DNA of 64,000 bases from an uncultured Bacteroidales bacterium. GTDB taxonomy: Bacteria > Hydrothermota > 32-111. The position numbers and the translations under genes were made by a program. Below the pieces are notes generated by a model, which saw only the letters and a program-made list of their open reading frames with translations, was not told where the DNA came from and made no database searches. The DNA lies in the NCBI GenBank assembly GCA_964544145.1, contig CAZJAT010000004.1, positions 16,177-80,176 of the forward strand, written 5' to 3'. Of this stretch, positions 1-64,000 are shown one piece after another; position 1 is the first letter of the stretch; every line of letters begins with the position of its first letter.

Positions 1-1
1 T

Positions 2-493
2 CCGCTTCAATCAGGTCAGAAATCATTTGTTACCCCATATCTCACCGATTTGAATGATAATGGTTTTATGGATATTATAACTGTTGGCAGTAATGAATTA
101 TATGTATATGAAATCAATACTGCACACAATCAATTCAATTGGCCTTCATATCATTATAATAATTTTAATAACAGATATTATCCGTTTGCATCACATGCAG
201 CAGTAAATGAAGATTTGATTATTGAAGGCAATAATAATTATATATATCCGAATCCTGCTTCAGATCAGTTTACATTAAGATTTGAGTCAGGCACCGGAGG
301 GTCATATGAAATCAGGATATTTGATGCATCCGGTAATATGAAAAAGCTTATTGACGGAAATGCTGAATCAGGTGTAAATGAAATCCCTGTATATACGCGC
401 GATATGGGCGCAGGATTTTACATATTAAAACTGAAAATCACTTCATCTGATGAAACATATATAAAGACATTCAAATTTGTAGTGAGGAAATAA
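2..493 (+). CDS. 5'-truncated secreted protein with an FG-GAP-like repeat and a C-terminal T9SS (Por) type-A sorting domain
   Basis: The frame is open from nt 2 with no upstream stop, so the gene continues off the window. It contains DLNDNGFMDI (FG-GAP/VCBS-like). The C-terminal motifs IYPNPASDQF, YEIRIFDASGN and GFYILKLKI are typical of TIGR04183-type CTDs. The stop is at 491-493, with a 1-nt TAATG overlap onto the next gene. Confidence 0.55.
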   Translation, partial: PLQSGQKSFVTPYLTDLNDNGFMDIITVGSNELYVYEINTAHNQFNWPSYHYNNFNNRYYPFASHAAVNEDLIIEGNNNYIYPNPASDQFTLRFESGTGGSYEIRIFDASGNMKKLIDGNAESGVNEIPVYTRDMGAGFYILKLKITSSDETYIKTFKFVVRK

Positions 494-1146
494 TGAGAAG
501 ATATATTATTTTAATAATAGTTATTCTGATGGCTTTTAATCTGTTCGGGAATACTTCATATTCTCTGAAAAACGCGGGCTTATCTCTTCTTCTGCCCGGA
601 ACAGGTTTGCACAGTACAGGTAATACAAAAGCAGGTTTTGTCTTCAATGGTATTGAAATGGCGGCAGTATTATCTTCAGGTATGTTCTATTTTTCATCAA
701 TTAATACGGATAATAATGCTATTGATTTTGCTTCAGTAACATTGAATGAACCTGTACACACATTCCCTGAGCATATTCTGAGTAAAATGGAGATTTACTA
801 CAGCTCTGACTATTATAATTCATTATTGCCGTCAAAGGCAAGGGACCTCTATCCTGATGATGTTGATAAGCAGAATGAATATATAAATGCAAACACTATA
901 GCTGATTCATTGGCATGGACATGGCAGTATCAGGATGATATTGATGATTATTATACAATGAGGAAATTATCCAGAGCATATTATCAGTATTTCATATATG
1001 CAGCATCATCTGTTGTGCTTAATCACCTTGTATCCGGAATATTTACATTTTTCGATGTTGAAAAGCGTTTCAATGTGGAATTGGACAATGCGGTTGGGTA
1101 TTCTGACGGGAAGAGATTTATATTCAATATCGGATTGAGGTTTTAG
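493..1146 (+). CDS. hypothetical secreted or membrane-anchored protein
   Basis: The N-terminal hydrophobic segment MRRYIILIIVILMAFNLFG looks like a signal peptide or anchor. The gene is translationally coupled to its flanking genes (TAATG at 493; TAG/GTG at 1146). I recognise no family. Confidence 0.4.
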   Translation: MRRYIILIIVILMAFNLFGNTSYSLKNAGLSLLLPGTGLHSTGNTKAGFVFNGIEMAAVLSSGMFYFSSINTDNNAIDFASVTLNEPVHTFPEHILSKMEIYYSSDYYNSLLPSKARDLYPDDVDKQNEYINANTIADSLAWTWQYQDDIDDYYTMRKLSRAYYQYFIYAASSVVLNHLVSGIFTFFDVEKRFNVELDNAVGYSDGKRFIFNIGLRF

Positions 1147-1523
1147 TGAGCAGAATAGGCACATTTTTCAAGGCATATTGGAAGATTTTTCTATATTTCC
1201 TGGGTGTCTTGCTGCTTATATGGATTGCATTTCTCCTTCATATTGATAAAAGGGTTATCGCTTTTTCTGTTATAATCATCGGATTTATCACACAATTATT
1301 TGCTGAAATTCTGGGTATTGTGGCTCTAATACCTATTTTAGGTCCCGTACTTGTCAAGATAATTTCATTACCATTTATAATCATTATTAATGGTATTGGC
1401 TATATAGTTACTTTTTTTGCATTCAAGAAGGGATACAAGGTTGAAGTGGCAAAATCAAAGATGTTTACTACAGCATTACTGATTGGAATTGTATTAGGTT
1501 TTATATTGGGGAAATTATTATGA
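1146..1523 (+). CDS. small polytopic membrane protein (3-4 predicted TM helices), GTG start
   Basis: The protein is hydrophobic throughout, with a GTG start at 1146. It is coupled to the downstream gene by an ATGA overlap at 1520-1523. Confidence 0.4.
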   Translation: MSRIGTFFKAYWKIFLYFLGVLLLIWIAFLLHIDKRVIAFSVIIIGFITQLFAEILGIVALIPILGPVLVKIISLPFIIIINGIGYIVTFFAFKKGYKVEVAKSKMFTTALLIGIVLGFILGKLL

Positions 1524-4381
1524 AAAAATTATTTATTTTCTTTACAGTACTATTGACCTTTGTTTTAATGAATGCTCAGTCATATTACTTTGGACAAAAC
1601 AAAGTGAATTATACTGCCAAGAAGTGGGAGTATGTAAAGACAGAACATTTTGATATTTATTTTTATCAGGGCAGTCAGAATCTGGTTTCCTTTGCCGCAA
1701 TGGTTGCAGAGTCATCAATAACATATATGGAAAATGTATTCAAATATTCTCTTAAAAACAGGGTGCCCATAATAATATATAAATCTCACAAGGATTTTGA
1801 AGAAACAAATATCACCATTGAAATACTTGATGAGTTTGTCGGAGGTTTTACTGAATCTCTCAAAAACAGAGTTGTTGTACCATTTGACGGTTCATATGCG
1901 GATTTCAGACATGTCATAAATCATGAACTTACACATGCCTTGCAGTTTGATATTCTTTACGGAAAGGGCGGTGCGGGAATAGTAGTAAGCAGCATTTCTT
2001 ATGATATACCCCTTTGGTTTATTGAAGGCAGTGCGGAGTATTTTTCCAGAGAATGGGACAGGGAAACAGATATGTATATGAGGGATGCGGTTTTCAATGA
2101 TGAATTTGTCGATTTGGAGACATTGGGTTATTATTATGGCGGTTATATTATATATAAAGAAGGCCAGGCTGTTCATAAGTATATAGCCGATACATATGGT
2201 GAGCAAAAAATTGTTGCAATATACAGGAGTATTAAAAATACAAGATCATTCAATAAATCATTAAGAGATGTAATAGGCATAGATATCAAGGAACTTGATA
2301 AGGACTTCAAATTATATCTGAAGAAACGATATGCGGCTCTCTATAATACTAAAGATGATGAATTGAAAAACTCAAAATCATTGCTGGGCAAATTCAAGGA
2401 GACATCACCATATAATGTATCCCCCTCATTGTCTCCGGATGGAAATTATGTGGCATTTATTTCTGAAAAATACGGGTTTTTTGACATATATATGATGAGA
2501 ACGGGAAATCCTGAGTATAAATGGAGAATATCTCCGAGAACTCTGATAAGGAATTATGAGAGTTTTCATCTCAAGCAGGGTAATCTCAATTGGTCATCTG
2601 ACAGCAAATGGATGCTATATTCAGTCAGGAATAAGGGTAATGAGAGGATTGCAGTATATGATATTGAAAAGAAAAAGCAGGTACTGACTGTTGATATTAA
2701 AGCTGATGGTCTTTTCTCACCGGTTTGTAATATGGAAAAAACAGAGATTGCATTTACTGTTATGAGAGACGGAAAAACAGATATATCTCTATATGATATA
2801 GAATCCAAAGAAGAAATAAATATTACAAATGACATATATGATGATATTAATCCGCATTTTTACAGAGACCAGATTATCATCTTTTCAAGTACAAGGCCAT
2901 TTGGAGATGATGAATGGGATTATCAGACATACAGATTGTTTGAATACAATTTAAATACAGGGAATATTCGTTTATTGACTGACTCGGAAATGGGAAGCAT
3001 AGTGAATTTCAATTTGTTCCGGGATTCAATGATTGTATTTGAAAGTGATATAACTGATATTTCCAATATATTCACAATGAATATGAATTCAGGAGAGGTG
3101 AAGCAGCTCACTGATGTAATGACAGGTGTTTTTGATCCTTCCATTTCTCAGGATGGCAGCACCATGACAGTGCGTTTTCTGAAGAGTATGGAGATGGATA
3201 TATGTCTTATTACAAATCCTCTAAAAAACAGCAAACCTGTTGATTTCTCGGTAAGCATGCAGGATTATGCCAGAATCTTCTTTCCATATACATATACATC
3301 CATACAGGGAGTGAAACCTCCTCTGAGGATATCATTTGACTGGCTTGCAGGAGCTTTCTCATATTCTCCGGGATACGGATTTATCGGTTTACTTGATGCA
3401 GCTGTCAGTGATATTATGGGGAATAACAGATTATATGTTCAGATGGAAAAGCTTTCAACTACAGGTAATGGATTTATTACAGTTCAATACTGGAATATGA
3501 AAAACAGAATCAATTATGCTCTTATGTATTTGAATCTTCAGTCAGAATATATGGAATATTATTATAATCCCCTTTTATACAGAACCAAAATCAATATATA
3601 TAATGGAGTTGGTGGAATAATTTCTTACCCATTTGATAGATTTAACCGATTTGATTTTGAACTTGATTTTTATGATTATTCTGTTTATACAAATGATGTT
3701 GTCTATGGGTACAGCACAAGGTATAAAAATTATGATTATTTTTCCACTTCAGTTATATGCTCATATGTGCATGATAATACAGTATGGGGATATTATGGAC
3801 CGGTTAATGGTGAAGTGTGGAGAATCGATGTGGGGAATGCATTTATGGGACCCGGCATTACCAACACCCCCTCGCTTGCCTTTATTGCACCTGAATACAG
3901 ATTTACATATATAAATACAGATTTCAGAAAATACATAATTCTGACTTCACGTTCTCAGATTGCATTAAAATTCGCAGGTATATCCTACTTTGGTCCGGAG
4001 TATTATCCCGCTATGCTGGGAGGAACAGGTACTATCAGAGGATATCCTTATGGAATGTATTATGGCCAGAATGTATATTATTCGAACATAGAACTCAGAT
4101 TTCCCTTAATTGACCAAATACGCTTTTCACTACCGGGATTTATTTTCGGCAATATCAGGGGAGTTGTTTTCACGGATTTCGGATTTGCAAAGGATGATTT
4201 AAGCGATTTAAGAATATTTACCGAACAATATGTGCTTGATGATCTGAAAATGGGTTATGGAGCAGGTATAAGGATGGATATATGGTTTGCCATATTGAAG
4301 TTGGATGTTGCAAAACATACAGATTTAAGAACAGCTTCGTCAGATTATTACTGGCATTTGGACTTTGGTGCGGAATTCTGA
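1520..4381 (+). CDS. outer-membrane Omp85-family beta-barrel protein fused to an N-terminal HExxH zinc-metallopeptidase domain and a TolB/PD40-like beta-propeller
   Basis: The signal peptide is MKKLFIFFTVLLTFVLMNAQS. A gluzincin-like HELTHALQFD...EGSAEY motif is present. SPDGNYVAFISEKYGFFDIYMM matches a PD40/TolB repeat. The C-terminus carries Omp85 hallmarks: LGGTGTIRGYPYG (the loop-6 VRGF/Y motif), FTDFG, GYGAGIRMD and a terminal ...DFGAEF. Confidence 0.6.
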   Translation: MKKLFIFFTVLLTFVLMNAQSYYFGQNKVNYTAKKWEYVKTEHFDIYFYQGSQNLVSFAAMVAESSITYMENVFKYSLKNRVPIIIYKSHKDFEETNITIEILDEFVGGFTESLKNRVVVPFDGSYADFRHVINHELTHALQFDILYGKGGAGIVVSSISYDIPLWFIEGSAEYFSREWDRETDMYMRDAVFNDEFVDLETLGYYYGGYIIYKEGQAVHKYIADTYGEQKIVAIYRSIKNTRSFNKSLRDVIGIDIKELDKDFKLYLKKRYAALYNTKDDELKNSKSLLGKFKETSPYNVSPSLSPDGNYVAFISEKYGFFDIYMMRTGNPEYKWRISPRTLIRNYESFHLKQGNLNWSSDSKWMLYSVRNKGNERIAVYDIEKKKQVLTVDIKADGLFSPVCNMEKTEIAFTVMRDGKTDISLYDIESKEEINITNDIYDDINPHFYRDQIIIFSSTRPFGDDEWDYQTYRLFEYNLNTGNIRLLTDSEMGSIVNFNLFRDSMIVFESDITDISNIFTMNMNSGEVKQLTDVMTGVFDPSISQDGSTMTVRFLKSMEMDICLITNPLKNSKPVDFSVSMQDYARIFFPYTYTSIQGVKPPLRISFDWLAGAFSYSPGYGFIGLLDAAVSDIMGNNRLYVQMEKLSTTGNGFITVQYWNMKNRINYALMYLNLQSEYMEYYYNPLLYRTKINIYNGVGGIISYPFDRFNRFDFELDFYDYSVYTNDVVYGYSTRYKNYDYFSTSVICSYVHDNTVWGYYGPVNGEVWRIDVGNAFMGPGITNTPSLAFIAPEYRFTYINTDFRKYIILTSRSQIALKFAGISYFGPEYYPAMLGGTGTIRGYPYGMYYGQNVYYSNIELRFPLIDQIRFSLPGFIFGNIRGVVFTDFGFAKDDLSDLRIFTEQYVLDDLKMGYGAGIRMDIWFAILKLDVAKHTDLRTASSDYYWHLDFGAEF

Positions 4382-7300
4382 CATCTGCATTAATTATTAA
4401 TGCAGACATTATAGACCCTGTTTATCATATTGAGGAAGACGGGAATTATTCCTTTATTCGGGGTGAATATCAATTGATTGCTGAAAGACCGGGTTATCCT
4501 GCAATTCCTGTTATAAGACTGAATTTGAGCAGAGGAAGTGAAATATCATATTTTAAAATCATTGAAACAGATACAATTTTACTTTCATTGCCTTTGGTTC
4601 CCATAGGGGAGTATATTGAGAAAAAGTCTGAATTGCAGAACATATATATACCGGATAAAGAATTGTATATAGAAGACAGGATGCTTATAAGAACTGATTA
4701 CAATGAATATACAATGGGTAAAGGGAAGATTGTTGAGCTATTCCCCTTCAATTACAATCCGTCAGAGAATATGCTGATAGTCAATAAAATAGAGATTCAT
4801 TATTCCTCAATTCCGGCTTTGCCGGAAATCAGTGATAATAATATAGTGATAATATATAATGAGCAATTCAGTGATATCTATGATGAAACAGAGAGTTTTT
4901 TCATTAGGCGCGGAAAGATACCATATATGTACTCAATGACACAGACAGGCAGAACGGCAGACAGTATAGGTATATTTATTGATAGTATTTTCAGTGAAAA
5001 ACCCTTTTCATATCTTCTGCTTATGGGCAGCTCATCAATGCTTCCCGGTAATTGGGGACTGGGCGATGGGAATCCCTATACTGACTTATCATATGCATTG
5101 ATTGATACCCTGGATTATTTACCTGATATTATTTTGTCACGCCTGCCATTTGATTCATCAGCGCAGTTTTTGCATTATTATAATAAAATGGAACAATCAA
5201 TGAATGCAAATGCACTAACAATGAGGGATAATGCATATTTTATGGCTTCAAATGATTACGGATATCACACTTTGGCTGAAAGCACACAGATATATTCAAT
5301 GGAAAAATTCCGTGCAATTGATTATGAAACTGATTCTCTCTTCTATTATTACAATACGGGAACACCTGTTGATGAGGCAATAGATGAGGGGAGAGCCTTA
5401 CTCTTCTATACAGGACATGGATTAACTTATGAATGGAATGGACCCTCATTTGACAGAGATGATATTGATTCTCTGAAGAATGCACCATTTTATCCTTTTA
5501 TATTTTCATTTGCCTGTCTTACCGGCAATTATTATTATGGAGGTTTTTTCGGTAATCACTGGTTGAAATTGGAGGATAAGGGAGCCATTGGTTTTATGGG
5601 GTCATCAAAGGAGACATTTTGGGAACAGGATGATTTATTCCAACGATTCATGGTGGATTCCCTTGTGCAGGGTGACTACATATTTAATGCAGTGAATAAA
5701 GGCAAAATCAATTTCTTTAATTATTATGGTAATTCATCTGTTACGAGAAGATACTTTGAACAATACAATTATTTTGCAGTGCCTGATATATATGTTGGAA
5801 ATACGGATGTGAGTAATATTTCCATATCCGTTGACAGATACATTCCTCTTTCATCAGGTAATATTGACTGCACTATCGGATATGACGGTATTCTTGGGGA
5901 ACCCGGTTTCCTGGTTGTCTGCGGAGATTCACTTATTGACTCATCAAGAATTTCAGCGCAGGGTGAATATATACTCAATCATTCAATCCTATTATCAGAT
6001 ACATTGGCCTTATCACTGTATATTCCGGGGCAGCAGCTGTTTAAAGAGGATATTGTGCTCATTGACAATGGCCCCTTTGTTGCGCTGAAAGACCAATTTA
6101 TTTCGGATATAAAAACAGATACATTGTTTATTGATATGGATATAAAAAATTATGGGAATAATACTGCATATAATATTTCATCCTATATGAAACATTTGCC
6201 CATTTATATGACTGTATTGAATAATAGTATTTACATAGACAGCATGCTTCCGGAATCTATAGAATCGATTGGTGATGCCCTTGTTCTTTTGACAGGCGAT
6301 AATTCGGGCTCCGGAGCAGATACGCTCTGCACTTTAGGTTTTGTTTTTGACTATGACACAGTGTTTTCAGTATTCTCTGTAGCTGATCTTGCGCCCTCAT
6401 TTGATGCGGTATTTATTGAAGCAATATGCACCAATGACACTTCTTCCTCAATAACACTGGGTATTGCAACAGACATTTTTTTCCAAGTCCGTAATACATC
6501 CAAGATAAAAGCAAAAAACATATCAATTACTATAGATGGCGAATTCAATACTGTATATTCTAGCGGGGAATGTGATTCATTACTGTCAATGCAGACATTC
6601 AATCCTGCATTCGGTATTATTGTTGAAGATTCAGAGGATGATGAGGTCATAATAAACATGACTGTCAGTATGGGGTCATATTCTGAAGGGAAAATATTCA
6701 GAATACCTCTTAAACTCAAGAATTCCTATTCATTCATAGGTCCAATGTCCGGTTATTATATCTATACTTCAGATATGATTGACCTTGAAAACAGGCCGGA
6801 ATTCAAGGATATACGAAGCGATTCGTCAGGATGGAGTTTGATTGATGTCAGAGATGATGAAACTGTCAGTTTATCTCTGCCATTCACATTTAAAACAGGG
6901 GATGATTCATTTGATATATTGTACCTGAATGCAAATGGCATTATCTCAACAGATTCAATAGAAAGTTCATTATTCGGGGTTACTGCATTGCCAAACAGCG
7001 GAATAACTGGTAAAGCATTTATTTTCGGATGGCATGACTTCAGATTTCCTGAATTGACATATATATCGGATTATCTTGGGGATCTTAGAGGCAGTGCGCT
7101 CTACAAAATCAATGCATTAAATACGGAATTCCAGATATTGTACAATAGGGTGACAGATTATAATAATGATACATTTACATTTTCAGTATGCATAGATACA
7201 ACAAATATACTGATTAATTTCTATGAAATTCCCTATGATAATAATCTGGTAAATGGGATTCAGTTCAGCAATAGTGAATATATTTCATTCACAGGTGATT

Positions 7301-7674
7301 CATTCTCAGATGTGCAGGGGAATCCGCTGATAAGGGATTCATTCGCAATGATATTCACAAGAGATTTACCTGTTATGATGACAAAATTCAGCAATGAGAA
7401 ATATACAGGCACCCATGCACCTATACTCATGTCGGGAATAATGTACAGACAATCTACAAGTTTCATTATCGGTGTATTTGAACCCGGTATATATGAAATC
7501 AGATTATATGACATAGCAGGCAGATTACAGTCAGAACTTTATTCCGGATTTCTGAACAGAGGTAATATTGTTTTGCCAAATACTGCAGAAACTGATGGTA
7601 TTTATTTTATTACAATGTCAGGTAATAAAGGAACAGTCCTTTCCCGAAAAATCATTATACTGGGTGAGCATTAA
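4282..7674 (+). CDS. C25 (gingipain-like, clan CD) cysteine peptidase with a T9SS C-terminal sorting domain, of PorU-like size
   Basis: The His-Gly/Ala-Cys dyad context is LLFYTGHGLTYEWNG ... FIFSFACLTGNY. The C-terminal CTD motifs are GIYEIRLYDIAGRL and GIYFITMSGNKG...KIIILGEH. An N-terminal Sec-like signal (KTYRFKNSFVRLLLAFGLWCGILTSALIINA) is encoded in a 100-nt out-of-frame overlap with the preceding gene. The next in-frame ATG is at 4681 and would remove that signal. Confidence 0.55.
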   Translation: MVCHIEVGCCKTYRFKNSFVRLLLAFGLWCGILTSALIINADIIDPVYHIEEDGNYSFIRGEYQLIAERPGYPAIPVIRLNLSRGSEISYFKIIETDTILLSLPLVPIGEYIEKKSELQNIYIPDKELYIEDRMLIRTDYNEYTMGKGKIVELFPFNYNPSENMLIVNKIEIHYSSIPALPEISDNNIVIIYNEQFSDIYDETESFFIRRGKIPYMYSMTQTGRTADSIGIFIDSIFSEKPFSYLLLMGSSSMLPGNWGLGDGNPYTDLSYALIDTLDYLPDIILSRLPFDSSAQFLHYYNKMEQSMNANALTMRDNAYFMASNDYGYHTLAESTQIYSMEKFRAIDYETDSLFYYYNTGTPVDEAIDEGRALLFYTGHGLTYEWNGPSFDRDDIDSLKNAPFYPFIFSFACLTGNYYYGGFFGNHWLKLEDKGAIGFMGSSKETFWEQDDLFQRFMVDSLVQGDYIFNAVNKGKINFFNYYGNSSVTRRYFEQYNYFAVPDIYVGNTDVSNISISVDRYIPLSSGNIDCTIGYDGILGEPGFLVVCGDSLIDSSRISAQGEYILNHSILLSDTLALSLYIPGQQLFKEDIVLIDNGPFVALKDQFISDIKTDTLFIDMDIKNYGNNTAYNISSYMKHLPIYMTVLNNSIYIDSMLPESIESIGDALVLLTGDNSGSGADTLCTLGFVFDYDTVFSVFSVADLAPSFDAVFIEAICTNDTSSSITLGIATDIFFQVRNTSKIKAKNISITIDGEFNTVYSSGECDSLLSMQTFNPAFGIIVEDSEDDEVIINMTVSMGSYSEGKIFRIPLKLKNSYSFIGPMSGYYIYTSDMIDLENRPEFKDIRSDSSGWSLIDVRDDETVSLSLPFTFKTGDDSFDILYLNANGIISTDSIESSLFGVTALPNSGITGKAFIFGWHDFRFPELTYISDYLGDLRGSALYKINALNTEFQILYNRVTDYNNDTFTFSVCIDTTNILINFYEIPYDNNLVNGIQFSNSEYISFTGDSFSDVQGNPLIRDSFAMIFTRDLPVMMTKFSNEKYTGTHAPILMSGIMYRQSTSFIIGVFEPGIYEIRLYDIAGRLQSELYSGFLNRGNIVLPNTAETDGIYFITMSGNKGTVLSRKIIILGEH

Positions 7675-7694
7675 TACAGAGATATTATTTTGCT

Positions 7695-8687
7695 TCAATT
7701 ATTATCTATATACTCAGTAATCACCAATGTTGCTAAAAGTGCCGTGAATAAAAGGATTGTGACAAAATAAATCCTAAATAAAATAATGATAAACCGGATT
7801 ATATTCAGCGGATAATCAGTGTTCAATGAATTAAACGGATTCTTGATTCTCTCATTGAATAGGTGTTTCTGCTCAAGAAATCTGCTTATTATCAGTCTTT
7901 GATCTTCATTCTCATAATCAGCACATATAGTCAGTATAGAATCATTTAAGTAGTCAGAACAAAATGTAAATATAATGCCATTATAAACTCTTGTAGATGA
8001 AATTATCTTTTTGTCTCTATACAGTGCACCCCTGATCTCATATTCAGGATACATTCCCTGAAGATAGAAAATGCTCTGTTGAAATACCTTTGAATAGGAT
8101 GAGTCAGTCAATAAAATGACAGGTTTATTATTTAATATGAAATATTCATTGTATGGATTCAAATCATTTGCTGTCAAACGGATATGCCTTACTTTACTGC
8201 CTTCAAGCGATATCTGTGTGTCATTCATGCAATAAAAGGAGTCATTATATTCAGTTGTGAGGGTGCAGGGAACAAATGAACCGCTGTAGGTTTTCACAAG
8301 TATCTTTAAAACATTACCATCATAGTAGGCAGTATCAATACCTGTATCATTTTCATTTAAATGGATATCATTAAATCCTCTTTCATCAGAGAAGTGCAGA
8401 AATGAATTTGAAAAAGCAGTATCAGACACAATTAATGTGAATAATGATGAATAACGATTAATAATTATTTTTGATTTCTCATATTTACCAAATGTCTTTG
8501 CATAAGAACCGTGACTGCTGTATGTAATAATGGGACCGCAGTGGTTGGTGTTCATTTCATAAATAATCAGCACAGCAATAATAAGAAAAGAAAACAGGCG
8601 AAGAAAGAATCTCCGCCTGTTTTCTTTTAAATAACTCAGAATAAGTGAAGCAATTATTATAACAGCAATAAAAACATATATTATCAT
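7695..8687 (-). CDS. hypothetical membrane protein (N- and C-terminal TM segments)
   Basis: It is coupled to pckA by an ATGA overlap at 8684-8687. TM segments are present at both ends. No conserved motif was recognised. Confidence 0.4.
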   Translation of the reverse strand: MIIYVFIAVIIIASLILSYLKENRRRFFLRLFSFLIIAVLIIYEMNTNHCGPIITYSSHGSYAKTFGKYEKSKIIINRYSSLFTLIVSDTAFSNSFLHFSDERGFNDIHLNENDTGIDTAYYDGNVLKILVKTYSGSFVPCTLTTEYNDSFYCMNDTQISLEGSKVRHIRLTANDLNPYNEYFILNNKPVILLTDSSYSKVFQQSIFYLQGMYPEYEIRGALYRDKKIISSTRVYNGIIFTFCSDYLNDSILTICADYENEDQRLIISRFLEQKHLFNERIKNPFNSLNTDYPLNIIRFIIILFRIYFVTILLFTALLATLVITEYIDNN

Positions 8688-10228
8688 AATTGCAGATTTA
8701 TCTTAGCAATTTGCTTGTCAAAATCGCCTGCAAGTTCTTTTGCCTTCTTTTTATATGCCTCTTTATCAGACCATGTATTAATAGGATTAAATATCTCTGA
8801 AGGTATATCCGGACATTTTGTAGGAATGCTCAGATTGAAAAAATCCTCATTAACAAATTCAATATTCTTGAATTCTCCTGTAATTGCAGCTTTTACCATA
8901 CGTCTTGTATACTTAATTGATATTCTCTCTCCAATACCAAAGGGTCCGCCTGACCAACCTGTATTCAGCAGATAAACATCTGCTTTATATTTATTGATTT
9001 TTTCTCGCAGCATTTCTGCATATCTCTGCGGATGCAGCATCATAAAAGGTGCGCCAAAACACATGGAAAATGTCATTTGAGGCTCTACAATGCCGCGTTC
9101 TGTCCCTGCCAGTTTGCTTGTATAACCAAGCACAAACTGATACATTGCCTGTTTAGGCGTTAATCTGGATATCGGAGGAATTACGCCGAAAGCATCGGCT
9201 GTAAGGAATATTACAGTTTTAGGCTGATTACCTGTTCCCTCTAATACTGCATTTGGAATATAATGAATAGGATATGCACCCCTTGTGTTCTGAGTGTATC
9301 TGTCATCACTGTAATCGGGCATTCTGGTTTTTTCGTCAAGAACAATATTTTCCAATAATGTACCGAATTTTAATGCATCATAAATTTGCGGTTCATTTTC
9401 ATGTTTTAGATTGATAAGCTTTGCATAACAGCCGCCTTCAAAGTTGAAAACTCCGTTTTCCCCCCATCCATGTTCATCATCACCAATGAGTTTTCTTTCA
9501 ATATCAGCTGATAATGTTGTTTTCCCTGTGCCTGACAAACCAAAGAATAGTGCAGTATTACCAGAATCATCTGTATTTGCAGAGCAGTGCATGGGGAAGA
9601 TGTTTTTAAATGGCAGCATATAATTCATTGCCGAGAACATAGCTTTCTTGATTTCTCCCACATATGATGAACCGGCAATAACAATAAGTTTTCGTTTTAA
9701 ATCCAATATCACATATGCCTCGGAATTTGTATTATCCCTCTCAGGTACAGCTTTGAATCCGGGTGCACATATAATGTTGAATTCAGGCTCAAAGTTTTTC
9801 AACTCATCTTCTGTGGGTCTGATAAACAGATTTCTTGATGCAAGATTCTGCCCTGCATATTCATTCACAACTCGTAGGGGAACTCGAAAATCCTTGTCTG
9901 CTCCGACAAATCCGTCAAATACAAAGATGTCCTTATTCTGTAAATATGAAACAAGCAGTGAATGGAGATAATCAAAATGTTCCCTTGTAATGGGTTTATT
10001 TATCTTTCCCCAATTAATGTGTTCATGTGTGAAATCATCATCTACGATAAATCTGTCATTTGGTGAACGGCCTGAATATTTGCCTGTATTGACATTCAAG
10101 GCGCCGTTTGAAGCCAATTCTCCCTCATTTTTCTCTAATGCCTTCTCAATGAGCAGTGCAGGACTAAGATTCCTAAAGATATTTGCTTCATTGATAATAC
10201 CGAGTTTTTCCAATGATATGTTATTCAT
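8684..10228 (-). CDS. pckA: phosphoenolpyruvate carboxykinase (ATP)
   Basis: It has the kinase-1a Walker A FFGLSGTGKTTLS and the LIGDDEHGW motif. The 514-aa length is typical. An SD (GGAGG) lies 9 nt upstream on the minus strand. Confidence 0.9.
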   Translation of the reverse strand: MNNISLEKLGIINEANIFRNLSPALLIEKALEKNEGELASNGALNVNTGKYSGRSPNDRFIVDDDFTHEHINWGKINKPITREHFDYLHSLLVSYLQNKDIFVFDGFVGADKDFRVPLRVVNEYAGQNLASRNLFIRPTEDELKNFEPEFNIICAPGFKAVPERDNTNSEAYVILDLKRKLIVIAGSSYVGEIKKAMFSAMNYMLPFKNIFPMHCSANTDDSGNTALFFGLSGTGKTTLSADIERKLIGDDEHGWGENGVFNFEGGCYAKLINLKHENEPQIYDALKFGTLLENIVLDEKTRMPDYSDDRYTQNTRGAYPIHYIPNAVLEGTGNQPKTVIFLTADAFGVIPPISRLTPKQAMYQFVLGYTSKLAGTERGIVEPQMTFSMCFGAPFMMLHPQRYAEMLREKINKYKADVYLLNTGWSGGPFGIGERISIKYTRRMVKAAITGEFKNIEFVNEDFFNLSIPTKCPDIPSEIFNPINTWSDKEAYKKKAKELAGDFDKQIAKINLQL

Positions 10229-10503
10229 TTATAAAACCTCCTATTATAAAAAAATCAGTATAACATAAAGGCAAAAAATGACAAGATGGAAAAATAAAAT
10301 GATTTTCAATCATAATTACAGCAATATTGACCAATTGTTCAGTTATTATATTTTCTTTTTATACTATTATATTTTGACTTTTATTGTATTTCTTCCATTT
10401 TCCTTTGTACTTTGCATGTCTTCTCCTGTGTAAAGTGATCATTGTATTTATTCTTTTTAGTTATACCTTTTCCTTTCTTCTTGTACCCTTTTTTTTACAT
10501 GTG

Positions 10504-10530
10504 TTGACATAATGTATTTAATATGATAAT
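10504..10530 (+). promoter_or_regulatory. candidate sigma70-type promoter (TTGACA -35, GATAAT/TAATTT -10) in the 349-bp AT-rich pckA / 10578-gene divergent intergenic region
   Basis: TTGACA is at 10504-10509, with imperfect -10 candidates 15-17 nt downstream. A strong SD (AGGAGG) sits 8 nt before the ATG at 10578. Confidence 0.3.
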
Positions 10531-10577
10531 TTAAATTGTCTTAATTTAATATTTATAAACATCATAGGAGGTATGAT

Positions 10578-11918
10578 ATGAAAAAGCGTGTACTTATTAT
10601 GGGTGCCGCGGGAAGAGATTTCCATAATTTTAACACCTATTTCAGGGATAATAAGGATTATGAGGTCATCTGTTTCACTGCAACACAGATACCCGATATT
10701 TATGGCAGAAAATATCCTGCATCATTAGCAGGGAAACTGTACAGTAAGGGTATTCCTATTTATGATGAGAAGAATCTTGAATCACTCATCAAGAAGCATA
10801 AGATTGATATCGTTGTATTTGCATATTCTGATGTGCCTCATCAGTATATCATGTCAAAAGCGTCTGATGTGCAGAATGCAGGAGCATCATTTATGCTGCT
10901 TGGTCCGAATGATACAATGGTAAAATCAAAAAAACCTGTTATTTCAATAGTGGCAACCAGAACGGGATGCGGAAAATCCCAGACAACACGGAGAGTATCG
11001 GAGATATTGAAAGAAAAGGGTTTTAAACTTGTTGCAATAAGACATCCAATGCCTTATGGTGATTTGGCCAAACAGAAAGTACAGAGATTCGCATCAATAG
11101 CAGATTTGAAAAAGCATAAATGTACAATTGAAGAAATGGAAGAGTATGAACCGCATATCAGCAGAGGTACTATTGTGTATGCCGGTGTTGATTATGAGGC
11201 AATTGTCAGGGAAGCAGAAAAAGAAGCTGATATTATTCTCTGGGATGGCGGGAATAATGATTTTTCATTCTATAAAAGTGATTTAACCATTACAGTGGTT
11301 GACCCCCATAGACCAGGACATGAATTGGAATATTATCCCGGAGCAGTTAATACACGTCTGGCAGATGTTATTGTTATCAATAAGATCGATTCAGCTGAAC
11401 CCGATTATGTGCAGGAAGTCAGAGAAAATATTGCACAAGTCAATCCCAATGCCATCGTAGTTGATGCAGCATCCCCTGTCAGTGTGGAAAATACCTCAAT
11501 AATAAGGAATAAGAGAGTTCTGGTTGTTGAGGATGGTCCTACATTGACTCATGGTGAAATGCAGTATGGAGCCGGTGTTGTCGCTGCAATGAGATTCGGT
11601 GCAAAAGAAATCGTTGATCCGCATCCTTATGCAGTCGGGGAAATCAAAAAGACATTTGAAAAATATTCAGAAGCCGGTCCAATCCTTCCTGCAATGGGAT
11701 ATTCACCCAAGCAGATTAAGGATTTACAGACAACAATAAATAAGGTTAAATGTGATTCTGTTGTTATTGCTACACCTATTGATCTGAGACGCCTTATTAA
11801 AATAAACAAGCCGTCTGTAAGAGTCGGCTATGATCTTCAGGAAATCGGAAAACCCGAACTTAACGGTATTATCAGCGATTTCCTTAAGAAGAAAAAGATT
11901 AAAACAAAGAAAAAATGA
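10578..11918 (+). CDS. cyclic 2,3-diphosphoglycerate synthetase-like protein (DTBS/CobQ-class deviant P-loop)
   Basis: N-terminal VLIMGAAGRDFHNF and ISIVATRTGCGKSQTT (a GT-x-x-GKS type P-loop) resemble the cpgS family from memory. I could not verify this without a search. It is the first gene of a 5-gene coupled operon. Confidence 0.45.
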   Translation: MKKRVLIMGAAGRDFHNFNTYFRDNKDYEVICFTATQIPDIYGRKYPASLAGKLYSKGIPIYDEKNLESLIKKHKIDIVVFAYSDVPHQYIMSKASDVQNAGASFMLLGPNDTMVKSKKPVISIVATRTGCGKSQTTRRVSEILKEKGFKLVAIRHPMPYGDLAKQKVQRFASIADLKKHKCTIEEMEEYEPHISRGTIVYAGVDYEAIVREAEKEADIILWDGGNNDFSFYKSDLTITVVDPHRPGHELEYYPGAVNTRLADVIVINKIDSAEPDYVQEVRENIAQVNPNAIVVDAASPVSVENTSIIRNKRVLVVEDGPTLTHGEMQYGAGVVAAMRFGAKEIVDPHPYAVGEIKKTFEKYSEAGPILPAMGYSPKQIKDLQTTINKVKCDSVVIATPIDLRRLIKINKPSVRVGYDLQEIGKPELNGIISDFLKKKKIKTKKK

Positions 11919-12853
11919 AGAAAGCTGTACTTGCATTAGGCGGTAATGCCTTGATTCAAGAAGGACAGAAAGGTGTTGTCCGGGAACAGTTTGCTAATAC
12001 AAGAATGTCCCTTGACGGAGCAGTTGAATTGCTCCGTCAGGGATTTTCAGTTGTAGTAACACATGGGAATGGGCCTCAAGCAGGACATGAAATGCTCAAG
12101 AATGAATTGGCATCAGCAGAAACGCCGTCATTGCCTTTAGGTGTTATTGTTGCTGAAACACAGGGATTTATAGGATATATGATAGCTCAATCTCTGATGA
12201 ATCGACTCAGGAGAGAGGGAATTGAAAAGAATGTGAGTGTTGTAGTTACTCAGGTGCTAGTATCACAGGATGACCCCTCTATACTTAATCCATCAAAATT
12301 TGTAGGTAAATTTTATATGGAAGAGGATACACATGAATTGCTTAATAGAGGATGGCATATCAAGAAAGATGCAGGAAGAGGATTCAGAAGGGTTGTTCCT
12401 TCACCTGAACCGATTGATATTATTGAAAAAGATGCAATCAATGAACTCTTGAACAAAGGGGATATCGTTGTTGCTGTAGGTGGAGGCGGGATTCCGGTTT
12501 TCAGGGATAAAAACGGATTTTTAGAAGGAATGGATGCAGTTATTGATAAAGATAAAGCATCTTCATTGCTGGCAAAACAAATTAATGCTGAAAAATTTAT
12601 TATAATGACTGCTGAGAAATATGTATGTATTAATTATAGAAAACATGATGAAAGAATGCTCACTGAGCTTACTGTAAATGATGCTGAGAAATATTTGAGA
12701 CAGGGACAATTTCCTGCAGGTTCAATGGGACCGAAGATTAAATCAATGATTGACTATGTAAGAGATACAGGATACGAAGGCAGAATAGGATCCATTGATC
12801 TGGCAAAGGATGTTGTTAACGGTAAGTCAGGGACAGCTATCATCAATGGATGA
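11915..12853 (+). CDS. arcC: carbamate kinase
   Basis: MKKAVLALGGNAL...VVVTHGNGPQ and a length of about 310 aa fit carbamate kinase. It overlaps the upstream gene by ATGA. Confidence 0.85.
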   Translation: MKKAVLALGGNALIQEGQKGVVREQFANTRMSLDGAVELLRQGFSVVVTHGNGPQAGHEMLKNELASAETPSLPLGVIVAETQGFIGYMIAQSLMNRLRREGIEKNVSVVVTQVLVSQDDPSILNPSKFVGKFYMEEDTHELLNRGWHIKKDAGRGFRRVVPSPEPIDIIEKDAINELLNKGDIVVAVGGGGIPVFRDKNGFLEGMDAVIDKDKASSLLAKQINAEKFIIMTAEKYVCINYRKHDERMLTELTVNDAEKYLRQGQFPAGSMGPKIKSMIDYVRDTGYEGRIGSIDLAKDVVNGKSGTAIING

Positions 12854-13263
12854 TTATGGAATATACACTGCTGTTAATAAAACCAGACGCAGTTGAACGA
12901 AATCTCATAGGACATATTCTGGAGCGTATTGAAAACGAGGGATTTAAAGTAATTAATTTGAGAATGGAACAGATGAACAGAGCAAAGGCAGAAGAATTCT
13001 ATTCAGTTCACAAAGAAAAAGATTTTTTCCATGGGCTTGTCGATTATATGGTTTCGGGGAAAACAGTGGGAGTTCTTCTTCAAAGGGAAAATGCTGTTAA
13101 TCATCTGAGACATTTTATAGGCAATACAGATCCTGCAGATGCTGAAAAAGGCACAATAAGAAATCAATTCGGACAGACACTCAGAAGGAATTCGGTTCAT
13201 GCAAGTGATTGCAGAATATCTGCTGAACGCGAAATAGATGTATTCTTTAAGGAGTATAAATGA
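12850..13263 (+). CDS. ndk: nucleoside diphosphate kinase
   Basis: LLLIKPDAVERNLIGHILERIENEGFKV and the active-site His context NSVHASD are present. It is 137 aa. Confidence 0.8.
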   Translation: MIMEYTLLLIKPDAVERNLIGHILERIENEGFKVINLRMEQMNRAKAEEFYSVHKEKDFFHGLVDYMVSGKTVGVLLQRENAVNHLRHFIGNTDPADAEKGTIRNQFGQTLRRNSVHASDCRISAEREIDVFFKEYK

Positions 13264-14111
13264 AAATATCAAAGATCGGATTCTATGGCATCAGAAATAC
13301 GGGGGCAGGACTTGTGCAGACAGTGGCATCTGAGGGATTGGCTGCTGTTGTTTATGAAAAAAATGATGATATTTATCACAATGCTTTATCAGTTATCGAG
13401 AATAATGTTGATTATGAGATTGAACATTGGGGTATGACAAGAAAAGATAAGAAAATACTCATGTCGAGAATTGAACATATTGATTCTTTTTCAGATTTTA
13501 TGAAAAATGATATTGATATTATTGTGGAGAGTGTGGAAGAACAGATTGAAATAAAAAAACATGCAATAGAGAAAATTGAAAATGAATTGACTCTCAATAT
13601 TCCGGTGGTATTAACGGCTCAGATAAACACATTGAAGGATATACTGAAAGACAGTAATCTGGCCTCAAGAGCAGTCAATATTCACCCTGTGCCGTCAGTG
13701 CCGACATTTAAGATAGTTGAGATGGTGAGAAGCTGCTCTGTCAATGAGGCGTCAATGGAGATCCTGAAGAGCTTCTTTGACAGACTTGATTTAAAGGTTA
13801 TGGAAATAGCAGATTGTCCCGGAGGTATTGGCCCGAGAATATTTATTTCAGCTGTAATTGAATCATGTAATGCCATAAGCCAGTATGGCATTGATGAGAT
13901 TATGGCAGATAATATTTTGAAAATAGGTTTGAGAATGTATAAGGGACCTTTGAAAATGGCGGATGAACTCGGTTTGGATACTGTGAAAACATGGATTGAG
14001 GAGATGAACAGAATTGCAGGAACAAGATATGAAGTTCCTCAATTGCTTACTGATATGATGAATAGCGGATTAAATGGTTTAGTGAATAAAAAAGGATTTT
14101 TAACATATTAA
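13260..14111 (+). CDS. 3-hydroxyacyl-CoA dehydrogenase-family protein with an altered dinucleotide-binding motif (GxRxxG)
   Basis: It shows collinear similarity to Hbd. The central NIHPVPS matches HFFNP with the catalytic His. The C-terminal GPLKMADELGLDTV matches the 3HCDH_C motif. In the N-terminal motif GIRNTGAG the second Gly of GxGxxG is replaced by Arg. Confidence 0.6.
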   Translation: MKISKIGFYGIRNTGAGLVQTVASEGLAAVVYEKNDDIYHNALSVIENNVDYEIEHWGMTRKDKKILMSRIEHIDSFSDFMKNDIDIIVESVEEQIEIKKHAIEKIENELTLNIPVVLTAQINTLKDILKDSNLASRAVNIHPVPSVPTFKIVEMVRSCSVNEASMEILKSFFDRLDLKVMEIADCPGGIGPRIFISAVIESCNAISQYGIDEIMADNILKIGLRMYKGPLKMADELGLDTVKTWIEEMNRIAGTRYEVPQLLTDMMNSGLNGLVNKKGFLTY

Positions 14112-14123
14112 AAGCAGGGTTTT

Positions 14124-15329
14124 ATGAAGATATTAGTGTTGAATTCAGGTTCATCATCATTGAAATATCAGATAATTGACACAGAGAAAGAAGAGTGCCT
14201 TGTAAAGGGGCTTGCAGAAAAAATCGGTATGGTTGATTCATCAATTAAACAGAAACGTTTTGATGGTGATGAGATTATAGTTCAGCAGGAGATTATCAGT
14301 CACACAAAAGCCATAGCTCAGATGCAGAATCTGATCCTGGACAAAAAACATGGTGTGCTGATGAGTATCAATGAGATTGATGCAGTGGGTCACAGGGTTG
14401 TGCATGGAGGTGAAAAATTCTCAGCTTCTGTTCTTATTGATGATACTGTTATTGATGCAATTGAGGAATACTCAGAAATTGCACCATTACATAATCCGTA
14501 TAATCTCAAGGGAATATATGCTGCCATGAAAGAATTGCCTGATGTACCGCAGGTTGCTGTCTTTGATACAGCTTTCCATCAGTCATTACCGGAACATGCA
14601 TATATTTATCCCATACCATATATCTTTTATGAAAAGCACAAAATAAGAAAATACGGCTTCCACGGCACATCTCATTATTTTGTTTCACGCAGGGGCGCAG
14701 AAATATTTGGAATGGACATAAAGGATACAAAGATTATTACCTGCCATATAGGGAATGGGGCATCTATAGCAGCAGTTGAAGGCGGTCGTTCGATTGATAC
14801 CTCTTTGGGATTCAGCACTATTGCAGGTGTAATGATGGGAACCAGAAGCGGAAATCTTGATCCTGATGTGATACTTAAAATTATGGATAAGGAGGACCTT
14901 ACAATTGAACAGGCAGAATCTCTGCTTACAAAACATTCGGGATTAATGGGCGTGAGCGGTATATCCAGTGACATGAGAGAGGTTATCAAAGCATCTGAAA
15001 ATAATAATAAAAGGGCAAAATTAGCAATAAAGATGTTTGCTTACAGAATCAGGAATTATATTGCATCATATGCTGCTGTGCTGGGAGGTCCTCAGATGAT
15101 AATATTTACTGCCGGTATAGGTGAGAATGTACCTCTAATAAGAGAATTATCGCTTGAAGGTTTAGAATTTATGGGAATAAAACTTGATAAAGAAAAGAAT
15201 GAGCAGGTGAGAGGAACTGAAGATGTAATTAGTACAGATGACTCTCCTGTAAAGATATATGTTATTCCAACAAATGAGGAACTTGTCATTGCTAAGGATA
15301 CAGAACGGATTGCTCATAAAGAGAATTGA
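14124..15329 (+). CDS. ackA: acetate kinase
   Basis: MKILVLNSGSSSLKYQIID is the acetate/propionate kinase N-terminal signature. It is 401 aa. Confidence 0.9.
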   Translation: MKILVLNSGSSSLKYQIIDTEKEECLVKGLAEKIGMVDSSIKQKRFDGDEIIVQQEIISHTKAIAQMQNLILDKKHGVLMSINEIDAVGHRVVHGGEKFSASVLIDDTVIDAIEEYSEIAPLHNPYNLKGIYAAMKELPDVPQVAVFDTAFHQSLPEHAYIYPIPYIFYEKHKIRKYGFHGTSHYFVSRRGAEIFGMDIKDTKIITCHIGNGASIAAVEGGRSIDTSLGFSTIAGVMMGTRSGNLDPDVILKIMDKEDLTIEQAESLLTKHSGLMGVSGISSDMREVIKASENNNKRAKLAIKMFAYRIRNYIASYAAVLGGPQMIIFTAGIGENVPLIRELSLEGLEFMGIKLDKEKNEQVRGTEDVISTDDSPVKIYVIPTNEELVIAKDTERIAHKEN

Positions 15330-15370
15330 CAGTATAGATTCCAGAATTATATTTCCTATAAAGGAGATAT

Positions 15371-15571
15371 ATGAAAATCAATGGTGATATGTATGTTGAG
15401 GATATTGTACAGGAATATCCAAAATCTGTAGCATTTTTAATGGATAAAGATATTATATGTATTAAATGCGGAGCGCCCGTATGGGGATCGCTCAATGAAT
15501 TGCTTGAGGAAAAGGGGATTGAAGACAAGCAGAAGCTTATTGATGAGCTGAATGCCTATCTTCAGACATAA
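15371..15571 (+). CDS. DUF1858-type small redox/disulfide domain protein (hybrid-cluster-protein-associated family)
   Basis: The 66-aa protein has VEDIVQEYPKSVAFLMDKDIICIKCGAP, with a CxxC motif. An SD (AAGGAGA) lies upstream. Confidence 0.55.
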   Translation: MKINGDMYVEDIVQEYPKSVAFLMDKDIICIKCGAPVWGSLNELLEEKGIEDKQKLIDELNAYLQT

Positions 15572-15919
15572 ATGCTTATTAAGGTAATTGAGAAAAAGAA
15601 TAATAAGACTGTTTTTGAAATAAAGGCTGATGATAGTCAGTTTGAATCTATTATGAATATGATAAAAAATAATTATCCTGCTGATCATTTCCAAATCACA
15701 ATTGACAATATGCATAATGATGCAGATACAGGCAATATTCATGATGCTTTTAAGTCTATTATTCCTGTAATTACAATATTCCTTATTCCAATATCCAATA
15801 TAATTGTGATTATTTCAATATTCTTGCTGAAGGATATGAGTCAGAAGATTATAGGTTCTGGAGCAGCAGCAATTATCTTTCTGATATCAGTTATTCTACT
15901 GCTGAGAGGCAGGAAATGA
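15572..15919 (+). CDS. hypothetical small membrane protein (soluble N-domain plus 2 TM)
   Basis: The C-terminal half is hydrophobic. An ATGA overlap couples it to the GT4 gene at 15916. Confidence 0.35.
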   Translation: MLIKVIEKKNNKTVFEIKADDSQFESIMNMIKNNYPADHFQITIDNMHNDADTGNIHDAFKSIIPVITIFLIPISNIIVIISIFLLKDMSQKIIGSGAAAIIFLISVILLLRGRK

Positions 15920-17031
15920 ATATTCTTATAATCAATTGGAGAGACATGAAAAATCCTCTCTATGGAGGAGCCGAGATACATATGGAGAAGATAGCTCAGT
16001 ATCTAGGCATGGAAAATAATATATATTACCTGACTTCCATGTATAATGGTGCAGATGAAAGGGAAACAATTGACAATATTCACTATATTCGCATTGGTAA
16101 TGAATATTTATTCAATTTTGCGGTTATGATGAATATCAAAGGCCTATTGAGAGAAATTCAACCGGATATTATTCTGGAGGATATCAATAAGGTGCCATTC
16201 TATACCCCTTTATTTACAGATATTCCTGTGATTGCTGTTATTCCCCATATATTCGGTAAGACAATATTCAGACAAACAGGTCTTATCCCTGCCCTGTATG
16301 TGTATATAATGGAGATGCCCTTAAAACATGTGTATAGAAGAGCTTACTATGAAGTGATTTCACAGTCCACAAAAGAGGATTTAATAAGGCGCGGCATTGA
16401 CGGAAACAGAATCAAAGTGATTGAATGCGGTATAGATAGAGATTATGAATATCTGTCAAAAATTGAGAAATTTGAATCGCCTGTTATGGTTTATATCGGC
16501 AGATTAAAAAAATACAAATCCATTGAGCATATAATAGAAACAATGCCGAGACTGAAGACCGTATTCCCTGATATAAGATTGATAATAGCAGGAAGAGGGG
16601 ATTATGAGGAAAATTTGAAAAGAAGAACAAGAGAACTGAATGTAGGTGACTATGTTGAATTCAGGGGATATATAAGTGAGGATGAGAAATGGGAACTTCT
16701 CAGAAGAGCATGGGTATCTGTATATCCTTCACTTATTGAGGGATGGGGTATAGTCAATATTGAAGCAAATCTTGTTCATACACCTGTAATATGTGCAGAT
16801 GTACCCGGATTGCGTGATTCTGTTAAAAACGGATATTCAGGATTGCTCTATGAGTATGGGAATACGCAGCATATGGCAGAGCAGATTATCACATTATTTG
16901 ATGAATATAATTATAAAAACTACTGCAGGCAGGCTTATGAGTGGTCAAAACATTTTAATTGGCAATATACAGGAAAGGCAACAGAAGAATTTATTCAGCA
17001 GACACTTGAAAACTGCCCTATTATCAAATAA
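15916..17031 (+). CDS. glycosyltransferase family 4 (GT-B, group 1)
   Basis: The EX7E region is LIEGWGIVNIEA. The length and layout are typical of GT4. Confidence 0.75.
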   Translation: MNILIINWRDMKNPLYGGAEIHMEKIAQYLGMENNIYYLTSMYNGADERETIDNIHYIRIGNEYLFNFAVMMNIKGLLREIQPDIILEDINKVPFYTPLFTDIPVIAVIPHIFGKTIFRQTGLIPALYVYIMEMPLKHVYRRAYYEVISQSTKEDLIRRGIDGNRIKVIECGIDRDYEYLSKIEKFESPVMVYIGRLKKYKSIEHIIETMPRLKTVFPDIRLIIAGRGDYEENLKRRTRELNVGDYVEFRGYISEDEKWELLRRAWVSVYPSLIEGWGIVNIEANLVHTPVICADVPGLRDSVKNGYSGLLYEYGNTQHMAEQIITLFDEYNYKNYCRQAYEWSKHFNWQYTGKATEEFIQQTLENCPIIK

Positions 17032-17050
17032 ACACTTGATATTCTATAAC

Positions 17051-17078
17051 TTGACAAGTATTGACAAATCCATATATT
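17051..17078 (+). promoter_or_regulatory. candidate sigma70 promoter TTGACA-N16-TATATT upstream of the 17096 gene
   Basis: TTGACA is at 17051-17056 and TATATT at 17073-17078. The ATG lies 18 nt further on. Confidence 0.4.
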
Positions 17079-17095
17079 AAATTAAAATAATACAG

Positions 17096-18502
17096 ATGAG
17101 AAAAATATATATTTTTCTATTATTTATTACTGCATATATTACTGTATTAGCTCAATGGTCTTCCATCAGAACTGTATGGTTTTATGCAAATGCATATTTT
17201 CCTCCGACATCAACTCATGTTGCAGGTGTGGATACTTCAGGTAATACATATCTTGTCTGGCATGACCATATATTTGAGTTTGAATTTGATATTGTGCAGC
17301 ATAAGTTTAATGGTACAAGCTGGTCAGGCTGGCAGAGAGTAGATGATGCATTATCCGGTCAGGGATATTACGGACTTTCGAGAATGCCGTCTATCTCAGT
17401 AGAACCTGATGGTAAACGTCTGATTGTCTGGGAGGATATGAAAACAGGATATTTTGAATTACATTCCAAATATTACAATAACATTGATATACCTTCCCAG
17501 AGGCAATTGACTGACGACAGTGCTTATACTTGGTATCCTAAATTACAGTATGCAGATAACAGGCATCATCTCTTCTATATAGACAGTAAAAGCGGAGTAT
17601 TTAATATTTATTACAATTATTATGATTCATTATGGCATAATGAAGAGCATGTGATTGCAGTAGATAGTGCATGTAATGATTTCTCATTCTATGCTTACAA
17701 TGATTCAACAATGGTGCTTTCTTTTCTGATGAAACCTTATGAATATGACAATCTCTATTATTCAGTTAAATCAAATGGCATATGGAATACGCTGCATCCC
17801 CTGTTCACAGGGAATTTTGATGTAACTTATCCGAATATAATAAGTAATAGCACCAACACGTTTATTCTGTTTACTGCTAATATTAATGGTCTTTATCAGC
17901 TTTTCATGTCAAAATTCAATGGAATATCATGGTCAATGCCGGAGCTGATAAGCAATAATGAGACAAATATCATGCATCCTACAGGTATTATCAATGGCAA
18001 TGATTTTCACATATTTTTCATTTCAGATGAATTCCCTAATGGTATTATCAAACATTCTGTTTATGATATTATCAGTGACAGTATTGTAAGCACAGAAACA
18101 GCAGTGGAGGTGAGAGAGGGACCGATATATTCACCCAAAGTTGTTATTGATTCAAATGGCAATCTTCAGCTGATGTTCACATGTGCTGATGGCGAAAGGA
18201 CTTCAAACAGGGGGCCGAACAATATCTATCATCTTACTCTGAGCGGAGTTAAGAGCAATATTACTGAAACTGTTAAACCATATGCTTTGAGCAATTATGG
18301 GAATTATTATAGTATATCAATGACAGATGATAATGATTACTCTATAAGCATACTTGATAAGACGGGCAGATGCATTGCTGATATGCCGGGTGATAAGAGA
18401 CTGATACTTGATAATAGTTATTTTAAACGCAATGATATATATTTTCTGATAATAAAAACTAATAAAAACATTTACACTGAAAAGGTCTTATGGTTAAACT
18501 GA
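17096..18502 (+). CDS. secreted Trp/Tyr-rich beta-propeller-like protein with a T9SS CTD-like C-terminus
   Basis: The signal peptide is MRKIYIFLLFITAYITVLAQ. Repeated NG(T/I)SWS, GIWNT elements are BNR/propeller-like. The C-terminal SISILDKTGRCI and IYFLIIKT...KVLWLN look like CTD motifs D and E. Confidence 0.45.
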   Translation: MRKIYIFLLFITAYITVLAQWSSIRTVWFYANAYFPPTSTHVAGVDTSGNTYLVWHDHIFEFEFDIVQHKFNGTSWSGWQRVDDALSGQGYYGLSRMPSISVEPDGKRLIVWEDMKTGYFELHSKYYNNIDIPSQRQLTDDSAYTWYPKLQYADNRHHLFYIDSKSGVFNIYYNYYDSLWHNEEHVIAVDSACNDFSFYAYNDSTMVLSFLMKPYEYDNLYYSVKSNGIWNTLHPLFTGNFDVTYPNIISNSTNTFILFTANINGLYQLFMSKFNGISWSMPELISNNETNIMHPTGIINGNDFHIFFISDEFPNGIIKHSVYDIISDSIVSTETAVEVREGPIYSPKVVIDSNGNLQLMFTCADGERTSNRGPNNIYHLTLSGVKSNITETVKPYALSNYGNYYSISMTDDNDYSISILDKTGRCIADMPGDKRLILDNSYFKRNDIYFLIIKTNKNIYTEKVLWLN

Positions 18503-21500
18503 GAATATCCTTACTGATTTTTGCTGTTGTCTATTTGAGTGTAATGGCAGATTTTTCAATTATCAGCAATGAAGGCAATAATATCTCTGTTTTTTACAAT
18601 GGTATTTACAGTGAAGGCGGGAAAGCAATAATATTGCCTCCGAATGATAATTATTCAATCTCCGTATCTCCATCAAATGCATTTGATAAAAATCAGTATA
18701 GAGCAATTTATTCAGGTGATATGCATTTGCTGCCTCTTCCACAGACTGATGAGGCATACACAATTAGTGTAAATTATGATAATACAAGGGTGTTTGGAAA
18801 GAGGATTATTCCTGAAAGCGATATAATGTCTTCATTTTCAGACATAATTATTAATAGTGAGAATATTGCGGAGTTTATCAAACCGAGAACGCCTATTCAT
18901 TTTAAAGCTTCATATACAGGATTGCCTGTATTGAAAATGAGGATAGACAGTAGTGGAATATACAGGGTATATTACAGTCAGCTCAATGCTGTGACTGATA
19001 TTGAGCTTTCAGGGATTAACCCGCGAAACATACAGCTGTTTTGCAAGAATAAGGAAATACCTTTATATATTAGCAATATTGCTGATTCTTCATTTAATGC
19101 AGGTGATTTCATTGAATTCTTTGCAGAGAGGAATGATGGAGAAGGATACCGTTATTTTGATAAATACAATATTGAAAATGTATATATACTTACAGTGGAA
19201 GGAAATCCGGGTTCCAGATATGTTCAATTCACATCAACCATTTCACATGACTCATTGATAGCAGCGAATATAGAATCTCATTACAGAACAGTTCATGTTG
19301 AAGCAGACAGTTTCTTCTACAGATTCCAGACAGTATCTGCGGATACCAGTGATTTTTGGTTTGACAGATATATGAATGACCCGAACACATATGATATAAA
19401 TATTGATTTAAATGACAGAATTGCGGACAGTCCTTTAATATTGACATCATATTTACATGGTGTATCCCATTTGGGTATAAACCCTGACCATCCGCTTGAT
19501 ATATATATGAATGACAGCATCATAGAATCAATCAATTGGAATGACCAATTGCCTTATTATTATAAGAGTGATTCCATTGTTCTTCCGGATACAAATGAGA
19601 TATGTGTAACATATCATGTGAAATCAATTCCGGGAGATACATCAAGCAGTGATTCCCTTCTGTTCAATGATATAATGCTTAATTGGACAGAATTGACATA
19701 TGAGAGGGCATTGAGGCCTGAAAACGGTTATCTGGTTTTTTCAATGGATCCGAGAGAAGGATATGGCAGATTCAGATTCCGGATTACGGGTTTTGCCAAT
19801 AGCAATGTTGAAATTCTACGAAAAGACTTAAAGAGAATTATCGGTTTCAATGTATTATATGATACACTTACATTTACATATACTGTAATCTTTGAGGATG
19901 ATATATATACCACGGGTGTTCAATATGGTGTTTATGAAAGATCAAATTTGCATACACCCGATGAAATTGAAAGATATGAATATGCAGATTTAGCATCATC
20001 GCTGAATAGGGGTAAATTTGTTATTATATGTCCTCAGGAATTAAAAGAGGAATCTGCTGAGATAGCCAATCTATTTGATGAGGATGTTTTTATTGCCGGA
20101 ACGGAAGATATCTATAATGAATTCTCAGATGGATTTGTACGTCCATCGGGAATAAGGGATTTCCTTCGTGCGGCATATAATAATTGGGAAATAGCTCCGA
20201 CACATGTTCTTCTGCTTGGGGATGCTTCCAGAGACCAGAATAATCATTTAAACAAAAAACAGTATTATATACCTAATGGATATGTATACGGTCTAGTGGA
20301 TTTCGGCTATTCATGCTCAGATAACTATTATGGCAGAGTAGTGGGTGAGGATGTACTTGAAGATATCTCTGTATCAAGATATCCGGTTAAAACAATAAAT
20401 GATATTTATAATCTCAAATCAAAAATTATTCACTACACAGATCCTCGAAATATGGGTACGCATTATCTGAGAGCTTTAATGGTCTATGACACCACAGAAT
20501 ACATACGCAGTGAAAATGATTCAAAAACGCTGGGAAGTATGCTGCCTTTTTATCTCTATCCCAAATATATGCACACATTCCAAAGCTGGGGCCCCGATTT
20601 TATTCCGGAACTGTATAAAGGTGCATTTGTAATGAATGTGCTTGCACATGGAGCAATACGTTCAATTGGCTATGGAATGTATTTGAGGATTTTTGATGTA
20701 TATAGATATAACAACATATCCCGTCTGCCGCTTGTCAATGTTTTTTCATGCAATACAACGGAATTTGATTTTGTTGCTCCAGATACTATATCAATAGGTG
20801 AAGCATTTGCAACTGCTCCAGGCGGAGGCGCTATTGGATATTACGGAGCAACCGGGACATCAGAAGCAGGTGTCAATTTTGTTTTATCCAGAGCGATATT
20901 CAGACAGTTTACTGAAAAGGGATTGAAAAATATTGGTGATATTCTCCGTATAGGGGAAACAGAATTTTTCCTTGAAGCCAGCAATAATAATCCATACAAT
21001 TTTTTATATTATAGGTCTCAGGAGATAATGAATTATAATCTCCTTGGCATTGGTTTTCTTGATCTCAATATTCCCAAACCTTCAAATGATGAACTGTTAT
21101 TATCAAGTGAAGACCTGGGAGCCGGGGATACTCTGACTGTAGAACTCAATTCTCAGCATATTCAAAATGGCAATATGGAAAGTATAATTCTGGATATTGA
21201 CAAAAACGCTATTTCACATAATCACAGCGAGATATTTGATTCTACCGGGACAAACAATCTTATAATGCCTGATACAGTTAATATCGGTTCAATGACAGTA
21301 TTGACAGTTTCATCATCATCAGACACATCATTATTACAATATGCTTTTCCCTCTATAGGACGTGTCGGCATGTCAACTTTCGGTATGCTGCCTGCTGAAC
21401 CGGATACAAGTAGCAGATTTATTATATATGCAAAGATCAAGAATGCAGGTGCGCTTACAGAGCAGTATGCATATTATAAAAAGGAAACAGCAGGAAATTA

Positions 21501-22977
21501 TACATTTGTTTTACTGAAAAGGGATTCCAGTGATACAACCATGTTCAAATCAGATTCATTGGGACCGCTGACAGCCGGCTCATCAGATTATAAATTTCTT
21601 TATTATATATCAATGAAAGACAGCACCAGCAATATAATAAATTCTGCTAAAAAATATTATTTAGTGAAATCCCTTCCTGATTTCGGATTGAAGACAAACT
21701 CATTGGAGATAAATTCTGTAAACAGAACACCGGTAATTGAATATTATATTGAAAACTTCAGGGGCCTTTCCATACCGGGATTTGCGGTTGAGTTTTATGA
21801 AATCGGCACAGATTCAGCTATCATAACCATTGATTCTATTGCCGGTATAAATGAAATACTTTCAAAGAATTATGCTACTCTTAATGAAGATGTCTATTTA
21901 AATGATTTTACTGTGACAATGGATATCTATAATCAAATCAATGAAGCTGCTGAAGATAATAATAAAATAGTATTTGAAAATTATGACCATCTGATTATTT
22001 TAATCGATGATGATGTTGAAGATAAAAATCCGGATTTTCATCTATTGTCAGCTGATATTGAAGACAGATTCAGTAATCTTGGGTCTTTCTTATGTTTTTC
22101 AAGGAATGAATTCACTGATTCATTAAGCACTATGAAGATGTTTTCTGAAAGTGATGGAAATGTATATGAATATAATATTTTTAATGGCGATACAGTAAAA
22201 TGTGATATTAATCTCTCATTTAATGATTCCACGCTTAATGATGAAGATTATAATTTATATGCTTATGATTTTAATGACAGTGTTTATGTGAAGGTATCTG
22301 ATATTCTGGATTATGTGAATGTAAGTCTTAACACCGGTCTTAATAAGTTTACAATTGCAGATCACACAGATTCATTATCACCATATATAGCAATACTGAT
22401 TGAAAACAGTGATTATGTGGGCAATGTAATATTATCCGAAGAATGTGAATTATCATTTGTTATTGAGGATGAGAGCGGAGTAAGACCGGATGATATAACT
22501 ATCATTCTAAATAATGATACATTGACGCGGGGTGAATATTCAATATCAGAGAACACTGATATCAGAAATATTCCAATACAGATGACCAAAAACCTTGATG
22601 ACGGGATATATGATATTACTGTTATCGCAAAGGATATTTACAGTAATGAAAGCACTGAAATAATGGAGTTTAAAGTTGCTCAGACATTTGCAATACTGTC
22701 TGCAGCAAATTTCCCCAATCCTGTTTCAGGCTCATCCACTGTTTTAGCCTGCAGGCTGACTGAAAATGCAGATGAATTAATATTTCATTTATTTGATTCA
22801 TCAGGCAGAAAAATAAGACAACAATCATTTATTCCGGGTAGCGATAATATTTTCACATATGATTTTGATGTTTCAAATTTATCAAATGGAACGTATTTAT
22901 ATTACTTTGAAGCATATAAGAATGGCGGCAGTGAAAAAGTTAAATCAAAGATTCAGAAAATGAGTGTGCTTAAATGA
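18490..22977 (+). CDS. 1495-aa C25-like (clan CD) peptidase-domain protein with a T9SS CTD, a PorU-like candidate
   Basis: The signal peptide is MVKLRISLLIFAVVYLSVMA. The His-Gly/Ser-Cys dyad context is MNVLAHGAIRS ... LVNVFSCNTTEFD. The C-terminal region FPNPVSGSSTV...IFHLFDSSGRKI...GTYLYYFEAY is a classic type-A CTD. Confidence 0.55.
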   Translation: MVKLRISLLIFAVVYLSVMADFSIISNEGNNISVFYNGIYSEGGKAIILPPNDNYSISVSPSNAFDKNQYRAIYSGDMHLLPLPQTDEAYTISVNYDNTRVFGKRIIPESDIMSSFSDIIINSENIAEFIKPRTPIHFKASYTGLPVLKMRIDSSGIYRVYYSQLNAVTDIELSGINPRNIQLFCKNKEIPLYISNIADSSFNAGDFIEFFAERNDGEGYRYFDKYNIENVYILTVEGNPGSRYVQFTSTISHDSLIAANIESHYRTVHVEADSFFYRFQTVSADTSDFWFDRYMNDPNTYDINIDLNDRIADSPLILTSYLHGVSHLGINPDHPLDIYMNDSIIESINWNDQLPYYYKSDSIVLPDTNEICVTYHVKSIPGDTSSSDSLLFNDIMLNWTELTYERALRPENGYLVFSMDPREGYGRFRFRITGFANSNVEILRKDLKRIIGFNVLYDTLTFTYTVIFEDDIYTTGVQYGVYERSNLHTPDEIERYEYADLASSLNRGKFVIICPQELKEESAEIANLFDEDVFIAGTEDIYNEFSDGFVRPSGIRDFLRAAYNNWEIAPTHVLLLGDASRDQNNHLNKKQYYIPNGYVYGLVDFGYSCSDNYYGRVVGEDVLEDISVSRYPVKTINDIYNLKSKIIHYTDPRNMGTHYLRALMVYDTTEYIRSENDSKTLGSMLPFYLYPKYMHTFQSWGPDFIPELYKGAFVMNVLAHGAIRSIGYGMYLRIFDVYRYNNISRLPLVNVFSCNTTEFDFVAPDTISIGEAFATAPGGGAIGYYGATGTSEAGVNFVLSRAIFRQFTEKGLKNIGDILRIGETEFFLEASNNNPYNFLYYRSQEIMNYNLLGIGFLDLNIPKPSNDELLLSSEDLGAGDTLTVELNSQHIQNGNMESIILDIDKNAISHNHSEIFDSTGTNNLIMPDTVNIGSMTVLTVSSSSDTSLLQYAFPSIGRVGMSTFGMLPAEPDTSSRFIIYAKIKNAGALTEQYAYYKKETAGNYTFVLLKRDSSDTTMFKSDSLGPLTAGSSDYKFLYYISMKDSTSNIINSAKKYYLVKSLPDFGLKTNSLEINSVNRTPVIEYYIENFRGLSIPGFAVEFYEIGTDSAIITIDSIAGINEILSKNYATLNEDVYLNDFTVTMDIYNQINEAAEDNNKIVFENYDHLIILIDDDVEDKNPDFHLLSADIEDRFSNLGSFLCFSRNEFTDSLSTMKMFSESDGNVYEYNIFNGDTVKCDINLSFNDSTLNDEDYNLYAYDFNDSVYVKVSDILDYVNVSLNTGLNKFTIADHTDSLSPYIAILIENSDYVGNVILSEECELSFVIEDESGVRPDDITIILNNDTLTRGEYSISENTDIRNIPIQMTKNLDDGIYDITVIAKDIYSNESTEIMEFKVAQTFAILSAANFPNPVSGSSTVLACRLTENADELIFHLFDSSGRKIRQQSFIPGSDNIFTYDFDVSNLSNGTYLYYFEAYKNGGSEKVKSKIQKMSVLK

Positions 22978-23939
22978 AAAATATTTTTATAATTTTAATC
23001 ATATGTCCTATATTTTTATTCAGTACAGAATCTTTTCTGGATATTTACATGTTTTCATCAGGGGAAGCAAATGCAGGGAACACTTTCTCAAGCACAGGCG
23101 ATTATATTGCAGTAAATAACCCTGCGGGTAATTTGAATGTGATGACATTTAAAATGCTCTATGAACATAAATTCCTTATGGATAATATCAGCTCATACAA
23201 TGCAGCATCAGTAACAATACCTATATTCAATACTATAAGTACAGGTATCTCTTATATAAATCAGAATATTGATAATATACCCATTTACGGCGAATATCCG
23301 GGTAATCCGGATTCACTGGATTTTGAACCGCTTGGTTATTTCAGTGATAATGCTCATGCATTTTATTTCAATATTGCTTATACTTATGTGCCATCACTAT
23401 ATACAGTATATGAATTGGCAGTGGGAACAAATATAAAATATATATATCATAATATTTATAATAATACCGGAATGGGTTCAGGATTTGATATTGCAGCAGA
23501 TTTACTGCTGTATATGAATAGAATAAATTATAAATGGATTGGATTAATGGACTTTTTCATAATAATGCAGGATGTGGGAACAACCGAAATTAAATGGAAT
23601 ACACTTAGTGAAAATATTGACCAGAGAGGGTATCAACTAGTAACAGGTATAGGATATTCACTGCCTGTTGATGTGCTAAAAACAGAGTTTAATACAGAAG
23701 TGAATGCTAAATACGGAAGGAACAATGGAATGGGCGCTGCGATAAGTATGAATTATAACAATATGGCAGGTATAACTACAGGAATCAATTATGAGGAAGG
23801 ATTGAACAATTACTCATTTAGTGAACCGCGAGCCGGTGTTTTTATTCTATTCTCGGGATTTGAGGTGCATTACAGCATATCATCATCAGAATTAGGTTTG
23901 AATCATTCAGTAACAGTTGGTTATTCATATGATAAATAA
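22974..23939 (+). CDS. predicted outer-membrane beta-barrel protein coupled to the upstream CTD peptidase (PorV/PorP-like candidate)
   Basis: An ATGA overlap at 22974-22977 couples it to the upstream gene. It has a signal peptide and alternating hydrophobic and Tyr-rich strands. The N-terminal GEANAGNTFSSTGDYIAVNNPAG is reminiscent of the PorV N-terminal NPA region, which I recall only vaguely. Confidence 0.35.
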   Translation: MKNIFIILIICPIFLFSTESFLDIYMFSSGEANAGNTFSSTGDYIAVNNPAGNLNVMTFKMLYEHKFLMDNISSYNAASVTIPIFNTISTGISYINQNIDNIPIYGEYPGNPDSLDFEPLGYFSDNAHAFYFNIAYTYVPSLYTVYELAVGTNIKYIYHNIYNNTGMGSGFDIAADLLLYMNRINYKWIGLMDFFIIMQDVGTTEIKWNTLSENIDQRGYQLVTGIGYSLPVDVLKTEFNTEVNAKYGRNNGMGAAISMNYNNMAGITTGINYEEGLNNYSFSEPRAGVFILFSGFEVHYSISSSELGLNHSVTVGYSYDK

Positions 23940-24867
23940 GGAATCAGTTCTCAAGATTACTGATAAGAATAATTTTCTTGTATTTGCAGGCACAAATGAA
24001 GACAATATAAAATCAATATTGTCAGCTATAAAGGATAAATATGTTGATCCGTCATTTGAGGATTTGGACTATATTGAAATATATGGTGATGAATTCAATA
24101 TGGAAGAGTTCTCACAGTCGGCAATGGCTATGCCAATGATCTCAGCAAAGAAGGTAATAGTAGTTAGAAATGCTGTACGATTGAGTTCAGCAGATGCTAA
24201 GGATCTCAATAAAATCGCGGAGAGTATGAGCGAAAGCGTAGTACTTGTTCTGATTTATGTTGATCCGAATAAATACCATTCTCAGATAGTCAGGCAGTCA
24301 GAGGATTTATTCCAAAATGCTAAGATAATACTTATGGCAAGAGAAAGACAATTAACCTTTGATGACATCAGGGTCATTTCATCTGAAAAAAATCTCAATT
24401 TAAGTGAAAACGCAATAAGAAGAATATTAGATATCTCTGATTCTAATCCGGATATTGCAATGAATCTGCTTAATACTGCATGGATGCTTAACAATAATGA
24501 ATCATTTGACAGTATGATAGAGGATAAATCAGGATTTGAAATTTATCCTACTATGCATAATGAATTTCTCAATTTTTTTTCAATGTATCAAAAGGAAAAA
24601 TGTTTTGAATTCTACAGACGTTTAATAAAGTGGCATGTGATTTCCCCGGAGGGTTTAATCATGATATTATTGAGTCATATTGAAAAAATGAAAAAATCGG
24701 CCTGTGGGAATGGAAATATAAGGTATAATAAAAATAAATGGAATTTATCTGAAATTGACAGGGCATATTATTTGTTTTATAATGTGCTTAGAAATTTCAG
24801 AACAATCAAAAAAGAATATGCAATTTTATCATTTGAACAGGTGCTCTTAAACGTATTAAAAGCTTAA
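23917..24867 (+). CDS. holA: DNA polymerase III delta subunit
   Basis: The N-terminal layout matches HolA from memory: LVFAGTNEDN..., IEIYGDE..., KKVIVVRNAVRLSSADAKDL, VVLVLIY. The start may instead be the MINK codon at 23929. Confidence 0.5.
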   Translation: MVIHMINKESVLKITDKNNFLVFAGTNEDNIKSILSAIKDKYVDPSFEDLDYIEIYGDEFNMEEFSQSAMAMPMISAKKVIVVRNAVRLSSADAKDLNKIAESMSESVVLVLIYVDPNKYHSQIVRQSEDLFQNAKIILMARERQLTFDDIRVISSEKNLNLSENAIRRILDISDSNPDIAMNLLNTAWMLNNNESFDSMIEDKSGFEIYPTMHNEFLNFFSMYQKEKCFEFYRRLIKWHVISPEGLIMILLSHIEKMKKSACGNGNIRYNKNKWNLSEIDRAYYLFYNVLRNFRTIKKEYAILSFEQVLLNVLKA

Positions 24868-24876
24868 GGGGGAAGT

Positions 24877-25803
24877 ATGGACCTAAGAGAATTATTGTCA
24901 GCAAAAGAGAGTGTTAAGGAAAAATTAGAAAAACTGGAACACATCAAGTCGGATATAAGAGAAGCTGTGTATGACAAGATTAAAGCTGAATATACAGAAA
25001 AGATGACTGAAATTGACAAGGCTATTGATGAGAACAAATTACAGGTTGAAGAAGAGCTCAGCAGCATTAAAGAGGAAATAGCTGAGGTCAATTCATTCCT
25101 TGAGAAATACGAATCAGAATATGAGGAAATCAGTGTTCGCATCCAGATTGGAGAATTCAGCGAGGATGAGTATGGTGAAAAAAGGGATGAATTGAAAAAT
25201 CAGATTGACATGTACATAATGAGGCAGAAAGAATTGAATCAGAAAATGGCAGAATTGGGTGTGACTGGAGATGCAGAAGAATTAGAGGAAAGCAGTCTTG
25301 ATGATACACAGAAAGAAGAGGATATTGAATCGGTATTTGATGAGATAAGCACACTTGAAGAAAAACCCGATTTCAGTACTGAAATTGTTGAAGATGAAAC
25401 GGATGTTGCTGATAACACGGAACCAGAAATTATGCCTGATTTTAATGCTGAGATTACTGAATCAGAAGCTGTTGATTTATCTGAAAAGGATAAAGATGAT
25501 GCGGCATTTGAACTGGCAACTGATTTGACACCTGATGTTGAAGAGGAGAAGAACCCATTCGAAGATGCATTGAAGGATCCGATTAATGATATATTACAGC
25601 CTATTATCACTGAGGAATTTAATGAAAATGAAAACAGTGACGGCATACAGCCGATAGAGACCAATTTGAATGAGTTTTTCAATGCAGCAGAAGAAAATGA
25701 TGAAGAGCAGAATGACATTGAGGGTATTACATGCCCAAAATGCGGTCATGTAAATAATCCTAATTTGATGAATTGCGAAAAATGCGGTGCTGAGCTGTTC
25801 TAA
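24877..25803 (+). CDS. highly acidic coiled-coil protein with a C-terminal double-CxxC zinc ribbon
   Basis: The N-terminal 130 aa have coiled-coil heptad character. A D/E-rich low-complexity centre follows. The C-terminus is CPKCGHVNNPNLMNCEKCGAEL. Confidence 0.5.
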   Translation: MDLRELLSAKESVKEKLEKLEHIKSDIREAVYDKIKAEYTEKMTEIDKAIDENKLQVEEELSSIKEEIAEVNSFLEKYESEYEEISVRIQIGEFSEDEYGEKRDELKNQIDMYIMRQKELNQKMAELGVTGDAEELEESSLDDTQKEEDIESVFDEISTLEEKPDFSTEIVEDETDVADNTEPEIMPDFNAEITESEAVDLSEKDKDDAAFELATDLTPDVEEEKNPFEDALKDPINDILQPIITEEFNENENSDGIQPIETNLNEFFNAAEENDEEQNDIEGITCPKCGHVNNPNLMNCEKCGAELF

Positions 25804-25820
25804 ATAATTATTAATAATTT

Positions 25821-27182
25821 ATGAGATTACGTCATGCACCTCTATATACAATAAGCATATATATAAACACCATACTTGCAGCATTGCAGGGTATTGTGGC
25901 AGCAACCCTTTTAGATCCCTATTATATGGGCTATTTCTCACAGATTAAGGTAATACTTGCTTATTTAATGATGATTAATGTCGGTTTTATAAATGGTTTG
26001 CTCATTGTACTTCCCAAATCAGACAGACAAACGCAGCAAGAATATATTAATGCAGGTTTCTGGATGAGCCTTGCATTATACTCATTGGGTGCATTTGTTT
26101 TTCTGATTCTTTATTTTATTATGCATGAGAAGTCATTTCTCTTTGTAGCCATTGTATTCCCCATATATGGCATAAAAGAGATACCGATATATATAATGAG
26201 AGGAAAGGGTGATTTTAAGAGTTTGTCCATAATGTATATCATATCATCAATAGTATCCTTTGCCCTTATAACAGGTTTGATTTATTATTTCAAGTTCATA
26301 GGTGCATTGGGAGCTCTCTCCTTAACTGTCATTCTAATGCTTGTGCTGGGCCTTGGAGTCGGGAAAATCAGGGTTTCACTCAAAATAAAAAAACAACGAA
26401 TAGTGGGGCTTTTCCGGAACGGCATATTTATATATATAAAGGATTTTTTCAGATTTCTGAAGAGTTCAATGGAAAAGCTTATCATGATGTTTATTATGCC
26501 AAAAGAGGTTTATGCAGTTTACACTGTCGGCATTGTGATGATATCATTTTTTGATATTCTACCATCAACAATATTTCAGTATCTGCTTCCGGATTTTATC
26601 AGAGAAGGGACAAAATGGTCTGAAGAAAGAATGTCAAAAACTATTTCCATAATTACATACATAATGACTGTCCTTCTTCTGGGAGGTATATATGTGTTTT
26701 CAATGCTTATACCAAAGATTCTTCCTGCTTACACATCATCCCTTATCATTTTTTATTTGTTAACATTCACATGTTATATAAATATATGGAATTATATAAT
26801 ATATAATAAATTTGTTTCAGAAAATAAGATCAAATATATGTATGCATCACAATTCATCGGCTTATTTGCATTACTTGTTTCAATTGCTGTCTTCTATGGA
26901 TTAATGAATGTGAATGTATCAGATATGATTTTCGCCGCATATTCAATACTTATAGCAAGAACTGCCTACATAATTTCACTTATAATCATATTCAGGGCAA
27001 GTACAAGTCTTAATCTATTTACACCCGAAACAAGTATAATCAGCGGAAGCAGTATTCTGACTATTATAGCTGCGCTTCTGCTTGTATCCAGAAATATACA
27101 TATAATTCCTCTTCTCCTTTTTGCATACAGTATAATATATTTTAAAAGGCTTAGGGCATGGATACGAGAATTGACATTATAG
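25821..27182 (+). CDS. polysaccharide biosynthesis protein / oligosaccharide flippase (Wzx, MOP superfamily)
   Basis: A 453-aa protein with about 12-14 TM helices is followed by glycosyltransferase genes. Confidence 0.5.
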   Translation: MRLRHAPLYTISIYINTILAALQGIVAATLLDPYYMGYFSQIKVILAYLMMINVGFINGLLIVLPKSDRQTQQEYINAGFWMSLALYSLGAFVFLILYFIMHEKSFLFVAIVFPIYGIKEIPIYIMRGKGDFKSLSIMYIISSIVSFALITGLIYYFKFIGALGALSLTVILMLVLGLGVGKIRVSLKIKKQRIVGLFRNGIFIYIKDFFRFLKSSMEKLIMMFIMPKEVYAVYTVGIVMISFFDILPSTIFQYLLPDFIREGTKWSEERMSKTISIITYIMTVLLLGGIYVFSMLIPKILPAYTSSLIIFYLLTFTCYINIWNYIIYNKFVSENKIKYMYASQFIGLFALLVSIAVFYGLMNVNVSDMIFAAYSILIARTAYIISLIIIFRASTSLNLFTPETSIISGSSILTIIAALLLVSRNIHIIPLLLFAYSIIYFKRLRAWIRELTL

Positions 27183-28024
27183 TAGTTGCATATAAGAATA
27201 TTCAGCGTTTTATGAAGAAGAATTATTCACTTATTTCAGATAATAATATTAGGATAATTATTGCTGACAATAACAATAATAATATTAAGGAATGCAGGAA
27301 TGATAATGTAATATATGTAAATATGGGTGCAAATATGGGATATGGAACTGCAGTTAACAGGGTTCTGAAATACTCCAAAAGCAAATTTGTTATGATTTGC
27401 AATGATGATATTGTGTTTAAAAAGGATTTTTTTACAACAATATACAGAGAGATGGAATTTTATGAAAGGGGCAATATAGGATTAATAGGATTCAATGTAA
27501 TTAGTGAGAAAACGGAAAGAAGGGGATTACACAGACAATTATACAGCATTCCGCTTATTTTATTCCATTTTTCAATTTTTCCTCTCATATTATCGCTTTT
27601 TTCCAGGGGGAATGGATACATTGGAGGATATGAAACCATTCATTATCATAAATCCTCAAAATATGTGAAGGGCGTCTCCGGCTCCTGTTTTATGTGCGGC
27701 AGGGATATACTTCTTGGTTTAGGCGGTTTTGATGAGAAATTTTTCTTGACATATGAGGAAACGGAATTATTCAGGCGAGTACTAAAAGCGGGATATCTCA
27801 TATATTATGAAAGCAGCGCAATTGTATATCACAAACATGGCTTTTCAGCATCAGGTATATCCTTAAGAGAATCATACAGGTCAATGCATGTTTATCTTGA
27901 AAAACACTATCCAAAATGGGCAGTTATATCAGCTAAACTATATATATTTATATGGCTGTCAATAAGGGCACTTTTTTCAAAAAAGAAGAGAAATGAAATT
28001 AAATACTTTCTGCTTAAACAATAG
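27158..28024 (+). CDS. glycosyltransferase family 2
   Basis: It has the N-terminal GT-A layout IDIIVVAYKN ... IIIADNN ... MICNDDIVF, which contains the DxD motif. Confidence 0.6.
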   Translation: MDTRIDIIVVAYKNIQRFMKKNYSLISDNNIRIIIADNNNNNIKECRNDNVIYVNMGANMGYGTAVNRVLKYSKSKFVMICNDDIVFKKDFFTTIYREMEFYERGNIGLIGFNVISEKTERRGLHRQLYSIPLILFHFSIFPLILSLFSRGNGYIGGYETIHYHKSSKYVKGVSGSCFMCGRDILLGLGGFDEKFFLTYEETELFRRVLKAGYLIYYESSAIVYHKHGFSASGISLRESYRSMHVYLEKHYPKWAVISAKLYIFIWLSIRALFSKKKRNEIKYFLLKQ

Positions 28025-29324
28025 AAACAGATTTATACTTCTATCTGTTATCAATGCTGTAATAATTACTATATCTCTAATATTGGGCAATTATTCATTA
28101 CTGATTCTTGCAGTTTTCCTGTCATGTGCAGCAATGTGGAATATCAGTAAAAACAATCACACTGTATTTTTCAGCATATTGCTTTTCTATGGTTTATTTT
28201 CAAGGATTATCAGTTATTATTTCCCTGCAGAATATAATCCAATATTCCTGTTCACAGCATTTTATCTGATACTGTATGGAGATCATATAATCAGCAGACT
28301 GATGAATCTGAGAAAAAAAACATGGGCAGGCATCATTGTTTACACATGTATTGCACTTTTCTACACAATATGCATAAACAAATCCTATATATTTACTCAA
28401 ATGATATCTTTTAATATAATGATACTACCTGTATTTGCAGTACTGCTTATAAGGGAAAACAGGGAATTGATAGACATTATTATATATTCAGCTCCATTAA
28501 TCCTGATTTATTCAATATTTCAGTATGGAGGCGCTTTTTTTCAGTCAGATGCAGTTTGGATTGCAGAAAATGCGTTAAAAACATATGATTCCATGAAAAT
28601 TGCAGGTAATTTAAGGCCATTCTCTGTATTTTCGTCAGTAGAGGAATTTGGATTTTTTCTGATGATATTGGCTATACTGCCATCGTACAGGAAAAGCAGG
28701 TATACATTCTCTTTATCGGCAATTTCAGTTATTATGCTTTTTATATATTCAATAAGATTGCCTCTTATAATGATAATTGTATTTGCAGTGTATTATATGC
28801 TAAGAAAGAAATATTATCGTGCAGTTCTAATCTGTATAAGTGCTATGCTTCTGATAACTGTTATCCTGAATATAATCCCATTTAAGGAAAAACTGCATGT
28901 CAGCGAAACGGGACCCAAGGTTTTCATAACTCATTCATTAGAACCATTCAGGAATATCTTTTCATCATATTCGTTTAAAAAAAGAATTGAATATTTTTCC
29001 GAGAACTCTATCAATTTCATTAAATATCCCTGGGGTATGGGTATTAACAATAATCCGAGAATTCTTGTTCACAATAAAAATATATATGACTCAGAAAGTG
29101 CATTTATGATGCTCATACTTTCCTGTGGAATACTGATGCTAATATTTATAATTGCAGTGTATGTAAATTTGATTAAAAAAGTTATTTTCGGAAGGATGAA
29201 CTTTATACTGTATTTAACATTCCTTGGATTATTTATGCTTGTATTCTCTCATGTATTATCTTTTCATTTTATCAATTTGATTTATTATTATGCAATAATA
29301 AGGAGTATTGATGATAGGTATTGA
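27993..29324 (+). CDS. O-antigen polymerase/ligase-like polytopic membrane protein (Wzy/WaaL family candidate)
   Basis: A 443-aa protein with 10 or more TM helices and a larger loop, lying inside a glycosyltransferase cluster. Confidence 0.4.
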   Translation: MKLNTFCLNNRNRFILLSVINAVIITISLILGNYSLLILAVFLSCAAMWNISKNNHTVFFSILLFYGLFSRIISYYFPAEYNPIFLFTAFYLILYGDHIISRLMNLRKKTWAGIIVYTCIALFYTICINKSYIFTQMISFNIMILPVFAVLLIRENRELIDIIIYSAPLILIYSIFQYGGAFFQSDAVWIAENALKTYDSMKIAGNLRPFSVFSSVEEFGFFLMILAILPSYRKSRYTFSLSAISVIMLFIYSIRLPLIMIIVFAVYYMLRKKYYRAVLICISAMLLITVILNIIPFKEKLHVSETGPKVFITHSLEPFRNIFSSYSFKKRIEYFSENSINFIKYPWGMGINNNPRILVHNKNIYDSESAFMMLILSCGILMLIFIIAVYVNLIKKVIFGRMNFILYLTFLGLFMLVFSHVLSFHFINLIYYYAIIRSIDDRY

Positions 29325-30570
29325 AATACGGGACAGACAGGATGAAAATGAACACAAGGCAATAACAATTACTGATGAGTATACAGCTAAATATCCCGAA
29401 AAATCATATATGCGTTACTCATTTCTCTGGGCAGCATTCAATACGCTTAATAACAGTGAATTTAGAGTCAGGAAAAGGGAATATAAAAAATTTATTTTCG
29501 CAAACAATATATCCGTTAATAAGCGTTATTTTATAAATTGGGGTATTGATAATAAGAAAATACTCAATCAGTTTGAAAGGGCCGGCTATTCGGCAATCAA
29601 AATTAAATTGACCCAGAGAGCATTCGGCTTAATGATTAAGAACACAATATATTATCCCATGCATAGAGGAAGATATAAAAGTTCTAATAATCAGGATGCC
29701 TCCATTGAAGAGAATTTTAATTCAATTGAAGAGAATATGAAGTATGATGAAGTACATTTGAGGAACTCATTCAGAACACTGATGGAAGGCAAGAGACCCG
29801 AATTTATAATAGTCAATGAAGACAGAACAAAGTATGTAAGGTTATTGATTGAGACAGCAGGTGCTCTGGGTATAAAGGTTTTCACAGTTCAGCATGGTCT
29901 GACACCTATTGTAATGGACAATCATATACCATTTGCCAATGAATCATTTGCTCCTTTGAATGGGGATTACATATGCTGCTGGGGAGAAAATTCTAAAAAA
30001 TATCTTATAGATAATAATGTGCCGCAGGAAAAAATTATTATCACCGGAAATGCTGATGCGGACATTCATGTAAAGCAGACAGAATCATCACATAGGCGTA
30101 TTCTCGTTATTGATCAGCAATATATCGGCCAGGATGAGGAGATGATATATACATACAATAAGCTTCTCAAATGCCTGGATTCAAATGAAATTGACTATTA
30201 TATATATATGAGAGGACAATATAATTATGATTATTTAAAAAATGTCTGTAAACCGGGAAGCCTTATTAAATGGCAGAAGGGCATGATACATCATTATATG
30301 AATTTGGCTGACAAAGTAGTCGGATTTTATTCAACAGCAGTTTTGGAATCACTGTTATCAGGTACTGATGCTGTTTCATTTGATGCTTTGCAGAGAGGAG
30401 ATGTAATGGGATTTAAAGAATCGGGAATCCCTGTAGTATCAGATTGCAGAGAACTGGCAGACATATTAGCAAGCGGTCCATTGAAAAAAACATATCTTGA
30501 TAATCATTTCAGTCAAATAAGCGATTATGCAGCGAAGAATATTTTTGATGCAGTAATGGAACGGATATGA
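29308..30570 (+). CDS. hypothetical polysaccharide-cluster protein (possible GT-B-fold / capsule biosynthesis-type transferase)
   Basis: It is a soluble 420-aa protein coupled to the flanking GT genes. I recognise no signature motif with confidence. Confidence 0.3.
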   Translation: MMIGIEIRDRQDENEHKAITITDEYTAKYPEKSYMRYSFLWAAFNTLNNSEFRVRKREYKKFIFANNISVNKRYFINWGIDNKKILNQFERAGYSAIKIKLTQRAFGLMIKNTIYYPMHRGRYKSSNNQDASIEENFNSIEENMKYDEVHLRNSFRTLMEGKRPEFIIVNEDRTKYVRLLIETAGALGIKVFTVQHGLTPIVMDNHIPFANESFAPLNGDYICCWGENSKKYLIDNNVPQEKIIITGNADADIHVKQTESSHRRILVIDQQYIGQDEEMIYTYNKLLKCLDSNEIDYYIYMRGQYNYDYLKNVCKPGSLIKWQKGMIHHYMNLADKVVGFYSTAVLESLLSGTDAVSFDALQRGDVMGFKESGIPVVSDCRELADILASGPLKKTYLDNHFSQISDYAAKNIFDAVMERI

Positions 30571-31583
30571 ATATTATTTACCTAGATTTTGCTTTAAACA
30601 GAGGGGGCGCAGAGGTGTCCCTTGAGCATTTAATATCTGCATTAAATCCGTTTTACAGACAGGTGGTATATGCACCTACTGATACAAAATTAACAAGAGA
30701 ATGTATTGATTTGGAGCATTTAGAGTGTAATAATAAAATATTCAATATAAAACGGTTTTCACCATTCTCTCTGTTTGCTGTGATTCAATTGATTGTAATT
30801 TCAAGAAGAATAGATAGAAAGGGCATTATTGTATCTAATACATATAAAGCTCATATAACAGGTATGGCATTGAAATTATTGTTTAAAAGAAAATGGGTTC
30901 TTATTGAGAGGGATATTGCAGAAAATAGGGCAGAAAAGATTATGAAGCGGATATTATATCATATAGCAGATAGAACGGTTTTTGTCTCAAATTTCTGCAG
31001 GTATACAAATGGCGGAAAGGGAATTGTGATACACAATATAATTAAAATATGCAGAAATGATGAGAAAAAAAAGTATATATTATATGCGGGTGATTTTACA
31101 AGGGATAAGGGTTTTGACAGGATAATTGATATAATGGATTCCCCGGTTCACCAGTCTGCGATGAAATTTGCCGTAATGGGCAAAGTACCCGAATACAGCA
31201 ATGAGCATTTTGAAATACCGGGCCATGTTGAACATATTGATTATAATTACAATCCATACAGCATTTTGAGAAAAACTGCAGCAATACTCATGCTTAACAG
31301 AAAGGCGGAAAGTTTTTCAAGGGTTACTGCTGAGGCAATGGCATGCGGGGCAATACCGATTGTGATTAAGGGTAATGGTATGGATGATTATGTGAAAAAC
31401 GGAAAAAATGGGATTGTATTAGATCTTTATGATAGAGAAAGCGTGTATTCTGAGATTGGCAAATTATTCAGTAATGAAAATATTAGAAAACGATTGTCTG
31501 CAAATGCAATTAATTCAATCAGTCACTTTAATGAGAATAATGCTGTAATAAAGTGGAAAGAGATGTTTTCAGAAATGATCTGA
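30567..31583 (+). CDS. glycosyltransferase family 4
   Basis: The EX7E region is RVTAEAMACGAIPIV. An ATGA overlap lies at 30567. Confidence 0.65.
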   Translation: MNIIYLDFALNRGGAEVSLEHLISALNPFYRQVVYAPTDTKLTRECIDLEHLECNNKIFNIKRFSPFSLFAVIQLIVISRRIDRKGIIVSNTYKAHITGMALKLLFKRKWVLIERDIAENRAEKIMKRILYHIADRTVFVSNFCRYTNGGKGIVIHNIIKICRNDEKKKYILYAGDFTRDKGFDRIIDIMDSPVHQSAMKFAVMGKVPEYSNEHFEIPGHVEHIDYNYNPYSILRKTAAILMLNRKAESFSRVTAEAMACGAIPIVIKGNGMDDYVKNGKNGIVLDLYDRESVYSEIGKLFSNENIRKRLSANAINSISHFNENNAVIKWKEMFSEMI

Positions 31584-31658
31584 ATACTCATATATTTCAA
31601 ACAGAACAATATTCAAAATGATTATTAGCAATATATAAAGTATTTGTGCTGATAGGGG

Positions 31659-31682
31659 CATACCCGCCATAAGGCGGGTATG
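31659..31682. terminator. perfect 10-bp stem / 4-nt loop hairpin between the convergent GT4 (+) and ftsZ (-) genes
   Basis: The stem is CATACCCGCC ATAA GGCGGGTATG. On the plus strand it is followed by TTGGGGGAGTTTTATTT. It lies 15 nt beyond the ftsZ stop. Confidence 0.45.
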
Positions 31683-31697
31683 TTGGGGGAGTTTTAT

Positions 31698-32834
31698 TTA
31701 ATCAATGGCTCTTCTGAGAAAAGCCGGTGTATCTAAATCAGATGATTTTGCTTTTGACCTCTTATAACCCATATCGGGATTATCATTATCAAATATAATA
31801 TGTTCATCATTTTTTATACTATCGGTTTTTGCATTGAAAAGATCCAATGCCTCAGTATTCTCGAGAACCGGTTCTCTGTCTCGGTTAATGCCTGTTGCAA
31901 CAAGTGTAATTTTGATTTCATCATCAAGATTCTCATCAATTATGGCGCCAAAGATAACTTCTGTCTCTTCGCCTGTTCTTTCCCGGATAACCTCCATACT
32001 TTCATTGATATCGCTGATTGATAAATTTGAAGGACCGGTTATTGTTGCGAGCATTGCAGATGCACCTTCGACTGAACTGTCTTCAAGAATAGGACAATCA
32101 AGAGCAATCTGAGCAGCGCTTGCGCCGCGTGATTCACCTTTAGCATATCCCATTCCAATAACTGCATCGCCTCTGAATGACATCACAGTCTGTACATCAG
32201 CGAAATCCCTGTTGATAAGACCGGGAGTAATGATGATATCTGAAATACCCTTTGCAGCTTTATAGAGTATATTGTCGGCTTCTTCAAATACCTTTGTTAA
32301 TGGTGTGCTTCCTTCGCTTATCTCAACAAGCTTTTCATTGGGTATAATAAGTGTTGTATCAGCCATATCCTTAAGCAGATCAATACCTTCCTGAGCTTGT
32401 TTCATCCTTCTCTTACCCTCAAAATGGAAGGGTTTGGTTATGATCGCAACTGTAAGAATACCGAGTTCTTTTGCAACTTCAGCAATAACCGGTGAAGCAC
32501 CGGTTCCTGTACCGCCGCCCATTCCTGCTGTTATAAAAAGCATATCAGTACCTTCAAGATATTCCTTTATCTCATCCTTGCTTTCTTCTGCTGATTTTTT
32601 ACCCTTATCAGGATTTCCTCCAACCCCTAATCCGCTTGCAACGGATTTTCCTAATTGAATTCTCTGGCTTGCTTTTGATACTGACAGAATTTGCAGATCA
32701 GTATTTGCAGCAACAAAATCGACTCCTTTAAAACCATAAGATATCATTCTGTTGACTGCATTGCCGCCTGCTCCGCCGACGCCGATTATCTTGATCCTTG
32801 CAGGCTGTATCGCATCTTTTACTGGAATAAACAT
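31698..32834 (-). CDS. ftsZ: cell division GTPase FtsZ
   Basis: [18 protein letters not shown] and the tubulin signature GGGTGTG are present. Confidence 0.9.
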
Positions 32835-32847
32835 TTGTCTCCCCCTT

Positions 32848-34098
32848 TTATAAATTAAATAAATCTTTTATTGATTTCATCATTTTACCGAATGTATCTC
32901 GTGCATTTGTATTATTTGCTTTCTGCATTATTCTCGGTTTTTTCATCATATCATGTACATAAACAACCATACCTGTAGCAACTGCAAATGAAGGATCATA
33001 GATATTGTCGGCAAGACCTGACAATTTTCTGGGATATCCTATCTTGACAGGTATATCGAGATGTTTCTCAGATAATTCTCTCAATCCCTTCAATGATGCA
33101 GTACCGCCTGTGAGTACAATGCCTGTATTGAGTTTATCATAGAGCATTGATTTATGCAGGCTGTCTTTAATCAAGTCCAGCATTTCCAGAACACGCGGCT
33201 GCACTATGTCTATAATTTGATCCATAGTAACCTTTCTGTCTTCTCTGTCATGTATGCCGGGAATAATTATCTCACCTGATGTATCATTAAAATCCTTTAT
33301 GCAGTTTGCATATTCGGTTTTGATCCTTTCAGCATCTTCTTTGGGTGTTCTCAAACCGATTGATAAATCCTGAGTAATATTGTCTCCTCCGATTTTTATT
33401 GTATCAACATAACGCAGAGAATCATTATAAAAAACAGATACCTTAATTGTTCCTCCTCCGATATCTACCAATGCAACACCCAATTCCTTTTCTTCAGAAT
33501 CAAGGACCGAATTATATGCAGCAACATGCTGTACAATAAAATCTTCATAATTATAACCTGCCCTGTCAATTGCGCTGCTGAAGTTCTGAATGGTAATATT
33601 GGGAACAGCAATAATGAGTGTTTCTGTTTGCAGTTTATTGCCTGTTAGGCCGACAGGATTCTTAATGTCAGGCTGCTCATCAACAGTATATGATACAGGC
33701 AGTATGTGAAGTATATTGTCATCCATATTTGTTGATGTCTTTGTCTGCTCAATAACCCTCAGCACATCATTATGAGAGATTCCGCCCGAATTTGAAATAA
33801 CTACCATACCTGTCGCTGTAAAACCAAGCACATTTTCTCCCCCAATGCTGGCATAGAGAGGAAGATTCTTCACCCCTGCCATCAACTCTGCTTCGGCAAC
33901 AGATCGTTTAACAGCTGATATTGTAGTATCAATATCCACAATATTGCTCTTCCTGAGTCCTGTATTTTTAACTCTGGAAAAACCGATTATATTAAGCTGG
34001 CCATTTTCTTCTTCCTTAGCTATTAATGTTTTGATAGTGCTTGTTCCAATATCAATAACAGCAATTGTCATAACACCTTCCTTGTTATTTTTTAACAA
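32848..34098 (-). CDS. ftsA: cell division protein FtsA
   Basis: It has the actin-like ATPase start VIDIGTSTIKTLIA and sits just upstream of ftsZ. Confidence 0.85.
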   Translation of the reverse strand: MLKNNKEGVMTIAVIDIGTSTIKTLIAKEEENGQLNIIGFSRVKNTGLRKSNIVDIDTTISAVKRSVAEAELMAGVKNLPLYASIGGENVLGFTATGMVVISNSGGISHNDVLRVIEQTKTSTNMDDNILHILPVSYTVDEQPDIKNPVGLTGNKLQTETLIIAVPNITIQNFSSAIDRAGYNYEDFIVQHVAAYNSVLDSEEKELGVALVDIGGGTIKVSVFYNDSLRYVDTIKIGGDNITQDLSIGLRTPKEDAERIKTEYANCIKDFNDTSGEIIIPGIHDREDRKVTMDQIIDIVQPRVLEMLDLIKDSLHKSMLYDKLNTGIVLTGGTASLKGLRELSEKHLDIPVKIGYPRKLSGLADNIYDPSFAVATGMVVYVHDMMKKPRIMQKANNTNARDTFGKMMKSIKDLFNL

Positions 34099-34738
34099 AT
34101 ATCGAATTTCTAAATCTTACATCAACATATTTAAAATCACCTTCCAGCTGATCTATAGGAGGTAAAATATTACCCGGTTTCAGTATAATTGTGATTCCAT
34201 TATATGTATAAACTGTATATTTATTCTTTTTAAAATTGATTTTTTTAATACTTGATTTCTGGTTGATCAAACTATTGAAAATAGTTGCAAAACCCGGGAT
34301 ATCAAATGCTGTTTTATAATTATTATTATCAGTATACATATGTATAATACTAGCATCGCTCTTTATGGGTTTCATGGAAAAATCCTGATAGACAGTATAT
34401 TTATCATTCACTGAGATAACCGGTATTTTCTTATATAGAATTATTTTAATATTTGACGGGTATTCCCTGATAACAGAACGCAGTCCATAATGTGAATACT
34501 CTGCTGCAATGATACTGTCAATAACCCTTTCTTTTACAGAGAGGATATGTGTGCCCAGGAAACAGTCAAATATATTGAATGGAACAATATCAGGATTATT
34601 TGATATTACAACTGTGACATTTGATACCTTGAACATACTGCTTGATCTGACAAAGATAACCGCACTGATAACAATAAATACAGTTATGGCTGATATTACA
34701 CAGAAACGGATAAATACCTCATTCAGTTTTTTTCTCAT
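34085..34738 (-). CDS. ftsQ: cell division protein FtsQ/DivIB-like (N-terminal TM plus POTRA)
   Basis: A basic N-terminus is followed by the TM segment FIRFCVISAITVFIVISAVIFV. It lies between murB and ftsA. The longest ORF reaches 34900 and would overlap murB by 100 nt. The internal ATG at 34738 is the more likely start. Confidence 0.5.
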   Translation of the reverse strand: MRKKLNEVFIRFCVISAITVFIVISAVIFVRSSSMFKVSNVTVVISNNPDIVPFNIFDCFLGTHILSVKERVIDSIIAAEYSHYGLRSVIREYPSNIKIILYKKIPVISVNDKYTVYQDFSMKPIKSDASIIHMYTDNNNYKTAFDIPGFATIFNSLINQKSSIKKINFKKNKYTVYTYNGITIILKPGNILPPIDQLEGDFKYVDVRFRNSIFVKK

Positions 34739-34799
34739 TTTTTTCTTACTTTTTTTGCTGTGTCTCTGCTGCCTGTAGAGTATTTCAGTATGATTTGAA

Positions 34800-35612
34800 T
34801 TATAGTATTTCAATTTCTTTCTCCAGAGTAATTCCAAATGTATTGAAAACTGTTTTCTCAATTTTATCTGTAAGTTCAAGAAAATCACTATATCTTCCAT
34901 TGCCTTTATTTATTATAAAATTTGTATGTTTCTCTGATATACATATATCATTGATACAGAAACCGCGCATATGAACTTTGTCTATCAATTCCCAAGCATT
35001 ATAATCCTTATTCTTATAGACAGAACCGAGAGACCTCTCATTCATCGGCTGGATTTTATTACGGGTTTTCATTATAGAGTCAATGTTTTTTCTTATAGAA
35101 TGTTTGTCTATATTTTTCAGTAATAAAACACAGGATATTAAAATACTGTTAATGGAAGATTTTCTATATGAGAAATCAATATCATTTCTTTTAAGGATTC
35201 CATCTGATGCATGCACCTCATATATGAAATCTGATAGATTGATATTACCAGCTCCTGCATTCATTTTAATCATTCCTCCGATTGAGCCGGGGATTGGGAA
35301 TAGCTGTTCAAGACCGCCTATATTTATTTCAGCCAGTTTGTTTATAGCAGATTTGATTGTCATTTCACAGGGAATGCTTACAAGGGGACCGCTGGGGTCA
35401 ATGATCTCTATTGTATTAGCTGTTTGAATCCTTGCTAAATTCAAATTACGGGCATTTTCTGTAAATAGTATATTGGATGCATTGCCTATTACCTTAATAT
35501 TATCGGCATAATTCATATCATCTGTATTTTCCATTATTGTCATTCTGTCTATTACCGGCCCGATACCAATATATGATATGGAAGCCAGGTCAAAATTTTC
35601 AATGATTTGCAT
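34800..35612 (-). CDS. murB: UDP-N-acetylenolpyruvoylglucosamine reductase
   Basis: The N-terminal region looks like the MurB FAD-binding domain (KVIGNASNILF). Its position in the dcw cluster supports the call. At 270 aa it is short for MurB. Confidence 0.65.
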   Translation of the reverse strand: MQIIENFDLASISYIGIGPVIDRMTIMENTDDMNYADNIKVIGNASNILFTENARNLNLARIQTANTIEIIDPSGPLVSIPCEMTIKSAINKLAEINIGGLEQLFPIPGSIGGMIKMNAGAGNINLSDFIYEVHASDGILKRNDIDFSYRKSSINSILISCVLLLKNIDKHSIRKNIDSIMKTRNKIQPMNERSLGSVYKNKDYNAWELIDKVHMRGFCINDICISEKHTNFIINKGNGRYSDFLELTDKIEKTVFNTFGITLEKEIEIL

Positions 35613-36987
35613 TATTCATTTCCTCAGCAAACTGCTTGCTTATACTATTAATGTCTCCTGCGCCAATGAAGAGAAAAACAGTATTGTCTTCAGCAATGCC
35701 TGTCAGATATGCTGATATTTTGTTTTTGTCTTCTATATATGCAATATTATGATAATCCTTACTTTTTATACTGTTATAGAGTAAAGCACCGTTTACACCT
35801 TCAATGGGTTTTTCCCTTGCCGGATATATATCGGTTATAACAATATGATCGGATAGTATAAGGGATTCGGCAAATTGATCAAGGAATTGCAGCGTGCGTG
35901 AAAACAAATGTGGCTGGAATACTGAAATGATTCTGAATTTTCCGAAATTATGAGCTGATTTAATCACTGTAAGTATTTCAGCCGGATGATGAGCATAATC
36001 ATCTATAATGTAAATATTCTTGGCCTTATCTGCATATACTATGTCAAAACGTCTCTCAACTCCGTCAAATTGCTTAATACCTCTCTTTATCATATCAAAA
36101 TCCAATCCGATCTCCATTGCCGTACATATTGCACCCAGAGAATTGATTACATTATGCTGTCCGGGTACATTCAGTTCAATCTTGCCCAAAGGCATATCAT
36201 TACATATAAAATCGTATTTTGAAGACATAGGCATAAGGTCAACATTGATTGCCCTGATATTATTATTAGGATTGAAACCGAAATACAGTATTCTTCTGTC
36301 TATATGTTCAACAGCATTTTTAGTATTATCATCATCACCATTGGCAATAATTGTGCCGTCAAAAGGAACGGATGAAGTGAATTGCCTGAAATGCTCAATG
36401 ATCTCATTTATATCTGAATAATTGTCCATGTGATCTTCATCTATGTTTGTAACAAGTATTATATTCGGATATAAACGCAGGAATGATTTATCACTCTCAT
36501 CTGCTTCGGTGATAAGAAATTTTCCCTTACCTAATTTTGCATTATTATTATCCATTGATTTTACTATTCCGCCCACTATCATTGTAGGGTCCAGACCGGC
36601 AGAATGAAGGATCTTCGCAACCATTGATGTAGTGGTTGTTTTCCCGTGTGTACCTGAAACAGCAATGGAGTATTTAAGCCTCATTAGCTCTGCCAGCATT
36701 TCAGCTCTTGGTATTACAGGTATTTTCAGTGATTTTGCTTCGGTCATTTCTATGTTATCTTCCTTAACAGCTGACGAATAAACAACTATATCTGCATCAT
36801 TAATATTTTCGCGCCTGTGGCCTATATTGATATTGATACCCATTTCATTGAGATTATCAATTATCTTTGAACCCTTCATATCAGAACCCGATATCATATA
36901 GCCCATACCTCTCATAATGGCTGCAATAGAGCTCATTCCAATGCCGCCTATTCCAATAAAATGAATATGTCTTATATTTTTAAACAT
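35599..36987 (-). CDS. murC: UDP-N-acetylmuramate--L-alanine ligase
   Basis: IHFIGIGGIGMSSIAAIM and GTHGKTTTTSMVA are present. Confidence 0.85.
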   Translation of the reverse strand: MFKNIRHIHFIGIGGIGMSSIAAIMRGMGYMISGSDMKGSKIIDNLNEMGININIGHRRENINDADIVVYSSAVKEDNIEMTEAKSLKIPVIPRAEMLAELMRLKYSIAVSGTHGKTTTTSMVAKILHSAGLDPTMIVGGIVKSMDNNNAKLGKGKFLITEADESDKSFLRLYPNIILVTNIDEDHMDNYSDINEIIEHFRQFTSSVPFDGTIIANGDDDNTKNAVEHIDRRILYFGFNPNNNIRAINVDLMPMSSKYDFICNDMPLGKIELNVPGQHNVINSLGAICTAMEIGLDFDMIKRGIKQFDGVERRFDIVYADKAKNIYIIDDYAHHPAEILTVIKSAHNFGKFRIISVFQPHLFSRTLQFLDQFAESLILSDHIVITDIYPAREKPIEGVNGALLYNSIKSKDYHNIAYIEDKNKISAYLTGIAEDNTVFLFIGAGDINSISKQFAEEMNNANH

Positions 36988-37996
36988 AATGCAGTGTCTC
37001 TTTTATGATTTTATCAGTATTCTCTATAATCATAGTATCACTTTTATTATTAATATATTTCTCAATCAGAGAGATGATTCTTTCCTTGCTGAGACTGTTT
37101 TCATTCAGTGATGTTATATTGTGAGTTTTTTTCACATAATAATCTATATTCTTCTGCTGATGATTATCGGCAGCACTGGGTAATGGTATGAATATTGCAG
37201 GTTTTCCTGAATTGTAAATTTCAGCCAGGGACATAGCTCCTGCTCGGGATATAATAATATCAGCCTGATAATACAGTGAGCCCATATCTTCGGTGAAGGG
37301 AATCATTCTTACATATTCATTTTCCGTGACTTCATTCTTCAGCTTTGAACCGACAATTAAAATATTATATTTATCAATATCATTTAGAATTTCATAAATA
37401 TGCTTAAACATATTAAATGCTCCTTGAGATCCACCGCAAATTAGTATTACAGGCCTTGTGTTATTAAAGATGAGCTTGCCATTACTGTGAGGTTCTGCAT
37501 GTGAGCCTATAAAATGCCCTGTGAAAACATTTCTGTTTTTATTTATACCCCTGTATGGGACATCAAATCCTGTGAAAATATATTTTGCAGCAAGTGAAAA
37601 GAATCTGATATTTTTACCTGCAATAATATCCTGTTCCATCAGTATAATAGGTCTTGCCGTTATAAATGCGGCTAAACCTGCAGAGAATGACATATAAGAG
37701 CCCATAAGGAATACAGTGTCTATTCGGTTTCGCAAAATATATGCAATTACAATGAAAACAGAGAGGAAAATATTTAATACATCATTAAAGGATCCATACC
37801 CCTTATACTTAAGAATAAGCGGTTTGATATCTCTGCTTTCATATATTCTCTTTTCAATGTCTCTATTTCCGCAGACAAAGAATATACTGCTATTACTGAA
37901 TATTTTACTCAGCTCCAAAGCAGGTATTATATGGCCTCCTGTGCCTCCGGCGGCAATTAGAATATTCTCATGCATATTTTTTCTCATTTTTTGCAA
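36980..37996 (-). CDS. murG: UDP-GlcNAc:undecaprenyl-PP-MurNAc-pentapeptide GlcNAc transferase
   Basis: ILIAAGGTGGHIIPALEL is the MurG N-terminal signature. Confidence 0.85.
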   Translation of the reverse strand: MQKMRKNMHENILIAAGGTGGHIIPALELSKIFSNSSIFFVCGNRDIEKRIYESRDIKPLILKYKGYGSFNDVLNIFLSVFIVIAYILRNRIDTVFLMGSYMSFSAGLAAFITARPIILMEQDIIAGKNIRFFSLAAKYIFTGFDVPYRGINKNRNVFTGHFIGSHAEPHSNGKLIFNNTRPVILICGGSQGAFNMFKHIYEILNDIDKYNILIVGSKLKNEVTENEYVRMIPFTEDMGSLYYQADIIISRAGAMSLAEIYNSGKPAIFIPLPSAADNHQQKNIDYYVKKTHNITSLNENSLSKERIISLIEKYINNKSDTMIIENTDKIIKETLHYV

Positions 37997-39047
37997 TATT
38001 AATTAATAATCCCACAGCAATCATATTCATCAGAATGGAAGAACCGCCATAGGATATAAATGGTAATCCTAATCCTGTTGTGGGCAATAATTTCAATGAT
38101 ATGGCTATATGAATAAATGCTTTCATAACGATGAAAAAAGTAATGCCATATGCCAACATCTTATTAAATGGAGAATAAGCTCTTTTTGCTACATTCATGC
38201 CTGTATAGAAGAAAAAGAAAAATACCAGAATAATAATCAGTCCGCCTAAAAATCCGAGTTCCTCTCCTATTATAGAGAATATAAAATCGGAATATGCTTC
38301 CGGTATATAGAGAAGTTTTAATTTCCCCATGCCCAGGCCTTCTCCGAGAAAACCTCCATTCCCCATTGCAAGTATAGATGCTTGTGTCTGCTGTGATACG
38401 GGACTCTTGTTGACAAAAGACATCAATCGTGCCATTGCATGGGAATATCTCGGTATCATTGCAGCCCCAATACCGGCAATTGAAAGCACGGGAATGAGGA
38501 TATATTTTTTTGATATATCAGACATGAGAAACATGATAAATACGAAAAATCCCATAAGAAGTGCTGAAGATATGTTTGGTTCAACAAATATCAGACCCAA
38601 AACCGATACAATCATGATAAATATTACTGCAAACTGCTTAGGCGAATTATTCCTTATATCAGGAATTATTCTTGCAAGGAATATAATCATAGAAATCTCA
38701 GCCAGCTCGGACGGCTGAAATGTAAAAATCAAGATTTTAAACCATCTCCTTGCACCATTTATTTCCTTTCCCGCAAGCAGTACAGTGAAGAGAAGTATGA
38801 TTGATATTATAATAAGTAAAGGAGCAATGCGTTTTAAGAACTGAAGGGGAATAGATTTGGCTATAAAGAGACATACTATGCCGATAATTATAAAAATAAA
38901 CTGCCTTCTGAAAAAGTAGAATGGGTCATTATTGAAATTTTTATTCTGATAAGCGATAAAAGAGGATGAACTAAACAGCATAATCATACCAATAAGCAGA
39001 AGTATCATCACTATAATAAATATCTGCTGTTCTGTTTTCATTCCCAT
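37968..39047 (-). CDS. ftsW: SEDS-family peptidoglycan glycosyltransferase FtsW
   Basis: It is a polytopic membrane protein with the conserved FtsW/RodA layout. It lies between murD and murG. Confidence 0.75.
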   Translation of the reverse strand: MGMKTEQQIFIIVMILLLIGMIMLFSSSSFIAYQNKNFNNDPFYFFRRQFIFIIIGIVCLFIAKSIPLQFLKRIAPLLIIISIILLFTVLLAGKEINGARRWFKILIFTFQPSELAEISMIIFLARIIPDIRNNSPKQFAVIFIMIVSVLGLIFVEPNISSALLMGFFVFIMFLMSDISKKYILIPVLSIAGIGAAMIPRYSHAMARLMSFVNKSPVSQQTQASILAMGNGGFLGEGLGMGKLKLLYIPEAYSDFIFSIIGEELGFLGGLIIILVFFFFFYTGMNVAKRAYSPFNKMLAYGITFFIVMKAFIHIAISLKLLPTTGLGLPFISYGGSSILMNMIAVGLLINIAKNEKKYA

Positions 39048-40360
39048 TCTTTTATTTCCTCTTTAAATTTATTTCCTCTATCTGCAAAATCAGTGAACAT
39101 GTCAAATGATGCAAATCCCGGTGAGAAATTAATGGGCGCATCACTTACAGTGATTGAAAAAGCTTTTTTCACAGCATCATGAAGAGACTCAGCTTCAAAG
39201 ATGTTTTTATAATTTTTACTTATTAAATATTCTTTGACTACAGAAGTCGATTCTCCTATGAGAATAGCATTATGAGTATTCTTAATGACTGCATCAATAA
39301 TTATATCAATATCAAAATCTTTATTCCTTCCGCCCAGAATAACGGTTTGTCTCCCAGAGAGGGATTCTACCGAATTTTTGAAAGCTACGGGATTAGTGCA
39401 CATGGAATTATTGTAGATCCGGTGATTGTTTATGGTGCCGATATATTCCATCCTGTGGGGCATTGAAACGAGAGAATTTATATATTGCTGCGTATTTGAT
39501 TCGTTTTCATTAATTATATTGAATACGGCAATAGCCTGCATAAGATTTTCAATATTATGATTTCCCGGCAGCTTGAATTTAGTAATGTCAATTCTATCTT
39601 TACCAAAGTGTATGGAATTTCCTGAGTAGAAAATATCAGCATTTGTTTTCAATAATGATGTATATACAGTATTGGAATGTAAATTAACAGCATTAAGTAT
39701 ATCATCATCCATATTCAGCACAGCATAATCAGATTTATCCTGATTTCGGAAAATATTCATTTTGCAGTTTATATATGTTTCCATATCACCATGTCTGTTT
39801 AAGTGGTCAGGTGAGATATTTGTTATTACACCTATATGAGGATTGAATTTATCAACAGTTTCCAGTTGAAATGAGGATAATTCACATATTATTATTTCGG
39901 GTGAATGATTTAAGACAATTTCGCTCAGAGGTGTCCCGGGGCTTATGTTGCCGCCCAATTCAACATCTTTACCTGATGATTTCAATAATTGATAAGTGAG
40001 AAACGCAGTTGTTGATTTACCATTCGTACCTGTAATTCCAATAAAAACAGCATTGCTGAAATTGTAGGCAAATTCTATTTCAGGTATTACATGAATACCG
40101 GATTCAGATGCTTTTTGAATGAATGTATTGGAATACGGGATACCCGGACTTGTCACAATTATGTCATTATTGAGTATATTATCAGAATGCAGTGTTTCAT
40201 ATTCTGCATTGATTGATTTCATTATATTTCTCTCTTCAGCATTATAATCTGAATCAGAGGAAACAAACACATGGCCGCCTTTGCTGAATGCAAGTTTTGC
40301 AGCAGCTTGACCGCTTTTCTTAAATCCGAGAATGCATACTTGTTTGTTCCTGATATCCAT
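39038..40360 (-). CDS. murD: UDP-N-acetylmuramoylalanine--D-glutamate ligase
   Basis: AVFIGITGTNGKSTTA is the Mur ligase P-loop. Its position follows mraY. Confidence 0.85.
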   Translation of the reverse strand: MDIRNKQVCILGFKKSGQAAAKLAFSKGGHVFVSSDSDYNAEERNIMKSINAEYETLHSDNILNNDIIVTSPGIPYSNTFIQKASESGIHVIPEIEFAYNFSNAVFIGITGTNGKSTTAFLTYQLLKSSGKDVELGGNISPGTPLSEIVLNHSPEIIICELSSFQLETVDKFNPHIGVITNISPDHLNRHGDMETYINCKMNIFRNQDKSDYAVLNMDDDILNAVNLHSNTVYTSLLKTNADIFYSGNSIHFGKDRIDITKFKLPGNHNIENLMQAIAVFNIINENESNTQQYINSLVSMPHRMEYIGTINNHRIYNNSMCTNPVAFKNSVESLSGRQTVILGGRNKDFDIDIIIDAVIKNTHNAILIGESTSVVKEYLISKNYKNIFEAESLHDAVKKAFSITVSDAPINFSPGFASFDMFTDFADRGNKFKEEIKEWE

Positions 40361-40361
40361 T

Positions 40362-41432
40362 TTACCTCAATTTTAATGTACTTAATGCAAGAATGCCGAA
40401 TAATATTGAAATTATCCAGAATCTGACAACTATCTTAGATTCCGGAATACCCTTTAATTCAAATGTATGGTGAATCGGGGCCATAGGGAATATTCTCTTT
40501 TTGGTTAATTTAAAAGATATGACCTGAAGAACAACAGACATTGTTTCAATAGCAAACATACCACCTGCAATAAGCAGGAGAATCTCCTGTTTCAATAGCA
40601 CAGCAGATGCGCCCAGAATACCGCCTAATGTCAATGAACCCGTATCACCCATGAATATTTCTGCCGGATGTGTGTTATACCAGAGAAAACCCAGTGATGA
40701 TGCAGCAGCAGCAGCCAAATATACTGAAATTTCCCCACTGCCGGGAATATACTTCATATTAAGATATGTGCAAAATACAGCATTGCCCGATACATAGGCA
40801 ATTGCTGTGAAAACCGTGAATATTATTCCAAGCATGCCGGCTGCAAGGCCATCAAGTCCATCGGATAAATTAACGGAATTTGAAGCTACAGTCAGAACAA
40901 GCATAACAAAGGGAATAAAGAATACAGACAGATTAATCATCATATTCTTTAGCAGAATTATATTTGTCATTGTCCATATTCCATTATATGCAGGGCTATT
41001 GAGAACAAATAATGAAACAACAGTCCCCAAAGCCAATTGTGTAATAAGCTTATACCTCGGTATAACACCTGTTTTATTCTTTTTTTTCAGAATATCATCA
41101 ATCAGCCCCAATATACCTAAAGTGAGAGTAATTAAAATAAGCAAAATTATGAATGTATTGCTGAGATTTGCCCAAAGCAAAACACCTGTCAATATACTTA
41201 AAATGATTATTATACCGCCCATTGTCGGCGTTCCCGCTTTACTCATATGACGTTCGGGTCCATCACTCCTGATTGTTTCTCTTATATTGAGTTTTTTAAT
41301 AATTCTGATAATGTATTTTCCGACAAAGAAAGAAAAAAGCAGTGAGCTGACGGCTGCCATTGCAGCCCTGAATGTAATGTATGTAAATAATGCAATATTA
41401 TCTGATAAAGGCAATAATAATTTATAAAGCAT
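40362..41432 (-). CDS. mraY: phospho-N-acetylmuramoyl-pentapeptide transferase
   Basis: It is a polytopic membrane protein with the MraY loops NLSDGLDGLA and HHTFE. Confidence 0.85.
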   Translation of the reverse strand: MLYKLLLPLSDNIALFTYITFRAAMAAVSSLLFSFFVGKYIIRIIKKLNIRETIRSDGPERHMSKAGTPTMGGIIIILSILTGVLLWANLSNTFIILLILITLTLGILGLIDDILKKKNKTGVIPRYKLITQLALGTVVSLFVLNSPAYNGIWTMTNIILLKNMMINLSVFFIPFVMLVLTVASNSVNLSDGLDGLAAGMLGIIFTVFTAIAYVSGNAVFCTYLNMKYIPGSGEISVYLAAAAASSLGFLWYNTHPAEIFMGDTGSLTLGGILGASAVLLKQEILLLIAGGMFAIETMSVVLQVISFKLTKKRIFPMAPIHHTFELKGIPESKIVVRFWIISILFGILALSTLKLR

Positions 41433-41434
41433 AA

Positions 41435-42748
41435 TTACATATCCTTTAAGTGATTAATAATTTCTTCCATAGCCATTCCTCTGCTTCCTTTGATTAATAT
41501 TACATCGTTTTTTTCCAGTTTAATGGATACATAATCGGATAATTCATCTTTGCTGTTAAAATGTCTGTCCCTGTAATCCCGTATATAATTCTCACTGAAT
41601 TTACCAATAGCCCATATCATATCAATGTTTTTTTCATTTGCATATAATGCAATTTCTTTATGCAATTCCGCACTCTGTTTTCCCAATTCAAGCATATCAC
41701 CGAGAATTGCAATTTTCCTGCCTTTAAATCTTGACAATACATCTAATGCATTTTTCATTGATGCAGGGGATGCATTATATGTGTCATCAATCATTAGTAT
41801 ATCGCCTGTCTGTGAAATATTCAGCCTGCTGTGAGGCATTGAAAAGTTTTTCAATGCATATTCAATATTTACCGGAACATCCTTATATTCATTCTTAAAT
41901 GCATATAGAGCCAGAATCATCTGTAAAGCTCCTGAGCCGGGAATGTTTATTTTATATTCATTGCCATTGATGACGAGTTCTGCATTATCCTGATTTAATT
42001 TAAATGAGCAAGGATGATAATCATTGTCAGGGCCTATGCCGAATGTTCTATATCTGACATGACCGGGTATATGTTTCAATACCATTCTATTATCACCATT
42101 TATAAGAAGAACAGAGGATGTATTCATTGATTCAAGGATTTCCATTTTTGCTTCAATCAAATCTTCAAATGATGCAAACATTCCAATATGTGAATCATTT
42201 ATTGTTGTTATTATTACTGCATGCGGCTTTATCATTTGAGAGATTTCATTTAATTCTCCTTTTTGATTCATGCCTGCTTCCAATACTGCAAATTCGGTCT
42301 CTTTTTCTATTCTCAGTATATTCTGTGTCACACCTATAAGATTGTTTGTATTGCCTTTTGTCTTTATTTTATTCTTGCTTTCTATTGCATCATAGAGCAG
42401 ATCTTTTAAAGAGGTTTTCCCCGTAGAACCGGTTATTGCAATATTCATTGAATTCATTTGAGATGCATAATGAGCTGCAATTTTGTTATATGCAGACAAT
42501 GTATTATTGACAAGAACATAGGGATAATCTGATTGTATGTTTTTTTCAGAAATAAAGCATGTGCAGCCGTTTTTCAATGCACTATCAATAAAATCATGGC
42601 CATCATAATGAACTCCCTTTATCGGTATAAATAGGGTGTCAATGGATTCCTGTCTTGAATCAGTGCATATATTCCTTATGCATATATCGTTATTATTCAG
42701 AGTGCCGCCTGTTATACGGGCAATTGAGGATAATTGATAATCAATCAT
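41435..42748 (-). CDS. murF: UDP-MurNAc-tripeptide--D-Ala-D-Ala ligase
   Basis: The Mur ligase P-loop is IAITGSTGKTS. Confidence 0.8.
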   Translation of the reverse strand: MIDYQLSSIARITGGTLNNNDICIRNICTDSRQESIDTLFIPIKGVHYDGHDFIDSALKNGCTCFISEKNIQSDYPYVLVNNTLSAYNKIAAHYASQMNSMNIAITGSTGKTSLKDLLYDAIESKNKIKTKGNTNNLIGVTQNILRIEKETEFAVLEAGMNQKGELNEISQMIKPHAVIITTINDSHIGMFASFEDLIEAKMEILESMNTSSVLLINGDNRMVLKHIPGHVRYRTFGIGPDNDYHPCSFKLNQDNAELVINGNEYKINIPGSGALQMILALYAFKNEYKDVPVNIEYALKNFSMPHSRLNISQTGDILMIDDTYNASPASMKNALDVLSRFKGRKIAILGDMLELGKQSAELHKEIALYANEKNIDMIWAIGKFSENYIRDYRDRHFNSKDELSDYVSIKLEKNDVILIKGSRGMAMEEIINHLKDM

Positions 42749-44188
42749 TTACAGATACTTCCTTATTTCTTCGCTATCATCAAAATGGTGTTTTTTATTA
42801 TTAATTATCTGATATGTCTCATGTCCTTTTCCTGCAATAACTACAGTATCACCGTGTTTTGCCATACGCATAGCCATCTCTATTGCTTTTTTTCTGTTTA
42901 ATTCAATCATATAGTTTCTTTCTTTTATTCCGGAGAGAATGTGATTGATAATACTGGCCGGATTTTCAAATCTTGGATTATCTGTAGTTATAATAACAGA
43001 ATCTGAATAATGGGAAGCTATTTTACCCATAATAGGTCTTTTTTCCCTGTCTCTGTCGCCTCCGCATCCGAATACGGTTATAAGATTGCCCTCAGTAAGA
43101 CGTTTGGCTGTTTTTAAAACCCTTTCAAGTGCGTCAGGCGTATGTGCATAATCCACTATTCCGGTGACACCTTTGTCGGATGAGAATGTTTCAAAGCGTC
43201 CGGGAACAACAAATGTACTATTATTGATAATGGAACATAATTTATCCGCATCAAATCCCATATAAAAAGCGCTGAGAAACGCAAAACATGTATTATATAT
43301 ATTATAATCGCCAATAATGTTGATGCTAAGCTCAAATGATTTATTTAATTCTTCATTCTTTAGAACAAAAGAGCTGCCTGTGATAGAAATACGTTTAATA
43401 TCAATTGTCCATTGAGCTTTACGATTTCTGAGTCCCAATGAATGATAAATAGTGTATGCATCTTCAAATTGTTTATGATATTTATCATCTGCATTAACTA
43501 TTGTGTGTGCATCTTCCTTCATCATGCCGAACAGTTTTAATTTGGATAGCATATAGTCATCCATTGTTTTGTGATAATCCATATGGTCCTGGGTGAGATT
43601 TGTGAATACTGCGCTGTCAAACAGAATGCCATCAACTCTTTTCTGTTTTAATCCGTGAGAACTTATCTCCATAATAATATATTTGACATTTTCATTCTTC
43701 ATTTGTTCAAAAAGCCTGTATATTGTCAGAGAGTCAGGTGTGGTATTTTTGGCTTCTATGATGCTGTCGCCGATCATATGCTTGATTGTGCCGATTAAAC
43801 CCGTTTTGCCGTATTTATCCAATATGCCCTTGAGTATATATGAAGTGGTTGTTTTGCCGTTTGTACCTGTAATGCCGATTATTCGGAAATCATTATTATT
43901 AAAACCGTAAAAGCGTTTAGCTATTATTGCAGTGGTCTTGGCGATTTGGTCTGTCACCAATTGCGTAGAATCAACATTCATATGTTCCTGTTCACTAATC
44001 ACTGCAATAGCACCATTTTTAACCGCTTCTTCTATATGGGTATTACCATCTTCAATACTTCCTTTAATTGCTATAAAAATATATCCCTGTTTTATTTCTC
44101 TGGAATCAGAACTTATACCGCAAATAATATGATCAGAGAAATGAACTTTTTTAAGTGAAATGCCTTCAATTAAATGACTCAATTTCAT
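42749..44188 (-). CDS. murE: UDP-MurNAc-L-Ala-D-Glu--2,6-diaminopimelate (or Lys) ligase
   Basis: IGITGTNGKTTTSYIL is present. The longest ORF extends to 44293, inside ftsI. The internal ATG at 44188 gives an ATGA overlap with the ftsI stop and is the more likely start. Confidence 0.8.
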   Translation of the reverse strand: MKLSHLIEGISLKKVHFSDHIICGISSDSREIKQGYIFIAIKGSIEDGNTHIEEAVKNGAIAVISEQEHMNVDSTQLVTDQIAKTTAIIAKRFYGFNNNDFRIIGITGTNGKTTTSYILKGILDKYGKTGLIGTIKHMIGDSIIEAKNTTPDSLTIYRLFEQMKNENVKYIIMEISSHGLKQKRVDGILFDSAVFTNLTQDHMDYHKTMDDYMLSKLKLFGMMKEDAHTIVNADDKYHKQFEDAYTIYHSLGLRNRKAQWTIDIKRISITGSSFVLKNEELNKSFELSINIIGDYNIYNTCFAFLSAFYMGFDADKLCSIINNSTFVVPGRFETFSSDKGVTGIVDYAHTPDALERVLKTAKRLTEGNLITVFGCGGDRDREKRPIMGKIASHYSDSVIITTDNPRFENPASIINHILSGIKERNYMIELNRKKAIEMAMRMAKHGDTVVIAGKGHETYQIINNKKHHFDDSEEIRKYL

Positions 44189-45948
44189 GTCTGAATGTCC
44201 TTTGTGGGTTTTATTAAGTGTCTGTATTGCTTCATTCCCAGAAGTCCCTGTGCAATATCTCTGAATAATGGTGCTGCAACCTCTGATCCCCAATAAACAC
44301 CACGCGGCTCATCAACCGTTACTATCATTATTATCTCGGGATTTTCTGCAGGGAAATAACCGGCAAAAGATGAAACAAATTGTCCTTTCTGATATCCGCC
44401 TGATGATGAACTTTTCTCAGCAGTACCTGTTTTACCAGCTATTGTTATACCCGGTATGGATGCCTTTATTCCTGTACCGCATAGAACAACATCAATGAGC
44501 ATTTCATTCAATTTGTCTGCTGTGGATTCTTTTAGGATACGTTTCTTTGAAGAATTTGAGTAATTTTCCTTATCAACTGTTTTTATGATTGTCGGTTTAA
44601 CATAATAACCTTTATTTGCAACAATATTGTATGCGGCAATCATCTGTAATGCAGTTACGCTAACCCCTTGACCAAAACAGATATTTGCCTGATGAATTGG
44701 TATCCACTCCCTTTCATTGAGAAGAAGACCTTTCTGTTCACCCGGTAATCCGATATTTATCCGCTTATTGATACCCATTGCATTAATCATTACATAGAGG
44801 AGACGTTTTCCCACTTTATTGCCAATATTAACAAAACCGATATTGCTAGATTCAATAAAACTCTCTTTGAATGTAAGCTGACCACTTTCATGAGCATCAG
44901 TAATTATATGACCATTTATAATGAGTGAATCCTCGCCAGCTTTTTTTACAATATCTTGCTCATCAATAACATTATATTCAAGGGCAGCAGCTGCAGTGAT
45001 AAGTTTGAATATAGATCCCGGTTCATAGAGCGAAAGAATGGAATAATTCTTACATGCAGATGGATCCCCTCTGCCAAGCAGATTGGATTCATATGAGGGA
45101 TAGTTTGCCATTGCGAGAATTTCTCCTGTCTTCACATTCATAATGATGACATTCCCGCTTTTTGCTTTATACTTATCAACATAATTCTGCAGATTGAAAT
45201 ATGCAATCTGCTGTATCTTTGAATCAAGGGTAAGTACTATAGGAGCTCCTTTTTGAGCCAATTTGTCCTTATATGATGGATGCTTAAATATCTTTCCATT
45301 GGGTTTCCTCTGATATTGGATATATCCGTTCTCTCCCTTCAGCTGATCATCAAATCCGTATTCAAGACCTTCAAGTCCTGAATAATCAATACCGACAAAT
45401 CCTATTACACCGGAAAATACCTCTGCATTATTGTAATAGCGGATTTTCTCCCTTTTTATTATGATTGCATCGGAATGGATGTCTGATATCATTGCCACAT
45501 ATGATTGCGGAATATTGTAATAGAGGGGAATATAATCAAAGGATTCATTGAGTTTACTTATTATCTCCTGATAGGGCATCAATCCTGTATTGGCAATCTT
45601 ATGAGCAAGACCTTCTGTATCCTTAATCATCTTTTTTGTGATATACAGATTATCACATAATATATTTGTTGCAATTATGTTTCCCTGTCTATCCATAATA
45701 TCGCCTCTCTCAGCTCTATCTATCATAATAAGGCGATTTTTCTGCAGGCAAATCTTTTCAATTCTCTTATTATCAATCAATTGAATTGTAATCATTTTTG
45801 CAATAATTATAGCTGTAAACACAGTCAACATGATAACAGTTATGGCGATTTTTTTATTAATTTTCTTGGAGTATTGCTGTATATTCTTTATCATCATCTC
45901 AGGGTGCATAATCATCTCCAGTAGGGAAGTGCATGGATAATGAATCAA
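44185..45948 (-). CDS. ftsI: peptidoglycan D,D-transpeptidase FtsI (class B PBP)
   Basis: It has an N-terminal TM and the motifs SIFK (SxxK), SSN and KTGTA. The true start is probably one of the ATGs at 45894-45915 rather than 45948, which overlaps ftsL. Confidence 0.8.
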   Translation of the reverse strand: MIHYPCTSLLEMIMHPEMMIKNIQQYSKKINKKIAITVIMLTVFTAIIIAKMITIQLIDNKRIEKICLQKNRLIMIDRAERGDIMDRQGNIIATNILCDNLYITKKMIKDTEGLAHKIANTGLMPYQEIISKLNESFDYIPLYYNIPQSYVAMISDIHSDAIIIKREKIRYYNNAEVFSGVIGFVGIDYSGLEGLEYGFDDQLKGENGYIQYQRKPNGKIFKHPSYKDKLAQKGAPIVLTLDSKIQQIAYFNLQNYVDKYKAKSGNVIIMNVKTGEILAMANYPSYESNLLGRGDPSACKNYSILSLYEPGSIFKLITAAAALEYNVIDEQDIVKKAGEDSLIINGHIITDAHESGQLTFKESFIESSNIGFVNIGNKVGKRLLYVMINAMGINKRINIGLPGEQKGLLLNEREWIPIHQANICFGQGVSVTALQMIAAYNIVANKGYYVKPTIIKTVDKENYSNSSKKRILKESTADKLNEMLIDVVLCGTGIKASIPGITIAGKTGTAEKSSSSGGYQKGQFVSSFAGYFPAENPEIIMIVTVDEPRGVYWGSEVAAPLFRDIAQGLLGMKQYRHLIKPTKDIQT

Positions 45949-46147
45949 CAGCTACCCTATGTAATCTCTCATATGACATAAGGTGATTTATTTCAAGGGA
46001 GAGTTTCATATATCTGCCTTTTGCACTTTCATATTCCTTTTCATGTTCATTTATCAGCATTGTAAGCTGTAATACATAGAATCTGGTCCAGGTTATCATA
46101 AAGAGAATTATTGCAATAATTAAAATATTCATTGCCTGTTTCTTCAT
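45899..46147 (-). CDS. ftsL: cell division protein FtsL-like (TM plus coiled coil)
   Basis: The small bitopic protein MKKQAMNILIIAIILFMITW... lies between rsmH and ftsI. The start is chosen to give an ATGA overlap with rsmH. Confidence 0.55.
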   Translation of the reverse strand: MKKQAMNILIIAIILFMITWTRFYVLQLTMLINEHEKEYESAKGRYMKLSLEINHLMSYERLHRVAVDSLSMHFPTGDDYAP

Positions 46148-46992
46148 GCAATCCTCTCTGCGCATCTGAGTTTAGCACTTCTTGCACGCTTATTACGTTT
46201 GACTTCCTCATAATGAGGTTTAACGGTTTTTTTATTGATCAATATGAAATCATCATTATTCTTAAAAAAATATTTGACAATTCTATCCTCAAGCGAATGA
46301 TAGGATATTACAACAATTCTGCCGTTTCCTTTCAGCAATTGAGGTGCTTTTTCCAGAAATTTCTCAAGACTGCCTAATTCATCATTGATAAATATACGTA
46401 ATGCCTGGAATACCCTGCGCAAAGCAAATTTGACACCCCTGCCTCTGCATCCTTCAATAATTGCATTCTTCAAGTCAAATGTTGTATTCATTTTGTTGTG
46501 CATTGCTGCTTTCTTAATTGCAATAGCAATATCAGCGGCATTATGCTGTTCCGAATAACGCTCAATAATTGAAGCAATCTTCTCAGCAGGGACATTGTGA
46601 AGAAAATCAATGAGTGACAGATTCTCTGTATTATTCATCCTCATATCAAGAGGTGCATTGAAACGAAATGAAAAACCTCTGTCAGCATTATCAATCTGAT
46701 ATGAAGAAACACCCAAATCAAGCAATATCCCGTCAAATGTTATTTCAGAATCAAAATCTGCAAAATTCATATGCATAATCTCAATATTGGATGATGTGAA
46801 GTGGTCATTCAGGTAATCAATAGCCTGAGCATCCCTGTCAATCATAATCAATCGACCTTCTTTTTCTAATCGTTTAAAAATCTCTACAGAGTGTCCGCCA
46901 AAGCCGGCTGTACAGTCAAGATAAATACCGTTTTTTCTGATATTGAGAAAATCAATTGTATCATTCAATAATACAGGTATATGAATGTTCAT
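46144..46992 (-). CDS. rsmH: 16S rRNA (cytosine1402-N4)-methyltransferase
   Basis: The N-terminal HIPVLLNDTIDFL ... GIYLDCTAGFGGHS is the MraW/RsmH signature. Confidence 0.85.
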   Translation of the reverse strand: MNIHIPVLLNDTIDFLNIRKNGIYLDCTAGFGGHSVEIFKRLEKEGRLIMIDRDAQAIDYLNDHFTSSNIEIMHMNFADFDSEITFDGILLDLGVSSYQIDNADRGFSFRFNAPLDMRMNNTENLSLIDFLHNVPAEKIASIIERYSEQHNAADIAIAIKKAAMHNKMNTTFDLKNAIIEGCRGRGVKFALRRVFQALRIFINDELGSLEKFLEKAPQLLKGNGRIVVISYHSLEDRIVKYFFKNNDDFILINKKTVKPHYEEVKRNKRARSAKLRCAERIA

Positions 46993-47336
46993 ATGAACAT
47001 TTTGCCGGATATTGCATGCTTTGCAGACAGCAAATCCGGAGTAATATCATAAAAAAAACGATAATGAACCAAACTGAAGATAGCTATTATATAGGGGTCT
47101 GTACAAATGATTTTCAAATCGCGGCCATTGATCTTTAATTGCTCTCTCATATGCTCCAGTCTATGAGCAAATCTGTAATGCATATGATTTATATGTCTCA
47201 GATCTATGATAACGGATTTTTCTGAGCACATCAGCTGTCTATTAAGACGTGTCATATCAGCAGAGTCATGTGCGTCAATTGTTCCCTTGATGCTGAGCAG
47301 GAAGTATCTGTTTTTTTCACAAATACTGTAATGCAT
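46989..47336 (-). CDS. STAS-domain (anti-sigma-factor-antagonist-like) protein inserted between mraZ and rsmH
   Basis: At 115 aa it fits the SpoIIAA/STAS layout: YFLLSIKGTIDAHDSADMTRLNRQL then SVIIDLRHINHMHYRFAHRL then LKINGRDLKII. No Ser or Thr sits at the usual phospho-site. Its stop overlaps the rsmH start (ATGA). Its start lies 1 nt after the mraZ stop. Confidence 0.55.
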   Translation of the reverse strand: MHYSICEKNRYFLLSIKGTIDAHDSADMTRLNRQLMCSEKSVIIDLRHINHMHYRFAHRLEHMREQLKINGRDLKIICTDPYIIAIFSLVHYRFFYDITPDLLSAKHAISGKMFI

Positions 47337-47337
47337 T

Positions 47338-47775
47338 TTATAGTCCTATAGATTTGAGGGTTTTCTTGTGCTTTTCTTCTATTGTGCGCATATTCTTATC
47401 AAATTCTTCGGGTTTCCATAACTCAATTCTGTCCATTGCTCCAATGATGAGGACTTCATCCTCAATACCCGCTTTCTTCATCAGATTTGCAGGGATCTTG
47501 ATTCTTCCATGAGAATCTGCCTGTGTATCCTCTGCTGATGAATATATATAGTTTTTGATTATTGTTTTATCCTCTTCATTTAATGTTTCCATAAGCTTCT
47601 GCTCAAAAGCCCTGAATGCATCATCAGGATATAGAATGAGATGATTCTCTGATGATGGTATTACAGTAAAGTCATTGGTCATGATCTGTTTTCTCAATTT
47701 AGAGGGAATAATCACTCTTCCCTTGTTATCTATCTTGAACCCGTAGGTTCCTTTGAATGAATATCTGCTCTCCAT
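47338..47775 (-). CDS. mraZ: transcriptional regulator MraZ
   Basis: MESRYSFKGTYGFKIDNKGRVIIPSKLR and a second DxxGR-type repeat (DSHGRIKIP) are present. The longest ORF starts with GTG at 47805. The ATG at 47775 is favoured. Confidence 0.8.
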   Translation of the reverse strand: MESRYSFKGTYGFKIDNKGRVIIPSKLRKQIMTNDFTVIPSSENHLILYPDDAFRAFEQKLMETLNEEDKTIIKNYIYSSAEDTQADSHGRIKIPANLMKKAGIEDEVLIIGAMDRIELWKPEEFDKNMRTIEEKHKKTLKSIGL

Positions 47776-47834
47776 ATTACTCCACTTTGTTCCATTTTTT
47801 ACCACATTCTACTAATTTTAACCCATTATGTCAA
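47776..47834 (-). promoter_or_regulatory. mraZ/dcw promoter (TTGACA-N17-TAGAAT) with three 10-bp-phased (A/G)TGG(A/T) direct repeats (candidate MraZ operator)
   Basis: The minus strand reads cTTGACAtaatgggttaaaattagTAGAATgtggtaaaaaatggaacaaagtggagtaatATG. GTGGT, ATGGA and GTGGA are spaced exactly 10 nt apart. Confidence 0.45.
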
Positions 47835-47923
47835 GTAAAAAATATAATTATTATTATGTAGTTATTATTATGCTCAATATGGTTATATTTTCATATGGTA
47901 TTTATACTATTTCATATATATAC

Positions 47924-47951
47924 TTGACAATCAATAATTTATTCATATAAT
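47924..47951 (+). promoter_or_regulatory. consensus sigma70 promoter TTGACA-N16-TATAAT divergent from mraZ, driving the M23 peptidase operon with a near-leaderless start
   Basis: TTGACA is at 47924-47929 and TATAAT at 47946-47951. The ATG is at 47961, only about 3 nt after the predicted TSS, and no SD is present. Confidence 0.5.
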
Positions 47952-47960
47952 TCTTATTGT

Positions 47961-48881
47961 ATGAAAAAATGGACAATTATTATTGAGAATGAGTTCATGG
48001 GAAACCATAAACCCAAAATATTTTGTATAACATCCAGTCAGATGCGTAATATTGCTGTTGTGCTTATATCAATTGCAGTCTTTTCTGCAGGTGTTTTTGT
48101 TATTGCAAAAGTCAATCATCTTGACCCCAATGCAAAATTCTCATTGAATGCAAGAAAATATATGCTCATACGTGATGTACAGAATAAGAATACACATATT
48201 GATAATTTGATTGGGAATATGGAATCCTTTGTTATGATGGAAAAATCATTACGAACACTGGCCAATCTTGAGCCGGTTCCCGAGGATGTGCGCAAGCTTG
48301 GTATAGGCGGTTATACTGTTTCTGACAGCAGGATTGAACATATTGACGGTTCAATGAAAAAAGTACTGACAAATCTTGATAACAGACTCTTCCAGGCACA
48401 GAATATTATTGATTTTGAAGTGGATAATGTTGATGACATTAATATCAATCTTTCAGAGCAGTATAATCTATTAAAACACAAACCATCAATTATGCCTACA
48501 TATGGATGGATCACCTCAAAATTCGGTGAGAGAAAGGATCCTTTTACCGGTAAGAAAGAATTCCATCCGGGTATTGATATTGCCAATGATTACAATACAC
48601 CTATTTATGCATCTGCAGATGGTGAAGTGATATATGCAGGCGTTCTTTCGGGCTATGGCAATGTGATTAAAATTGACCATGGATATGGATATATAACTAT
48701 GTATGCACACCTTAAAAAGATACTTGTAAGTAATGGAACAAAGGTTTCCAGGCATCAATTAATTGCAAAAATGGGCAGCACTGGAAAATCCACAGGTCCT
48801 CATCTGCACTATGAGGTGAGACTCTTCAATAAAAAAACAGATCCATTTAAATTTATTGACAGAGACACTGTTGTTCGCTAA
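47961..48881 (+). CDS. M23 family (LytM-domain) peptidoglycan endopeptidase, membrane anchored
   Basis: HPGIDIA (HxxxD) and HLHYEV (HxH) are the zinc ligand motifs. An N-terminal TM is present. Confidence 0.85.
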   Translation: MKKWTIIIENEFMGNHKPKIFCITSSQMRNIAVVLISIAVFSAGVFVIAKVNHLDPNAKFSLNARKYMLIRDVQNKNTHIDNLIGNMESFVMMEKSLRTLANLEPVPEDVRKLGIGGYTVSDSRIEHIDGSMKKVLTNLDNRLFQAQNIIDFEVDNVDDININLSEQYNLLKHKPSIMPTYGWITSKFGERKDPFTGKKEFHPGIDIANDYNTPIYASADGEVIYAGVLSGYGNVIKIDHGYGYITMYAHLKKILVSNGTKVSRHQLIAKMGSTGKSTGPHLHYEVRLFNKKTDPFKFIDRDTVVR

Positions 48882-49813
48882 TGGACATTTCTGGAAAGTT
48901 ATTTCTTGCCCCTTTAGCCGGGATCACCGATTCAATATTCAGAAAAATATGTAAACAGAATGGTGCTGATTTTGTATGTACTGAGCTGGTTTCCGTAGAA
49001 GCGCTTTTATATGAGAATGAGAGAACAATGAGTATGCTTGATTTCTCTGCTGATGAAAAGCCTATAGGTGTTCAGCTCTTCGGAAGCAAAGCATCCTCTT
49101 TCAAAACGGCAGTTAAATCAATTGAACACCTTGATTATGATTATTTAGATATCAATATGGGATGTTCAGTGAAAAAGGTTCTGAAAACAGGCAGTGGTGC
49201 GGCATTACTCAAAGATACAGGGAATATATTCCAAATTGTTAATGCAGTAAAAAAAGTTTCAAAAAAACCTGTATCCTGTAAAATACGGCTTGGATTCAGT
49301 GAAAATAATGGAATTGAAATAGCAAAAGCAATTGAAGAGGCAGGGGCTGATTTCATAACAGTTCACGGACGTCTGGCTATTCAAAAATTTAATGGTATGT
49401 CCGATTGGGATTCCATTGGAAGAATAAGGGATAGTATACAAATACCGGTTATAGGGAATGGCGATATATTCACTTACAATGATGCTTTGAATAAAATCGG
49501 AAAAACTGATGCAATCATGATTGGAAGAGGTGCCATGGGAAATCCATGGATATTCAGGCAGATAAAGGAATGTATATCAAAAAAAGAGACAATTTTTGTT
49601 CCTAATACGCATGACAGAATAATGCTTCTGAAATCTCATTATGAAATGGGAGATACAGAAAATGACAATTATATCCGTACAATGAGAAAGTATTTTCACT
49701 GGTATTCAAAGGGTATACATAGTATTAGAAAATACAGGGAGAAGATAAACAATACAACTGATTATTCTGTAATAAAGGAAATTATACATGAAATCGACCA
49801 AGAAGTGGTTTGA
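48881..49813 (+). CDS. dus: tRNA-dihydrouridine synthase
   Basis: DINMGCSVKKV (the NxGCP-type motif) and a TIM-barrel FMN layout are present. A TAATG overlap couples it to the upstream gene. Confidence 0.8.
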   Translation: MDISGKLFLAPLAGITDSIFRKICKQNGADFVCTELVSVEALLYENERTMSMLDFSADEKPIGVQLFGSKASSFKTAVKSIEHLDYDYLDINMGCSVKKVLKTGSGAALLKDTGNIFQIVNAVKKVSKKPVSCKIRLGFSENNGIEIAKAIEEAGADFITVHGRLAIQKFNGMSDWDSIGRIRDSIQIPVIGNGDIFTYNDALNKIGKTDAIMIGRGAMGNPWIFRQIKECISKKETIFVPNTHDRIMLLKSHYEMGDTENDNYIRTMRKYFHWYSKGIHSIRKYREKINNTTDYSVIKEIIHEIDQEVV

Positions 49814-50531
49814 TTACAATGAAGTTGCTGCATATTACAATGAATTAATGAGATATATTCCATATGATAAATGGGCACATTATATTGTAAAGATGTTTTT
49901 TCTCCATAATGGCAGGGGAAATAAAACTGCAGACTTGGGATGCGGCACATGTTCGCTTGATAGGGAATTGTCACAGAGAGGTATGGAAATAACAGGTATT
50001 GACATATCTTTTCAGATGCTTTCAGAGGCAATGAGAGGTGCTGAACGGATAAATCATAATATGATCAATGGTAATATTACAGATATGCCGGTTAAGAATG
50101 AATCATTCAATCTTCTTGTGAGTATGTATGATACTGTCAATCACCTTAATGATAATCAATTCCGCTTATTTGCATCTGAGAGTCACAGAATACTTGCTGA
50201 TAGCGGAATTTTAATGTTTGATTTTAATACAAAGGAAGGATTGCAGTCATTTGCTTCAGATGATTTTATAAGAAAAGGCAATGAATTCACATCATTCTGG
50301 AATATGAAAACTGATGAAAATTATGAATTCTGTACATTGCATCTATCAATAAAAAATACTGATGGAACATTCAAAGAAATGAAGTTTTCCGAGAGGGCTA
50401 TTGAATCAGAGGAAATACTTAAAGTAATGAATGAAAGCGGCTTTAGTGAAATTCATCTATATGATTTCCTCACTGAAGATGTAATGAACAAAATGGATGA
50501 AAGAGGATTTGCGGTATGTATAAAGACATAG
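49788..50531 (+). CDS. class I SAM-dependent methyltransferase
   Basis: Motif I is ADLGCGTCSL. The post-I acidic residue context is present. Confidence 0.7.
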   Translation: MKSTKKWFDYNEVAAYYNELMRYIPYDKWAHYIVKMFFLHNGRGNKTADLGCGTCSLDRELSQRGMEITGIDISFQMLSEAMRGAERINHNMINGNITDMPVKNESFNLLVSMYDTVNHLNDNQFRLFASESHRILADSGILMFDFNTKEGLQSFASDDFIRKGNEFTSFWNMKTDENYEFCTLHLSIKNTDGTFKEMKFSERAIESEEILKVMNESGFSEIHLYDFLTEDVMNKMDERGFAVCIKT

Positions 50532-51691
50532 CTGTATTGGACCTTCATATTCACACAAAATATTCCATTGCATGTTCAAGGGATGCTGATCTAGAAGGGT
50601 ATTCTCAACTGGGATTGAAAAAAGGAATAGATTATCTTGGTACAGGGGATATGTTTAAATCAGAGCATCTTGATGATATGAAAAAACATTTGTCAGAATG
50701 TGATAAGGGTGTTTATGAATATCATAAGCAGAAATTTTTTATTACAGGTGAAATATCACTAATATACAGGGAACATGATATTGTTAAAAAGGTTCATCTT
50801 CTGCTGATATTGTCTTCAGTAAAATCCGCATATGCTTTAAAGAAAATATTTTCTGCTTATGGAAAGCTGGAGTCAAATGGAAGACCGATTCTCAAAATAT
50901 CTGTCAGGGATGCTGTCCGAATGGTCAAGGATTTAGATAATGATGCAATCATTATTCCTGCACATATCTGGACACCTCATTTCGGAATTTTAGGGAAAAA
51001 ATCAGGATATGATTCGCTTCATGAATCAATTGAACACATTGAGTATTTCAGTGCATTGGAAACAGGATTATCATCTGACCCTGCAATGAATAGATATGTG
51101 GAAGAATTGGATGTTTTTAATCTGGTATCATTCTCTGATGCCCATTCTCCAGGCAGAATCGGCCGTGAATTTACATATGTAAAGAGTAAAGGCTTAAATA
51201 TAAATACATTAAAAGATGCATTAGAGAATAAAAATGATATGCTGATAGGAACAGCCGAATTCTATCCGCAGGAAGGGAAATATTTTGCATCAGGTCACAG
51301 AAAATGCAATTATTCAACATTGAATAATGAGCACATCTGTCCTGTATGCAATAAAACGCTTACAGATGGCGTGATGAGCCGTATAAAACAATTATCTTCA
51401 AGAAAATCACCTATTGCCCATAATAAAGAAGTGATATATGTATTACCTCTTGAATTGATTGCAAAGATGCTGAAAAAGAGAAAAATGGGTAAATCGGAAA
51501 AATCCATTCTTAAAATACTAGGTGATGCAATGCCTGAATCTCATCTTAAGGCATTTGCAGATAAAATTGAAATTGACAGGATACTGCCTTATGGTATAGG
51601 ATATATGATAGAAAAAATTAGAAAGGGAAAACTGAAATTTAATCCCGGATTTGACGGTGTATATGGTCAGCCTGTATTCAAGGAGGAATAA
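50516..51691 (+). CDS. PHP-domain metal-dependent phosphoesterase family protein
   Basis: The N-terminal LDLHIHTKYS (HxH) is the PHP signature. A Cys pair CPVCNK is present. It is about 390 aa. Confidence 0.5.
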   Translation: MYKDIAVLDLHIHTKYSIACSRDADLEGYSQLGLKKGIDYLGTGDMFKSEHLDDMKKHLSECDKGVYEYHKQKFFITGEISLIYREHDIVKKVHLLLILSSVKSAYALKKIFSAYGKLESNGRPILKISVRDAVRMVKDLDNDAIIIPAHIWTPHFGILGKKSGYDSLHESIEHIEYFSALETGLSSDPAMNRYVEELDVFNLVSFSDAHSPGRIGREFTYVKSKGLNINTLKDALENKNDMLIGTAEFYPQEGKYFASGHRKCNYSTLNNEHICPVCNKTLTDGVMSRIKQLSSRKSPIAHNKEVIYVLPLELIAKMLKKRKMGKSEKSILKILGDAMPESHLKAFADKIEIDRILPYGIGYMIEKIRKGKLKFNPGFDGVYGQPVFKEE

Positions 51692-52164
51692 TGGAACATA
51701 AATGGGCTCCATGGCGTATGGAATATATAGAGCAGAAGAAATCAGAAGATTGTATTTTCTGCAATAAAGAAGAGGAAATGGTAATAATGGATAATGAAGA
51801 GTTTATAATAATGATGAATAAGTTTCCATACAATAATGGACATATTATGGTGGCCCCACTGAAACATAATACAATGCTTGAAGCTTTATCCGAAGATGAG
51901 AGTAATAATTTAATGAGAGGTATTCAATTGGGCATTTCAATAATTAAGCGGGCATATCAACCTGATGGAATTAATGTCGGAATCAATATGGGGCAGAGTG
52001 CAGGAGCGGGAATAGATGATCATCTTCATGTACACATAGTCCCCAGATGGAATGGAGATACAAATTTTATGCCTATTTTTGCAGATACAAAATTGATATC
52101 TGAAGGACTGGCACAGACAAAAATCAGATTACAGAAAGCATTAAAGGAGCTGCAGAATGAATGA
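51691..52164 (+). CDS. HIT-family nucleotide hydrolase/transferase
   Basis: HLHVHIVPR is the histidine triad. It is 157 aa. Confidence 0.8.
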   Translation: MEHKWAPWRMEYIEQKKSEDCIFCNKEEEMVIMDNEEFIIMMNKFPYNNGHIMVAPLKHNTMLEALSEDESNNLMRGIQLGISIIKRAYQPDGINVGINMGQSAGAGIDDHLHVHIVPRWNGDTNFMPIFADTKLISEGLAQTKIRLQKALKELQNE

Positions 52165-52585
52165 ATCATTCCAATGGGTTTCCCATCCTGTCAAGGAATC
52201 ACCTAAAAAGAATCTGATTGCATTTGGAGGTATAATAGTTATTCTGGTCGGCGGTTACATATGGCTTTATATACCCGGTGTATTGTTGGGTTTAATAATA
52301 ATATCATTAACACTGCTGCCTTATTTCATGCCTACCAGATATATCATAAAAGATTCAGGCATAGAAGTTCATTATCTTTTCCAGAAAAAGACATATAATT
52401 GGAGTACATTCAGGTCATATTATAATGATGAAAACGGTATTCTTCTTTCCCCATTCAGGGTTCCCAACAGATTGGAGAATTTCAGGGGTCTATATGTGAG
52501 ATTCGGAAGTGAAAAAGAAAAAATACAGACATTAATATCCCATTATATGGATAATAATGCTAAAGAAAATCCCGAAAAAACTTAA
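52157..52585 (+). CDS. small membrane protein, bacterial PH-domain (YdbS/bPH_2-like) candidate
   Basis: Two N-terminal TM helices are followed by a soluble domain of about 80 aa. An ATGAATGA overlap couples it to the HIT gene. Confidence 0.35.
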   Translation: MNESFQWVSHPVKESPKKNLIAFGGIIVILVGGYIWLYIPGVLLGLIIISLTLLPYFMPTRYIIKDSGIEVHYLFQKKTYNWSTFRSYYNDENGILLSPFRVPNRLENFRGLYVRFGSEKEKIQTLISHYMDNNAKENPEKT

Positions 52586-52645
52586 TCATATATTGATTGG
52601 CAGAGCATCAATTAATGTCTCATAAGACTTGACACTTATTCTGCT

Positions 52646-54307
52646 TTGAGTACAATGATTATTATGGGAAATAGAAAGAGGTTAATCTATAGTTTATTTA
52701 CTATTGCACTAATTGCCATTATTCTTATAGGGATAAATCAGATCTTCATCAGTGACTATATATTCCGTTCTATTATGAGGAATCATAATAATACCATGAA
52801 ATCAGTGCTCAGTATATCAAAGACAGGTATATATCAATATCTCAGTTCATTAAAGTCGAATATTGAAACATTGACGGATCAGAATGATATAATGGATTTC
52901 AATGAGAATGGCAAGCATATTCTGGAACGGTTTCAATTAAAGTATAGAGATGTTTTTTCCAATGTTACCCGTATTGATGAAAAAGGCAATATACAGTATA
53001 CTGTTCCATTTGATGAAAAAGCAGTCGGGCGCAATGTGCTCTTTCAGGAACATAATAAGAAATTATTCCGTTTGAAAATCCCTATTATTTCAGCTCCTTT
53101 TGATGCTGTTCAGGGGTATAAAGCAATTGCAATTGCCATACCTGTTTTCAGGGATAGTATCATGATAGGTTCTGTAACAGGATTAATTCCATTTGATGTA
53201 ATATGGGATCTTTACATTTCACGCATAAATATTATGGAAAAGTCATTATTTATTGTATGTGATAATGATGGAAATATTATATATGGAATTGGAGGGGAAT
53301 GGAATGGCAATATTGATAATTTGAAGGATATAGAGTATTCATATACATTTTCACCTGATACAGGTGATTGCCCATTCATTTCCGAAGAGATTGTCTTTAT
53401 ACCTGAATGGAAGGGTGAATATGCTGTTATTGCTGACAAGATGGATATAAATGGCAATACATGGCATATCATATCATTGACATCTACTGATGATCTTAAA
53501 TTAAGGGGTATTAATATAGCCAGTACTCAGAGGGTTTTCACATATATTATCATTATTTTATTTGTACTTTTATCTGCAATTTTTCTAATTATATACAGTA
53601 TGGAATCAGAGAGAATGAGTTTGAAGATGAGAAATGCAATGGATATGAGTATTAAGATGGGCAAAGAAAAACAATTTTTTGAAGATGTGCTCAACAATTT
53701 ATTGGCAATGAAGCAGATTCTGATAATAATTATTGATGCTCACGGCGGGATTCATTTTATATCAAGACAGTATAAATATATCAATGATAATTTTTATAAA
53801 TTGATTGACAATAAACAAGCAGAAAAAATACGAAAAAATATTGAATTTTCACGCATTGCCAAGCAGGGATTTATGTCTATATTGAATCTTGGCAATGATA
53901 AAAGTAAAAACAGGTTTTTATTTTCAATTACCCCTGTATCAATGAATGAAGATGAGTATTCTGTTCTGATTGGTTTCCCTTATAATGAAAAAATGCCCCT
54001 TGCGACAAATGATATGAGTATTCATATCTTAGAGTGGTTCAATAGCGGCAATCCTAAAGCACTTTTAGATACATCCGGCAATATCATTATAGCAAATAAT
54101 ATGTTTACTTCTATGTTCCGACAAAACACTGCTTCTGTATGGGGAAATGAGAGCAAAAGGGTTATTAATGCCATAAAATGTTCAGTTAATGATATTCAGG
54201 ATATTACATTGAATATTCAATATGCCGGTAAGGGTATTATATTGAGAATATCTCCTATTATCAGTCCAATGCTGAAGGTCAATTATATTGCTGTTGATAT
54301 TCAGTAA
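52646..54307 (+). CDS. membrane sensor-like protein (TM - periplasmic Cache-like domain - TM - cytoplasmic PAS-like region) with no recognisable output domain
   Basis: TM1 is LIYSLFTIALIAIILIGINQIF. A soluble segment of about 260 aa follows. TM2 is VFTYIIIILFVLLSAIFLIIY. A cytoplasmic domain of about 230 aa follows. I see no HATPase, GGDEF or MCP motifs. Confidence 0.35.
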   Translation: MSTMIIMGNRKRLIYSLFTIALIAIILIGINQIFISDYIFRSIMRNHNNTMKSVLSISKTGIYQYLSSLKSNIETLTDQNDIMDFNENGKHILERFQLKYRDVFSNVTRIDEKGNIQYTVPFDEKAVGRNVLFQEHNKKLFRLKIPIISAPFDAVQGYKAIAIAIPVFRDSIMIGSVTGLIPFDVIWDLYISRINIMEKSLFIVCDNDGNIIYGIGGEWNGNIDNLKDIEYSYTFSPDTGDCPFISEEIVFIPEWKGEYAVIADKMDINGNTWHIISLTSTDDLKLRGINIASTQRVFTYIIIILFVLLSAIFLIIYSMESERMSLKMRNAMDMSIKMGKEKQFFEDVLNNLLAMKQILIIIIDAHGGIHFISRQYKYINDNFYKLIDNKQAEKIRKNIEFSRIAKQGFMSILNLGNDKSKNRFLFSITPVSMNEDEYSVLIGFPYNEKMPLATNDMSIHILEWFNSGNPKALLDTSGNIIIANNMFTSMFRQNTASVWGNESKRVINAIKCSVNDIQDITLNIQYAGKGIILRISPIISPMLKVNYIAVDIQ

Positions 54308-54327
54308 CATTTTCCTATAATTATTAC

Positions 54328-55335
54328 ATGAAAAAAATTATTGTCGGATATTCCGGCGGTCTTGATTCAACGGCAATATTACTGGATTTTGTTCAGCAGA
54401 ATTATAAGGTATATGCTGTGTATATAAAACTCAATGAAGATGAGGATATACCATTATTGCCTGAACAATTGCAGGAAATGGGCGTAGAGCTCATTGTTCT
54501 GGATAAAAGGGATCTATTCCGCAGATCTGTGATCAGATATTTTGCTGATTCATACAAAAAGGGGATTACACCAAATCCCTGCGCTATGTGCAACAGATAT
54601 ATCAAATTTGCCTTACTGAGTGAATATGCAGATGAACATTCCTATGACGGTTTCTCTACAGGCCATTATATTTGTATAAATAACGGTTTTATTGAAAACG
54701 CAGCTGACAGAGGAAAGGATCAGTCATATTTTGTATCAACTGTAAAAAAACAACATTTGGGTAATTTTATTAATAGCAGAAATTGCAATGCATTGAAAGA
54801 GGAGAATAGGAAATATGTAACAGAAGCCGGTATATCCATATCAGGCAGAGAATCACAGGATATCTGTTTTATTAAGCATAATTATATTGAATTTCTGGAA
54901 AGGAATATGGGATTCAGACCAATACCCGGTGATTTTATTGATGAGCATGGGAATCAATTGGGCAGATATGATGAATATTACAGGTTCACAATAGGAATGA
55001 GGAAGGGTTTTAAGCAGGGTTTCAATAAAAAAATGTATGTAAAAAAAATTGACATTAAAAACAGATGCATTGTGCTGACAGATAAAGATAAAATGAAATT
55101 TAGGGGTTTCCGGGCATTGATTATAAGCAGATTCTCTGATAATATTATACCGGATTCTGTAAAAACACGCTATAGGCAAAAAGCACTGCAAATTGACAGA
55201 TTGAATGCAGAAAATAATATGGCTGAATGTTTTCTTAAATCAGATGCCAATGATATTACACCGGGTCAGATTGCAGTTTTTTACAAAAACAATAGGGTGA
55301 TTATGTCTGCTGAGATTATAAAAGCAATAGAATAG
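54328..55335 (+). CDS. mnmA: tRNA-specific 2-thiouridylase
   Basis: The PP-loop is VGYSGGLDST. NPCAMCNRYIKF matches the MnmA catalytic Cys motif. Confidence 0.8.
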   Translation: MKKIIVGYSGGLDSTAILLDFVQQNYKVYAVYIKLNEDEDIPLLPEQLQEMGVELIVLDKRDLFRRSVIRYFADSYKKGITPNPCAMCNRYIKFALLSEYADEHSYDGFSTGHYICINNGFIENAADRGKDQSYFVSTVKKQHLGNFINSRNCNALKEENRKYVTEAGISISGRESQDICFIKHNYIEFLERNMGFRPIPGDFIDEHGNQLGRYDEYYRFTIGMRKGFKQGFNKKMYVKKIDIKNRCIVLTDKDKMKFRGFRALIISRFSDNIIPDSVKTRYRQKALQIDRLNAENNMAECFLKSDANDITPGQIAVFYKNNRVIMSAEIIKAIE

Positions 55336-55457
55336 AAGAATAGGGCTATGAGGAAAGTATTCAATCTAAACGAATTTATGGAATATCATTTTAATAGAGA
55401 TAATAGATAATTGTAAGAAAGAAATCAATTAATAGGGTGCAAATATTTTCATATGGA

Positions 55458-55486
55458 TTGACAAACATGCAAAAATTACATATAAT
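55458..55486 (+). promoter_or_regulatory. consensus sigma70 promoter TTGACA-N17-TATAAT
   Basis: TTGACA is at 55458-55463 and TATAAT at 55481-55486. It lies about 110 nt upstream of the 55595 ATG. Confidence 0.5.
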
Positions 55487-55543
55487 GATATGTATAAAAT
55501 ATGATAAATTAAATAATAGTGTGATATACACAAATTGTTAAAC

Positions 55544-55559
55544 TGGCACGCAAATTGCT
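55544..55559 (+). promoter_or_regulatory. perfect sigma54 (RpoN) -24/-12 promoter element TGGCACG-N4-TTGCT
   Basis: The sequence is ctGGCACGcaaaTTGCTa. It is positioned about 25-35 nt upstream of a strong SD (GGGAGGT at 55584-55590) and the ATG at 55595. Confidence 0.55.
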
Positions 55560-55594
55560 ATTTTAATTTGTAAATATATTACCGGGAGGTAAGG

Positions 55595-57559
55595 ATGAAA
55601 AGACTAATTGTCTTTCTGATAATTATTTTAACAGGATTGAGTATATTTTCGCAGAATTTTGCGAATATGGAAGTATTTATTTGGGATAATGATGATGGCA
55701 GGGCATTCCGCAATCCTGATAATCCTGAGAAATTCATTGGATTTGAAACAAATCTTATTAAGGCATTTGAAGATGTAGGATTTGATACTGATAATAAAAA
55801 CTTGACAATAGGCAGTGATTTCCCTGCTGACCCTTCCAGATATGCGGCGATTTTCATTATCAGCGGTGACAGACCATATACTGATCAATTATTCAAACCT
55901 GAAACTGTTGAAAGGATGATCAATTATTTGGAAAACTGGCATGGCTGTCTATATATAGAGGGTAATAATTATATTCACTGGTTTGCAGTCAATGGATATT
56001 CAGATTTTATGAAAAAGTATTTTAATATTGTATTATTGAATCCCGGAGATGGTTATGCAGGGTATGATACAATAAAAACAGATACATCCTGCACAATATT
56101 CCGCTCATATGAGATTGTATATCCGGAAGGCACTGCCCTTGATTTTAGTGTGGATGTATTCGGTGCTGCTGAACCGGATGATACATTCTATCATTCAGTC
56201 ATGGTCTATGATGCAAAGCAGAAACTCTATAAATCTACTGCTGCTGCATATACACCGCCTGATGATAAAAAGGAAATCGGTTCCAAATTTAAGACATTTA
56301 TGTCTGCTGTTGATTTTGGCGGATATTCAGCGCCTCACAGAAAATATGAGCAATTACCTGATTCAATTGAGAACCAATTAATTAGGACAGCATATCTGAG
56401 GGATATTATGCGTCTATTTTCTATAGGTAAGATATTGGTAATTAATCACACAGATAAGATAGATAATGACAGAATTGCGCAAGCATTGCAGAAGAATCGT
56501 CTTGAATTTGATTATATATATGTTGAACCGGGAAAGAGTGGTCCCTCATTTGATACATACAGTAAATATTCGGGTGTGATTTGGTATTCAATGAATTGTG
56601 ATATGGGAAAAAATATCAATTCATTTGATATTGATCAATTATCCATATATATGGATTATGGAGGAGCATTACTGCTCTCCGGGGAGGATATTGCTGAACA
56701 GATAGGTAATCCTGCCAAGGATGTTGAGATAGCGTTTTTGTCACATTATTTTGGTATTGACTATGTTGGTGAGAATCTGAATGACAAACAGCATAAAGCT
56801 GAACCTTCAAACATATATGGTCCTATGGGCGGTGTGGATATTTCGGTAGCACCTTCAGGTGATCTGTTCAATATTTGGAGATTCTCTGATGCTGAGCCTG
56901 CATTCTATTATAAATCCACAACAAAGGCTCCATTGCCATCAGCAGCGATTAATGATGCACCCGGATTTGAAGCTGCATTCTTTGCATTCCCTGTTGAGAA
57001 TATCATTGATAATGGTGCATTGGAATACTTTACTGCAATTACTGCAGTTGACTTCTTTGATTTTGATACAATGTTTGCCATTCATACAAATATTGAAGAG
57101 ATCAATGTATCATATACAAAGAATATCAATGATATAACATTCAATATTACATTGAATAATCCCGGTAATGGTGTATTGAAATTACAGAGGAATAATGATA
57201 TAGAAGAAACAGTGATAACATCTGATAATCAGACAATATATAAAATGACCAGCAATTATATCAGCGGTCTCTATGTAATTGAGTACAGTGTTGACGGAGC
57301 ATTGCAGACAGCTTTTTCAGTGAATATATCAGGCAGCGGAGAAACAGGTGAAAGGGTATATATGCTTAATAATATAATGTATATTGAATCAGAATCGGAT
57401 AATAGTGAAGTGGAGATATTTGATATAACAGGACAGCATATTGATAATATTACAGTTAATACAAAAACAGTATGGAATAGATATAATATAATGCCTTCAG
57501 GCATATATTTTATACGATTTAATGATAGCGGAAGTGTTCATAAAATATTGAAATACTGA
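55595..57559 (+). CDS. secreted 654-aa protein with a T9SS C-terminal sorting domain (function unknown)
   Basis: The signal peptide is MKRLIVFLIIILTGLSIFSQ. The C-terminal VEIFDITGQHI and GIYFIRFNDSGSVHKILKY look like CTD motifs D and E. Confidence 0.5.
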   Translation: MKRLIVFLIIILTGLSIFSQNFANMEVFIWDNDDGRAFRNPDNPEKFIGFETNLIKAFEDVGFDTDNKNLTIGSDFPADPSRYAAIFIISGDRPYTDQLFKPETVERMINYLENWHGCLYIEGNNYIHWFAVNGYSDFMKKYFNIVLLNPGDGYAGYDTIKTDTSCTIFRSYEIVYPEGTALDFSVDVFGAAEPDDTFYHSVMVYDAKQKLYKSTAAAYTPPDDKKEIGSKFKTFMSAVDFGGYSAPHRKYEQLPDSIENQLIRTAYLRDIMRLFSIGKILVINHTDKIDNDRIAQALQKNRLEFDYIYVEPGKSGPSFDTYSKYSGVIWYSMNCDMGKNINSFDIDQLSIYMDYGGALLLSGEDIAEQIGNPAKDVEIAFLSHYFGIDYVGENLNDKQHKAEPSNIYGPMGGVDISVAPSGDLFNIWRFSDAEPAFYYKSTTKAPLPSAAINDAPGFEAAFFAFPVENIIDNGALEYFTAITAVDFFDFDTMFAIHTNIEEINVSYTKNINDITFNITLNNPGNGVLKLQRNNDIEETVITSDNQTIYKMTSNYISGLYVIEYSVDGALQTAFSVNISGSGETGERVYMLNNIMYIESESDNSEVEIFDITGQHIDNITVNTKTVWNRYNIMPSGIYFIRFNDSGSVHKILKY

Positions 57560-57564
57560 ATACA

Positions 57565-58596
57565 TTATTGATTGGAAATGGCCCTGAAGAGATATTCTTT
57601 TTTCAGGGCTATTTTTTTGATACCCCTGTAAATATCCATTGAATCAAGAAGACCTTTCTCATACCAAGTGAGAATAGAATCTACCATTGGCTCATATAAT
57701 GTGTGATCCATGAGAATGAACATATCATTCCCGGCTTTTAGAGCATGAAATAGTGTATTAAACGGATCTTCATAGGCCTTGCATGCAATATCATCTGTTA
57801 GAATAATACTATTTACATTATCAAGCAATGATACTATTTTACCGGACATTACAGCAGGTATTGAATCAAGGAAAGGATAGATGAGATTGGATACCATTAT
57901 AAAATCAGCATATTGAGATAGATGCATAAATATTGAATATTCGGTTAAAAAATGCATCATATCACCTTTATATGTATGTATATCAGCATCAGAATTGTAG
58001 TAGGTATTGCCATAGCCGGGAAAATGTTTGAGTGTTGCCAGTATTCTATTGCTCTTATGATATGAGATAAAATATTTGGCAAATAATTCAATGGAATCAG
58101 GATCCCTGGATATATTCCTCTTAATCCTGTTCATATTTGCTCCATTTAATGTGCTGTAATCAATAACAGGAGCAAAATTAACATTAATGTGTGAGAGAGT
58201 CATCAGATTGCACTGATAATTCAATATTGAATCAATGACATTTATATGCATATGCGCCAGTTCATACATAGTGGGAAAATCCGATATAAAATGATATCTG
58301 TTAACCTTTCCTCCTTCCTGATCAATGCCGATAAATGGGGGAATGGAAAATTGAGCAAGTTTTGTATCATATTCTCTGTTAAGCATTTTTTCCAATACCT
58401 TAATGGATGGTATAATACCTCCAGGCTCAGTTTTAAATGATAAATTCTGAGGTGCATAGACAAAGAATCTCTGTCCGATAATATCTCTGAGTGAAAATGA
58501 CTTAATATACCTGTTTAATTGTGATGTCTTTATAGTATATGTAAATGCAGAGACTGCAAATAGAAAACACATGAAAATACAAATGATTTTTTTCAT
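57565..58596 (-). CDS. glycoside hydrolase family 3 N-terminal domain protein (beta-N-acetylglucosaminidase NagZ-like)
   Basis: ATLKHFPGYGNT matches the KHFPGHG motif of the GH3 catalytic region. A signal peptide is present. It is 343 aa. Confidence 0.65.
   Translation of the reverse strand: MKKIICIFMCFLFAVSAFTYTIKTSQLNRYIKSFSLRDIIGQRFFVYAPQNLSFKTEPGGIIPSIKVLEKMLNREYDTKLAQFSIPPFIGIDQEGGKVNRYHFISDFPTMYELAHMHINVIDSILNYQCNLMTLSHINVNFAPVIDYSTLNGANMNRIKRNISRDPDSIELFAKYFISYHKSNRILATLKHFPGYGNTYYNSDADIHTYKGDMMHFLTEYSIFMHLSQYADFIMVSNLIYPFLDSIPAVMSGKIVSLLDNVNSIILTDDIACKAYEDPFNTLFHALKAGNDMFILMDHTLYEPMVDSILTWYEKGLLDSMDIYRGIKKIALKKEYLFRAISNQ
57581..57618 (+). terminator. rho-independent terminator-like hairpin (8-bp stem GCCCTGAA/TTCAGGGC, 13-nt loop) followed by TATTTTTTT
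   Basis: It lies 22 nt after the stop of the 55595 gene. It overlaps the last codons of the convergent GH3 gene. Confidence 0.45.
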
Positions 58597-58665
58597 ATAT
58601 CTATTCTATGAGAGTATAATTTACTGTCAAGCATATTATTTGCATTGAAGAGATTTTGAAAGTAT

Positions 58666-58693
58666 TTGACAATTAACAGTATGTATATATAAT
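58666..58693 (+). promoter_or_regulatory. consensus sigma70 promoter TTGACA-N16-TATAAT for panD-lipA
   Basis: TTGACA is at 58666-58671 and TATAAT at 58688-58693. An SD (GTGAGG) lies before the ATG at 58719. Confidence 0.5.
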
Positions 58694-58718
58694 AATAAAC
58701 TAATTAAGTGAGGTACAG

Positions 58719-59090
58719 ATGCAAAGAATAATGACAAAGTCAAAATTACATAAGGGTATTGTCACATTTACTGATATTAATTATGAAGGCAGTATTTCCA
58801 TTGACAGAGATATGATGGATAAAGCTGATCTATATGCCGGTGAGAAAGTACTTGTCATTGATATAAACAATGGAAACAGATTTGAAACCTATGTAATTGA
58901 AGCTGATAGAGGAAGCAAAGAGATAGGCATAAACGGCGGTGCTGCGCGTTTAGTGCAGAAGGGTGATCAATGTATTATTCTGTCATTCGGACTTTATTCA
59001 GAAGATGAATTGGATGCTTATAGGATGAAGGTAATTGTATTAAATGATAACAATGAGATAATCAATGAGTTTGCCAAGGGAATACATTAA
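58719..59090 (+). CDS. panD: aspartate 1-decarboxylase (pyruvoyl-dependent)
   Basis: KSKLHKGIVTFTDINYEGSISID carries the Gly-Ser self-cleavage site. The GINGGAARL region is present. It is 123 aa. Confidence 0.85.
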   Translation: MQRIMTKSKLHKGIVTFTDINYEGSISIDRDMMDKADLYAGEKVLVIDINNGNRFETYVIEADRGSKEIGINGGAARLVQKGDQCIILSFGLYSEDELDAYRMKVIVLNDNNEIINEFAKGIH

Positions 59091-59913
59091 ACTTCTGACT
59101 CCCAAATCTGCCAATAGTCATGTTAAAGAAATACTTGATATGTCAGGGGTTCTCCACACAGTATGCGAGGAAGCACTATGTCCAAATAGAGGAGAGTGCT
59201 TCAAATCGGGCACAGCTACATTTTTGATAATGGGCAATATCTGCACAAGGGATTGCGCATTCTGTTCAATCAAACATGGCAAACCGGAACAGATTGACAA
59301 AAGGGAAATAGAGGACATTGTACATGCAGTGCACTCAATGAATTTAAGATATGTTGTTATTACATCAGTAACAAGGGATGACCTTACTGACGGCGGGGCA
59401 TTCTATTTCAATGCTGTTGCACGCAGATTGAAGGCATATAATAAAAATATTATTATTGAAATGCTGATACCTGATTTTAAACAGAACATGGATAATCTCA
59501 AATTACTTGAAAACAATTATATTGATGTACTTAATCATAATATTGAAACTTCCGAGGGATTGTATAATATAATAAGAAAAGGAGCTGATTACCGTTTTTC
59601 GCTTTCATTGCTGAAAGAGGCAAAGAAAATGGGTTTTATAACAAAATCAGGTATAATGCTTGGTGTGGGTGAAGATGAGGAAGATATAAAAAAGACAATT
59701 AATGATATTCAGAAAGCTGATGTTGATATTCTGACAATAGGCCAGTATATAAAACCATTGAAGAATAATTATGATGTAAAGAATTATTATTCAGTTGATG
59801 AATATCAATATTATGGTGATTATGCTCATAAATCAGGTATTAGAAAGGTTATTTCAGGTGTTTTTGTGCGTTCATCATATAATGCATATTCAGCATATAA
59901 GGAGATAATGTGA
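59065..59913 (+). CDS. lipA: lipoyl synthase (radical SAM)
   Basis: CEEALCPNRGEC is the auxiliary cluster motif. CTRDCAFC is the radical SAM CxxxCxxC motif. The start may instead be the ATG at 59140. Confidence 0.9.
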   Translation: MSLPREYIKLLTPKSANSHVKEILDMSGVLHTVCEEALCPNRGECFKSGTATFLIMGNICTRDCAFCSIKHGKPEQIDKREIEDIVHAVHSMNLRYVVITSVTRDDLTDGGAFYFNAVARRLKAYNKNIIIEMLIPDFKQNMDNLKLLENNYIDVLNHNIETSEGLYNIIRKGADYRFSLSLLKEAKKMGFITKSGIMLGVGEDEEDIKKTINDIQKADVDILTIGQYIKPLKNNYDVKNYYSVDEYQYYGDYAHKSGIRKVISGVFVRSSYNAYSAYKEIM

Positions 59914-60692
59914 TAGAGGAAAAAAAACGTAATGCAAAAAAAATACTTTTTCTGAGCAGCAAGGGCGGCACAGGGAAAACAACCATAATTGCCAATTTGG
60001 GTTATATGATGGCAACCGGTTATGCAAGAAAGGTGGGACTTATTGATTTGAATTTCAATGCTCCCTATCTGCCTTCGCAGCTTGGTGTCAGTGATAGAAA
60101 ATTGGGAGTTGATAAGGATAAGATATATCCTGTGAAGGTATTGCCGAATCTGTTTATTGTTTCAAATGAAATGATGATAAATGATAAGGAATCTCCCATT
60201 GTAATGAGGAATTATATGTATAAGATTCTTGCTGAACAATTTTTAAAACAGATTGATTGGGGAGAATTTGATTATCTCTTCTTTGATACTCCATCAGTCT
60301 TTAGTGATGAGATTGCAGAGGCATTGAATATATTGAAAACAGTTGATGGTGTTATAATTGTTACACAATCGCAGGATTATTCTATTATACCATTAATGAG
60401 GGTGATATCATATGTTGAACAGCATAATCTTCCAATAATGGGTATTGTTGATAATATGCACAGTTTTTCATGTTCATCGGACAATAATATGCAATCCCTG
60501 TTTAGAAGAGATAAATTCAGAAAATTCATTGATGATAAGAAATTGAATATCATTGCTGAAATTCCATTTGACAGGGATATCCTAAAATCAACGGATAATG
60601 GTATATCATTTGTGCAGCAGAGCAGCAATGAAAATGACATAGCAATATTCAAGAATATTATTGAGGTTATTGAAAAGAAAACGCATGAATAA
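59910..60692 (+). CDS. Mrp/NBP35/ParA-class P-loop ATPase, apparently lacking the CxxC Fe-S ligand pair
   Basis: The deviant Walker A is LSSKGGTGKTTI. In VDNMHSFSCSSD only one Cys sits where Mrp/ApbC proteins carry CxxC. Confidence 0.55.
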   Translation: MIEEKKRNAKKILFLSSKGGTGKTTIIANLGYMMATGYARKVGLIDLNFNAPYLPSQLGVSDRKLGVDKDKIYPVKVLPNLFIVSNEMMINDKESPIVMRNYMYKILAEQFLKQIDWGEFDYLFFDTPSVFSDEIAEALNILKTVDGVIIVTQSQDYSIIPLMRVISYVEQHNLPIMGIVDNMHSFSCSSDNNMQSLFRRDKFRKFIDDKKLNIIAEIPFDRDILKSTDNGISFVQQSSNENDIAIFKNIIEVIEKKTHE

Positions 60693-61434
60693 CACAATTA
60701 TTGTATCAGATAAAATATTTGGTTCGTATTTTGATGTTGAACAATACAGGGCTATTATTGAACATACATTTGTAAATGGTGTCGAGATTAGGACAGATGC
60801 AGTAATTGCGGATAATAATAATGAATTACTGGAAGAATATTATTCTGTTATTAACAGGAATTTAATAAATGTCATATCTGTTCATGCACCATTTAAAGGA
60901 CAGAATATTTCAAGCAATGATGAATATATACGCAGAAGATCAATAAGGGATATTGAGAAATCAATATTAATAGCCGAAAAATTAGATGCCCGATATCTTA
61001 TTATACATGCTTCTGACATAAATGCAGATATCAGTAATTCTTCTGATAAGACATTGATACATTCCCTTAATGAATTACACAATGAGGCTGATAAGCATGA
61101 TATTGAAATCCTTGTTGAGAATACACTGCCGGGTATGATGCTTTATAATAAAGAACATATGATAAGTATTGCTTCATTGGGTTTTAAATTATGTTTCGAC
61201 TGGGGACATGCCAATATATCATGTGATGATTCTTTTGATTTTTATGACTCTATAAAGGAATATGTTAAGATAATTCATTATCACAGTAATGATGGGAAAA
61301 ATGATATGCACTGTTTCAATGCGGGTGAGTTTAAAGATGTAAATACTATTGCTGATGGAAAGATAATTGAAATTGAAACTGACAGTTCATGTTTCAGCAG
61401 TAAGATGTTAATTGAGTCGGGATTATTCATATGA
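60661..61434 (+). CDS. sugar phosphate isomerase/epimerase (xylose isomerase-like TIM barrel) family protein
   Basis: VENTLPGMMLYNKEHM...CFDWGHANI resembles the AP-endonuclease-2 / xylose-isomerase-like TIM-barrel metal site region. Confidence 0.4.
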   Translation: MRLLKRKRMNNTIIVSDKIFGSYFDVEQYRAIIEHTFVNGVEIRTDAVIADNNNELLEEYYSVINRNLINVISVHAPFKGQNISSNDEYIRRRSIRDIEKSILIAEKLDARYLIIHASDINADISNSSDKTLIHSLNELHNEADKHDIEILVENTLPGMMLYNKEHMISIASLGFKLCFDWGHANISCDDSFDFYDSIKEYVKIIHYHSNDGKNDMHCFNAGEFKDVNTIADGKIIEIETDSSCFSSKMLIESGLFI

Positions 61435-62180
61435 ATATTATTATAAAATCAAATAAAGAAATTTCATTGATGCGTATTTCCGGAAAGATATTGGGTCATA
61501 TTTTAGCACAGGTTAAGGATATTATAAAACCGGGCATAAGGACAATGGATATTGAGATATTTATCAGAAAACAGCTTAAATTCAATAAGGTGAAATCACC
61601 TTTTCTCGGATACAGCAATTATCCTGCAGCATCATGTATATCCGTTAATGAGCAGATCGTCCATGGTATACCATCTAACAGGGTTTTGATGGATGGAGAC
61701 CTTGTGAGTGTTGATTTGGGAGTTATTTATAAAGGGTTTATAACAGATGCTGCCAGAACATTCCCGGTTGGCAATATAACTGAGTTGTCTGCTAAACTGA
61801 TTGAAACAACCAGACAGGCCTTCTTTAATGGTGCTCAAAATGCCATTGCAGGTAATCACCTGTATGATATTTCCTATGCAATAATGAATACTGTAGAACC
61901 AGTGGGATTTACACTTGTAAGGGATTTTGTATCACATGGAACAGGTAAAAAACTCCATGAAGATCCATCCTTTCAGAATTTCGGCAATAAAGGGGATGGC
62001 CCTCTGCTTAAGAGAGGAATGACATTGGCCATTGAACCTATGGTAAATGCAGGAACCTGGGAAGTAAAGGTGCTGGATGATGGCTGGACAGCAGTAACTG
62101 CTGATGGTGCATTATCGGCACATTATGAAAATACGGTTTTTATTGATGAAGAGAAAAATGAAATACTAACAGAAATATGA
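61431..62180 (+). CDS. map: type I methionine aminopeptidase
   Basis: The N-terminal IKSNKEISLMRISGKILG is present. Metal ligands sit in DLVSVDLGV, FVSHGTGKKLHEDP and LAIEPMV. Confidence 0.85.
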   Translation: MNIIIKSNKEISLMRISGKILGHILAQVKDIIKPGIRTMDIEIFIRKQLKFNKVKSPFLGYSNYPAASCISVNEQIVHGIPSNRVLMDGDLVSVDLGVIYKGFITDAARTFPVGNITELSAKLIETTRQAFFNGAQNAIAGNHLYDISYAIMNTVEPVGFTLVRDFVSHGTGKKLHEDPSFQNFGNKGDGPLLKRGMTLAIEPMVNAGTWEVKVLDDGWTAVTADGALSAHYENTVFIDEEKNEILTEI

Positions 62181-62189
62181 GGAGAAAAA

Positions 62190-63551
62190 ATGAAAAAAAA
62201 TCTTATGTATAACAAGAAGAATGCCTGGGTGGAATATACTGAGAAACAGATGGATAGCGTTATGAAATACGGTGAAGAGTATAAGAAATTTATTGATTAT
62301 GCAAGAACAGAACGCTTTTCAGTAGAATACCTGAAAAAGGCGGCAGCTAAATTTATATCAAAGAAATCATCAAATAATTTTACCATGGAGAATGCAGGAA
62401 AGAATCTGGCAATCATTGCTATGGGTTCAAAATCACCATTAAAGGGAATCAAATTCATTGGTTCTCATATTGATGTACCGAGAATTGATATGAAACAGAA
62501 TCCTTTATATGAGAAATTCAATATTGCTCAGATGAAAACACATTATTATGGCGGCATTAGGAAATATCACTGGCTTAACAGACCTTTAGGCATTTTTGGA
62601 GTGATATTCACTGAAAAGGGCAAGAAAATTGATGTGCGCATAGGCAGTAAGGACAGTGACCCTGTTTTTGTTATCAGTGACCTATTACCCCATCTTTCAC
62701 GTGCACAGAGCAGTAAGAAGGTGTCTGAGGCATTTGAGGGTGAAAAACTGAATATTATTGTCGGTTCAATACCATTGAAAAAAGAAGAAAAGAGAGCAAT
62801 AGCAGGGAATGTTATGCATATACTCAATAAGGAATATGGTATCGTTGAAGAGGATTTCATATCTGCAGAATTGGAGATTGTACCTGTAGAAAAAGCTCGT
62901 GATGTCGGTTTTGACAGGGGAATGATTGCAGGATACGGACATGATGACAGGGTGTGCGCATATACATCTGCAACAGCATTATTTGAATCAAGCAATAAAT
63001 ATACTGCTGTGGCATTGATGTATGATAAAGAAGAAACCGGTTCAAATGGAAAAACAGGAGCTCAGGGCAGATTTATTGAGGATATAATCATTGAAATACT
63101 GAAGAAAAAGAAGATTGAACCAAATTATGCCAATATTAGAACAGTGATGAATAATAGTGAATTTTTATCATCAGATGTGGGAGCAGGCATCAATCCGGAT
63201 TATCCAAGTGTACATGAGGAAAACAATGCTGCTATTATGGGAAAAGGTGTTGTCATTACCAAGTTTACAGGCAGTTATGGAAAATCAGGCGCAAATGATG
63301 CTAATGCAGAATTTGTTTTCAAAATAAGAAATATATTCAACAAAGCAGGCGTCATATGGCAAACAGCGGAACTGGGTAAAGTGGATGAGGGCGGAGGCGG
63401 CACTATTGCAAAATACATTGCTCAGTATGGTATAGAAGTAATTGATTGCGGTCCCCCGCTTTTAGGTATGCATTCACCATTTGAATTGCTTAGTAAAGCA
63501 GACCTTTATGAGACATTTAAAGCATACAGAGCATTCTTTGAATCTGAATAA
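62190..63551 (+). CDS. M18-family aminopeptidase (aspartyl aminopeptidase-like)
   Basis: The C-terminal GGGGTIAKYIAQYGIEVIDCGPPLLGMHSPFE matches the M18 zinc-site region. It is 453 aa. Confidence 0.7.
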   Translation: MKKNLMYNKKNAWVEYTEKQMDSVMKYGEEYKKFIDYARTERFSVEYLKKAAAKFISKKSSNNFTMENAGKNLAIIAMGSKSPLKGIKFIGSHIDVPRIDMKQNPLYEKFNIAQMKTHYYGGIRKYHWLNRPLGIFGVIFTEKGKKIDVRIGSKDSDPVFVISDLLPHLSRAQSSKKVSEAFEGEKLNIIVGSIPLKKEEKRAIAGNVMHILNKEYGIVEEDFISAELEIVPVEKARDVGFDRGMIAGYGHDDRVCAYTSATALFESSNKYTAVALMYDKEETGSNGKTGAQGRFIEDIIIEILKKKKIEPNYANIRTVMNNSEFLSSDVGAGINPDYPSVHEENNAAIMGKGVVITKFTGSYGKSGANDANAEFVFKIRNIFNKAGVIWQTAELGKVDEGGGGTIAKYIAQYGIEVIDCGPPLLGMHSPFELLSKADLYETFKAYRAFFESE

Positions 63552-63555
63552 TATA

Positions 63556-63583
63556 TTGCAAAATAATGAATAAGTTATATAAT
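63556..63583 (+). promoter_or_regulatory. candidate sigma70 promoter TTGCAA-N16-TATAAT
   Basis: TTGCAA is at 63556-63561 and TATAAT at 63578-63583. An SD (AAGGAGA) lies before the ATG at 63609. Confidence 0.4.
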
Positions 63584-63608
63584 TGCATTAAATTGTAAAG
63601 GAGAAAGT

Positions 63609-64000
63609 ATGAAGAGGATTGTATCAATTATTCTGTTATTAAGTTTTGCATTTGTCTATATTTTCCCTCAGACATTTCCCGGTGACTATTATTTTTCACC
63701 TGAAGAGAGGAATATGCTTCTTATAAGGGTCAATGTATGGGGTAATGTGAAGAGTGCGGGATCTGTACTTGTTCCTGACGGTACTGATGTTATGGGTGCA
63801 ATCTCATTTGCAAATGGCCCTTCACAGGATGCAAATACACAGTCCGTAACTTTAATACATGCAGATGGTAAGAGAGAAAAATTGAATCTGACAAAATACA
63901 GGAATGAATCTGACAGAAGGAATAATCCCATTCTAAAACCAGGCGACACTATCGTTGTCCCTGCAAGCGGGTGGTTTGGTTTTACAAGGGCTGTTTCCTT
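63609..64000 (+). CDS. 3'-truncated polysaccharide export protein (Wza-like Poly_export/SLBB domain), continues beyond the window
   Basis: The signal peptide is MKRIVSIILLLSFAFVYIFPQ. VWGNVKSAGSVLVPDGTDVMGAISFANGP and GDTIVVP are typical of polysaccharide export periplasmic proteins. It is absent from the ORF track because no stop lies within the window. Confidence 0.5.
   Translation, partial: MKRIVSIILLLSFAFVYIFPQTFPGDYYFSPEERNMLLIRVNVWGNVKSAGSVLVPDGTDVMGAISFANGPSQDANTQSVTLIHADGKREKLNLTKYRNESDRRNNPILKPGDTIVVPASGWFGFTRAVS

Follow-up and report, generated by a model that had tools for sequence, protein, structure and literature searches.

A probable composite sigma-54/sigma-70 promoter in front of a type IX secretion cargo gene of a WOR-3-type bacterium

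The stretch of DNA analysed here (the window, 64 kb in length) belongs to a WOR-3-type bacterium, and its positions 55438–55597 probably form a composite promoter, in which a sigma-54 core, activator sites and a sigma-70 promoter would serve a gene for a cargo protein of the type IX secretion system (T9SS). The elements themselves, their rarity, their conservation and fixed geometry over 12 loci, as well as the occurrence of another promoter of this kind in the same strain, are established by the sequence; beyond these, we infer sigma-54 binding, the binding of an enhancer-binding protein and an inducing signal. The features, in window positions, are the following:

55438–55451, no strand: UAS1, distal candidate activator site, TGCAAATATTTTCA, an imperfect 14-nt palindrome
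55458–55463, plus strand: -35 hexamer TTGACA of the sigma-70-type promoter, followed by a 17-nt spacer
55468–55480, no strand: UAS2, proximal candidate activator site, TGCAA-AAA-TTACA, 77 nt upstream of the -24 GG
55481–55486, plus strand: -10 hexamer TATAAT of the sigma-70-type promoter, with a predicted start near 55493
55487–55543, no strand: A+T-rich intervening DNA, variable in length and sequence among orthologues
55544–55559, plus strand: sigma-54 -24/-12 element TGGCACGCAAATTGCT, with GG at 55545–55546 and GC at 55557–55558
55579–55592, plus strand: hairpin UUACC-GGGA-GGUAA enclosing the Shine-Dalgarno sequence GGGAGG, from the minimum-free-energy fold of the predicted leader
55584–55589, plus strand: ribosome-binding site GGGAGG, before the ATG at 55595
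55595–57559, plus strand: regulated gene, encoding a 654-aa exported protein (ATG 55595–55597)

The original prediction described an exact TGG...TTGCT element followed, at the right distance, by a Shine-Dalgarno sequence and an ATG, and direct reading of the window bears this out: TGGCACG (55544–55550), CAAA and TTGCT (55555–55559) match the sigma-54 consensus at 12/12 positions, placing a predicted start near 55570. The pattern TGGCACG-N4-TTGCW is present once in the window and in none of 100 dinucleotide shuffles. From base composition, with both strands counted, the expected number of exact copies per 64 kb is 0.004, so that the rarity formerly claimed stands, while the figure attached to it, a chance of about 1%, is conservative. 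Further sigma-54 sites in the window amounted only to intragenic matches with two mismatches, of which 10 were seen against 3.9 expected from shuffles, a number not clearly above chance. An inverted repeat around the -24/-12 element (55524–55536/55565–55577) was also considered and dropped, since by eye it is apparently not conserved in the orthologues.

A first scan of genome contigs with the single protein gave no relatives. The comparison described here covers 12 distinct family members from WOR-3-type MAGs, with 34–54% protein identity to the window protein (42% over a partial match in the case of L019), all of which have wTGGYAYR-N4-TTGCT (GG-N10-GC) upstream. In 12/12 loci, the four closest of which are not fully independent because long identical blocks are common to them, the G, G, A, T, G and C are invariant, the spacing is exact and the neighbouring positions are restricted to Y or R; the near-match TGGCAC-N5-TTGTA of L017 was left out of this count. 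The 12-locus consensus agrees with the canonical YTGGCACGR-N3-TTGCW, reportedly that of Barrios et al. in 1999. In contrast to the generic consensus, TGGYAT and an A preceding TTGC are favoured in this lineage, most orthologous sites being TGGTAT or TGGCAT and not TGGCAC. In the orthologue alignment these conserved promoter blocks contrast with an unalignable flanking spacer. The distance from GC to ATG is 36 nt in the window, 29–41 nt in most loci and 59 nt in L013, and the leader predicted to remain after the sigma-54 start is 18–30 nt long, Shine-Dalgarno sequence included. In the more distant homologues L012, L015 and L029, from TA06-type and other MAGs, the promoter is a plain TTGACA-N17-TAnAAT and the sigma-54 element is absent.

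The motif is also specific. In 285.6 kb, TGGYAY-N5-TTGCW has 11 matches, 10 of them located 29–41 nt upstream of family start codons, which leaves one stray match against about one expected by chance. When a position weight matrix derived from the 12 family sites was used to scan 332 kb of related DNA with a cut-off of 15.5 bits, one further site only was obtained, L025:17850(-), scoring 20.2 bits. This site, 44 nt before the ATG that opens an M6-peptidase gene whose product has a T9SS sorting domain, belongs to the same strain, about 6 kb past the end of the window. An exact TGCAAATATTGCA palindrome occurs 178 nt upstream of it, and the palindrome and the -24/-12 element are found together in 13/13 promoters.

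With regard to the second promoter, the consensus TTGACA-N17-TATAAT said to precede the sigma-54 element is indeed there, on the same strand, at 55458–55486 and with 12/12 matching positions; the window holds two perfect copies (the other at 24755), against 0.05 expected. It is conserved at 10–12 of the 12 positions in seven loci, which make up the clade of the window. In these loci the -35 is TTGACA (four loci), TTGAAA, TCGATA or ATGAAA, the spacer is always 17 nt and the -10 TATAAT is identical in 7/7. In the five distant loci sigma-70-like matches do not exceed 9/12, which leaves the -24/-12 element as the sole recognisable promoter there. The DNA between the -10 and the -24 element measures 46–77 nt and shows no conservation in the alignment of orthologues; in the window (55487–55543) it is presumed to be a looping region from the activator sites to the sigma-54 promoter. 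Taken across the loci, the comparison supports the view that the -24/-12 element and the sigma-70 promoter would both be functional.

The original prediction had also suggested looking for inverted repeats upstream, and these were found: every family locus contains one or two TGCAA-N3-TTGCA palindromes, which lie about 65–125 nt before the GG of the -24 element. By arithmetic from base composition, an exact copy is expected at about 1e-6 per position. Both palindromes of the window are imperfect (TGCAAATATTTTCA and TGCAAAAATTACA). A repeat search gave 55438–55446 and 55443–55451 as the arms of UAS1, which ends 7 nt before the -35 hexamer, while UAS2, 30 bp from it, is wholly within the sigma-70 spacer (55464–55480); their centres are about 125 and 96 nt, respectively, upstream of the predicted sigma-54 start. 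The GTGCAAATATTTTC block of UAS1 is also present in L002, L007 and L022, and in L004 the corresponding position is occupied by a perfect TGCAAATATTGCA. Paired TGCA(A/G) motifs are spaced 28–30 bp apart in eight loci, and the five distant loci have perfect or near-perfect TGCAA-N3-TTGCA, as the single or the proximal site, 82–84 nt upstream of the GG. Phasing on the helix with respect to the GG is loose and only suggestive, the residues covering about 5.5 of 10.5 bp. The palindromes are most likely sites for an enhancer-binding protein, since their layout is the one expected.

According to the explanation that we consider probable, RNA polymerase with sigma-54 would bind 55544–55559 as a closed complex, which would open only after contact, via DNA looping, with an AAA+ enhancer-binding protein, the latter most likely binding the palindromes at 55438–55451 and 55468–55480. 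With the activator off its sites, the sigma-70 promoter would give basal transcription; with the activator bound, the sigma-70 promoter would be blocked and the sigma-54 promoter would fire, a logic like that of E. coli glnAp1/glnAp2. Judged by position alone, the sigma-70 promoter would thus be both used and occluded. Because the palindromes overlap it, one activator probably governs both promoters as alternatives. The dual sigma-70/sigma-54 control with an enhancer-binding protein proposed beforehand is therefore kept as far as both elements are concerned, on the basis of comparative conservation, but not as two independent inputs.

It is unlikely, although worth weighing, that the sigma-54 promoter is real while the palindromes bind a separate conventional regulator, for instance a repressor of the sigma-70 promoter, the true activator sites lying elsewhere or the activator working from solution. 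UAS2 does occupy a classical operator position in the sigma-70 spacer, the M6-gene palindrome is not at about 83 nt but much further upstream, and the palindrome is short (13 nt). Nevertheless, the palindrome accompanies the -24/-12 element in every promoter where the latter was found, and it keeps its distance from the GG in the loci where the sigma-70 promoter is absent, so that a repressor of that promoter would be pointless there. Moreover, a location about 90–150 nt from the predicted start, with pairs 30 bp apart, is typical of enhancer-binding proteins.

We regard as improbable a reading in which only the sigma-70 promoter is used, the TGG...TTGC and TGCAA blocks being ordinary operators or part of an mRNA leader and the likeness to sigma-54 promoters a coincidence. 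The perfect match of the sigma-70 promoter and its conservation in seven loci would fit such a reading, as would the fact that the -24/-12 block would fall inside a sigma-70 leader of about 100 nt, and no rpoN turned up in the window or in the related loci. However, the positions conserved are precisely those that define sigma-54 promoters (GG, GC, the 10-nt spacing and the flanking T, CA and TT), in five distant loci the block and the palindrome persist at a fixed distance with no recognisable sigma-70 promoter, and the variable leader gave no Rfam match and no conserved structure. Finally, the notion of chance consensus-like hexamers in A+T-rich intergenic DNA, without regulatory meaning, has in its favour that TATAAT-like and TTGACA-like strings are common in a genome of 34% G+C (7 weak sigma-70-like matches in 500 nt against 4.1 expected), but it is already refuted by the comparative data, given the rarity of the exact sigma-54 match, its conservation in 12 loci and a single further site in the rest of the 332 kb, itself in a cargo-gene promoter.

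The composite promoter as we propose it calls for RpoN and an activator. The statement that the window has no enhancer-binding protein and no rpoN holds, both in a Pfam scan, which covered those ORFs of at least 100 aa that were treated as genes, and in a six-frame search for GAFTGA, ESELFGH, the Walker A motif of enhancer-binding proteins and the RpoN box, which gave nothing in the window. Six-frame motif searches of the 8 kb that follow the window in this strain, and of some 270 kb from related loci, likewise gave no sign of rpoN or of sigma-54 activator genes, an absence which is to be expected, because such genes occur once or in a few copies per genome. In the literature, no paper was found joining WOR-3 with sigma-54, rpoN or type IX secretion, and WOR-3 is not mentioned in a 2025 survey of sigma-54 regulons (PMC12316311).

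Among known systems, the arrangement is like that of E. coli glnAp1/glnAp2 (and glnHp1/p2, also with NtrC), where one gene has a sigma-54 promoter with a sigma-70 promoter upstream of it. In glnA, a pair of NtrC sites about 30 bp apart overlaps the sigma-70 promoter, some 100–140 nt before the sigma-54 start, and the window similarly has two candidate sites 30 bp apart overlapping its sigma-70 promoter. The NtrC palindrome is TGCACC-N5-GGTGCA, unlike the 13-nt TGCAA-N3-TTGCA of the window family. Further differences from glnA are that the target is an exported surface protein and not a nitrogen-assimilation enzyme, that only one clade of the gene family has the sigma-70 partner, and that the evidence here comes from sequence alone. 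The tandem promoters of glnA, the upstream one of which is blocked by the activator, are separated by 115 bp, against about 77 bp in the window (PMC1865078). In more general terms, the window promoter resembles any sigma-54 promoter dependent on an enhancer-binding protein in its GG/GC, spacing, extended consensus, upstream palindrome and A+T-rich intervening DNA; no IHF site was identified in it.

As regards the secretion system, the PorXY-SigP pathway of Porphyromonas gingivalis controls T9SS machinery genes through a two-component system together with an ECF sigma factor, and is not known to involve a -24/-12 promoter or an AAA+ activator; the likeness is in the dedicated transcriptional control tied to type IX secretion. 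A closer case is that of Flavobacterium psychrophilum, which has a sigma-54 motif, SM4, and a second promoter at remFG-sprCDBF, an operon with a T9SS-secreted surface protein, as well as a sigma-54 regulon enriched in envelope and exported proteins (PMC9723704). As in the window, a -24/-12 element and a second promoter precede a T9SS cargo, so that sigma-54 control of such a cargo is less new than was implied earlier (PMC9723704). The Flavobacterium case, in a member of the Bacteroidota, includes mapped starts and reporter mutagenesis, whereas ours is purely comparative and concerns a WOR-3-type bacterium; the second promoter there is the alternative-sigma motif SM5, and in the part of that source at hand no enhancer site is defined for remFG-sprCDBF (PMC9723704).

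The comparison points to a genuine conserved module of sigma-54 and activator, a familiar kind of switch and no new mechanism, in a phylum that is unstudied. WOR-3 belongs to the FCB group, is widespread and uncultured, and has not, to our knowledge, had its gene regulation described. The persistence of such a module across deep divergence is indirect evidence that sigma-54 and enhancer-binding proteins are used in WOR-3, and the pair formed by the palindrome and the -24/-12 motif could allow the regulon to be read from MAGs. It also hints that the export of surface proteins and proteases via the type IX system may be signal-switched and not constitutive, which fits the proposal of sigma-54 control over the bacterial exterior and carries the Flavobacterium observation beyond the Bacteroidota. 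Quite possibly, although we put it forward only tentatively, there is a WOR-3-wide sigma-54 regulon dedicated to T9SS exports (at least the GATase1-like protein, a small sorting-domain partner and the M6 protease), governed by one activator binding TGCAA-N3-TTGCA, with the sigma-70/sigma-54 toggle in one clade. If true, WOR-3 would thereby gain its first defined regulatory circuit, which would offer a way to find the signal that sets off surface remodelling or secretion.

Concerning the leader, an RNA element was considered and set aside, as there was no match to any Rfam family. The surroundings of the Shine-Dalgarno sequence are paired in 7 of 8 predicted leaders according to minimum-free-energy folds, whose energies are weak, whose z-scores are not significant and whose arms differ among lineages.

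The 654-aa protein combines a pair of GATase1-like/ThuA-like (DUF4159/GIFT-type) domains with Ig-like domains and, at its C-terminus, a type A sorting domain of the T9SS, a description that also draws on an AlphaFold model (pLDDT 71) and Foldseek matches. Its C-terminus matches TIGR04183 with 31.5 bits, above the cutoff of 23, and Pfam PF18962 with 23.6 bits, below the gathering score of 27, PF18962 being detected at E <= 1 in 9 of 13 family members. Its N-terminus, MKRLIVFLIIILTGLSIFSQNF, is a candidate signal peptide with charged, hydrophobic and polar segments in that order. As for the secretion machinery, porK/L/M/N and sov were not seen within the 64-kb window, which does contain, as a hint that the secretion system for the cargo may be encoded close by, two adjacent genes of the PorU and PorV2 type:

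18490–22977, plus strand: PorU-like T9SS sortase gene (Peptidase_C25; NF033707, 199 bits, E 9e-59, below the equivalog cutoff of 420)
22974–23939, plus strand: PorV2-like gene, next to the PorU-like gene (NF052325, 31.8 bits, a weak match)

When the sequence was re-read, the elements of the original prediction were all found where they had been placed, namely a sigma-70 promoter and a downstream sigma-54 element, followed by a Shine-Dalgarno (SD) sequence and the start codon (all by direct reading):

55458-55463 and 55481-55486 (+), TTGACA and TATAAT of the sigma-70 promoter, 17-nt spacer
55544-55550 and 55555-55559 (+), TGGCACG and TTGCT of the sigma-54 -24/-12 element, separated by CAAA
55584-55589 (+), SD sequence GGGAGG
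55595 (+), ATG of the cargo gene

The rarity claimed for the exact sigma-54 match was borne out, since base composition (34% G+C) predicts 0.004 occurrences of TGGCACG-N4-TTGCW in 64 kb, both strands counted; the window has one, and 100 dinucleotide shuffles gave none. Moreover, when the upstream DNA of all reachable family members (homologues of the cargo protein) was compared, a GG-N10-GC element was present at the equivalent position in 12 distinct loci, window included.

Sigma-54 sites of the window and of related metagenomic loci (L numbers)
Window: CTGGCACGCAAATTGCT
L002: TTGGCACATACATTGCT
L007: ATGGCATAGGCATTGCT
L022: ATGGCATGTCAATTGCT
L004: TTGGTATAAATATTGCG
L006: TTGGTATAATTATTGCT
L009: ATGGTATGATTATTGCT
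L023: ATGGTATAAAAATTGCT
L013: TAGGTATGATAATTGCT
L010: TAGGCATATTCTTTGCT
L011: AAGGCATAAAATATGCT
L019: TAGGTATGTTATTTGCT

All 12 of the 12 sites share the bases G, G, A, T, G and C, with adjoining positions limited to Y, Y and R, and these invariant positions are those which define sigma-54 promoters. The DNA separating this block from the upstream blocks is unalignable and of variable length. In L010, L011 and L019 the family gene is second in an operon, and the element precedes the first gene, which encodes a 279-282-aa protein also carrying a sorting domain. The relaxed pattern TGGYAY-N5-TTGCW gave 11 matches in 285.6 kb (window and loci), 10 of them at family promoters, several being duplicates (the same locus in two records), where base composition predicts about 1. 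The sole stray match, TGGTATGAATATTGCA at 37184-37199 (+), antisense within murG and without upstream palindrome, is most likely due to chance, since about one such match is expected. Taken from sequence conservation, the -24/-12 element is very probably a functional sigma-54 promoter.

This also points, indirectly, to a sigma-54 factor in the lineage, as the exact signature would hardly survive such divergence without its reader. Neither rpoN nor activator genes were found in the window, as had been noted before, nor in an extra 8 kb of the same strain and ~270 kb of related loci; a genome has one or a few such genes, so their absence from the sampled DNA is unsurprising. The literature consulted did not mention sigma-54 for WOR-3. 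Upstream of the more distant homologues at L012:5001, L015:5001 and L029:132, that of the TA06 MAG among them, the promoters are plain TTGACA-N17-TAnAAT and lack a -24/-12 element; sigma-54 control is therefore lineage-restricted. L017 contains TGGCAC-N5-TTGTA, a possible degenerate sigma-54 site.

Upstream inverted repeats, proposed in the original prediction as a check, were indeed found, TGCA(A/G)-type motifs being present upstream in all loci. In the window's clade there are two motifs, one at -95 to -125 and the other at -65 to -96 from the GG of the -24 element, with a spacing of 28-30 bp. The window's own pair is listed first below; the palindromes of the other loci listed are perfect or nearly so:

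55438-55451, UAS1, TGCAAATATTTTCA, palindrome by repeat search
55468-55480, UAS2, TGCAAAAATTACA
L004, L010 and the M6 promoter (see below), TGCAAATATTGCA
L023, TGCAAAATTTGCA
L011, TGCAAATGTTGCA
L019, TGCAATTATTGCA
L013, CGCAAATTTTGCA

The palindrome-to-GG distance is 82-84 nt in L010, L011, L013, L019 and L023. One palindrome of 13 nt, or two about three helical turns from each other, some 90-150 nt before the start, is the classical enhancer layout of sigma-54 AAA+ activators, and the palindromes are therefore read as the probable enhancer of this promoter, that is, as candidate binding sites of its activator.

A position weight matrix built from 12 sites and scanned over 332 kb (threshold 15.5 bits) gave one additional site, CTGGCATATTATTTGCT at L025:17850(-), of 20.2 bits, where 0.08 sites of at least 20 bits are expected. 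The L025 contig shares the final 11.8 kb of the window at 4 mismatches. The site therefore falls ~6 kb past the window's end within the same population, and marks a second promoter of this design in the strain:

L025:17789-18026 (-), ~69980-70215 in window numbering, past the window end, M6 promoter region
L025:18014-18026 (-), palindrome TGCAAATATTGCA, exact
L025:17850-17834 (-), sigma-54 site CTGGCATATTATTTGCT
L025:17789 (-), ATG

Here the palindrome is 178 nt upstream of the GG, nine helical turns farther, and the ATG lies 44 nt downstream of the sigma-54 site, with the SD AAAGGAGG in between. The gene encodes 1270 aa (N-terminus MRKVLFTLL) with Peptidase_M6 and Por_Secre_tail domains; its annotated start at L025:17915 (TTG) probably lies upstream of the true one. 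The element is therefore present at two or more T9SS cargo genes of this genome.

Regarding the sigma-70 promoter, 0.05 perfect copies of TTGACA-N17-TATAAT are predicted per window and two were seen; the other copy, 24755-24783 (+), lies in the end of a holA-like ORF (23917-24867), ~90 nt ahead of the next gene (24877). In seven loci of the window's clade the -35/-10 pair matches at 10-12 of 12 positions, the spacer invariably being 17 nt and TATAAT identical in 7/7. In the distant loci L010, L011, L013, L019 and L023 no sigma-70-like promoter exceeded 9/12, a score that chance gives in DNA so rich in A+T, and palindrome plus -24/-12 element are the sole recognisable promoter. On these comparisons, the latter pair is the universal, probably ancestral, module, and the sigma-70 promoter is a clade-specific addition around the enhancer. 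An ENA scaffold of 4.8 kb (L001, region 1-190) agrees with the window only from within the sigma-70 spacer on; it is probably a chimeric assembly joined right at the promoter, since the preceding sequence is unrelated and G+C-rich.

UAS2 fills the sigma-70 spacer and UAS1 ends 7 nt short of the -35. Sigma-70 and sigma-54 promoters in tandem, overlapped by activator sites, are known from glnA and glnH. In E. coli, glnAp1 (sigma-70) lies 115 bp upstream of glnAp2 (sigma-54), and NtrC-P blocks the former while activating the latter (PMC1865078). The window promoter shares this geometry, and a promoter switch is therefore the most likely, still tentative, working model: basal transcription would proceed from the sigma-70 promoter in the absence of the activator, whose binding would elicit strong sigma-54 transcription and shut off the upstream promoter. 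No intrinsic terminator was found after the upstream mnmA (+ strand), and some read-through is possible. In Flavobacterium psychrophilum, sigma-54 governs an operon that encodes an adhesin secreted by the T9SS and that also has another promoter (PMC9723704). The -24/-12 promoter, palindromic enhancer, tandem arrangement and sigma-54 control of T9SS cargo are thus of known kinds; new are uncultured WOR-3 as the lineage, TGCAA-N3-TTGCA as the enhancer motif, the family that is targeted, and signs that T9SS cargo genes form a small regulon.

The product of ORF 55595-57559 (654 aa) has an N-terminus with the typical layout of a signal sequence, and its designation as T9SS cargo held, the C-terminus passing the NCBI model TIGR04183 (type A sorting domain) with 31.5 bits against a cutoff of 23; the Pfam sorting-domain model gave 23.6 bits, just below its threshold of 27. 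The body of the relatives shows weak DUF4159 and IFT52-GIFT matches. The AlphaFold model (pLDDT 71, pTM 0.70) resembles, with low TM-scores, GATase1-like/ThuA-like modules of GH42, Agd3, PelA and OST48, followed by Ig-like domains. The nearest relatives (45-54% identical) are metagenomic, named records being 'candidate division WOR-3' MAGs. The secretion pathway is plausible, given the following genes:

18490-23939 (+), PorU-like C25 sortase (1495 aa), then a PorV2-like gene

A second C25-family giant, 4282-7674 (+), 1130 aa, has a T9SS sorting domain at its own end. All of these score well under the NCBIfam equivalog cutoffs, which suggests that the T9SS of the phylum is divergent.

The window's SD sits in a short predicted hairpin (55579-55592), as in the leaders of L002, L004, L007, L009, L010 and L019, the hairpin of L010 and L019 also taking in the AUG. 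Its arms vary among lineages (UUACC/GGUAA, AUACU/GGUAU, AUGAUAUU/GGUAUCAU, UUAUGAGAUU/GGUCUCAUGA), and the energies are weak, single z-scores not being significant; the hairpin may act as a brake on translation or be due to chance.

As for the neighbourhood, 52646-54307 (+) encodes a membrane protein of 553 aa that has a sensor domain of dCache type; its C-terminal half is PAS-like by eye, and no output domain was recognisable in the protein. It adjoins the cargo gene in L002 (directly divergent) and L004, and a 508-aa unannotated neighbour in L007 is a possible equivalent; this adjacency may reflect nothing more than synteny, or the protein may contribute to the signalling input. In distant loci nrdD-nrdG lies upstream in place of the mnmA and sensor genes. 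In L004 the insertion of an IS200/IS605-type Y1 transposase gene (L004:2895-3746) has separated mnmA from the promoter region, and palindromes, sigma-70 promoter and sigma-54 element are intact despite it. A GH3 gene (NagZ-like beta-N-acetylhexosaminidase), 57565-58596 (-), converges on the cargo gene, their stop codons ~5 nt apart, and is found at the equivalent position in nearly every locus (L004, L010, L011, L022, L023). Finally, the dcw cell-division cluster (31698-47805) is standard except that, at its head, a STAS-domain (anti-sigma-antagonist-like) gene, 46989-47336 (-), separates mraZ from rsmH.
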